A stretch of 64,000 nucleotides of DNA from positions 157,046,001-157,110,000 of the forward strand of contig OX597814.1 of the NCBI GenBank assembly GCA_951406725.2. Direction: 5' to 3'. Every line of letters begins with the position of its first letter. The first letter of the stretch is position 1. The notes beneath the pieces are model-generated. The model saw nothing but the letters and a program-made list of their open reading frames with translations. It did no database searches and was not told the origin of the DNA. This document shows, piece by piece, positions 1-64,000 of this stretch. The stretch is from Octopus vulgaris. Its lineage: Eukaryota. The position numbers and the translations under genes are program-made.

Positions 1-212
1 TCTCTTCCACTGTATTCTCTTCCTGCTCCTCCTGGGGATCTTCTACCTCTCTTGTTGGTTCCTTTCTTGGTTCTTTTGTTAAGGGAGGACAGTTAGCTCT
101 TATGTGGCCCTTCAAGCCGCATTTGTAACAACGAGGAGCTCTGTCCTCCACCCATACTCTCATAATGATATTTCCCATTGTTATTGTCTCGGTCAGTAAA
201 AGAGTAAAAAAG

Positions 213-620
<408 letters not shown>

Positions 621-1059
621 AATTAAGGGTTAAGCAATAAGTTGCTTCACCACATACCGAACATTTAGAAATAGCAGCCAATGATAGCTCATTCCTTTTT
701 ACTACATATATAACTCTACAGATAACAGTATTTGTAACTCACATAGGCAAAAAGAAGAAAAAATAACGAAATCAAACAGTCATCGATTAATTTTGGACGC
801 GTTTCTTGATTAGAATTATACAAATTCATTTCCGTCATCAACATAATATTTCGAGAAGTTATAAATCTGAAAATGCTATGAACCTACACTTTGCATCCCG
901 ATCAAGCTCCATCGGAAAATAACAAGGTATTCAGCACATCCAAATCTATATAGACGAGTGAATTCATAATTTCCATCCAAGATTACCTTGTGCGTCACAA
1001 GATGGTACCGCAGAAAGAGAACTGCAGCTTGTTATACGGGAATGAAAAAATCATTACAG

Positions 1060-2000
1060 ATATAGGATGGTTTCCCAGCTGTCCTCCTAAAGTCATGTAA
1101 ACAAGAATTAGCGGGACCACTCCGGATACTCTTACAAAGTTTCCTTGCAAGTGGTAAACTTCTCAAAAAGCTGAAAGAAGGCATCATATGTCCTATCCAT
1201 AAAGGTGGAAGCAGAGCAGAGGCTGGGAACTACAGACTCATCTCTTTGACATCACATATTAGTGAAGTCATGGAACGAATTGTCAGAAGGAATTTGATTG
1301 CATTCCTAGAAGAAAATGACTTGCTGAATGAGACCCAGCATGGTTTCCGTCCAGGTAGAAGCTGTCTCACGCAGATCTTGCAGCATTATGACTGGGTCAA
1401 AGTTGATGTGATATATCTCGACTTTGCAAAAGTCTTTGACAAAATTGATCATGGCATGACATGTCACAAGCTGCGAAACCTTGGCATACTGGTAAATTTG
1501 GAGAGTGGCTGTATGACTTCCTGAATGGAAGAAGTCAGACAGTTACAGTCAATGGAGAATTATCTAGGTAAACGCAAATATTGAGCTGTGTTCCACAAGA
1601 AACTGTCCTGGGGCAACTACTGTTCATAGTAGCCCTTCTGGACATGTCCACGGCCACTCACTCGGACAGCCATTGTCACTAGCTACGCTGATGACACAAA
1701 ACTATCTCAGGCAATAAAGAATCCTGATGATGTCATAAGCCTGCCGAATGATCTAAATGCAATATACAAGTGGGCAAATAATATGCAGTTCAATTCTAAA
1801 AAATTTCAAGTACTGCGCAACAAGGCCACAAATGCCCCTCCCCCAAACTGACATACACAGGGCCTAGAGGTACTGCAATCCCAGAACCACAAACAGTGAG
1901 AGACCTGGGCATCAGCATGTGTAGTGGTGCATCATTTCACATGCACATTGTCAAGTTGACAGCAAAGTGCAGACAACTGACAGGGTGGATACTGAGGACA
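1060..2000 (+). mobile_element. Decayed CR1-group LINE RT fragment (older relative of family A)
   Basis: Translates in shifting frames to [56 protein letters not shown] and SYADDTK, matching the intact ORF2 at 34613-37717; frameshifts present. Confidence 0.92.
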
Positions 2001-2009
2001 TACTTATAT

Positions 2010-2685
2010 ATATGCTCTTCAGCATATGATATAACTTCAAGTTTAAACATAGCTGTATAAGATCTACGAGGCGTTTTATGGTCATGTAATGTATAAAATG
2101 TTTTATTGGAGATTAATGTACAGGTTAAAGTCCCGCTTATAAAAACTCTAGTAAAGACCCACAGTAGTTCAAACATTTAATACTGGTATTTAATTATCTA
2201 TTGTTTCCCACGGTAGTGATGCAAACTGCCAATGAAAACATCGGGATGAACTATTTAGCGCTAAACTATTAAGCACAATTCGTGCGTAATTAAGCCAGCA
2301 GCACCTAGTCGAACTAATACTTCCGCGCATGCGTAATACAATAATGGTGATGTTCTTAACTGTTATATGGGAATGTAAATATGTTTGCAAATTGCTTTTG
2401 TTACATGTTATCCTGTGTTCTGAATACTTTTATTTTAATAAATGTTGCTTACTGCAAGTTATGGATGATTCTTTTATGACTTCATTGCTTTCAGGTTTAG
2501 CTTAAGGTATTTTCGCGCCCGACATCACAAAATGTGTGTGACTAAACATTGCCGGACAGTAAATAGAGAGTTAGACATTGCTTAGATAATATTTAAAATT
2601 TTTAACCTCATATATAGTACGCACTAGGGATTTTGACCTTTAAACTTTGGGAAAAAATGCGGATTATACTCGAGGATTTACGGTA
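2010..2685 (-). mobile_element. 5' end of a pogo/Tigger-like Tc1-mariner DNA transposon
   Basis: Minus strand starts TA-CCGTAAATCCTCGAGTATAATCCGC (pogo-type terminus) and encodes RRSYTAMFKLEVISYAEEH, a Brinker-like HTH start typical of pogo transposases; truncated at a TA run. Confidence 0.7.
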
Positions 2686-2690
2686 TGTAA

Positions 2691-2744
<54 letters not shown>

Positions 2745-2876
2745 GATATAGTGTATATTTATACACATAAGGAATCCACACTTAAGGTGCGATTCAACAC
2801 ATTAGATAGCCACAAAAATAACAGATAAAATTCGACAGGAATAAATTTGGAAATGAAAAACAGTTACCATTTAATA

Positions 2877-2952
2877 CCCCGGACCAAATTGGTTTCTGAT
2901 CTTCTTTTAGCAAGTTGGGGGAACTCGCAAGGTCTGATCTTCTTCGGCGAGG
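2877..2952 (-). ncRNA. Type I hammerhead ribozyme-like fold, variant core CCGAAGA
   Basis: Minus strand reads CCTCG-CCGAAGA-AGATC...GATCA-GAAA-CCAATTTGG-TC-CGGGG. Stem I is CCUCG/CGGGG, stem III is ACCA/UGGU, cleavage triplet GUC; stem II is weak (A.A at its base). Confidence 0.55.
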
Positions 2953-3232
2953 TCCAACCTGGGGTTGAAACATATGAGACAGAAGACAAGGACTGCTACC
3001 TGTCTACTGTTTATACGAAGTAACTTTTCAAATTTTTCTGCGCAATCGCACTCCTACCGTTGGCTACAATAAACCGCCAACTTTAACCGAAAATTATCCA
3101 AAAAGTTATAATGTTTAATCATATCAAAAGGGAAATGGAATTTAATTAAATTTAAAATATTCAATCAAAATTTACATTTCCAGTGGTCTAACGTGCAAAA
3201 AAATTAGTCAAGAAGACTATATATTAGTTATA

Positions 3233-3617
3233 AGTGGAGGCGCAATGGCCCAGTGGTTAGGGCAGCGGACTCGCGGTCATAGGATCGCGGTTTCGATTCC
3301 CAGACCGGGCGTTGTGAGTGTTTATTGAGCGAAAACACCTAAAGCTCCACGAGGCTCCGGCAGGGGATGGTGGTGATCCCTGCTGTACTCTTTCACCACA
3401 ACTTTCTCTCACTCTTACTTCCTGTTTCTGTTGTACCTGTATTTAAAAGGGCCAGCCTTGTCACTCTCTGTGTCACGCTGAATATCCCCGAGAACTACGT
3501 TAAGGGTACACGTGTCTGTGGAGTGCTCAGCCACTTACACGTTAATTTCACGAGCAGGCTGTTCCGTTGATTCGGATCAACCGGAACCCTCGTCGTCGTA
3601 ACCGACGGAGTGCTTCC
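3233..3617 (+). mobile_element. tRNA-derived SINE, full length with 12-bp TSD
   Basis: A-box TGGCCCAGTGG and B-box-like GTTTCGATTCC; TSD ATATTAGTTATA at 3221-3232 and 3618-3629; the empty site is preserved in the inverted arm near 3835-3850. Confidence 0.92.
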
Positions 3618-3952
3618 ATATTAGTTATACGATATAGTGTCTATTTATAAACTTAGGGTGAGATTCAACACATTAGATAACCACAAAAATAATAGATAAA
3701 CTTCGACAGGAATAAATTTGGAAATGAAAAACATTTACCATTTACGAATTTTATCTATTATTTTTGTGGTTATCTAATGTGTTGAATCTCACTCTAAGTG
3801 CGGATTCCTTATGTGTATAAATAGACACTATATCGTATAACTAATATATAGTCTTCTTGACTAATTTTTTTGCACGTTAGACCACTGGAAATGTAAATTT
3901 TGATTGAATATTTTAAATTTAATTAAATTCCATTTCTCTTTTGATATGATTA

Positions 3953-3955
3953 TAT

Positions 3956-4035
<80 letters not shown>

Positions 4036-4199
4036 TAAATATATATTTATATATTTCTATATATATATGTTAAATATATATTTATATATTTATATATATT
4101 AAATATATATTCATATTATATATATATATTGTATATATATTAAATAAATATTTATATATATATTATATATCTTATATATATATTTATATATTTATATGT

Positions 4200-4230
<31 letters not shown>

Positions 4231-4365
4231 TATATATATAAATTTATATACATATATTATATATATAAATTTACATACATATATTATATATATAAATTTA
4301 TATACATATATTATATATATAAATTTATATACATATATTATAAATATATATTTATATACACATAT

Positions 4366-4435
<70 letters not shown>

Positions 4436-4630
4436 TTCATATATATAATTATATATATATTATATATTTATTATATATATATTTATATATATATATTAAT
4501 ATATATATATCAATATATATATTATATATATATATTATATATACATTATACGTATTATATATATTATATATGTATATATATATTATATATATTTTATATG
4601 TATATTTATATAAGTTATATTTTATATATA
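3953..4630. repeat. Degenerate (TA)n array with short internal tandem units
   Basis: Directly visible. Confidence 0.95.
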
Positions 4631-4899
4631 TTAGCTGACGATACCTCCACATACCGGAAGAGCTATTTCTAGCACTAGAGTTAACCTATTTAACGTTAAC
4701 TCTCTTATATTTACGGATAAATATGTATTGTCTCCCTGCTTGGTCGCTTGGTGTTAAGATAAGGGTATTATTAAATTAATATCTAATTTTTAACCCTCAT
4801 TTTTGAATTTATGTATATATATTATATATTCTATATATATATATTTTCTTTTTTTCTGTAGTTTTGCTACACTCTCATTACTGAGAGCCTCCAATAATA

Positions 4900-5915
4900 T
4901 GTGTCACTTGCTGAAGAATGGAGTTTGATATAGCTACCTTCATTTGCACCTCTTGGGAATCTCGATGAGAAGAGGTCCAGCTTTGATTTAAAAACGCCTA
5001 CATCTACTTTGTGCAGGTTCCTCAGGCTCTTTGGGAGAATATTAAAAGCTGTGGGCCCTTGGAACCCAGGCTGTTGCAGTAACTTGTCCTGAAGTGCGAT
5101 GGCGTTGCTGGAATCTTTGGCACTATGCAGTGTCGTCCCGTTCTGTAATTGATGTAGCTTTCAATACCAAAATTTGGCACAATTCCTTCCAGGATCTTCC
5201 AGATGTATATTACTGCATACCTCTCCCGCCTTCTCTCCAGGGAGTAGAGTCTTAGCTGTTTCAGCCTTTCCCAGTAGCTGAGCAGTTGCAAAGAGACGAT
5301 CTTCTTTGTGAATCTTCTCTGGATTGCTTCAAGGTCCACTGTAAATTTCACACTGTTGGGTGACTATAGCTGTGAGCAGTAATTCAGGCGACTAAGGACG
5401 AATGTCCTCCAGAGGACCATCATGATTTCCTTATCTTTGGTTCTGAATGTTCTCAGGATCCAGCCAGCCAGTCGTCTACACTTTGTCGCCATCCTGGTAA
5501 TGTGCACTTGGAAAGAAGTATCATCACTCATGTCGATACCCAGGTCCCTCACTGATTTAGGCTCTGGGATTGAAATTCCCTGTGAACCAGTGTACTCTGG
5601 AAGTTTCATATTCAGTTTTGGACGCTGGTAGTGCAGGGCTTGGAATTTTTCAGCATTAAAATGTATATTATTATCCTCAGCCCATATGTAACTTGAGTCC
5701 AACTCCTGCTGCAGATGCGCAACATCGCTGGGGTTCTGTATTTTCTGCGATACTTTCGTATCGTCTGCATAGCTTGCAAAGGTAGCTATTCGGGTTCTCG
5801 AGGGCATATCTGAGAGGGCCACTATAAAAAGCAGTGGTCCTAAGACAGTACCTTGTGGAACACTGCTTACTATTTGTGTTTTCATAGAGGTGGCTCCATT
5901 AGCCAATACTTCCAT
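4900..5915 (-). mobile_element. Decayed CR1-group LINE 3' fragment (family A relative)
   Basis: ORFs 5364-5915 ([19 protein letters not shown]) and 5022-5351 ([13 protein letters not shown]) are collinear with family A ORF2; internal stop. Confidence 0.95.
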
Positions 5916-6112
5916 GACTTTTATGCTATATTCATATACATATATTTTATATATACTTATATATATTGTATATATATATATTATATATACATATATATAT
6001 TATACATATTTATATATGTATTATATTTATATTTGTATATATATTTATATACATATATTTGCATATATATGTGTATAAATATGTGTATATATATGTGTAT
6101 ATATATATATAT

Positions 6113-6559
6113 ATAATCAAAGTAAGCATCAAGGATATCCAAAGGTAGTGTAGTGCAATCGTTTCATGCTAGTTCATTTAATTAAACTCATTAGTCCTAT
6201 GGATAAGGAGCCACATATATGCGTCCTTAATTCACCTCTTTGTCTATATACCTACCCTCTTTGTAATGTTGGCAAATGGAATAAGTATAAAAATGAACAT
6301 TTAATTAAAAAAATTACATATGTGGTTGAAGAGTGCTCTACATTTTAAAACTGATTTAATACTTACGTTGTTTAATTAAATGATGTAGCATGAAACGATT
6401 GTACCACACTACCTTTGGATATCCTTGCTGCTTATTTTGATTATAATTACCCCATTTGAATTATATGGATAATACCATATCAAATTCTGGTGCCTTTAAC
6501 TTAAGTACCATATTCATCTGAATCTAAACTTTTGTTGAACTTATAATACCATACAATGT

Positions 6560-6560
<1 letters not shown>
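6113..6560 (+). mobile_element. Short non-coding HHR-bearing foldback element (PLE pLTR / retrozyme-like) in (TA)n
   Basis: 6113-6188 is an inverted copy of ~6370-6445; HHR at 6321-6408; the 3' part (TAATACCATA..ATTCTGGTGC..TTAAGTACC..ATTCAT.TGAAT) is homologous to the minus strand of 49900-50020. Confidence 0.75.
6321..6408 (+). ncRNA. Type I hammerhead ribozyme fold, variant core UUGAAGA
   Basis: TGTGG-TTGAAGA-GTGCT..AGCAT-GAAA-CGATTG-TA-CCACA: perfect 5-bp stem I, stem II GUGCU/AGCAU, short stem III, GUA cleavage triplet. Confidence 0.75.
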
Positions 6561-6632
<72 letters not shown>

Positions 6633-6759
6633 TATATATACGTATAGATGTATGTGTATGTAAATATATATATCTTATATAAATATGTATATATATATGT
6701 ATATATACATTTATATATATGTATATGTATATTTATATATATATATATATATATGTATA

Positions 6760-6804
<45 letters not shown>

Positions 6805-6902
6805 GTATATACATATATATGTATATGTATATATATATACGCATATATATATACATTTATGAATATATATATATATAAATGTATATATATATATACATAC
6901 AT

Positions 6903-7465
6903 ACTTGAGGCGATCCAACGAAGCTACACAAAGAAGATAGCCTCTATGCAGAATGTAAGCTACTGGGAAAGACTCAAGAGATTAAAATTATATTCCCTGG
7001 AGCGTAGGCGGGAAAGATATGCCATAATATACATCTGGAAGATCCTGGAGGGAAGTGTTCTGAACTTTGGCATCGAGAGTTACGCAAATGCCAGAACTGG
7101 GCGCCACTGCGTGGTGCCTAGGACTCCAAACTTGCCATCAAGATGTAGGACAAGATTCTGTGATAGCCTGGGCTTCCGAGGCCCACAGCTCTTCAATATC
7201 CTCCCGAAGAACCTGAGAGACCTGCATGGGGTGGATACAGATGTCTTTAAAATGAAGCTGGATCTCTTCCTGTTAGGTGTCCCAGATGAACCAACTTCAC
7301 GGCAGGAGGGGCAGATGAGGGCAGCTGCATCGAACTCTCTCATGCACCAAATAGCAGTTGCTAGAAAGCCTCCATGAAGTGAAACCAAGTAGCAACACCA
7401 AATGGCGGTGCCCCAGCATGGCCACAGCTCATAAGCTGAAACTAGAATCAATCAATCAATCAATC
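6903..7465 (+). mobile_element. 5'-truncated family A LINE inside (TA)n
   Basis: Encodes [11 protein letters not shown]...VARKPP, nearly identical to the C-terminus of the intact ORF2s; 3' UTR and (ATCA)n tail; TA arrays on both sides. Confidence 0.97.
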
Positions 7466-7472
7466 ATATATA

Positions 7473-7554
<82 letters not shown>

Positions 7555-7631
7555 TATATATATATATGAAAATATATATATGAATGTATATGTACATAAA
7601 TAACAAATGAAAAACAGAAGAAGGAATATAC

Positions 7632-8826
7632 GAGAATTGGTGACGCGCATCCTCGATGATAGTGATGCTGTTGACATCGTTTTACTGGACTTTGCCAAAG
7701 CTTTTGACTCGGTAAACCACCGCCTATTGCTTGTCAAGCTTCAAGCATATAGTTTCCATCCGGATATTGTACGATGGGTTGGTGCCTTCCTCTCAGATCG
7801 CTCCTTCCAAGTCCAAGTTAATGGTTCGCGGTCCGACGTCTCCAGTGCGAGCAGTGGCGTGCCTCAAGGTTCAGTGCTTTATAAATGAAGGTTAGTCTTC
7901 ATAAATGACTTGCCCGACGACCTCACGCAACACACCCTTCTATTTGCCGACGATATCAAACTGGTCGCTCCTCGCGGTAATATGGAGGATCTTCGTCGAT
8001 GCCTTCACCAAATTTGGAAGTGGTCTAACAATTGGGACCTGTGTCTGAACGTGTCAAAGTGCTGTCATCTGCCTGTCGGCTCTACTCCTGCAACTCAACT
8101 TGATTTCGAGCCGGGTCGTCTGCTGCTGGAGAGGACCGATCAGGTAAAGGACCTAGGTATCTTGGTGGATTCCTCCTTTTCGCCTTCGGCCCAGTGCGTC
8201 CATGCTGCCAACAAAGCACGCGGAATTCTGTTCTTGATTCGACGGTCATTCGGAATGCTCACAGCAGCCATATTCCTACCACTCTATGTCACGCTGGTGA
8301 GACCCATATTGGAGTATGGGATTCAAGCCTCTTCTCCTTATCTCCTCAAAGACATACAGCATCTCGAAAGAGTCCAGAAGCTGGCTACCCGCATGGTTCA
8401 TGGTCTCAAAAATTTGTCCTACGAAGAAAGGCTGAGGACGCTCGACCTTTATTCTCTTGAAATCACCGCCGCCGTGGTGATCTCATTCTCGCCCACAACA
8501 TCATAAGCGGAAAGTGTAACCTCTCGAAAGAGCTGTTCTTCACTCCTGCTCCAGAGCGTCGGCTGCGGGGTCATTCCGAAAAGCTCTACCTGCGACGATT
8601 TCATCTCAATCGAAGGAGAGGAGCTTTCTCCGTCCGGGTTGCGGATCCGTGGAACAAGCTGCCAGACGAGATGGTGAAGATGCCGACGACCGCTTTGTTC
8701 AAAGCCTCCCTTGACCTCAAGTGGCCTGAACTCTTTACATGAACACCACCCTGTACTTAACTCCATGTCCCCCTACATGGCCTTGCTATTTGCTTTTGAG
8801 CCAAATTAACTAACTAACTAACTAAC
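7632..8826 (+). mobile_element. 5'-truncated CR1-type LINE (family C) with (CTAA)n tail
   Basis: [41 protein letters not shown]; ends TAACTAACTAACTAAC. Confidence 0.93.
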
Positions 8827-8829
8827 ATA

Positions 8830-9716
8830 TTATTAATCACAATTGTTTCGACACATCTACCATCGACCGTTCTTGTGGGACACACAAAAACTGGTTCAGG
8901 AGTAGTTGGTGGTGCAGACGTATTTCGTCAGGTGATAAAAAAATCTCGTTAAAATAACTGTTCCATAATGCAACTTACCGCTTTGTAGAGAGAAAAGCAG
9001 GAGGAAAATTCTCCATATATATAGAAGATCCAAAAATAAAATTGGCGAAGACAAAAAGAGAAACGAACACTTAATCAAGCGAGAATAGTATTGAAAATAG
9101 CCGTTAACAGATATTGATGCATAAACGCCACCGGGTAAGCAGCATGGCACGAATACACAAGCTCATACAAGCATTAGCAAAAATGTGAGCATACGCACAC
9201 GCGAGGTTAAGCGCACTCATAATTGCAAAGCGAGTTAGATATTTAGTAGGTGTTTAGAAGAACGGGGAGGTTTAAAGCTAATTTAAGTCATCCATACTTT
9301 AAAGTAAAATAAAATAAAATTACACTAAGTTAACGGTTACTCAAAATTCATTCTCACTGCATCGTGCGAAAGTACATTTTTATGCGTGTAGGCGTCTCGA
9401 TAATCTTTCAGAAATTCTATTAAGTGTCTTTTCATTAGTCCACAGAATAGACAGGGATTTCTCGGAGCAGAGACGGCATCTCCTGGAAATTGCACTCTTT
9501 TGTTTTAACTATGAACCAAGTAATGTAGTATTTTGTACTAACCTCCTTCAGTCGCCATATAAAATCTGCCAAAGATGTCGAATGTCTCTTATTGATTGAC
9601 TTAAAGCAGGCAACATGATTACGATAACGATTCTTAAATGAATCAGCCGTCTGCCCAATGTAAACATAGGGCCCTTCCATTCTGTGCACGGTACATTTAT
9701 ATACAAAATTTGTACT
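8830..9716 (-). mobile_element. Penelope-like element 3' part (GIY-YIG endonuclease + pLTR)
   Basis: VYKCTV...VYIGQT..FKNRYRNH...TSLADFIWRLK is a PLE-type GIY-YIG; an HHR remnant lies downstream. Confidence 0.88.
8836..8936 (-). ncRNA. Hammerhead ribozyme remnant (cleavage site apparently deleted)
   Basis: ATCAC-CTGACGA-AATACGTCTGC...GTAGATGTGTC-GAAA-CAATTG-TGAT: canonical core and 10-bp stem II with G.U pairs, palindromic CAATTG stem III; about 3 nt missing at the NUH site. Confidence 0.6.
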
Positions 9717-11443
9717 CATACAGATTCATCAAAGGACAAATGTATTCCTGCCACAGACAGTGTTTGACCGTGCGCTTTGTTAATTGACATTGCGAAACAT
9801 GACCTTACTGGGAACTGGGTCCTCCGAAATATGAAAGGTAGGTCTGCCCCTGATGGGAAAAGATGCATCCTAGGTATGCCTCGACCGCACCCTGTGATAA
9901 TGGTGGCCTCAATCAGATTGGGAGATAAGGACTTAACGATGAAACGTGTGCCATTGCATTGTTTTAGGGGAACCAAATTTCTAATGAGCATTATAGGGGC
10001 ACCAACAGAAGTTCGCATACAACTCCGTTGTTAATTCAGTTCGGGCCAAAGCTGGGGGGATTTTTTTCCTGGACGCTCCTGGGGGCACTGGGAAAACTAT
10101 CTAAGCCAATATTAATTTATCAGAATATGGATTGGATTGGCCAAAGGACTATTCTGGCTCCGAGGAATAAGACTGTTCACCATATTAATGATGAAATGCT
10201 AAAACTCATTCCTGGGGATGTCTATGTATATAAGTCTATCGATACAACTCCTGACCCAGAGGACGTCATCAACTATCCAATAGAAGTACTCAATTCCTTT
10301 GAGCCCCCCGGACTACCACCACACATTGTGCTCATACCTAGGATGCATCTTTTCCCATCAGGAGCAGACCTACCTTTCATATTTCGGAGGACCCAGTTCC
10401 CAGTAAGGTCATGTTTCGCAATGTTAATTAACAAAGCGCACGGTCAAACACTGTCTGTGGCAGGAATACATTTGGGAGAGCCATGTTTCTCTCATGGTCA
10501 GCTTTATGTTGCCTGCTCGCGTGTCGACAGCAACAGTGATGCTTTCGCATTCGTTCCTCAACGAAAAACAAAAAAAACATTGTGTACAAGGAGGTTTTAT
10601 AGGATTACGTTTCATCATTTTCGAACACGTTAGTATTTCACTTACATACGACTCCCTTTTATGATCGCATTTACATTTTTAGGCGTTTCATGACATTAAT
10701 TCACACTTAACCAACACCTGTCCTTCGCTCACCTCTATTTCTATCCATTCATCATCAAACCACCAGCCTCATCTTCTATATCCAACGTACATGACACATC
10801 TACCCCCTACATCTACACTCTCACTGTTAAAGTTTACATAAGCGACAACACGATCGCAACATACACTTTGGAAACTAAGCAACAGATCATTTTATACAAC
10901 AACAAATTTAATCAAAACGCCCATCAATGAAAACATCTCCACCACTGTGTTGTGATTCATCTATTCAGTACCACTACAGTCTTGCCGGTCTGACATGTGG
11001 TGAGTAGATGCTATTGTTCTATATTTTATAAATTACCCATATTTACTTACCCATGCTTCATTCCCCTCTTGCCTACATAGGGCATCCATTCTCTTTTAAC
11101 ACAGCATGAAGTTTTGTAACAGCACATCCGCTGCCGTTCGTGCAAAACGAAGAAACCCTATTCACCTGCGAACGTTTTACACCGCCTTCCACGACTATCA
11201 AATTCTTACAATTATGAGAACAATAACATGGCTCTTTTCAAGGCAACCTCGCATTCAATTCTTACACCATTCTACGAGAGGTTAGGAACCCTTTTACACG
11301 GCGGCTTTCAATACACTTACAAATACATTCATTCGCCGTAAACTTATATCAATATTTGCCTGAATAATCATCATAATTCAGTGCAATCATTAACAGTACT
11401 TTCAAGCAATTCAGCCCCGAGCATCGCCGGGCAATTCTGCTAG
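9716..11443 (+). mobile_element. Helitron fragment (Pif1-like helicase C-terminus + 3' end), rearranged
   Basis: ILAPRN, PPGLPPH, RTQFPVRSCFAM.INKAHGQTL, CFSHGQLYVACSRV; inverted helicase piece at 9716-10025; 3' hairpin CCCGAGCATCGCCGGG followed by CTAG|T at 11440-11444. Confidence 0.92.
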
Positions 11444-12549
11444 TACTCAATAAGGCCCTAATTTATGCAATGAATAAGATAGGAATGACTTATGATAAAG
11501 TTAATGTTATTAAAACAGCTAGGAAAATGTTGATTAGAAATAATAATAAATTTTGGGCTAGGAAGTATACTAGGGACTTTTTGATATACCTATGGGGGCA
11601 CCCGATTCTGCACAGGCAACTGATTTAATAGGTATTTATTTATTATCGAAACTTCAATTAGAAAAATTAAAGTTGGAGGGCGGTCTATATAGGGATGACC
11701 TTTTATTAATAACTAAGAATTGCACCAATAGAACACTAGAATTATATAAGAAGAAACTATACAGTTTTTTAAAAAGATGCGGATTGAGTATTACTACATA
11801 TAATGAGAACTATAATGTTAATTATTTAGATGCTAATTTTAATTTAATAACAGATAAAACCCAACCATTCCATAAAATTAATGAAAACCTTAGATATATT
11901 AATGCTAATAGTAATCATCTGCCTCTATAAAGAAATCATTAATTGATAATACAGGTAAAAGAATATCGTTGCTTTCTTCTAATTGTGAGATTTTCCAAAA
12001 ATACGCACCTTATTATAATGAAGCCCTGCAAGAGGCGGGATATAATATTAATATTAAATTCTTTAATAATTCTAAATAGGATTATAATATAAAAGATTAT
12101 AATATAAATGATACCTAAATTTTTTGTAATAATAAACCTAACATTTAGAATTATTATGATACGTTTTATTTAGGTAATTATGGTATTAATAATATGTATT
12201 ATGATAATACAAAACATAAATATAATAGACTTAAAAATATGGTTAAATTTAATTCATTTAATGATAATAATAAATTTAATAATATAAAAAATAAATATAA
12301 TAATATTAATAATAAGAACAAAATTTGGTTAATTATTACTTATGGAGCTCAAGTTAAAACAAACATTATTAAAGAGATTTTAACTATAATTGAAGTATTC
12401 ATTAGAAATAATAAAAAATATAATAATATTTTTTCTAGTAATAATTTTGGAGTTGGTTATTCTACTACTAATAATGTAGGTAACATTATTTCTTCTTTTA
12501 ATAATTTTAAGCTGCATAAGTTTTACAAAAACAAATCAAATAATTATTC

Positions 12550-12578
<29 letters not shown>

Positions 12579-12582
<4 letters not shown>

Positions 12583-13272
12583 TAGACCATCTCGTTTCGG
12601 GATGTCCTGTGCTGACACCAAACGAATACAAAAATCGCCACGATAGGGTAGGACAGTATATACATTGGAAGATATGTAAACACTACAAATTCGGCACTCC
12701 TGCTAACTGGTATGAACACCATCCTCAGCCAGTTGTTGAAGGTAAAGATGTCACCATCCTCTGGGATTTTCCAGTCAACACTGACAGAACGATCAAGGCT
12801 AATCGACCAGACATAATTGTTAAAGACAGGGAAGAAAATACCTGCAGACTAATAGAGGTAAGCGTCCCCACTGATAAAAATGTATCTGTAAAGGAATTTG
12901 ACAAACTTAGTAAATATAAGGACCTGGAAATCGAAATACAAAAGATGTGGAATCTTAAAACAAAAACTGTTCCTGTTATTGTAGGTGCCCTAGGTATGAT
13001 AAAAAAGGGATGTCAGAAACACCTAGACAATATCTCTGGAGAACCATGTCTCAAGGAAATCCAAAAGATTGTGCTAACAAGTACTGCCCACATCCTTAGA
13101 AAAACCCTATCAATGTAAATGTTTGTGTTTCTATTACATGGAGATATTTATCTACTTCCCCTCCCCAAGCTTTCAGCTATATTTCAACAACTCTTAACCT
13201 TCACTTGCTCTAGGGCGCTGGGTGTGCCCCGGCAAGTGATTGCATCAAACATGCAGATTAAAAGTAAATGAC

Positions 13273-13275
<3 letters not shown>
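12579..13275 (+). mobile_element. 5'-truncated R4/Dong-type non-LTR retrotransposon (restriction-like endonuclease) in (AAT)n
   Basis: TIDHLVSGC...YKNRHDRV..IHWKIC..ILWDFPVNTDRTIKANRPDIIV..IEVSVP..KLSKYKDL: end of the CCHC motif plus PD-(D/E)xK RLE, open frame to 13118; (AAT)n on both sides. Confidence 0.9.
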
Positions 13276-13304
<29 letters not shown>

Positions 13305-13444
13305 TATAATTAATTGTTCGTGTAGAGATAAAACTAAATATTAATTTAATAATAAATGTAATTTCGATGATACAGTATATAAATGTGTAGTGACTTTGAT
13401 TCATGATAACAGTAGGAATGGTTATAATTTAAATGCAATTCACA

Positions 13445-13722
13445 TACTCTTTTTCTCTTTTACTCTTTTACTTGTTTCAGTCATTTGATTGCGGCTATGC
13501 TGGAGCACCGCCTTTAATCGAGCAAATCGACCCCGGGGCTTATTCTTTTTGTAAGCCCAGTACTTATTCTATCGGTCTCTTTTGCCGAACCGCTAAGTAA
13601 CGGGGACATAGACACACCAGCATCGATTGTCAAGCAATGCTAGGGGAACAAACACAGACACACAAACACACACACGCATATAGATACATACATATATATG
13701 ACGGGCTTCTTTCAGTTTCCAT
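13445..13722 (-). mobile_element. SINE 3' half with LINE-like tail
   Basis: Homologous to 14160-14420; minus-strand tail GGCGGTGCTCCAGCATAGCCGCAATCAAATGACTGAAAC + (AAGAGTA)n-like repeats. Confidence 0.85.
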
Positions 13723-13984
13723 CTATTCGAGTTTGGGGTTAACTTCATATAATTTTTGTTTTTATTCTCTTTGGAATTACTTTTTTCATAGTTTGGGTTT
13801 GGCTGCCCTTTTTAGCATAAAAGGTGTCCTGTCAAGGGTCACCTCTCTGTATAAGTACTTATACACTCTTATATGAAGATATGTTGTCTATAGACTTTTA
13901 TTATGTATGCTAGCCACCGGTATGAACATTTTTCTAAATTTTCTATCTTTATAATTTTCCCAGTATATATACATATATATATTA

Positions 13985-14145
13985 CAGGCTTTTTTTTCGG
14001 TTTCTGTCTACCAAATACACTTAGAAGGCTTTGGTTGACCCAAAGCTATAGTAGAAGACTCTTGCCCAGAGTGCCACACAGTGAGACTGAATCTGGGACC
14101 AAGTGGTTGTGAAATAAACTTGTTATCACACAGTCATGCCTGCAT
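13985..14145 (-). mobile_element. SINE 5' half (tRNA-like head), diverged
   Basis: Homologous to 14405-14560. Confidence 0.75.
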
Positions 14146-14159
14146 TCATATATATATAT

Positions 14160-14565
14160 ACTCTTTTACTCTTTTACTTATTTCAGTCATTTGACTGCAG
14201 CCATGCTGGAGCACCACTTTTAGTCAAGTAAATCAACCCTAGGACTTATTCTTTGTAAGCCTAGTACTTATTCTATCGGTTTCTTTTGCTGAACCGCTAA
14301 GTTACGGGGACGTAAACACACCAGCAATGGTTGTCAAGCGATGTTGGAGGGACAAACATAGATACACTCAGACACACACATATATACATATACACATTTA
14401 CGATGGGCTTCTTTCAGTTTCCGTCTACCAAATCCCCTCACAAGGCTTTGGTCGGCCCGAGGCTATAGTAGAAGACACTTGCCCAAGGTGCCACGCAGTG
14501 GGACTGAACCCGGAACTATGTGGTTGGTAAACAAGCTACTTACCACACAGCCACTCCTGCGCCTA
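14160..14565 (-). mobile_element. Full-length tRNA-derived SINE with LINE-like tail
   Basis: Minus strand: GGAGTGGCTGTGTGGTAAG (A-box) ... GGTTCAGTCCC (B-box); tail GGTGCTCCAGCATGGCTGCAGTCAAATGACTGAAA + AAGAGTA repeats. Confidence 0.9.
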
Positions 14566-14788
14566 GGGTAGACTTCTGATAAAATTAAATTAAGGTGACT
14601 AAACACATGAATTCTTTTAAGAATAGAAATTTAATTAATTCTACTGACCTTAGTAAAGATATATGGGAATTATATCTAAAAATATTTGGTACAATTCAAA
14701 TTAGGAGATAGTTTGTAAGGCAAAATCATATCGAATAGGTAGTAATTTTTGTTTATTATGTACTAACGAATTTAAGGAGATATTATTA

Positions 14789-14840
14789 ACGGCGGTGCAT
14801 CAGCATGGTCGCAGCTCTGAGCTGAAACTTAAAAAAAACT
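14789..14840 (+). mobile_element. Isolated ~50-bp LINE/SINE 3'-terminal motif insertion
   Basis: GGCGGTGCATCAGCATGGTCGCAGCTCTGAGCTGAAAC + A run; matches the family A 3' end. Confidence 0.75.
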
Positions 14841-15059
14841 AATAATAAAATTAATTAATTTTCTAGACGAACGAAAAATTAAATGTAGACATAAATTAAA
14901 TTACTTATATAATGAGTTTAGCTAATTTTTGTATATATATAAACCTTGTTTTATGTTACTAATTCTTGTAGTTATAATTTGTAGTAGTAAAATGTGTATA
15001 AATTAGCACGAGATTATATAGTCTATATTACATAATTAGAATAAGTTGAAAACTAGATG

Positions 15060-16310
15060 TTTATAAAAGTTAAGATATGAGTGTGAGTCGGTGTGTTTGT
15101 AGTGGATAGAGGTAGTGAGAGCAGAGTGGTGTATGTTGACTGAAATGTCAAGAAATGCAAAGGTAATGATGGGAATAGTGCAGGAGAATTCGAGGGCAGG
15201 ATGGAAGGATTGGATGGAAGAGAGGAAGGAGTCTAGTTGCTTACGGAAGAGTGAGGTCGCACTGATACAGTTATCAATAAAACGACCATATAGTTCGGGA
15301 GTGGGACCAGTGAATCGTGAGAATACTTGGGTTTCAACGTAGCCAACGAGCAGGTTCACATATTTGGGGACCATCTTCGTTCCCATGGTCACTTCCGAGA
15401 GCTAAAAATCCCCTGGAACGAGAATCTGTTGAGAGAGACAAGTTTGGCCAGACGAAGAAGTGTGGAGGCTTCAAGTTGGGGTTCGGTAGAAGGTCTCGGA
15501 AGTTTTGAGTGCAAGGAGTTTTGAGAGGGTCCAGGAAGGAAGGGGAAAGACTTGAAGGGACGGAGAGCATGGTTAGTGACATGGATGTAGAAGGGGAAGG
15601 AAGTCACTGGGTGGGGGGCAAAGACATGGTCGAGGGATTTTGAGATCAATTCCATGGGGCAGTTACGAGCGGAGAGAATGGGGTGGCCAGGGTTGTTGGG
15701 CTTGTGGATTTTGGCAAGGAACTAAATGGTGGGGGTGTGTTTAATGCGGACAATGAGGTTGGAGGCGATGGGAGGAAGACGGGGGGTGGAGACGAGGTCG
15801 GTCATGAATAGTGGAGGACACAGTCTATTGGTAGTTAGACGTGGGGTAGGAGGGCAGAGGGCAATAGAAGGAGGTGTCCTGAAGTTGGCGGAGAGCTTGA
15901 GCTTTGTAGAGGTCTGCGCGCCTGCGCGCCACACCACTGCGGCTCCACACTTGTCAGTCGGTTTTATGATGATGGGATGGTTGGCGGCCCAGGTTGGTGA
16001 AGCAGTCCTTTTCATTAGATGCAGGTGGAGTGTTGTGGAATAGTGATTATCACCTGGCACTCCGCACAAAGCTATGAATATCAGCACGGGTCTGAAGTTC
16101 GTTACTGGCTGGAGTGAGTGGGATGAACCGCAGACCTTCACTGAGAAGAGAGCACTCCGCCTTTGGGAGGGGAAGATCAGGAGGAATGGTAACAACGTAC
16201 TGAAATAGGGAGGGCGTGGATGAGTTAGACGTTGAGGAGCGGTTGGGTAGTGAAATGCTGGTAGGCAGTGGAAGGCTGGGAGGAGAGAGAGGAGGAGTAA
16301 GTGCGAAACC
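15060..16310 (-). mobile_element. Penelope-like element RT fragment (second, GC-richer family)
   Basis: IIIKPTDKCGAAVVW, PKIHKPNNPGHPILS, MGTKMVPKYVNL, LYGRFIDNC, FLDISV, HYKHTDSHSYL. Confidence 0.9.
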
Positions 16311-16786
16311 AATTTCATTAATTAGAAAAATGCTTAATTAGAAACAAGGCTTTTCTTACCAAAAGCGCATACGTGAGAAAAAAACTTAAAACATTTCTAT
16401 TGAAGAACTATTCCAGAAAATCACTTCAATAGCTTTACAAAATTTTAATAATCTTTAAAAATTTGTAAGGGAAAAGGAAAAGTGGTTGTCTTCGATTACT
16501 GCAGTTAGGTTTTATTCTATAATAATATTTTGGGGTAGATTTTATTCTATAAGTAATTCAAGCATGTTAGACGGATATATCCTCCGTTGAAAAATGGTTA
16601 TCATATGAACTTTCCCTTTTCGCTTTGTCAAAGAACACAAGGCTAGAACACGTGTTGAAGTCACGACGTTCTTTGAGATTAAAGTCACGAGTGCTTAGGC
16701 TATGGAGGTGATTTTGACAGTGCGGAAATAAAGACATTGTTAAAAATCGACATAAGGACCCGGAAGATATGCCGCTAAGCTTTTTG

Positions 16787-17165
16787 TACGTACGTATGTA
16801 CGTACGTACGTACGTACGTATGTATGTATGTATGTATGTATGTATGTATGTATGTATGTATGTATGTACGAATGTACGTATGTATGTAAGTATGTATGTA
16901 TGTACGTACGTACGTATGTATGTATGTTATTATTCAGTTTATGTCAAGATTATTTGCCAATAGAGAAAGAACCAGTTTCTAATCTAGATCAAAGGCTCTT
17001 TCATTGGAATTTCAACATCAGCTGCAGTGTATGTATGTATGTATGTATGTATGTATGTATGTATGTATGTATGTATGTATGTATGTATGTATGTATGTAT
17101 GTATGTATGCATGCATGCATGCATGTATGTATGTATGCATGTATGTATGTATGTATGTATGTCTG
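16787..17165. repeat. (TATG)n/(TACG)n tetranucleotide repeats (two blocks)
   Basis: Directly visible. Confidence 0.95.
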
Positions 17166-17353
17166 TCTGATATATGGCCACTCGACACACTAGCAATCAT
17201 ACTGAAATACTCAGAGCTTTCTGTAAGAAAACCTTCGATTGCTGCTGCTGATTAAATTCACTTAGGTAAGACTGAATGCTGCTGTGTCATTGAAATAATC
17301 TGGAAACAATTTTAATAACCGGTATTTATACTATTCTTGTGTATGCATCGTAC

Positions 17354-17423
<70 letters not shown>

Positions 17424-17475
17424 GTACATATACATATATACATACGTATATATACATACGTACATACACATAATA

Positions 17476-17810
17476 TGGTGCATCTAAAGACTCCGCCGGT
17501 TACGACGACGAGGGTCCCAGCTGATACGATCAACGGAACAGCTTGCTCGTGAAATTAACGTGCAAATGGCTGAGCATTCCACAGACACGTGTACCCTTAA
17601 CGTAGTTCTCGGGGATAATCAGCGTGACACAGAGAGTGACAAGGCTGACCCTTTGAAATACAAGTACAACTCATTTTTGCCAGCTGAATGGACTGGAGCA
17701 ACGTGAAATAAAGTGTCTTGCTCAAGGACACAACGCGTCGCCGGGAATCGAACTCACAACCTTACGATCATGAGCCGAATGCCCTAACCACTAAGCCACG
17801 CGCCCTCACA
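17476..17810 (-). mobile_element. tRNA-derived SINE related to 3233-3617
   Basis: Minus-strand head GGCGCGTGGCTTAGTGGTTAGG...GAGTTCGATTCC; the 3' body (GAGAACTACGTTAAGGGTACACGTGTCTGTGG...CCCTCGTCGTCGTAACCG) is shared with the 3233 SINE. Confidence 0.9.
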
Positions 17811-18646
17811 TATGGTGCATACACACATATGCAAGCCGTGAATGATTTGACTGCTATTTCTAGCTGGTCAGATCACTGCGTAGAATTTCCATATTTGCTT
17901 CCTCTTTAGATATGTGGTAGTGACGTCGGTAGAGGTACAAACTGGAAGTTAATCCTGCTGTATAACTTATACAAGTTCATAGTATTAATAATTAGTTCCT
18001 CGAGTGTAAAAGAAGTAGGATGTAAACCATTTCGTTTCCTTATGTACTGTTAGACAATAAAGAAATGTAAGGAAGCGATAAAGAGATGAAGCGAATAAGA
18101 GATTAAACGATCAAGTCAGAGTTATGTCCCTTGATCATTTACACACCGCAGTACTAGTTGTGAAATAGCATGACACAGCATTCAACTTGTAAATCAGTAT
18201 CTTAATCATTTCGGAGGAAGAAAGTCAAAGGGAGATAACTCTCTATTTTACCTGGTTAATAGATATTTACATGTAAACTTTCATGCAAGCCAACGAGAAA
18301 GCGTTTAATAGTTACAAGTTCTGATTGAAGTAGCAGTCAAATTCCATTCTAATACTACGCTACCATTCTTAAAAATACTATGTTTATAGCTGTAACAATT
18401 TTGAGTATAGTTGTGCATGGTGTGTATTTAAACAACAACAATCTAACTTTATGTATGATTGGAGTAACTATTCTAGTCCTGGACTCAATGGAATGTCTGT
18501 AGTGTGGTATGAAGAAATAACAGTCAGATGCTTTATCCACTTGACCATTCCAATTCTACATGACATAAAAACGGATATTTATTTAATTGTGACTAAGATT
18601 CAATCCTGTATACACACATACACGCACACACATACACGCACACACA

Positions 18647-18690
<44 letters not shown>

Positions 18691-18869
18691 TATATATATA
18701 TACATACATACATGTATATGTGTTTACATATATATATATATATTATATATTTAATGTTAAAGCAAATGTGTAAAAAGAATAAAATAAATCGTGAAATCAT
18801 CGGGCAAAATATATTTTGGTATGCATTGGTTTCAAACCCAGCGATGTTTTATTTGTCTTTCTTCTTTTC

Positions 18870-19980
18870 TGGCTGGTAAAAATAAGTCCCGGTGAAGTAC
18901 AGAGGCGAATATGATCAATTACACACTATTCCCTAAACTTGAAGATGTCTGTCTCTGTTAGGAATATTAGTGTGTGGTACTTGGGGCAGCGAATATGTAC
19001 AAATGAGAAAGTGTCTTGCAAAATGCCTTGTTTATTTAGTTGTAGATCTTTATGTTCTACGTTCAATTTTTCTATTCCATTGATAGAATGGGAAGACAAA
19101 AAATTTGGGAGTGTTGCCTTTCGTGCATGTGTCCAGATGTTCACTAAGTAGAATAGGCTCGGAAGGTGGTTGCAGCAAACAGACAAGCAGTCGTCGATGC
19201 GGCAAGTTTCTGCATATGAAAGCATCACCGGCAAGCTACGCTTTCATAAAGTCCGTGCGGGATGGGTGCAAAGTGAGCTTAGCGAAGCGCATAAGCAGAA
19301 TCATGTAGAAAGCAATCAAAGCTTACTCTACTGCCACAGCAATGAAGGCCGAACGTTTTTGTAGAGAATAATCAAAGGGAATGATGCTTGTGTTCATCAC
19401 TTTGAGCCAGACTCTAAAAGACAGAGTATGGATTGGAAACAAGCGAAATTACCCACGAGATATTAATTCAAGTCTCAACTTTCGTCAGAACAGAAAAGAT
19501 GAGATGCTAAGCGATTATATTATAGGAACGCAAAAATCCTTATAAGGGAACTGGAACTTTACTTGGAAATGTCGTGTACAGTCATCAGTGTAGGATAGAG
19601 TGAAATGCTGGCCAACAAACTGAAACGAGCAATTCACTCCAAACGACTAGGTCTGCTGCACAATGCACTCCAGCTTACAGCCTCCCACACCACTAAGATC
19701 AATGAAAAGTTGTGCTTCAAGATGCGGAAAACCCCTCCATACAGTTCAGATTTTACTCCTTCTTATCACCTATTTGGACAGCTGAAACATACTTTACGTG
19801 GTCATCAATTTGCTCCGAATGAAGTGTAAGAAGTGCTGCATAAATGGCTGTACGACCACCCGACAATCTTCATCTCTGAAGCAATAAGCAGGCTTGTGGA
19901 TCGCTGGAAGAATTACATTGAAAAGCAATGAAATCATTTCGGAAGATGATTTAATTGTCATTTTAAAGTCATTTTAAAGT
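18870..19980 (+). mobile_element. Decayed mariner (DD34D-type) transposon
   Basis: FL*RIIKGNDACVHHFEPDSKRQSMDWK and PPYSSDFTPSYHLFGQLKHTLRGHQF resemble the mariner TGDE.W and YSPDLAP.D motifs; many stops. Confidence 0.85.
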
Positions 19981-20289
19981 CGTGTTTTGTGGTAATATCG
20001 CCCATTGAAATAAGGAGTTGTTGACTGAGATGTATCTAGGTATAGGTAGCTAATCAAGTATTCGTGCTTAGTTTGAAGGTGATGGAAACTTTTTCTTTTC
20101 TGATTTGTTTAGGGATAATGTTAAATAGGTCAGGGCCTGTTGAGGAAAAGGAAATGTGTTGCAGAGAATTTATGTATTGTGAGCCTGAATTGTGCGGAGG
20201 AAGAACTGCTTTAAGAATGAAAAACACAATACAATGTTGAGTAATAATATATTGTGTATATTGAAAATTTCAGTGCGCGCGCAAACACT

Positions 20290-20450
<161 letters not shown>

Positions 20451-20731
20451 TCAAGATTATGAATGTACCGGCGTTCAAGATAATGTACCACAAAAGCTGG
20501 TCACACTAATTAGTATGACATTTTCTATGACGAATCAACTTGTATCAGGGATTTCTATGAACTCTGGAATATCAACTGGTGAAAGCTAGAACTTTAGATG
20601 ACATAAAAAATATATATCAAAGCGCAGGTAATGTATTCTTCGTTTGGTTGAACTTGTATGAATACTGGAGTATACACTGTTATTGAAATATATGTAGCAT
20701 GTATATATGTATGTTTGCATGTATATCTAAA

Positions 20732-20807
<76 letters not shown>

Positions 20808-20976
20808 AGAGTTTGAATGTGTGTGTATGTGCGCGTATGTTCTTCGTGTATTCGAAAACTGAATTACCGATGTTGACGTATGGGGTATCTAAAGATTCAG
20901 TTTTTTTCCGGCTATCAAATAATCTTTATTTTCGTTTACATATTTGAATCACAAAAATTGAAAATTATAAGCTTTA

Positions 20977-21042
20977 GCGGTGGTGCCCCAGCATGGCCGC
21001 AGCCTTCGGGCTAAAACATTTAAAAGGATTTTAAGAATTTAA
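20977..21042 (+). mobile_element. Isolated LINE/SINE 3'-terminal motif insertion
   Basis: GGTGGTGCCCCAGCATGGCCGCAGCCTTCGGGCTAAAAC followed by short TTTAAG-like repeats. Confidence 0.75.
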
Positions 21043-21349
21043 GTGAAATATCGTAAACGACATTTTATTCCATGACAACGACGACGTCACATTTTATATA
21101 TGAGTGTATGTGTCTGTCAGTGTGTGTGTGTTTGCGCGTTCATCACCTAGGTTAGGCCGATGACTGGCAAGTATGTGTGTGGTGGTGTATGTGTCTGTCA
21201 GTAGAGGATCGGTCAGATTGTAATTTTTTACAATTAACATTCGCTCAAATTCATCCTACTCCCTAATTTGTGTATTGAAAGCTGAATGCATGTCAAAGAA
21301 ATTGTTATATACATACATACGCACATTCATTCATACATATATTGGCGAC

Positions 21350-21975
21350 TGTTCAATGGGCTCGAGCGGAAGAGGCACGGCGTGAGAATAAATCCACGAT
21401 AAATCATCGCCAGATCGCGGTGGGCATTTGATAATTGATGCGAAACAGATGTGTGCGGCTTTTCAGTGGCATTTTGCTCAACTGTTCGGAAGCATCGGTG
21501 AGCCGAGTCGCAGGATGGATTTCTCATCCTACTTCGACGAGCTTCCGCGGCTCTCAGCAGAGGCGGGGAGAGCTGCGAAAGGCCGATAATAACCTTTGAA
21601 ATACGTGAAGCAATGGCTAGCTGCAAGAGGGGTAAATCGCCTAGTTTTGCTGGTCTGCCCTACAAGCTTTATGCTTACATGTCAGACTTGCTAGGTGACC
21701 TCTAGGCAAACGTTTACTGTAGATGGCAACAGAATGAGAGCATTCGCAGTTTTGTGAGCCGAGGAGCTATGGAGGTGCTGAGTAAAGATCCGAACAAGAG
21801 GGATTTTAGACACATTACTCTACTAAATACAGAGTTCAAAATTTTGGCCAAGGTATTACCTACGAGTTTGGCGCTTGTCGTCGGTTATCTGGTTAAAGAG
21901 GCGTAGATATACGCCATCCCGAAAAGATCCATCCACGACAACCTCCACTTATTGCGATACATCATAGAGAAAATG
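21350..21975 (+). mobile_element. Decayed L1/Tx1-clade RT fragment
   Basis: EIREAMASCKRGKSPSFAGLPYKLY, RHITLLNTEFKILAKVL, RSIHDNLHLLRYIIE. Confidence 0.8.
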
Positions 21976-24258
21976 GTGAAAAAAACAAAAAACAAAAAAA
22001 GCATTTCAAGGATTTCTGCCCGCGCAGATAAAAGTGATAATGAACCCCCTGCTGCAGACACCTCTACCATAACAACAACAACAGCAACAAAAACAACAGG
22101 AGTAGCACCACCAACAATAACGCCTACATCACCAGTACCAAAAGATGAGTGTCGTACGTCAAAGCAACAGCACCATTAACAGAAAGAGTAACAGGAGAAA
22201 TCTTTTCACCAACATAAGCAGCAAGCACGTACACCATACCCGAGAAAAAACAAAACAACACTTACACATCGTAACACTGAGAAATCTCACCCACTCCATC
22301 TGACCAGACCATTGGCCTAGAAATGCGCGACTGTGCAGACGTACCACTGCTCACTACCGCAGATGTAGCCAATGCTGAAACAAGACATTGCTATAGCATT
22401 TTCGATGAGCCCTTGAAAGCCCTTTCAGGGCTGAGGAGTCATTTAAGATCTTATGCTGGGAAAGACGTATTGCAAGTGCAGGAGGAATGCAAGCTCTGCA
22501 AGAAACAGACAGCCACTATATGTATATCAGAGATGTCATGTGGGTAATTTGGTTGAAACTTGGAAAAATGATTTAAAATTTCAAAAGTAATTCTTCAGTA
22601 GAAAGCTGTAATTTTAGTGTTTATGTATACTATAAGGATAGTTTGTTGTGATGGGTTAGAAGTAGATGAAATATTGTCATTTTGAACATTAGAAAAATAT
22701 TTTGCCTTGAAGTCGTAAATCTTCTAAGAAGCGAATATATTTCTCTATATATTTGTAGTTTTAGTACCCACCATAAAATTTAATGCATGGTGTAAAATAT
22801 TAATATTAAAAGAATATCTCGTAATATCTATTACAGAGAAAACTTTGGACAAGGAAAAAAACTATGAGTAAGAATGAAATGTTGGATTAATGTTGTCGTA
22901 GAGTGTCAGGGTGGTTAACGGTTTATATGCAAAAGGTATATCAGTTGCCAAAATATTTGAAGGAATTCGGAATATTTTATGGAAGCTGAGTCTAAATATA
23001 ACTGCATTTTACTAACGTTTCGAGCTTTTGAATTATTAGATACGCTCAAAATGATTTTAATCCCATTTAACGATCAGTTGCTTAGAAGTATTGAAGGAAT
23101 AATTTTATCGTAGCATCCAGTCTAGTTGACTTATGCATGAAGTTAAAATAATAACTTATTGATCAAGAGTGGAGGAACTTCTTCCTTACTTCCGCCAGGA
23201 CACAGAACTTAAGCTTGAAAAATTCTTTGCAGCAAAATCGTAACTGTTATTCATCAACTTTACTTACTCGCCCAGTAACACTCAAAGAAGAATATAAAAA
23301 AATGTCAAAATAGTCTTATATGAGGTCTCGTATCATGATCAGAAATATTTTACGTGTCGACCAGTAGATATTGAAATTTTTGCATTGAAAAATATTAAAG
23401 TGTATATTTCATCTACTTATAGAATAATAGAACAAAGTAAGATCATTAGGAAATAGTGAAATAGACTTTAAGGGAAAACACAACTGTAGGTGCTGTACAC
23501 ATAATACAAGAGACGTTGGCTGGCAGATAAAAAATATGTCTATCACCACTCCATATGAAAATGAAACTTACGAAGGCTTTGGAAGAGAACGGTGATTGCT
23601 CCAAATATATTGATAGACAATTACTTGCACTTTGTACTGACAAACTGAAGAAGAAATCTTTGATATCTGATGGTCTTGAGATTTGTAAACTGATCAAAGA
23701 TTTGAATTTTATAAAATTTATGAATCATGCTGTAGATGTGGCTAGGTTCACTTTTATTCTTAGTAATCAAGAAGAGTGTGAGTAACCATAAAGTAACGTT
23801 TTAGTGTTTTATCATGTAATAATGATTTCATCAATATACCTACTTTATTTTTTCATGCTTTCTGTAGGATTTTGTATTTCAGGAATTTCTTTGAAAAGCA
23901 ATTTGAAGACTTTGTAGTTTTTATTCAATAAGGAACAAATATTAGTTGCGTCTTTGAGCCAAGTGTAATAGTACAATCTCGGTAGTTCACATGTGTTCTT
24001 TAAGCAAAGTTGCCATCAGTTAACATCTTCAAGTTTGTAGGTGCTGTTCTTCAACCAGTCTGTAATGGATAGCCACCGGTTTTATTTCTTCAAATCTTTC
24101 TACATCTCTTATCGTCATTACCATTCTCCTTGTCGTGATCCCTATTACCATCACTTTATTTAGCGGAGAGAAACTATTATAATGTATTTTACAAAAGTAA
24201 CATCTTTAAACTGCACCTGTTTTACCGTATGTGCCTGAGATAATATTTTGCGGTAATT

Positions 24259-24476
24259 CTTTTCTACTCTAAGCACAAGGCCCAGAATGTTTTGGGAGGG
24301 AGCCAGTCGATTAGATCGACTCCAGTACGAAACTGGTACTTAATTTATCGAACCCGAAAGGATGAAAGACAAAGACGACGTCGGTGGAATTTGAACTCAG
24401 AACGTAACGGCATACGAAATACCGCTAATCATTTTCCCTGGCATGGTAACGTTTCTGCCAGCTCGCCGCCTTAAAG
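24259..24476 (-). mobile_element. Short tRNA-derived SINE with TSD
   Basis: Minus-strand head GGCGGCGAGCTGGCAGAA...GAGTTCAAATTCC; near-identical flanks TTTTGCGGTAATT and TTTTGCAGTAATT. Confidence 0.85.
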
Positions 24477-25149
24477 TTTTGCAGTAATTATGTAATTGTT
24501 AGTTTGAAGTTGTCCTATCGTCTGGGCTTTTGTTGGTCAAACTATAGGTTATTTACAAAAAATGCGTTGGGGAATATTCCGATAATAGATGTGTGCCCCT
24601 CTTCTTTGATTCAATAAGAAGAAACTATATATTCACCAAAATCTTAATATACGTGTATCAATAATTTCAAATTCTTGAAATCTAGAACATAAGGAATATA
24701 ATATAAATATAATAATCCTAAAGCCCAGAAATTTTGAGGTCTTTCCTTTCTGGTTGCTGCAAAAGTTGGAAAGCTTAATTGAGCAAATTTCAACTGTCAA
24801 AATGCTCGTCGGTAGATATTAACGAGTGCATCCAATAATTTCCAGTTTGCTTTTTTTTTTTTGTTCTAGTTTTTGTTGTTGTTTTTCCTCAGTCTCCCTG
24901 TTCGTGCAGTCTTATTGCATAAATATTCTCGAACGACGAAGCATAGATCACAGAGCAATCTTTTCAGTACTTCATCTTCTTCCAGCTGAGATCTATACTG
25001 CTCATCCCGACATGTGGTGCTGAATCGTATGGATAGTAAGGTGACACTCAGGCTATGTTGCAATGTCTCTATTGCCCGGTCTATTTCTGTAAGCCTATAG
25101 ATTTTAGTAGTGGTTACAGCGTGGGCAAGCTAAGAAGACTCCGTTATAG

Positions 25150-26600
25150 CATTTTACTTGTTATGCATCTGTGGTTAATGTTGTCGGCTGCATTTCAGCG
25201 CATTGTCGGGAATTAACAAGGCTATTAAAGTTATGAATATTTTCTGAGGGTATATGTCTTTATGTTTAGCACGACTGATTGTGAGAGACAGTGTTTTAAA
25301 ACGTTGTTGCGTGACGTTCTCTGAGGTGTTGGATATATTGTTGTTTGTAAGTAATTTGTCGTGCATTAAAAGGATCACAGGCAGCTGAAGTTTTCTACGG
25401 CAACAAAGTATGTCTCACACACGTCCAAATAATGTTTCATTTTTAATGTTTTATTTCCTTGTGTATTGAATCTCGGAATACAGTCTGTGTACAGCTTGTT
25501 ATAGTGCAGGTAGCGCTGTTCTGTATCTTTGCAAAATACGTGAGTTTTTGTGGAAGTGTTGGAGCTCAGAGAGGACTACCGTAATCCATGATGGGTCAAA
25601 TGAAATATTTTTACATAGTTGCTGTTGTTTCTTCTGTTATTCAACCGTATTAATTGGTAAATGCATTTCTAATCCATTTTGTCTTTTTACTATGTATTCT
25701 GGGTATGTTATGAATGTTCTAAAGAAGTTGAATGTAATCCGTAATAGTACCCTCCCTGTTTCTATGTAATGTTTAGATTGCTAAGTGCAATTGCTGACCG
25801 TATTTGAGGATGATTTTTAGTATTCCTGGTAAAAATTAATTAGTGCATTTGGTAGGTGCTACTTTATATTTTATTTTATGAATTTATTTTTCCAAGTAAT
25901 TTAAGCAAGGTTAGAACAGTTGTGCAGCATTTTCTGAAGAATGATGAATAGTATTAATGTGAATCAATCTGCATATGAAGTTTCATCTGTAAATCTTTGT
26001 GAAATATCCCTGAATTGTGCATGTATAAGTTTAAAAGATTGCGTGAGAAAACGGATCCCTGTAATAATGCATCTGAAAAATGTCAAGACCTGGAAATGTG
26101 ATGTTTGTGAATTTAGCCTGATAGTTAACTAGGCAGCATTTTACCTTTTTACAGATTATCTAAAATTTTAGTAGAGAAGTTGGAAGGACATAAAATAGAA
26201 AACATTGGTTAGGTCGATGGCAGATAGATTCATTTGTGTGAAAAGAATTTAATTGGTGGGATGGTGGGGATCAGTAAAGGTGAACATTCATTCTTTTGTT
26301 TGGTGTGATTGGCTGAGTGTTGAGGTTTGAATTTAGATGTGATTTTGAGAGAAGTGAGGCCTAGGTGAGTAAAGTTCAAGATTTTCAGATTTATAGTCTT
26401 GGAGAGAATAGAAAAGTGATAGATACTTCTGATTCTAGGATTTTCTGCGCTTTACGAGTATTATAACTTTATCCAGTTTCGAGATTCCAGAAATTGGATA
26501 CCTTTCGAAATTGTGGTTGCTGTTGTTGGTGAGTGCAATGATTTCTTCAGACTTTAAATGATTTACGATTATCATTGTAATATAGTCTAACCCTATAGGA
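25150..26600 (-). mobile_element. Old, highly decayed LINE RT
   Basis: Minus strand gives LQGSVFSRNLLNLYM, SYAD and PIMDYGSPL*AP..KIQNSA..ITSC; clade not assignable by eye. Confidence 0.6.
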
Positions 26601-27684
26601 TTGTTCGTAAATTCTGTTGTTTATTAGATTTTGGGTAAATAATCTGTAGACTGTAATACATACTTATGGGGATTTTAGAAGCTGGTTCATGCAAAGTCAT
26701 AAACTGTGTCGTATTGTTTAGTTTTACAGGAAGGAGTCTTTAGGACAAATTTATTTCTCTTAAAATAGCGAAGCTTTCTGCTCTCCAAAATTAAGATGAA
26801 ATTAATTAATCCTGAACTATTTACGGAGACTGTCCGGTATTCTTCCGGCGTCACCATTATTTCGAAATAAAGGTTTACACCAAGAACTTTGTAAACTTTC
26901 TCTACACTTTCATTCAAAACGCATCTAAAGTTATTCTGGAAGGCAAAGGCGAACTATGAGTTGGGTTTTATAAATACCTCCGTTGACCTCAAATAAGAAA
27001 TCATTTAATTTAATATAGAGGAACAAGCACGTATGTATTCTGGCAGTTTTACTATAACGGTTTTTTGCATCTTCGTAGTTAGATAGTATAACATCTTGTT
27101 CGTAGGAGAGACATTCTTCACATGACTGATGTATGGCTTTATTTCATTATTATCTATATAAAACATTTCCGAAGCAGGTTTGCAAACCTGGAGATGTTCT
27201 TTCCATTTCATTATTCTACGTCTGGTTTTGTTATGTGAATTTTAGGAAGTGGACCTGCAGGAATAATATGTGCACTCAAGTAACTAGTCTATAGTACATT
27301 CAACAGAAAAATCAACAGACAGTGAAGAGAAACCTGTTCTACGGTTATTGGTTAAAAGTAACAGGGAAAACCGCGAATATTGGCAGAGAGACTAGTAACA
27401 TGTGTGTAAGTAAAAGCATCCCTCGCATGCATCATTGTGACCAAAGACACATAATCCACAGACTACATATTCCTGTCCTGTACCTAACAAACATTTCTGC
27501 GTCATATTGCTTCTAATCAAACATGTATCAACATGTAAAACCTCACTTGACCGCGTAGCTTTTGTTATGGTTTTCATCAATCACTGATGGCGATTCAGAT
27601 GAGAACACACGCGTTTCTTCTGTTTTCTCCTAGCTTTTCTCGATTATACATTAAAAGTTCTAGTTGACATATTGACAGTCAATG

Positions 27685-27726
<42 letters not shown>

Positions 27727-28267
27727 TAGAGAGTAATGTAAAAATTATATAATTACATAATTATAAACACATTATTTCTTCAAATAAATATATATGATAA
27801 AGTTGTTTAATAACGATTTCTAACACGATATTGATTCCTTACATAAGATTGCTCATAATTAACACATGCACCATATACGTAATGTGTAAATTGATACATT
27901 GTATAGAATATTGACGAAGTAAAATAAAGTTTATTTTGAAGTGAACGATGAACAATATTTTTTCATGACTAATATAATAGACATAATGATTTTCACTTTA
28001 GGGAAATCTAGAGCGTGTTTCATTGTCTTTGGGCGGAGAGTCACTGGTGGAATTGTTAAACGTGTCGTAACAAGCCGTAGAATGAGCGATCGAATGCTCA
28101 TTGAAGTTCATTTGATGACCTGTAGGAATGACGTTTGCGTGTTATTTACATGTTCAGACAATCTTAGTAGTCACAAGCTCTGCAAAAGTTTTGGCCCAGC
28201 AAGTAGAAACATGATAAGTAGCAACGTGATTTACGTAGTTTCTCTTTGAATCTTACAATATATATAT

Positions 28268-28318
28268 ACTCTTTCAAACACTTTAATGATGTAGGAGGTG
28301 AGTGAGATTGGGCGATAT
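28268..28318 (-). mobile_element. ~50-bp internal LINE RT fragment embedded in (TA)n
   Basis: Encodes [16 protein letters not shown]. Confidence 0.8.
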
Positions 28319-28446
28319 ATATATACATATATATGTTTGTATATGTTTATATATGTATATATATATATATGTATATATACATATATATATATGTATATAT
28401 ACATATATATATATGTATATATACATATATATATATGTATATATAC

Positions 28447-28497
<51 letters not shown>

Positions 28498-28739
28498 TAT
28501 ATGTATATATACATATATATATATTTATACATATATATATATATGTATATATACATATATATATATGTATATATACATATATATATATATGTATGTATGT
28601 ATGTATGTATATGTATACATATATATATATGTATGTATATGTATACATATATATATATGTATGTATATATACATATATATATATATATGTATGTATGTAT
28701 ATATATATGCATGTATATGTATACATATAAATATATATA

Positions 28740-29664
28740 CTTTGATACTTTGATACTTTGATAGGTTTCGGCCATTATTGGCCCAGGCCATGTCTAACTT
28801 AATAGCACCACCTGGTGAAGTCTTTCAAGTCAGAATTTGGGCACTATGGCCCACTCAAGTAGAGAGTTATTGTTTACAGAGACATATCCGGGTGTAGGGG
28901 GTTTATCCGGGATTTCTTGAAGGAATCTGTCCAAAGACTTCTTGAACCCTATAGGGTCAGTTTCTGTTTTAATGTGTTTTGGTGTAATGTTAAAGAGAGC
29001 GGGGCCAATTGAGGTGAAATAATTGTGCCGTATTGTTGTTATGAGATGAGAGTGCGATTTTTGTTTTGGGCGGATGGCACGGGGCCCAAGCCTTGGATGT
29101 ACCTTAAAGGTGATGCCAACATCATTTGGGCAATGCTGATGGAATATTTTCCACATCATGCAGATGATGTAGCGCTCACGACGACGTTGGAGAGAATAGA
29201 GTTTTAGCTTTTCTAGTCGACCCCAATAGTCGAGGCCTGTCATGCCATCTATCTTTTTTGTGATTGCCCTTTGAGGTGCTTCGACTTTTTTGATACCTTG
29301 TATTGTGTGGGGAGACCACAGTGGACAACAGTATTCAAGGTGGGGTCGGGCAAAAGTGGAGAAGAGAAGGATAATGGTGTGGATATCTCTCGACTGGAAA
29401 GTTCTGAGAATCCAGGAACACATTCTGCGGGCCATGTCAACTTTGGTGTTTATATGAGTGGCCCAGCTTACGTTGTTGTCCACAATTACTCCCAAGTCTC
29501 TGATGTTGTTGGACGCCGCGAGAGTTTCACCTGAAGGAAGGGAGTATGGGAGTTTCAGGGCATCCTCTTTTCCAAAGTGGATTAGCTCAAATTTATCCTC
29601 GTTCAGCAGCATATTGTTTTTTTTCTGCCCATTGGATAACAGCCAGTAGATCTGACTGAAGGCA
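28740..29664 (-). mobile_element. 5'-truncated CR1-group LINE family B in (TA)n
   Basis: ORF 28830-29687 (RPHLEYCCPLWSP, LKLYSLQRRRERY); (TATCAAAG)n tail; nearly identical to 47598-48680. Confidence 0.96.
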
Positions 29665-30430
<766 letters not shown>

Positions 30431-30473
30431 GCAATAATAATTCTCTAAAAGAGATATAGACAGTAACTGCTCG

Positions 30474-30722
30474 ATAACATAAGGGACTAGAGCCATCTGA
30501 ATATGGCTAGGGACAGGGCAGGGTGGTGGGGGTGTTACTGTTGCATTTAGCCCCAGGCGAACATCGACGTCACCAGAAAGGCCCGACACCGTCACGGACC
30601 GTGACGGTGTCGGGCCTTTCTGGTGACGTCGATGTTCGCCTGGGGCTAAATGCAACAGTAACACCCCCACCACCCTGCCCTGTCCCTAGCCATATTCAGA
30701 TGGCTCTAGTCCCTTATGTTAT
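30474..30722. repeat. Perfect palindrome, 124-bp arms, 1-nt spacer (A30598)
   Basis: 30474-30597 is the reverse complement of 30599-30722; the ORF track shows almost the same peptide on both strands. Confidence 0.97.
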
Positions 30723-30751
30723 ACATATATATATATATATATATATAATCA

Positions 30752-30782
<31 letters not shown>

Positions 30783-30849
30783 ATACATATATATATATAT
30801 AATTATACATATATATATGCACACACATATATACATATCTATACATATA

Positions 30850-33035
30850 ATACCGGAGTAAGCACGTAAATTTGAATCAAGGTGGAAAAAGAGTACTCAA
30901 ATACCAGTGGTTAGAGTAATATGTTTTATTTAATAGCAGCATAAATATAACAGAAGCTGTTACTCAGATTTTACCGTTCCCGTCGTCGGACAGTTTTGTT
31001 AAAATAGGACAGAAATAACAGTATGTTCAAAACTAGTTAAAGGATACACCTTTAAAAATGGATTTGTTTCATTGATCCTTTCAAATAACGGTCTTAATCA
31101 TGCGAGAAACAAAATAAACAAAATAAAGGCATTCAATATAAATTATAAAATATAAAATATAAAAATCGAGGAAAACCTTTAATCGAAGAGCGGATTGAAA
31201 ATACATATTGTCATTAATGATATATGAAATATAATTCGATTAATACAATTAATACATTAAAAATTAAAATATTTCACAATGGTATATACGCATACTATAT
31301 CATCAATATACATATATATATATCAAAATACACAGATAGATGTACACAGACCACATACGTATGCAGACATATATATGCAAGACATAAATATACACACAAA
31401 TTACGCATATACATATGTATACGCAATCTTGCCTGCATGCAAAAATCACTTGGTGTATACATATAGACAAGAAGTAAAAAGTAGAGAGGGGGAAGAAAAA
31501 GAAAAGAAAAGGTAACGACCTTATAAGCAACAGATAGCTAAAGAAGTGAGTAAGAGAAGGGGAGGGTGGCGTAAAGTTACAGGACTCTATACAAGTAACG
31601 AATAGGGGAAAAAAATAAGGAAAGAAAGGAAGAAAGAAAGAAGTCTGAATATGCATAACGAAGGTTCGTAAAATAGAATTACGTATACTTGTGTATATAA
31701 AAGTATATATTAGCAGTAAATACACGTATAAGAACACATATATAAATATATAGAGATAAGTACGTAAATACACATCCACACAAATTCAAGTGAATACATC
31801 CATACATATACATCCATGTATGTGCATAAGTACAAACATACACGCATACTTACACATATACATAGGCGCATGCATATGGGTACATGTACGTGCCAACAAT
31901 ACAAATATTCACATGAAAACATGTCTAGGTCCTGACGTATATAAAAACAACATTAGTTTTTAAAATTGCTAGGTGCATAATAATAAAATTTCGATAAAAT
32001 ACATGCAAAATAGAACACCCTACATTGAATTATCTATAAATTTAACGATTAGAATAGGTTTATAAAATACAATAAGATGAAATAAAATAAAAGCAGAATC
32101 ATAAACAAGAAAATAATAATATTTGCATATAACAGTCGAAGGTTTTCCTTAAGAAATATGTAGAAATATATACAAAAGCTTTGCGATACGGAATAAATCA
32201 TGCATAATACGAAACAAATGCAACAGTGCGATCAAAAACTAGTCCAAGAATCAAAAATATACGCTATCTATATGGGATATTGCTAGTCGACATTTTAGAT
32301 TTAGCTGCGTATTCGCTTCTTTGATTTAAAGAATTATTGTCCTGGAATAAAATAAAGTATTTTTCCAGCAGACATAAATCGCACTTGATCGTTCATTTAG
32401 GAGCACGGTGCCTGTGTGGTGCAGCTCTATCCAAAATACTCCAATTCAGGTTGGAAGGTCGGGCTTCTTTTCCTTTTAATTCTCAGACATATTTCGCAAG
32501 GCTGGTTTTCGTCCTATTTTCGTGATACCTAAATGACTTTTTATGCGAATAGAATCGGGTTTTAAAAGAATTTTCAGAAGCTCCTGTATAAGTTTTATAA
32601 TCGAGTGAGCCTTCCACCTGTACTTTCGTTCTATATAGGATTTCTTTCTACAGACATTTCCCTTCCAACAGACAGGAGGATCATTGCAATTACAATTTTT
32701 AAGAGAATCGGCACTATGCTTATTAGCAATTATCCTAATGTTGTGTTGATTAATAGTAAGAATAGCTTATCTTAAGCGTTATTCTATTAAATATTTTAAA
32801 AAATTTATGGTTAGGTTGAAAATGCCTAGAGACTAATTTCAAGAAATCCCTACCTATATTTGTTTTACGGCGAAAATGAAAGCAGGGTTGAACCACAAAA
32901 TGCTGAACCTTATTACAATAGCGCATTACGGAATAGTGGATTCTCTGAGTAGATCCAGTATAACCAAATTAATGCTAGCTGTAATGCTTCATGTAGAACT
33001 AGAAAAGTTTTGTGTTTCAACCCAGCTTTCAATTT
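30850..33035 (-). mobile_element. Penelope-like element 3' part (GIY-YIG, long 3' UTR, pLTR with decayed HHR)
   Basis: YKTYTGASENSFKTRFYSHKKSF..TSLAKYV..WSILDRA..KCDLCLLEKYFIL at ~32300-32680; HHR-like CTGT-CCGACGA-CGGGAACGG-TAAA-ATCTGAG-TA-ACAG at 30957-30993. Confidence 0.85.
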
Positions 33036-33049
33036 ATATATATATATAT

Positions 33050-34075
33050 AACTTAGAATAACTTAGAAAGGTTTTGGCCAGTATTGGCCCAGGCCATGTC
33101 TAACTTAATAGCACCACCTGGCGAAGTCTTTCAGTTCAGGATTTGGGCACCAAGGCCCATTCGAGCAGAGAGTTATTGTTTGCGGAGACATATCCGGGTG
33201 TGGGTGGTTTGTCCGGTACTGTTTGAAGGAATTTGTCCAAAGACTTCTTGAAATTTGTGTGGTCAGTTTCTTTTTTGACGTGTCCTGGTGTAATGTTGAA
33301 GAGAGCGGGTCCAATTGAGGTGAAATAGTTGTGCCGTATTGTCGTTATGTGATGCGATTTAGATTTTTGTTGTGGACGGATGGCACGTGGTCCAAGCCTT
33401 GGATGCATTTTGAAGGTGATGCCAACATCATTCAGACAGAGCTGATGGAATATTTTCCACATCATACAGATAATGTAGCGTTCACGGCGTCGTTGGAGTG
33501 AATAATTTCAGCTTCTCTAGTCTACCCCAGTAGTCAAGGTCTGAAATGCCATCTATCTTTTTTGTGATTGACCTTTGGGGAGCTTCAATTCTCATAATAT
33601 TTTGTTTTGTGTAGGGAGACCACAGTGGACAGCAGTATTCAAGGTGGGGTCGGGCAAAAGTGGAGAAGAGAAGGATAATAGCGTGGGAATCTCTCGACTG
33701 GAAGGTTCTGAGAATCCAGGAACACAATCTGCAGGCCATGTCAACTTTGCTGCTTATATGTGTAGCCCAGCTTATGTTGTTGTCCACTGTTACTCCCAAG
33801 TCTCTGATGTTGTTGGATGCCATGAGAATTTCTCCAGAAGGAAGAGAGTATGGGAGTTTCAGAGCGTCCTCCCTTCCAAAGTGGATCAGTTCGAATTTGT
33901 CTTCATTTAGCAACATGTTATTCTTTTCCGCCCATTGGACAACAGCCAGTAGGTCTGACTGAAGGTTTATTCGGTCATCCACGCCATTGATGACCTTCTG
34001 GAGCTTGGAATCATCAGCGAAGGTTCTGATGTTACTGTGTTTGATGGTGTCAGTAATATCATTTATGTAGATGAT
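33050..34075 (-). mobile_element. 5'-truncated family B-related LINE subfamily in (TA)n
   Basis: ORFs 33482-34117 (FADDSK) and 33136-33465 with one frameshift; same 3' UTR as family B but with a (TTCTAAGTTA)n tail. Confidence 0.95.
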
Positions 34076-34128
34076 ATATATATATAAATAAATATATATA
34101 TACATATACATATACACATATATATATA

Positions 34129-34168
34129 CATGGCCGAAGCTCTGAGCTGAAACTAGGAAAAAAAAGAT
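34129..34168 (+). mobile_element. Isolated ~40-bp LINE 3'-terminal stem-loop in (TA)n
   Basis: CATGGCCGAAGCTCTGAGCTGAAACTAGG + A run. Confidence 0.7.
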
Positions 34169-34235
34169 ATATATATAAACTTATACATATATATAAACAT
34201 ATACATATAGATATAAACATATATATATATATATA

Positions 34236-34275
<40 letters not shown>

Positions 34276-34612
34276 TATATATAAACATATATATATACAT
34301 ATATATGTATATATACATATATATATGCACATATATATAAACATATATATATACATATATATGTATATATACATATATATACATATATATGTATATATTC
34401 ATATACATACATATATATGTATATATTCATATACATACATATATATGTATATATTCATATACATACATATATATGTATATATTCATATACATACATATAT
34501 ATGTATATATTCATATGATTGATTGATTGATTGATTGATTGATTCCAGTTCCAGCCTATGAGCTGTGGCCATGCTGGGGCACCGCCATTTGGTGTTGCTA
34601 CTTGGTTTTACT

Positions 34613-37600
34613 TCATGGGGGCTTTCTAGCAACTGCTATTTGGTGCATGAGAGAGTTCGATGCAGCTGCCCTCATCTGCCCCTCCTGCCGTGAAGTTGGT
34701 TCATCTGGGACACCTGACAGGAAGAGATCCAGCTTCATTTTAAAGACATCTGTATCCACCCCATGCAGGTCTCTCAGGTTCTTCGGGAGGACATTGAAGA
34801 GCTGTGGGCCTCGGAAGCCCAGGCTATCACAGAATCTTGTCCTACATCTTGATGGCAGGTTTGGAGTCCTAGGCACCACGCAGTGGCGCCCAGTTCTGGC
34901 ATTTGTGTAACTCTCGATGCCAAAGTTCAGGACACTTCCCTCCAGGATCTTCCAGATGTATATTATGGCATATCTTTCCCGCCTACGCTCCAGGGAGTAT
35001 AATTTTAATCTCTTGAGTCTTTCCCAGTAGCTTACATTCTGCATAGAGGCTATCTTCTTTGTGTAGCTTCGTTGGATCGCCTCAAGTTCTGTGATCAACT
35101 TGACACTGGATGGTGACCATAGCTGAGAGCAATAGTCAAAGTGGCTTAGGACAAGTGTCTTCCAGAGGACCATCATGGTTTCTTGTTCTCTTGTTCTAAA
35201 GGTTCTAAGAATCCAGCCAGCCAGCCGTCTACATTTCACTGTCAGTTTAGCAACATGTACATGAAAGGTCGCGTCATCACTCATGTGAATACCCAGGTCA
35301 CGCACTGAATGTGCCTCTGGGATTGCAATCCCTCCGGGTCCAGTGTATTCATTGGGTATTGCATTCAGTTTTGCATGCTGATAGTATAAAGCTTGAAACT
35401 TTCCAGCATTAAACTGCATGCTATTCTTTTCAGCCCACTTGTATATTTCGTCCAGCTCACATTGCAGGTGTTTAGTGTCCTCAGGGTTCTGTATTGCCTG
35501 TGAAACTTTTGTATCATCTGCATAACTTGTGATCGTGGATCTCTGCGTGGCTGAGGGCATGTCTGAGAGGGCCATTATGAACAGTAGTGGTCCCAAAACA
35601 GTGCCCTGTGGAACACCACTCATTATTTGCGTGTTAATGGAAGTGGCCCCATTGGCTACTACCACCTGACTTCTATTCTTCAGAAAGTCGTGAAGCCATT
35701 CTCCTAGTTTTCCAACTATGCCAAGATCACGCAGCCTGTGACATATCATTCCGTGATCGACTTTATCGAAGGCCTTTGCGAAGTCGAGATATATGACTTC
35801 CACATTTGAGTGGTTGAGCAGTTGTTTCAGCACCCAGTCATAGTGCTGCAGGAGCTGAGTTAAGCAGCTTCTTCCTGGTCGGAAACCATGTTGGGTGTCA
35901 GGCAGCAAGTCATTTTCTTCAAGGAAGGTGATTAGTTTCCTTCTGACTATTCGTTCCATGACCTTGCTGATGTGTGAGGTCAGAGAGATAGGTCTGTAGT
36001 TCTTTGCCTCCGCTCTGCTACCTCCTTTATGAATAGGGCATATTTTACCTTCCTTCAGTCCCCTTGGAAGTTTGCCAGCTGCAAGGAAGCTCTGAAAGAG
36101 GGACTGCAGTGGTCTTGCTAAGACTCTCTTACATACTTTTAGGAGGATTGCCGGGAATCCATCGGGGCCAGTAGCTGAGTCTATTTTCATTTCATCTATA
36201 GCCTTTATTACATCGTCTTCCTTTATCTCGATGTAACTTATCGTCGCCGCCTCTGATTCTATATCTGCAGTGGTAAAGAAGTCAGTTGGATTGCTGATTT
36301 GGAAATGCCCAAGGGGTGGAGTGAAAACACTCTTGAATTGTTCATTCAGTATTTCACTTACCCTCATTGGTTTTCCTGTGAGTGTGCCATCCTTTTCAAG
36401 GAGTGGCCCTATCCTACAGTGCACTGTAGCCGTTTCTTTGGCATACCTGTAGAAAGCTCTGGGGTTAGTTTTTATGTTGTCTATAGCCCAGGCTTCTTTG
36501 TCTGCTCTTTCCTTCTCATGGGAAAGTTGCAGACAATTTTCAATTTCCAACAGTTTTATTTTCAGGCGGGACTTTTCACTACTTTCAATTTGTTTGTTTA
36601 GGCGATTTGAAATTTTTGTACGCCGTCTCATTAAAATTTTCCTCTCTCTGGGGATTTTGTTCTTGTGTACAGTGGCCTTTCTCTCTGGGACACATTTGTA
36701 GCATATGGCTTGCATTACAGACATGAATTGTTGAAGTATCATGTCGATGTCCGGCGAGGAGAGACATTCAGGCCAGTTTTGTTTGAGGATCTCTTTCTCA
36801 ATTTGTTTCCAGTTTGCCTTATTGAAGTTCAGGCTGGAAAGATTCTGAGGGTTTCTTGTAGGCTGCATGTCCGTGCTCTCTTTTGGCCCGTACATGGTCA
36901 GCTCTACCATGTTGTGATCCGAGAGTAGTGTCGGTGTCACTTTCACATTATGGATGAGATCCATATTATTTGTGAAGCAGAGATCCAGTGTGTTACCTGC
37001 TCTGGTTGGTTGCAGTATTACTTGCTCCATGTACAGGGTGTTGGTGAGGTTCAGGAGGGACCTCGCCTGTCCACGTTCACATCTTGTCATTCCTGGGAGA
37101 GAAAGGCCCTCGGGCCATCTGACATTGGGCAGATTGAAGTCTCCCATGAGAAGTACACTTATGTGTTGTTCTAATGTGGTTAGAACTTCTTCTATTTTTA
37201 AAAGGCAGTCCTCGAACTTGCCCATATGACTTGGGGCATCTGGAGGGCGATATGTAGCACACACAACTACATCAAGTTGCCTTATGTGTACAATTAGTGT
37301 GTCACACACCGAGTTTGAGTATGACAAAAGGACCTGGGGTGTGAGGTCCCCACGGATGTACATAGCAACTCCTCCATGACTCCTTTCTTTCCTGTCGGTC
37401 CGTAGTACAACATACTGTGGTATGTGTAATTCCGCATCTGCTATGTCCGGTTTCAGATGCGTTTCTGTGAGTGCTATGCATAAGGCTTGATTGCATGCGA
37501 CAAAGTCTCTCAGGAACGGGACTTTTGTCCTGTTACTGTGTGTTAGTAAACCTCTGATGTTCAGTAGGAGCATCGAGGTGAGGTGTATGCTGTTGCCGGC

Positions 37601-37717
37601 GTTGTCCACCCTGGGTCCATCTGCTGTGGCGGTCTTGTGAACTGTGGGCAGTTCCATCTGCGAGCCTGAGCCTGATGGAGCCAGGTTAGCTGCTGTACAA
37701 TCTTTTGTGCCATGCAC
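34613..37717 (-). CDS. LINE ORF2: APE endonuclease + reverse transcriptase, 1034 aa, intact (non-AUG start)
   Basis: APE motifs NIRG, LTETHL, YRPP, GDFN, LDL, SDH; RT motifs [40 protein letters not shown]; CR1-group C-terminus LYSLERRR. The annotated start codon is GTG. Confidence 0.97.
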   Translation of the reverse strand: MHGTKDCTAANLAPSGSGSQMELPTVHKTATADGPRVDNAGNSIHLTSMLLLNIRGLLTHSNRTKVPFLRDFVACNQALCIALTETHLKPDIADAELHIPQYVVLRTDRKERSHGGVAMYIRGDLTPQVLLSYSNSVCDTLIVHIRQLDVVVCATYRPPDAPSHMGKFEDCLLKIEEVLTTLEQHISVLLMGDFNLPNVRWPEGLSLPGMTRCERGQARSLLNLTNTLYMEQVILQPTRAGNTLDLCFTNNMDLIHNVKVTPTLLSDHNMVELTMYGPKESTDMQPTRNPQNLSSLNFNKANWKQIEKEILKQNWPECLSSPDIDMILQQFMSVMQAICYKCVPERKATVHKNKIPRERKILMRRRTKISNRLNKQIESSEKSRLKIKLLEIENCLQLSHEKERADKEAWAIDNIKTNPRAFYRYAKETATVHCRIGPLLEKDGTLTGKPMRVSEILNEQFKSVFTPPLGHFQISNPTDFFTTADIESEAATISYIEIKEDDVIKAIDEMKIDSATGPDGFPAILLKVCKRVLARPLQSLFQSFLAAGKLPRGLKEGKICPIHKGGSRAEAKNYRPISLTSHISKVMERIVRRKLITFLEENDLLPDTQHGFRPGRSCLTQLLQHYDWVLKQLLNHSNVEVIYLDFAKAFDKVDHGMICHRLRDLGIVGKLGEWLHDFLKNRSQVVVANGATSINTQIMSGVPQGTVLGPLLFIMALSDMPSATQRSTITSYADDTKVSQAIQNPEDTKHLQCELDEIYKWAEKNSMQFNAGKFQALYYQHAKLNAIPNEYTGPGGIAIPEAHSVRDLGIHMSDDATFHVHVAKLTVKCRRLAGWILRTFRTREQETMMVLWKTLVLSHFDYCSQLWSPSSVKLITELEAIQRSYTKKIASMQNVSYWERLKRLKLYSLERRRERYAIIYIWKILEGSVLNFGIESYTNARTGRHCVVPRTPNLPSRCRTRFCDSLGFRGPQLFNVLPKNLRDLHGVDTDVFKMKLDLFLSGVPDEPTSRQEGQMRAAASNSLMHQIAVARKPP

Positions 37718-38439
37718 AAAAAAGATTCCTGCTCAGCAGCTGCCCTTTCAACAACACGTTGGTGGTTTGTGGTACGCACCACATCTGCGTACCTCCGTTT
37801 TGGGGCAGGTGATGCCTGGTCCATCCCATTTCCTTTCGGTGGTTGGTTTCTGTGGCAGGGTCCCGGATGTGCAAAGCGGCAGCCTGCACCTTCCTCTCCA
37901 TGCCGGCAGGCACCTTTCAGGTAGAACCTACATACCCGTGTGCGCTGCTTGTTTCCATCCTTTTTGGCATATGGACCGTTAGGTTTGCCTCTGTCCCTGG
38001 CTGCCTTGTCCCTTGGCTTTGTCTGAGTTTTAGCTTCAGTTTTTCCTCTTTTTTTGGCCTCTTCATCTCCATGTCCACGGCTTTTGGAGCCGGTAGGAGC
38101 ATCCGTACCTGGGTTCACCTCCCGGGCAGGCCTATCGTTGGAGTTTTCTTCCTGGGCGTCCACCAGGTGGGGGTGACCCTCCTCATCTGCGCCCACGTCT
38201 CCATCCTTGCCATCTTTACTTTGTTCGCGTTTTTCGCTGTTAAAAATGGCATCCAGTGTGTTTATGTGCGATCTGACAAGTGCGTATGAGCGTACGAACT
38301 CTTGCCTCTTCCGCTCTATTTGTGCTGATGTCCTTTTGAATCCTTTGTTCTTTAGTGCTGCCGCAATTATGTTACTTGGACTTTCTCCGTCAGCGCATTG
38401 CCATCCTCGCAGGAACCACACCAGTTCATCACGTTTCCA
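37561..38439 (-). CDS. LINE ORF1 (start missing): Myb/SANT-like N-terminus, charged linker, CCCH zinc finger
   Basis: [42 protein letters not shown] resembles a trihelix Myb/SANT domain; [22 protein letters not shown] is C-x7-C-x8-C-x3-H. The first 21 aa of the ORF-track protein come from microsatellite. Confidence 0.85.
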
Positions 38440-38440
38440 T

Positions 38441-38851
38441 ATACATACATATATATGTATATATTCATATACATACATATATACGTATATATTCATATAC
38501 ATACATATATACGTATATATTCATATACATACATATATACGTATATATTCATATACATACATATATACGTATATATTCATATACATACATATATACGTAT
38601 ATATTCATATACATACATATATATGTATATATTCATATACATACATATATACGTATATATTCATATACATATATATGTATATATTCATATACATATATAT
38701 GTATATATTCATATACATATATATGTATATATTCATATACATATATATGTATATATTCATATACATATATATATATATATATATAAACATATATATATAT
38801 ATATATAAACATATATATATATATATATAAACATATATATATATATATATA

Positions 38852-38889
<38 letters not shown>

Positions 38890-38991
38890 TATATACATAT
38901 ATATATACATATATATAAACATATATATATATATATAAACATATATATATAAACATATATATATATATATAAACATATATATATATATATA

Positions 38992-39038
<47 letters not shown>

Positions 39039-39063
39039 ATATATATATATATATATATATACA
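38441..39063. repeat. TA-derived minisatellite (26- and 22-bp units) and (TA)n
   Basis: Units such as ATATTCATATACATACATATATACGT. Confidence 0.95.
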
Positions 39064-39446
39064 TCTCTATATAAACGGCAGTTTGTCTGTGCGTGTTTCT
39101 GTGTGTCTGTTTGCTTGTACCCTCACTCTGACCACGGCTTTCAACCGATTCTAATGAAACTTGACACACACATAGCCCAATGTCATAATTCAAAACTAAC
39201 GCAGCGAAAATTTTGAAAAGTTCCCCCATTTCTGAAAAAAATCGATAAATTCGACATGGGGTCGAGAATAAGAAAAAAAAAACCACAGACTGTCTAGGGG
39301 ACGCAACTCAACCTTTTTTTACTCTCAAAAAAAAATTTACCATCATTTTTTTCCCATTTTTTTGCTATTTTTTGGCTATAACTCTCTAAAAATGCTTTAT
39401 AGTTATTTCCCTTACAAACCTGAGCAACGCCGGGCGATACTGCTAG
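39064..39446 (+). mobile_element. Non-autonomous Helitron
   Basis: A|TC start, (TGTC)-like microsatellite, 3' hairpin CCTGAGCAACGCCGGG, CTAG|T end, no TSD; the 3' end resembles that at 11416-11443. Confidence 0.9.
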
Positions 39447-39469
39447 TATATATATATATATATATATAT

Positions 39470-41494
<2,025 letters not shown>

Positions 41495-41587
41495 TGATTG
41501 ATTGATTGATTGATTGATTCTAGTTTCAGCCTATGAGCTGTGGCCATGCTGGGGCACCGCCATTTGGTGTTGCTACTTGGTTTCACT

Positions 41588-44500
41588 TCATGGAGGCTTT
41601 CTAGCAACTGCTATTTGGTGCATGAGAGAGTTCGATGCAGCTGCCCTCATCTGCCCCTCCTGCCGTGAAGTTGGTTCATCTGGGACACCTGACAGGAAGA
41701 GATCCAGCTTCATTTTAAAGACATCTGTATCCACCCCATGCAGGTCTCTCAGGTTCTTCGGGAGGATATTGAAGAGCTGTGGGCCTCGGAAGCCCAGGCT
41801 ATCACAGAATCTTGTCCTACATCTTGATGGCAGGTTTGGAGTCCTAGGCACCACGCAGTGGCGCCCAGTTCTGGCATTTGCGTAACTCTCGATGCCAAAG
41901 TTCAGGACACTTCCCTCCAGGATCTTCCAGATGTATATTATGGCATATCTTTCCCGCCTACGCTCCAGGGAATATAATTTTAATCTCTTGAGTCTTTCCC
42001 AGTAGCTTACATTCTGCATAGAGGCTATCTTCTTTGTGTAGCTTCGTTGGATCGCCTCAAGTTCTGTGATCAACTTGACACTGGATGGTGACCATAGCTG
42101 AGAGCAATAGTCAAAGTGGCTTAGGACAAGTGTCTTCCAGAGGACCATCATGGTTTCTTGTTCTCTTGTTCTAAAGGTTCTAAGAATCCATCCAGCCAGC
42201 CGTCTACATTTCATTGTCAGTTTAGCAACATGTACATGAAAGGTCGCGTCATCACTCATGTGAATACCCAGGTCACGCACTGATTGTGCCTCTGGGATTG
42301 CAATCCCTCCGGGTCCAGTGTATTCATTGGGTATTGCATTCAGTTTTGCATGCTGATAGTATAAAGCTTGAAACTTTCCAGCATTGAACTGCATGCTATT
42401 GTTTTTAGCCCACTTGTATATTTCGTCCAGCTCACATTGCAGGTGTTTAGTGTCCTCAGGGTTCTGTATTGCCTGTGAAACTTTTGTATCGTCTGCATAA
42501 CTTGTGATCGTGGCTCTCTGCGTGGCTGAGGGCATGTCTGAGAGGGCCATTATGAACAGTAGTGGTCCCAGAACAGTGCCCTGCGGAACACCGCTCACTA
42601 TTTGTGTGTTAATGGAGGTGGCCCCATTGGCTACTACCACCTGACTTCTATCCTTCAGAAAGTCATGAAGCCATTCTCCCAGTTTTCCAACTATGTTGAG
42701 ATCACGCAGTTTGTGACATATCATTCCATGATCGACTTTATCAAAGGCCTTTGCAAAGTCGAGATATATCACTTCCACATTTGAGTGGTTGAGCAGCCGT
42801 TTCAGCACCCAGTCATAGTGTTGTAGGAGCTGAGTTAAACAGCTTCTCCCTGGTCGGAAACCATGTTGGGTGTCGGGCAGCAAGTCATTCTCTTCAAGGA
42901 AGATGATCAGCTTCCTTCTGACTATTCGTTCCATGACCTTGCTGATGTGTGAGGTCAGAGAGATAGGTCTATAGTTCTTGGCTTCCGCTCTGCTACCTCC
43001 TTTATGAATGGGGCATATTTTACCTTCCTTCAGTTTTCCTGGAAGTTTGCCAGCTGCAAGGAAGCTCTGAAAGAGGAACTGCAGTGGTCTTGCTAGGACT
43101 CTCTTACATGCTTTTAGGAGGATTGCCGGGAATCCATCGGGGCCAGTAGCTGAGTCTGTTTTCATTTCATCTATAGCCTTGGTTACATCGTCTTCCTTTA
43201 TATCGATGTAATCTATCGTCGCCGCCTCTGATTTTATATCTGCAGTGGTAAAAAAGTCAGTTGGATTGGTGATTTGGAGATGCCCAAGGGGTGGAGTGAA
43301 AACACTCTTGAATTGCTCATTCAGTATTTCACTTACCCTCATTGGTTTTCCTGTAAGTGTGCCATCCTTTTCGAGGAGTGGCCCTATTCTACTGTGCACT
43401 GTAGCTGTTTCTTTGGCATACCTGTAGAAAGCTCTGGGGTTAGATTTTATGTTTTCTATAGCCCAGGCTTCTTTGTCTGCTCTTTCTTTTTCATGGGAGA
43501 GTTGCAGACATTTTTCGATTTCCAACAGTTTTATTTTTAGGCGGGACTTTTCACTGCTTTCAATCTGTTTGTTTAGGCGATTTGAAAATTTCGTACGCCG
43601 TCTCATTAAAATTTTCCTCTCTCTGGGGATTTTGTTCTTGTGTACAGTGGCCTTTCTCTCTGGGACACATTTGTAGCATATGGCTTGCATTACAGACATG
43701 AATTGTTGAAGTTTCACGTCGATGTCTGGCGAGGAGAGACATTTAGGCCAGTTTTGTTTGAGGATCTCTTTCTCAATTTGTTTCCAGTTTGCCTTATGGT
43801 AGTTCAAGCTGGAAAGATTTTGAGGGTTTCTTGTAGGCTGCATGTCCGTGCTCTCTTTTGGCCCGTACATGGTCAGCTCTATCATGTTGTGATCCGAGAG
43901 TAGTGTCGGTGTCACTTTCACATTATGGATGAGATCCATGTCATTTGTGAAGCAGAGATCCAGTGTGTTACCTGCCCTGGTTGGTTGGAGTATTACCTGC
44001 TCCATGTACAGGGTGTTGATGAGGTTCAGGAGGGACCTCGCCTGTCCTCGTTCACATCTTGTCATTCCTGGGAGAGAAAGGCCCTCGGGCCATCTGACAT
44101 TGGGCAGATTGAAGTCTCCCATAAGAAGCACACCTATGTGTTGTTCTAATGTGGTTAGAATTTCTTCTATTTTTATAAGGCAGTCTTCAAACTTGCCCAC
44201 ATGGCTTGGGGCATCTGGAGGGCGATATGTAGCACACACAACTACATCAAGTTGCTTAATATGTACAATTAGTGTGTCACACACCGAATTTGAGTATGAC
44301 AAGAGGACCTGGGGTGTGAGGTCCTCACGGATGTACATAGCAACACCTCCATGACTCCTTTCTTTCCTGTCGGTCCGTAGTACAGCATACTGTGGTATGT
44401 GTAACTCCGCATCTGCTATGTCCGGTTTCAGGTGCGTTTCTGTAAGTGCTATGCATATGGCTTGATTGCATGCAACAAAGTCTCTCAGGAACGGGATCTT

Positions 44501-44692
44501 TGTCCTGTTACTGAGTGTTTGCAGTCCTCTGATGTTCAGTAGGAGTATCAAGGTGAGGTGTACGTTGTTGCCGGCGGTGTCCATCCTGTGTCTGTTTGCT
44601 GTGGTGGTCTGGTATATAGTGGGTAGTCCCACCTGCGGGCTTGGGTTTGATGAAGCCAGGTCAGCTGCTGTACAATCTTTTGTGCCATGCAC
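41588..44692 (-). CDS. LINE ORF2: APE + RT, 1034 aa, intact (non-AUG start)
   Basis: Same motifs and length as 34613-37717. Confidence 0.97.
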
Positions 44693-45446
44693 AAAAAAGA
44701 TTGTTGCTCAGCAGCTGCTCTTTCGACAACATCATGTTGGCTGTTTGTGGCGCGCACAACATCTGCGTACCTCCGCTTTGGGGCAGGTGGTGCGTGGTCC
44801 ATCCCTTTTCTTTGTGTTGATGGTTTGTCCATCTGCCTCGTGTCTCTGTGGCAGGGTCCCCGATGTGCAAAGCGGCAGCCTGCACCTTCCTTTCCGTGCC
44901 AGCAGGAACCTCTCAGGTAGAACATACACACCCGTGTGCGCTGTTTGGTTCCATCCTTTGCGGTTCCACTTCTACTCCTGGTTGTTTCACTCTTTGGTCC
45001 TGCTTGAGCTTTTTCTTTTCCTTTAGCTCTTCCAGTCCTTCTTTTAGTTCTTCTTCCTCCTCTACCTCTTCACCGGGTTCTCCGTCTCCATGGCCCTTGC
45101 TGCCGGTTGGAGAACTTGCACCTGGGTTCACTTCCCGGGCAGGTTTCTCATTCAAAACCTCCTCCCGGGCGTCCACCAGGTGGGGGTGACTTCTTTCATC
45201 GTCTCCATTCTTGCCATCTTTGCCCCGCTCGTTCTCAAAGATGGCATCAAGTGCGCCAATGTGCGACCGTACAAGCGCATATGAGCGCACGAATTCCTGT
45301 CTCTTTCGCTCCATCTGAGCCGCCGTCCTCTTGTAGCCTCTGCTCTTCAGCGCAGCCGCAATCACCTCGCTAGGGCTATCTCCGCCGGCGCACTCCCATG
45401 CTCGTACGAATAAATCCAGCTCGTCACGTCTCCATGCTCTGGACAT
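44548..45446 (-). pseudogene. LINE ORF1 (Myb/SANT-like + CCCH), frameshifted near 44930-45000
   Basis: ORF 44913-45446 ([34 protein letters not shown]) and ORF 44548-44931 ([22 protein letters not shown]) together align to copy 1 ORF1. Confidence 0.85.
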
Positions 45447-45499
45447 GCTGGATAATCCGTCTATCCGTTTATCTATCTAATTATGTTCGAGAGAAGACA

Positions 45500-46384
45500 G
45501 GAAGATATTAAGGCTAATTAGAAGATAGAGTACTTGAAAAAGAAATATTAACAATATTAAAGTTTGTGTAAAAACGTTATTTGGGTAAAAACGTTATTTA
45601 ATCTTAAGGCTAATTAGGGGATAGAGTATCTGAAAATGTATTAGCAATATTAATATTATATTAGAGTGTGGATAAAAACGTTGTTTAATCTTAAGGCTAA
45701 TTAGGAGAGAGAGTATCTGAAAATATATTAGCAATATTAATATTATATTAGAGTGTGGGTAAAAAAAAAACGTTATTTAATCTTAAGGCTAATTTGGAGA
45801 TAGAGTATCTGAAAATATATAAGCAATATTAATATTATATTAGAGTGTGGGTAATATTAAACGTTATTTAATTTAATCTTAAGGCTAATTAGAAGACAGA
45901 GTATCTGAAAAATTATATATACAATATTAATCAATATTAACCGTTATTTAATTTAATCTTAAGGCTAATTTGACATTATTAATATTAAACGTTATTTAAT
46001 TTAATCTTAAGGCTAATTAGAAGATAGAGTATCTGAAAATGTATTAGCAATATTAATATTATATTAGAGTGTAGATAAAAACGTTATTTAATCTTAAGGC
46101 TAATCAGGAGATAGAGTATCTGAAAATATATTAGCAATGTTAATATTATATTAGAGTGTGGGTAATATTAAACGTTATTTAATTTAATCTTAAGGCTAAT
46201 TAGAAGATAGAGTATCTGAAGAATTATTAACAATATTAAAACAATATTAAACGTTATTTAATTTAATCTTAAGGCTAATTAACAATAATTATTAACAATA
46301 TTAAACAATATTAAACGTTATTTAATTTAATCCTAAGGCTAATTAACAATAATTATTAACAATATTAAACAATATTAAACGTTA
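45500..46384. repeat. Irregular tandem repeat (about 11 copies of AACGTTATTTAATCTTAAGGCTAATT, units ~45-95 bp); putative LINE 5' UTR
   Basis: Core motif at about 45506, 45589, 45676, 45768, 45859, 45940, 45987, 46079, 46169, 46249 and 46312. Confidence 0.9.
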
Positions 46385-47470
<1,086 letters not shown>

Positions 47471-47474
<4 letters not shown>

Positions 47475-47597
47475 CAGTACAGCAATTAAGATTCAAGTGA
47501 ATTCCAATGAATTCAAATGAATGCGGTACTTAACTTAGATGCACCAGAAATCTTTATGGTATTAATCACAATATAATGTGGGGAGATTATAAACAAG
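47471..47597. repeat. 127-bp direct duplicate of 49895-50020
   Basis: ATTTCAGTACAGC...TTATAAACAAG, identical apart from a 1-bp indel. Confidence 0.97.
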
Positions 47598-48679
47598 CCC
47601 AGCCAAAGTCAGTAGTGGCGTTCCGCAAGGCACTGTGCTGGGCCCACTTCTTTTCATCATTTACATTAATGACATTAATGACATCATCAAGCACAGCAAC
47701 ATAAAAATCTTTGCAGATGACTCCAAGCTACAGAAGGTCATAAATGAGGCGAGTGACCGGACATGCCTTCAGTCAGATCTACTGGCTGTTATCCAATGGG
47801 CAGAAAAAAACAATATGCTGCTGAACGAGGATAAATTTGAGCTAATCCACTTTGGAAAAGAGGATGCCCTGAAACTCCCATACTCCCTTCCTTCAGGTGA
47901 AACTCTCGCGGCGTCCAGCAACATCAGAGACTTGGGAGTAATTGTGGACAACAACGTAAGCTGGGCCACTCATATAAACACCAAAGTTGACATGGCCCGC
48001 AGAATGTGTTCCTGGATTCTCAGAACTTTCCAGTCGAGAGATATCCACACCATTATCCTTCTCTTCTCCACTTTTGCCCGACCCCACCTTGAATACTGTT
48101 GTCCACTGTGGTCTCCCCACACAATACAAGGTATCAAAAAAGTCGAAGCACCTCAAAGGGCAATCACAAAAAAGATAGATGGCATGACAGGCCTCGACTA
48201 TTGGGGTCGACTAGAAAAGCTAAAACTCTATTCTCTCCAACGTCGTCGTGAGCGCTACATCATCTGCATGATGTGGAAAATATTCCATCAGCATTGCCCA
48301 AATGATGTTGGCATCACCTTTAAGGTACATCCAAGGCTTGGGCCCCGTGCCATCCGCCCAAAACAAAAATCGCACTCTCATCTCATAACAACAATACGGC
48401 ACAATTATTTCACCTCAATTGGCCCCGCTCTCTTTAACATTACACCAAAACACATTAAAACAGAAACTGACCCTATAGGGTTCAAGAAGTCTTTGGACAG
48501 ATTCCTTCAAGAAATCCCGGATAAACCCCCTACACCCGGATATGTCTCTGTAAACAATAACTCTCTACTTGAGTGGGCCATAGTGCCCAAATTCTGACTT
48601 GAAAGACTTCACCAGGTGGTGCTATTAAGTTAGACATGGCCTGGGCCAATAGTGGCCGAAACCTATCAAAGTATCAAAG

Positions 48680-48680
<1 letters not shown>
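47598..48680 (+). mobile_element. 5'-truncated family B LINE with open RT C-terminal frame
   Basis: [20 protein letters not shown], open to the stop at 48597; (TATCAAAG)n tail followed by (TA)n. Confidence 0.97.
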
Positions 48681-50452
<1,772 letters not shown>

Positions 50453-50460
50453 TGTGTATG

Positions 50461-50500
<40 letters not shown>

Positions 50501-50924
50501 TTTACGTAAGTGCTACGGGGGGACCGTAGTGCTTCGTGAGAACTCTCGGTTCGATAATGATAAGTGTGATGTGTCCAATGCTGTTCTTGTGTAAGTATAC
50601 ATATATGAAATAAAATGAGACAAGTAAACCAAGGTTGTGTGGAATTTATAGGGCATGTTTGAAAAGAAAGGTGGTGTTACAGCGGGATAATAGGGATACA
50701 CCTGCATTACAGAAATTCAACTAGTGGGATAGAGTGTTGTTCTGTATAAAGAGTTATTTTGGAAAAGGATGGATATTGGAAGTATAAAGGGATATAGTAA
50801 GTATAAAGCGAATAAAAATATATGTAGGATATTACTGTTGGAGTTCGCTTATCCTAGGAATGTGCTGTGTAGAATGGGTAGCAGTGCTTCTTTCCATGGT
50901 ATGTAGATTCCGACAGAATCTACA

Positions 50925-50952
50925 TATATGTATACACATATACATATATCTA

Positions 50953-50998
<46 letters not shown>

Positions 50999-51009
50999 TA
51001 TATCTATGC

Positions 51010-51044
<35 letters not shown>

Positions 51045-51055
51045 TATATCTATGC

Positions 51056-51090
<35 letters not shown>

Positions 51091-51269
51091 TATATCTATG
51101 CATATATATTATATATATATATATACATATACATATATCTATGCATATATATTATATATATATACATATACATATATCTATGCATATATATTATATATAT
51201 ATATATACATATACATATATCTATGCATATATATTATATATATATACATATACATATATCTATGCATAT

Positions 51270-51304
<35 letters not shown>

Positions 51305-51514
51305 ATATATATATATATACACATATATATATATATATGCATATATATATATGTATACACATATATATATATCTATGCATATATATATATACACATATAC
51401 ATATATCTATTCATATATATATATATACATATACATATATCTATTCATATATATATATACATATACATATATCTATTCATATATATATATATATACATAT
51501 ACATATATCTATTC

Positions 51515-51571
<57 letters not shown>

Positions 51572-53362
51572 TATATCTATGCATATATATATATATATAT
51601 ACAAATATACATATATCTATGCATATATATTATATATATTTATATATATATATACACATATATCTATGCATATATATATATATCTATGCATATATATATA
51701 TGTATACACATATACATATATCCATGCATATATATATATATATATACACATATACATATATCTATGCATATATATGTATACACATATACATATATCTATG
51801 CATATATATATATGTATACACATATACATATATCTATGCATATATATATATATACACATATACATATATATATATATACATATACATATATATATATATA
51901 CATATACATATATCTATGCATATATTTATATATAAATATATATATATACATATATATACATATATTTATATATAAATATATATATATATATACATATATA
52001 TACATATACATATACATATACATATATATATATATACATATATATATACATATACATATATACATATATTTATATACATATATATTTATACACATATTTA
52101 TACACATATACATATATATATATATATTTATACACATATACATATACATATATTTATACACATATATATATATATACATATTTATATTTATTTATACACA
52201 TATACATATATATATACATATTTATACACATATACATATATATATATATACATATTTATACACATATACATATATATATGCATATATGTATATATATATA
52301 TACATATATTGATGCAATATATGCATATATATATACATATATATATGCAATATATGCATACATGCATATATATATATATACATATGCAATATATGCATAC
52401 ATGCATATATATACATATATATATGCAATATATGCATATATGCAAATATATATATATACATATATATATGCAATATATGCATATATGCATATATCTATAT
52501 ATACATATGCATATACATATGCATATACATATGCATATACATACATACATATGCACATACATATATATACATACATATGCACATACATATATATACATAC
52601 ATATGCACATACATATATATATATACATATGCTTATACATATATATACATACATATGCACATACATATATATATACATATATATGCACATACATATATAT
52701 ACATATATATGCACATACATATATATACATATATATGCGCATGCATATATATACATATATATGCACATACATATATATACATATATATGCACATGCATAT
52801 ATATACATATATATGCACATACATATATATACATATATATGCACATACATATATATACATATATATGCACATACATATATATACATTTATATGCACATAC
52901 ATATATATACATATATATGCACATACATATATATACATATATATGCACATGCATATATATACATATATATGCACATGCATATATATACATATATATGCAC
53001 ATACATATATATATATACATATATATGCACATACATATATATACATATATATGCGCATACATATATATACATATATATGCACATACATATATATACATAT
53101 ACATGCACATACATATATATACATATACATGCACATACATATATATACATATATGCACATACATATATACATATATGCACATACATATATATACATATAT
53201 GCACATACATATATATACATATATGCACATACATATATATACATATATATGCAAATACATATATATATATATATATGCACACATACATATATATATACAT
53301 ATATATGCACACATACATATATACATGCATACATACATACATACATACATACATACATACAT

Positions 53363-53395
<33 letters not shown>

Positions 53396-53405
53396 TACAT
53401 ATATG
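50925..53405. repeat. 2.5-kb compound TA/CA-derived minisatellite with successive unit types
   Basis: Units such as CATATACATATATCTATGCATATA, GCAATATATGCATAC and the 26-bp GCACATACATATATATACATATATAT. Confidence 0.96.
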
Positions 53406-53516
53406 TAAATAGAAATCAATATTATTAAATACAATAAATACAAAAATGTGTATATGTAATACTTGTAAAATGGTCCGATTTACGCAGAATACAAACGATA
53501 TAGAAAATTAAAGGGT

Positions 53517-53575
<59 letters not shown>

Positions 53576-54427
53576 TGTATGTGTGTATAAACGGTTACCT
53601 ACTCATTAGTCCAAAAGAAAGTGGCACACTAAAATATTTTTGGGCAGTAACATTTAGTGTAGTCGTTGATTATGGTCAGTCCGATTATTATCAGTGGTTT
53701 CAGGTCTATTGTTTCTCTGAGCAATATAGATGACTCTTAAAACTTGCTTGTTGGAGCCACAGAACCTCTTTCCAAGTGGCAGTAAAACACACACTTAGTC
53801 ATCCAGGGTAGTGAAAAAAGAAAAAGAAATGACTCTGAATCGAAATTCTTCGAAACAAAATTCCATTTTGGCTGAGATGGATTTATCTCCCTTTGACCAG
53901 TTCCATTTGTGTCCGTACAATGTTACTTTATGCCCTATTTCCGTTCACGAGTTAGCAAGCAGAGAATTCCAGGTCTCCAGCATGAATTTTTTCTGATGTG
54001 GACCCCAGCTAAAAATGTAACAATTGGAAATTTATTGTCAGGAGAATTTTCTTCAATTCCAGATGCAAAATGTTTAGCCAGCGCCCTCATGTGAGAACAT
54101 TTACGTTGAAGACATGGAATTCCTCGTCTACTGACTAGTGGACGGAATTCTTACGTAAACTGACCGTTTCTGGACACAAATGAAACCAATCAATGGGAGA
54201 TAACTCCATCTCACCCAGAAGGTTTCTTTCCTACCCAGAATTTCGTTAATGTGTAATTTTCACTACCCAGATTGAGTAAAATATCTCCATTAGAAAGGAA
54301 GTAATGTGCCTCCAGCCTAGTGTGATGTCACTATTGCTAAGAGCAATAATAGACGTAAAATCAATGGTAACATTCTGACTAACCATAACCAACGTTGTGT
54401 GTGTAATTACCGTTGTTTCAGCCACAT

Positions 54428-54666
54428 TTATCGTACAACTATCTCACATATTTGTCTCCCATACCCCTGTAAATTACAAGTAACATCATTCCATTGGTAT
54501 TGGTGGTATGGCATGAAGACTACACAGCTTTCGATGCCACCAGAGGGATTACCGTCTGACCAGAATGTAAAAGTTTGTGCTTCTCCATTCTGCCATACCA
54601 AGATATTCTTAGTAAGATCTTTGCACAATCCAATATAGAAATGGCAAGATGCATCCGACTCTGGAC
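54428..54666 (-). CDS. PAN/apple + C-type lectin gene, coding exon 3 (CTLD C-terminal half, stop)
   Basis: Acceptor TTTCTTTTCAG, phase 1; FYIGL..LVWQNG..FTFWSDGNPS..ESCVVF..QWNDVTC..ICE. Confidence 0.92.
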
Positions 54667-57211
54667 CTGAAAAGAAAGGCAAAAAAGAAAAATTATATAT
54701 ATTGATTAATAATCGGTTTGTTGGAACTTGTTTATAATTCGATGTATGTTTGACCATTATATTGTATTGCTGCAATGGTAGTAGTAATAGCTACTGTTAT
54801 TGTTTAGTCCCTGTTTAGCACTGATAAGTCATGGAATTCTGCCTTATTTGTGTTGAGAGTGTATGTTTGACTGTATTCTATTATTCGGGAAACGTCTCTC
54901 GTAAGTTGAAAGGACATTCAGCGTAGATATTTTCACACACAAAGCCGCAGCTCACCGAGAACTTGCATATGATTCCCTGGTATGCGCCAAATTTTTAGAT
55001 CTTAAAATTACATGTATGTATATATGTATGTATTTAGTCTTAAAATTACAAAATATTTTGAAGCTAGGCAAAATGCATTGGGATCACGATTCCCGTTTTA
55101 AAACGGACATGCGAACATTCGTACCAAACAGTTCAAAATCTAACGGACGAACTTACTTAACCTAATTCAGTGTGCTTTGAATTGGGAAAGTTTGAAAATC
55201 GGCATAATTGGCTAAAGTATATTTCCACGTTTCTGATACAAATATAAACTTAACTTGTTTCAATTAAAATAAAACTAGCAATCTTTATATTCGTGTATGC
55301 CGGTTTCAGCAATTGAACTACAATTGCACTGTCTTCGTCTTATAATTTGTGCTTTGTGCTTTGAGTAAATAACAGAAATCAGTATATCTAGGAAGCCGGA
55401 ATTTACTGGCTTATCGAAATAGATAGAGCCATTACGTATACAAAATTTACATGGGTAAAAGAAGATTCATTTAATATCCTAGTCCAATACGGTTTTCTCA
55501 TTGTTCATATATGAGGTGATTATAATGGAAGCGCTAGCAAAAACAACTGTAGCAGCAATGGTAGCAGCAGTATTGGTTGTTGTAGTAGTAGTAGTTGGTT
55601 TTGTATAGCCTCGGTTGTTCTAAACAAGAAGGAGACTTCATATGAAAGGCACCTCATTCTTGACACCAGTCTTTTTGTACATAACTACATGCACGAGGCC
55701 TTATATGTCGTCGTGACGGTAGGTGCGATTTAAAGATAATTTAACTGTTATTTCTAGCCTGTCGAACAACACTGATGTTCCGAGAAGTATTGTATCAAAC
55801 AATCTTATGGGATTACATACAAAAGAGCCAGAGAATGGAAAGTTAATTTGCTCATGATCTTTTACCAGATATATTACCTCAGAGAAATATAAGTATGAAT
55901 GTTAGGATTCTTAAACCCCAAAGTTAACAACAAGCATTTACTGTTGTAGTTTTATTTCTAATTGTTCTTTTTTCTTTCTTTTGATAGTTTCATAGAGTAT
56001 TAAGCTAAGACATAAATTGTTAATGTCTTTTTACGTTGGGAATTTATATGCCGCCCAGTTCAACTTCACCATATATTTCTCCGCTATCAATGTAATAGAC
56101 CCGCCTCAAAATTTAGGTTTTGTGCCCGTTAGAAATCATTACGAGGTCTTCGATGAATCATAACCTGTCGTATATATTAATATAAATTATATTCTTGTTA
56201 TTAACGTAGATGCTGAAATCTGTTAATCGATCTTTGTGGCTTGAGAACCTTTACCTGTTCCTCATATATATAACTAATTATTTACAATGTAGAGTGTTGA
56301 ACTAACTAATATGGTAGGTAAATTATTTATTTAGTCTCTTTGCATATGAATTCACTACTGAAGAGAATTAACCTTTCATATTATTTGAAGGGATGCTTCT
56401 TATGAATTCGCTGATCAATTAAATCGACACTAAAGTTTTACTATAAGCATTGGCGCTATGTCGATTAAAACCAAAATCAAAATTCATAAAGGGATCCATT
56501 TCGTTGAGACTATGTTTATATTGTCAGTAATGTTCCTGCAATAAGGTAATTCAATGCTCTAAACCGTCATGACAACTGTCGTTATTAATATTGAAGAGGG
56601 TGTAGTCCAAAACATGTTCCATAATACGAAAACATTGGTTGAAAAGAAATTACATTCTGTAAAATCTCCAACAATTTATAACAATACGATTTATAACAAA
56701 ATATTTCCATTGTCTCAACATTCTACTCGAATTTGAATATGTAACAAACAGAATAAAATCTAAAGTAAATCATAACTGAAGTATTTTTGAACTGGCAAAG
56801 TTATTTTCTTTTGTAACTCATTGACAATAAATGACAATTCTTTAAAACACATATATGAAATTAAATGATTGCATTCGATATTTTATCAAAACTTGGTGTA
56901 TTTTCTCATCGAAAAAGAAATAATCAGAGTAGAAAGTACAAATAAGAGAAAAATTAGAAGTAAAACGGAATGTAATTTGCAAAATGGCATAAAATTTTAA
57001 ATGAAAATATTATTATACAGTTATAGTTTATGATATTAGATCTATATTTTGGTTACATTTGTATGTGTGTGTGGAGAGAGATAGAGAGAGAAAGAGGGAG
57101 AGAGAAAGAGAGAGGGAGAAAGAGAAAGAGAGAGAAAGAGGGAGAGAGATAAAGGGAGAGACCGTTTTTGTGTGTGAATGAGTATGTATAAAATAGTAAA
57201 ATGCTACTCAC

Positions 57212-57388
57212 ACTTTGATACTGATATTAGATAGTTCATTACTTCTAAATTTCTAATGTGAATAAGTTGTCCTCGATCCTTATTGCAATTGTCTGCAGCT
57301 TCATTCCATGAAATTTTCGTTGAACCTATTTGATAACACAATCTCAGTTCTGGTCGGTAAGTGTAGCCGGCTGATGTAGGACATTCAG
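57212..57388 (-). CDS. PAN/apple + C-type lectin gene, coding exon 2 (CTLD N-terminal half; absent from ORF track)
   Basis: CCTATAG|...|GTGAGT, 177 nt, phase 1-1; ECPTSAGYTYRPELRLCYQIGSTKISWNEAADNCNKDRGQLIHIRNLEVMNYL. Confidence 0.92.
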
Positions 57389-57524
57389 CTATAGGTGGGC
57401 AAGAGAAATATGTTTCTTCTGTTAGATCATGCGGTAAAGTAATAGCTTATTCTAATTTCAGGTCGCTATCAACCATTAACTGACTTAGAAATATCGTCTC
57501 TTACCAAGTGCACCTCAGTTGAAA

Positions 57525-57680
57525 GAAGTACCCAAAAGAAAGAGAAAGGAAACAGTGAATATATCCCACTAAAAGTCAAAAACAGAAAAAGAAGAATAGT
57601 AAAACAGACGACATTGTACAGCGAACACGCGATACACTAGTCACTCACACAGCAAATATCACCACCAGTAACACCAATAG
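57525..57680 (+). mobile_element. Displaced copy of 59650-59805 (piece of the ORF1-only element)
   Basis: AGTACCCAAAAGAAAGAGAAAGGAAACAGTGAAT...CACCACCAGTAACACCAATA occurs at both places. Confidence 0.85.
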
Positions 57681-58789
57681 AATTTATAGACACTTCCACC
57701 CCAGTCTTGCTTTTGCATGCACAATAAATCTCTTTCTAAAATATACTTTTCTTCAGCACTCTCTCAACCTCCCGCCAACATATTTAACAGCTCTAAAAGT
57801 TTCTTTATTCATCAAAATGTAAGACAGTGTGACCAGACGACATTAAAATGCATGCGTAGGAGCTGGTGCTAAACTCACCTATTTTGATAGTTTTCACCTC
57901 TTTATGAACGTGTATATTTATGAACAGGTTATTGCATCATTAAAGCTTAAAGCAGTAACCTTTCTAACATTAATGGCTACATAAATGGCTATATACATTT
58001 TAACATATTTATAGAAACACGGTTCTGTAACGTTCGATACATAGAAAAAACGAAGTAACTTTTCTAAACAATTCACACAGAAAACAGCACTAAATGTGTA
58101 CGATTAATTACAAGTGTAAAATTAAAAACTACCTAAAAGGAAAGATTACCCAAGCTGTGAACAGCTTTAAATTAATTCTGACTAAACTTATTGTCTATTT
58201 TGAAAAACAAATACAAATATCAGTGAAAAAACAAAATCATCATAGCTAAACGTACGTACGTCCCCATTGATCATATTGTGACTACAATCACAGGATACAA
58301 TGGAGCTAGGATCGTAACAAATCCGCAAGAAGCACTAGCTTGAAAGCCGTACTCCGTGCGGACTTTTAAGGTAGCTTCTGCCAAGGGCTAACTGGGTCTG
58401 CGAGCCACGACTAAAGAGTGAGAGAGAGAGAGAGAGAAAGAAAGTGAGAGAGAGAGAGAGAGAAAGAAAGTGAGAGAGAGTGAGAGGGTGGAGGGAGATT
58501 GACTATGATACGACTATAATGACTATAAGCCTCGGTGGTGTTCGATCGGAGTTTAAAGACGGATGAGAATTAATTTTGTAATGCATTCATTCTATTGCTC
58601 CGTCCCAAGTTTAATTCCAATTGTTGGCCAATTTGTCCCAAAGTTCTTAGATCTTGTATACAATTTATTCGAATTTCGGCTTCGACCCAGGTTGGTGTTA
58701 ATTTTGAACTGTTGAATCTTTGAACTGTTGTTTGTAAAAATTGTTACTTTGTGGAATTGTTTGACGAATTTTTAATGTAATTTAAACAC

Positions 58790-60428
58790 ATAGCTTGTTA
58801 AGCAAGCTTGTATTTTTTGTTGCTTCTCTACCTGCACGAGAAATGGAGGTGGAGATGCCAGGTGCAGAGAAAAGTGGAAGCTACGCAGCAGTAGCCGGTC
58901 AAATGAATGTACCTATTGATAAACTGCGAAAATGTAAGAAGTTTACCGAAAAGGAGGGAGGCAAAGTAAAGCTGACTTCTCCTCAAGACTTGTTAGTAGA
59001 AGTGGAAATGAAAACTGTTATTTACAGGACACTCAACACGAAAGAATGAAAAATGGAAGTAGCGGAAGAGGAGGATATTGAAAGTTGTCTGGAATATATT
59101 AAGGACAAAGTAACTTCTTACACTCGTGGAAAGAAATTCGATACAGTAGAGGTGAGATTCATCTCAACAGAAGAAGCAGTAAGAACTTCACTGTACCTAT
59201 TGGAAATGAGGAATGAAAGCTCCTGCCTCCTTACTTGGGTAGAAGAATAACCATTGTAAGGGTTGGTAGGTTTCCTCCGGAAATGAAGGAGGAATGGATA
59301 GCGGCGGCAGTCCTATCCACTACAAAAGAAAAGCTCAGCATAGAGTCAGCTACAAGAACGCAGAACTAAACTGCTGGGGATACAGCCATGAGTTGCTGGT
59401 TCAGATAACTCTGGCGGATATGAACGAGATTCCAGAAGTAATTGAACTCCCATATGAGGGAAAACTAAATGTTACAGTGGAGGAGCGATCCCTCATTTGC
59501 TACGGATGAAGACAGAAGGGGCACATAAAAAAGTGCCCCCGGATAAACAATGAAACTAGAGAAAACCTGTATGAACAAAGTCGGAGTACCGAAATGACAA
59601 GCCCAGCACAGGAGAATGTACGGAAGATACAGAAGAAGAGGGATTTACAGCAGTACCCAAAAGAAAGAGAAAGGAAACAGTGAATGCATCCCACTAAAAG
59701 TCAAATAAAGAAAAAGAAAAATAGTAAAACAGAAGACATTGTACAGCGAACACGCGATACACTAGACACTCACACAACAAATATCACCACCAGTAACACC
59801 AATACAAAAAAAGAAACCGACCCAGATAGTCCGAGTTCACCTTGTAGATAAACAGACAAGCATAACACACAGTCCCTGAAAAGGCCCCGTAAAAACAAAG
59901 CGCTTATTGTGACGTACACAAAAAAGCACGGCAACTGAACGAAAAATCACCAAGTTCAAATCGGTGATTAGAGTGAAATTATCGGTTGAAGAATATACAG
60001 AAAACACTAAACGTATACTAATAGACAAGGAAAGATATGCTAAATTAAAGGAATGGTTCGGGACAAACATAGACCCATTAGGAGTGGAGGTGGCATATGA
60101 TGAACCACCTCTAGTCGTGGACTATGACGATTTGAAACCGTATATATACAGGTAAAACAAGTAAGCAAGTTTTTAATATAAAATAGAAAAAACAAACGAA
60201 AGGACAACACAAATGCTACCACCAAAAAGAAAAAAAAGATATAAAAACGTTGATAAAGAACAGTTAAATGGTACTGTTCAAGAGCAGGGTTCGAGTAGCC
60301 ATCGTACCTTCATTTATTTTATAATTCATTTTCCTTCATTCATTTTTGTTTTATGTCACCGCATGTATTGTTCTGTCTCTCCTCGTGCCGTCCCATCTGT
60401 CTCGTCCTTCGTGCCTAATAAAGAAATA
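58790..60428 (+). mobile_element. ORF1-only L1/Tx1-like element, unit 1 (decayed)
   Basis: SYAAVA, YTRGKKFDTVEVRF, VRVGRFPPEM.EEW, CCHC-like ICYG*RQKGHIKKCP; pyrimidine-rich 3' end with AATAAA; no EN or RT. Confidence 0.65.
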
Positions 60429-61712
60429 GCAGAGGAAACTCGAGACTTGAACTGTTATTCTGGTTTCGCCTGCGGGTTTGTTTTTTGAATAACGTTCTTT
60501 TCCCCAGTTGGAGGTGAAGAATTTTGAAATGGAGTGTTCGCCAGAACACATCGGTTGTTGTGCGTTGGTAGTCACGCGAAAAACGCACTGGAAGTGCGAG
60601 AGGTAGTAATAGACCTCAAGAAGATTGGAAGTAACTGGGAGCTGCTCCAGAAGGAGGGGGAAAGCCTGCGACTGACTCCTCCGGAAGAAATGACCAATAG
60701 TACCAGGAGGACAGTGTGCTACAGAACGCTGTCCTTATCGAGTAAGAAAATTGAGATAGCGACGTAGGTGGGTATAGAAATATGCCTAGAAAATGTCAAG
60801 AGTGTAACTATATGCTACACCAGAGGAAGAAAGTACGGCAAAGTGGAGGTGAGGTTGACCACGGAAGAAGAGGCAATCAATCACTCCACTGTACCACTGA
60901 GATCACAGGAATGGGCGCTCCTGCCAACCTGCTGCGGCAAAAGAGTCGTGAGAATCAAGGTTGGCAGGATACCGCCAGAAATAGAGGAAGCATGGTTGGT
61001 AGTAGCCATAACTTATGAAACGGAAGAAATCAGAATGTTGCCAGTCACAAGAACTAAGAAGCTAAATTGTTGGAGTTATGGACTGGAAATGGTGGTCCAA
61101 GTCAGACAAGAAGAATTAAATGTGTTAACGGAAGAAATACTGCTCCAGTACCCCATGTAGTACTACATACCTAAATGCAGACAAACAAAACACACAGAAC
61201 CTCAAAAATCCCCCTAAGTCATATGGCTCCCATTATGATATACGCCAAAAGCACGTCAATCGAACGCATGATTACCAAGATTAATTAGATAATCAGAGTG
61301 AAATTTCTGGCTGAGGCGAAACCGGAATACACCAAATGTATATAAATAGACGGAGAAAAATACACAAAATTAAGATAAAATATTTGGTTCACTAATTGAC
61401 CCGTTAGGAGAGGAGGTGGAAACAGAACCCTACCTCCAGTCGTAGATTACAAAGACATAATACAGCACCTGAACTAGTAAATACAGTAAGTACAATTTTT
61501 ATTGATGAAAGTTTGATATAAAAAAAAAAAACTGAAAAAAACCCCAGTTAAATGTAACCACCCGAAAGTGGGACTCGAGTGGCCATTTCACTTTCATTTT
61601 TCATATAATTTTTTCTTTCATCCGTTTCTTGTTTTGTCCCCACTTGTATTGTTCTGTCTGTCCTTGTGCCGTCCACTCTGTGTTTCGGGTCTTTGTGCCT
61701 AATAAAGAATTA
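60429..61712 (+). mobile_element. ORF1-only L1/Tx1-like element, unit 2 (diverged paralogue, head-to-tail)
   Basis: YTRGRKYGKVEVRL, IKVGRIPPEIEEAW, LNCWSYG and IDPLGEEV match unit 1; same 3' end TGTATTGTTCTGTCT...GTGCCTAATAAAGAA. Confidence 0.65.
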
Positions 61713-63266
61713 AGCAGAGAAAAAGCCGAGAGTTGCGTATTGCCGAGAGTCAATACTAGTATCTTGAGTGGAACGATTTGCAAGTATTATTATCCCGTTA
61801 TATCGTACGTCGAACGTGCGATACAACAACTAGTAGGCTGTATGTTTATGGTAGTATAATAGTATGTGTAAGACATATTGACGATAGCAAATAAACTATT
61901 GACAACATGTACAATGACACAAAAAATGTAACACGATTGAAAAACAATAGATATTATTACATAAAAGCAAACATACGACAGTTGTATTGATAAAATCGAC
62001 ACCAGTATTTGATCTTGTTTCTGGTCTAGTGCTCATCTTAGAAACAATAATCTATACGTTTATTGAAAACTTACCTAGAGTTGTGCGTGTATAAGATTAG
62101 TTAATGTTGTTCCTGCTACGCATACGTGGTTAAGTGATTCTTTTGTTCGAAGGATTTAGGTCAACAGTAGAAAGTTAGTTTAACTGTAAGCGCGCACTCA
62201 TTGCTAACTTTCTCCCTCAGTCTCTCTGTCTCTCTCAATCTATCTCTCTTTCTCTGTCTCACTCTCTCTTATTCTCGCTTTCTTCATATCATGTAATGTG
62301 AGATGAAATATTTGGTAAATACACCTTAGTATCTGTCCCTTGTTATATTATACTACAAGATATTCCCGAAGTTTATGGTGAAATATTTGGGGAAATCTAA
62401 TGAAACAGTTCACAACTATTTTCGATTTCAGCGAAGACATTACGTCTGTAGATAGAACAAGAGAACAGTAGAATATCATTTGTAAATTTTGAGGTATTTC
62501 ATTAAAGAAATCCAGTAATGATATGAGTGTGAAGGTTAGTGTAATTAAAATGAAAGTATAATGAACCTGTGAGAGATGACAGTGCATGCAAGGTTACGAA
62601 ATAAACAACCATAATATTGTAATAAATGACTAAATTAAGAAATGCTGTGTGCACGCTATGCCATATACTTTGAATACAATAGAATGATAACACAGTGGTA
62701 ATATTTGCCCGGTTAAGACGCTATCTTGAGTTTAATTTCACTGTACAGTACCCTAAAATGTATTTTCTGTCATCTACGTTGAATAGAAAAAAGTGTAATT
62801 GAAATCTCTCTATGTTCGTTCGAACTTCTATGACGAACAGCCAAACCTCACTGAAATCACATCCTCGTCTTAGAGAAAGAACATATAAGATGATATATGT
62901 TCTAGAAAGCACTAAAACACATGAGATAATTCCGGTGGAAATGCCTTTGATCATATTCTATCAGGATTAACCATAGCTTCCACAACAACAAGAACAGCAA
63001 CAACAACACATTTAAGGGGAAAAGTAAATTAATCTGAAAGAAATATATGGAAAGCAAAATGTCAAAAACATAGTTAGGGATATGACTGATGCTGCTTCAA
63101 TTAGAAGAACATTCAGAATGGGTGGAAGGTAAAGAATAATAGAAGAGAAATACATAACTATTCTTTGAACAGTGGTTTCCTTGAAGAGGGTCTACTAGAG
63201 GCTGATGGAAGATATAAAAATATACACATCATGTAAAATAGAAAAGAATCTCAAAAAACTACTCAC

Positions 63267-63621
63267 GGGCTTGTAGCATGGTGTAAATACTGTTTGCAGG
63301 AATGTCGATGAACGATGAGGCACCAGGTAATTGCTTGATTTTACGCAGGATGCATACTTTCTCGGAAACGCTGTAAATAGTCATACCACATTCGGAATAT
63401 GTCATACAAAGAGAGAAGCACTCAATTCGTGATCGAATGTTTGACATCTGAATTAATTTGTCATCTTCTGGAATGGCATTTAGAGGAGGTGGAACACGAA
63501 TCCCATAATATTCTCTGAATGCTACATTAATGCCCAAGCATATTTGGAATAATAGCATTGAGAAAATAATTACGTAAACATTTGCTATATGAATGTCGTG
63601 ACTAACTGAGAAGCAAAGCAT
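63267..63621 (-). CDS. PAN/apple + C-type lectin gene, coding exon 1 (signal peptide + PAN-like domain)
   Basis: Hydrophobic VYVIIFSMLLFQICLG, then SRIECFSLCMTYSECGMTIYSVSEKVCIL (C-x3-C-x5-C..C PAN pattern); donor C|GTGAGT, phase 1. The three exons sum to 771 nt = 256 aa + stop. Alternative ATG at 63558. Confidence 0.85.
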
Positions 63622-63873
63622 ATTTGTTTACAATATTGTGATAGATGGAACTTCAAATGCTTTACTAGTTGTTAAAGGATTATCACTTCTCTCACAGAAG
63701 AAATCTCGTCTGCTTTATGTCTTTTGAAATAATCGTTCTGATTTTGCTTTTCGGTTTCTCTGTTATAGAAGCGAAAATGTTTCCTGAAACAAAAGAAAAG
63801 GCGTGACTGTCTTCTCAAAGCCCAACTCCGAGTACTAGAATGACAACCTTTTACTGTGTTTTCTAAATTATAT

Positions 63874-63904
<31 letters not shown>

Positions 63905-64000
63905 GATAATCTGCATGTTCATTCTCCCGTTATACATCAGTTAATTAGAGAGGTTGAGGTGGAGTGAGTGAGCGGTGAAGAGTGACAAATGGAGGAGGAG

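Follow-up and report, generated by a model that had tools for sequence, protein, structure and literature searches.

Hammerhead-bearing foldback elements in Octopus vulgaris are probably decaying 3' ends of (TA)n-inserted PLEs

Introduction

Two short elements in the genome of Octopus vulgaris raise the question of whether a hammerhead ribozyme family can be maintained with an altered catalytic core. Both lie within a 64,000-nt stretch of contig OX597814.1 (the window), fold back on themselves next to (TA)n repeats, and carry U at core position 3, opposite G8. A change of C3 to U is known from mutagenesis to cripple hammerhead cleavage. The initial annotation proposed a cephalopod family, retrozyme-like or derived from Penelope-like retrotransposons (PLEs), with a conserved U3.G8 wobble core, in which an antisense arm could serve as a built-in off switch. 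Our literature search returned no paper naming a hammerhead C3U or U3-G8.

PLE insertions are described as truncated on their 5' side, where a copy in opposite orientation is found, as optionally tailed, and as biased toward microsatellites (PMC8557442, Craig et al. 2021). The optional tail has been accounted for by two internal start sites of the reverse transcriptase (RT), and in the same study a single C3G or G8C exchange abolished cleavage (PMC11167929, Frangieh et al. 2024). Here, we trace both elements, designated A and B, to 5'-truncated and decaying 3' ends (pseudo-LTRs, pLTRs) of high-copy, (TA)n-inserted PLEs, probably of the Hydra clade, with U3 being a private change in A and likely also in B. 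We assign this reading as a whole a probability of roughly 0.7.

Results

Anatomy of the elements

As stated in the initial annotation, A and B are homologous and share one layout composed of a 5' arm, a type I hammerhead, a common tail and (TA)n, with all features being present as described. Their components are given below together with element C, which was absent from that description.

Element A (6113-6560, plus strand)
6113-6187, minus strand: inverted 5' arm, reverse complement of 6370-6444, 92% identity over 75 nt
6188-6232, no strand assigned: junction filler, locus-specific, of low depth in contigs aligned to A
6233-6320, plus strand: 5'-truncated forward copy upstream of the ribozyme
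6321-6408, plus strand: minimal type I hammerhead, core 6326-6332, stem III 6395-6402
6445-6560, plus strand: 3' tail common to B and C, then (TA)n

Element B (50452-49895, minus strand)
50342-50452, plus strand: inverted 5' arm, 50450-50342 versus 50126-50019, 97% identity over 109 nt
50247-50342, no strand assigned: second local foldback (inner hairpin) at the truncation point
50048-50135, minus strand: minimal type I hammerhead, core 50130-50124 with U3, 59-nt stem II span
49895-50018, minus strand: 3' tail, then long (TA)n

Element C
47471-47597, minus strand: tail-only copy, 99% identical to the tail of B, adjoining the 5' end of a truncated LINE

The 3' tails of A and B are 75% identical over 108 nt (E 9e-14). 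In the arm alignment of A, both arms have drifted from each other by 8%, while those of B differ by two substitutions and one indel in 109 nt; by its sequence, B looks like a young copy. The part of A upstream of the ribozyme (6233-6320) is likely 3' UTR and did not match the Hydra protein profile introduced below; a protein search with the upstream frame of B was likewise without match. Between 46383 and 49895, the order is (TA)n, element C, the truncated LINE (47598 to ~48680), (TA)n and the tail of B. Instead of being an independent copy, element C may represent a long target-site duplication that arose when the LINE inserted.

Searching viral contigs with a tail pattern gave a single match, located inside a phage tail gene and taken as chance. 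A longer pattern had no match in metagenome, genome and viral contigs.

Hammerhead layout and detectability

The cores read TTGAAGA in A (6326-6332) and TTGATGA in B (50130-50124). Stem I comprises 5 bp in both elements, including two adjacent G-U pairs in B, and stem II 5 bp in A and 7 bp in B, with a stem II span of 59 nt in each. Stem III is 8 nt long and self-complementary in both, and the GUA triplets end at 6403 (A) and 50053 (B), after which the cuts are predicted. Stems I and II, a palindromic stem III and an NUH triplet, as expected of a minimal type I hammerhead, are present in A and B. The C3-G8 pair is lacking in the two copies themselves, whereas the majority of A's family has the CUGANGA/GAAA core with C3-G8. 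In a descriptor scan of both strands of the window, the hammerheads of A and B were the sole matches, compared with 0.025 relaxed and 0 strict matches per shuffled window in 40 dinucleotide-preserving shuffles. A GAAAC-palindrome site at 27617 (minus strand) was dropped, having no core upstream.

The predicted folds of A and B reach z-scores of -13.8 and -22.7, driven by the arms. The stem II insert of A folds no better than shuffles (z 0.08), and that of B shows a well-formed fold, with z -3.9 relative to 300 mononucleotide shuffles. Contigs diverged from A cross the insert gap-free (record 14 of run X3 and record 30 of run X9, see below), showing that the long stem II is family-wide in A's family. 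For the stem III palindromes we calculated duplex energies of -5.8 (A), -6.4 (B) and -10.0 kcal/mol (A with the letter that is common in its family at 6400). Dimeric PLE hammerheads were reportedly the subject of Lunse et al. 2017.

Rfam returned no hammerhead at A or B, neither at gathering score nor up to E 10; its microRNA and snoRNA rows stayed below gathering score, reflect hairpins, and were rejected. The present hammerheads with their long stem II insert are missed by Rfam and would also be missed by short-spacer descriptors (7-17 nt, PMC8557442), so that hammerhead censuses in genomes of this kind may undercount. Long loops of about 29-35 nt are already known from two rows for plant PLE-X in File S2 (PMC8557442).

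Core position 3 in the family of element A

To read position 3 beyond the single copy, contigs from 4 of 24 listed public runs, one run for each of four organism labels, were aligned to A at 80% likeness, comprising 3842 (X1), 3444 (X3), 126 (X5) and 1444 (X9) records. Although summed contig depth does not equal copy number, the direction of the majority at 6326 is clear, with C accounting for 79353.9 of 80137.7 in X1 (99.0%, 65 contigs), 77999.3 of 79160.1 in X3 (98.5%, 72 contigs), 197.6 of 199.8 in X5 (98.9%, 4 contigs) and 4185.7 of 4260.6 in X9 (98.2%, 34 contigs). The core of this family is the normal C3-G8, and U3 of element A is a private change. The initial annotation had made its conserved wobble core depend on U3 being the consensus; in contigs matching A, the consensus is C3 in 98.2-99.0% of depth, and the proposal fails for this family.

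Element A departs from the near-fixed majority at no fewer than eight positions in 6233-6500, three of them C to T, among the 40 of 71 rows listed. These private departures, of which there are at least eight, together with the 8% arm drift mark U3 as one lesion among several. The filler of A retains a further trace: on the minus strand, 6209-6218 matches the 5' strand of stem I and then reads C, the family letter at core position 3, with 8 matching nt preceding C-T where the body reads T-T. At the base of stem II, the family majority has U (79-93%) and not the G of A, giving a U-U pair. At 6400, a variant by which the stem III palindrome becomes perfect amounts to 55% in X1 and 13-23% in the other three runs. 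As a general caution, two decayed copies with one common mutation can mimic a conserved variant.

Inverted arms, junctions and 3' ends

The same contigs allowed us to examine the foldback. Across the junction of A (6188-6217), summed depth drops to ~160-170, compared with 1e4-1e6 in arm and body (X1, X3), with depths of 35 and 43 for the difference-free contigs that bridge it. Joints between opposite strands were found five more times, each in one contig and all at distinct places. The near single-locus depth of this junction and the scatter of the other joints indicate that the foldback is made anew with each insertion; the antisense arm of A is a by-product of insertion, in line with what has been described for PLEs, rather than a switch passed on by inheritance.

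The 3' boundaries point in the same direction. Loose ends of A's family behind 6445, 6532 and 6545 run into (TA)n, with those at 6445 including run X3, which gives the family a short as well as a long 3' end. The arm of A reaches this short end, 41 nt past the cleavage site, and the arms of A and B stop at one homologous site, TTATAA, 37 nt past the cleavage site. That both arms end there and cover the GAAA and cleavage half, with the foldback dominating the predicted fold, is also what would be expected if the arm were an evolved and inherited off switch of a foldback element moving as a unit, a form of the built-in off switch suggested in the initial annotation. However, the shared arm end coincides with the TA-flanked short 3' end of the family, the arms are unequal in length (75 versus 109 nt), and inverted repeats occur at 13 of the 92 Hydra-type loci described below as well. 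With the junction of A being locus-specific and other copies inverting elsewhere, the switch is largely refuted for A, and we give it next to no credence overall.

The boundaries bear equally on a retrozyme reading, in which A and B would be non-LTR retrozymes multiplying via circular RNA and tandem repeats. Both are short, non-coding units with a type I hammerhead and a palindromic stem III, as in non-LTR retrozymes, and according to a preprint, retrozymes originate from PLE pLTRs and leave monomers behind (bioRxiv 10.64898/2026.07.22.740005). Their defining traits, in contrast, are tandem arrays and circular RNA (PMC7229834). The window holds no tandem array of the unit, no head-to-tail joint occurs among the 15 of 17 joints listed, and the loose ends behind 6445, 6532 and 6545 lead into (TA)n. 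Copies ending in (TA)n and the lack of a head-to-tail joint among those 15 of 17 leave the retrozyme reading unsupported, and we consider it very improbable. What stands of the earlier proposal is descent of the family from a PLE, its type I hammerhead being minimal and its stem III palindromic.

Hydra-type relatives and element D

Evidence on the parent comes from decayed PLE remnants next to the elements. One of them, element D, combines a coding and a ribozyme relic.

9371-9803, minus strand: decayed remnant of a Hydra-type PLE ORF, C-terminal GIY-YIG part (profile A2, iE 3e-18)
8830-8940, minus strand: hammerhead relic, C3-G8 core 8931-8925, 75-nt stem II span

The hammerhead follows ~420 nt after the ORF remnant, its stem III palindrome is that of B, and its cleavage site is damaged. 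Judged by their positions, ORF and ribozyme probably belonged to one element, making D the best link of the long-stem-II ribozymes to the Hydra clade. A neighbouring RT remnant was taken for Naiad and then for Nematis, both of which were dropped when the consensus sequences of PMC8557442 showed it to be Hydra-type.

Two further decayed Hydra-type ORFs were observed, one at 11443-14791 (plus strand), interrupted by other repeats, and one at 32890-32297 (minus strand), whose inverted piece at 32896-33036 displays the same 5' inversion anatomy. The fragment just upstream of D (9968-10633) is presumably a Helitron-like helicase.

Starting from one ORF remnant of the window, we collected 28 relatives, aligned 17 of them and fetched 92 loci, 77 from metagenomes (from the best 80 of 499) and 15 from genome bins. 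The latter (L079-L093) are animal-type Hydra PLE ORFs in prokaryote bins, for which host contamination is likely. Full-length PLEs carry an upstream ORF with RT and GIY-YIG, which in the Hydra clade has a DKT motif, a CxCX5C linker and GIY-YIG at the C-terminus. With the Hydra profile, only the neighbouring remnants matched, while the upstream parts of A and B, both being truncated, reached a best E of 0.5; no ORF joined to A or B was seen in the window, and viral contigs contained no relative by this profile.

A Hydra-type descriptor gave 93 matches in 72 of the 92 loci, corresponding to 69 distinct hammerheads, of which 67 have C3-G8, one U3-A8 and one U3-G8. The lone U3-G8 is the inverted piece in locus L007 and differs from the sense ribozyme of L005 at position 3 alone; it is an inverted copy from a C3 family and repeats the accident seen in A. 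Among the 69, U-U and G-C occur equally often at the base of stem II (31 each), the stem II span is 10-31 nt, and the stem III segment is 9-10 nt long in 67 and 8 nt in two. In an alignment of 62 of 72 hammerheads, stem III was out of register. Distances from the cleavage site to the TA run have a bimodal distribution, with 23 of 36 falling at 30-59 nt, two at 72 and 11 at 92-118; the long end of A and B lies at 156-160 nt, compared with at most 118 nt in these relatives.

The tails of A and B showed no similarity to the 92 loci by blastn and nhmmer. A tail motif, G[AT]GC[AG]CT, occurs at 46 of 65 Hydra-type loci (background 2.9% per scanned window) and is absent from the tails of A and B, the motif being an empirical mark of the present analysis and unpublished as a criterion. 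At 46 of 65 loci (range L003-L090), the short 3' end is followed, 40-90 nt past the cleavage site, by a conserved motif of the type GCTC-hairpin-GAGCACT, which often recurs further downstream and is a candidate recognition site for RT or endonuclease; the available parts of PMC8557442 do not mention it.

In the published File S2, 26 Hydra-clade rows all have C3-G8, many with a U-U and some with a G-U stem II base, and loops of 3-10 nt; nearly all Hydra-clade families therein are listed as (TA)n-targeted (PMC8557442). A and B have the Hydra marks of (TA)n insertion, a U-U or G-Y stem II base and an AC...GT stem III, as well as the inverted 5'-truncated copy and optional 3' tail that mark the 3' end (pLTR) of a PLE. 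We regard their PLE origin as highly probable and their Hydra parentage as probable; the lack of a joined ORF, the unmatched tails, the absent tail motif and the more distant long end count against the latter.

Status of U3 in element B

The contig count at position 3 covers A's family alone, B being too distant from A to be recovered there. The arm of B stops at core position 7 and consequently keeps no record of position 3. That A and B acquired the same base by private changes would be, as a rough estimate for the given pair, an about one-in-a-thousand coincidence, and with B being young, two private hits at one base are uncomfortable. Against this argument stands that the pair was chosen for its match, out of an abundant family.

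One way around the coincidence is that U3.G8 became fixed in the subfamily of B and is inherited there, the wobble core being weakly active or the ribozyme a dead passenger; U3 of A would then be an unrelated private change. The 97% arm identity implies that B should sit near its source, its stem II insert is well folded (z -3.9), and a dead ribozyme appears tolerable, since hammerhead mutants of Anolis Poseidon insert unimpaired in vitro (PMC11167929). Yet a U3-G8 family is found neither among the 69 distinct hammerheads from the 92 Hydra-type loci nor among the 26 Hydra rows of File S2 (PMC8557442), natural variants of this pair are described as U3-A8 (PMC3088659, PMC4209133), and element D, whose stem III makes it the closest relative within the window, carries C3. 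We therefore hold inheritance to be unlikely, and U3 of B is likely a private change, too.

A bolder form of inheritance, which we consider improbable, is that B belongs to a young PLE subfamily with a fixed U3.G8 core that still cleaves, the 50-nt structured stem II insert or a PLE protein compensating. If so, nature would have amplified a hammerhead that lacks a Watson-Crick 3-8 pair and is missed by standard descriptors. One rule of hammerhead catalysis would then be less strict, and protein-assisted PLE cleavage could be tested directly.

Other repeats and genes in the window

At 15036-16321 (minus strand), the window contains decayed RT fragments of another PLE type, without a Pfam RT match, which we take to be Neptune or Poseidon-like. 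Two closely related, intact LINE ORFs of 1039 aa with endonuclease and RT (34613-37732 and 41588-44707, minus strand) each end in (TGAT)n and (TA)n and are probably recent. An irregular AT-rich array of 87-92-nt units (45563-46385) occupies the place of the second LINE's 5' end. C-type lectin (E 9e-7) and PAN domains (E 0.0035, below cut-off) at 54428-54790 and 63259-63627 (minus strand) mark probable host exons.

Discussion

Taken as decaying PLE 3' ends, A and B can be fitted into a simple insertion scheme. The RT and GIY-YIG endonuclease of the parent would nick AT-rich DNA at (TA)n and copy the RNA in a target-primed manner from one of two 3' start sites. Starting at the long end would yield the forward copy with its ~120-nt tail. 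A start at the short end, located ~37-41 nt beyond the cleavage site, would produce the inverted piece, which is attached where the forward copy is truncated on its 5' side. As long as the parent RNA is intact, the ribozyme would dimerize via the stem III palindrome and cleave after GUA, as proposed for minimal PLE hammerheads (PMC4209133). For the genomic copies A and B, we expect U3 to cripple the ribozyme and the arm to mask it.

Among known systems, cephalopod Naiad (PMC8557442) is like A and B in (TA)n insertion and inverted copies, and half-cores 35-50 nt apart are noted for two of its families (PMC8557442). However, Naiad has an N-terminal endonuclease and no canonical hammerhead, whereas the core in A's family is canonical and complete. 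The Naiad 3' ends that were compared look unlike A and B, and a motif search of the Naiad consensus file gave no A/B tail, although FASTA line breaks could hide a motif. With the canonical C3-G8 core of A's family and no Naiad tail match, we rejected a Naiad identity.

Poseidon PAc of Anolis (PMC11167929) shares the AT-rich target, the optional tail arising from two internal RT starts, and a C3-G8 ribozyme as in A's family. It differs by a tail of 30-40 nt, compared with ~120 nt here, and by a ribozyme overlapping the ORF start.

The minimal PLE hammerheads (PMC4209133, Cervera and De la Pena 2014) correspond in being of type I with a short stem I and a palindromic stem III. They are mostly solitary, with some pairs on opposite strands 100-700 bp apart, and are predicted to act as dimers, all of which is alike here. 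In contrast, their described core variant is U3-A8 and not U3-G8, and helix II comprises 7-8 bp, with no long insert in the available description.

The Hydra-clade PLEs (Penelope-5_HM, Penelope-13_HM, Hydra-1_Obim; PMC8557442) differ from A and B by a stem II span of 10-31 nt, as compared with 59 nt in A and B (75 nt in D), with stem III in A and B having 8 nt; the tails of A and B are longer and without G[AT]GC[AG]CT, and no ORF was seen attached. They are alike in (TA)n insertion, the type I hammerhead near the 3' end, the U-U or G-U base of stem II, the short palindromic stem III, the two 3' ends and the inverted 5'-truncated copy, the latter noted for Penelope-13_HM (PMC8557442). Compared with these relatives, A and B represent an apparently undescribed, abundant PLE family, the distinctive feature of which is the family-wide 59-nt stem II span.
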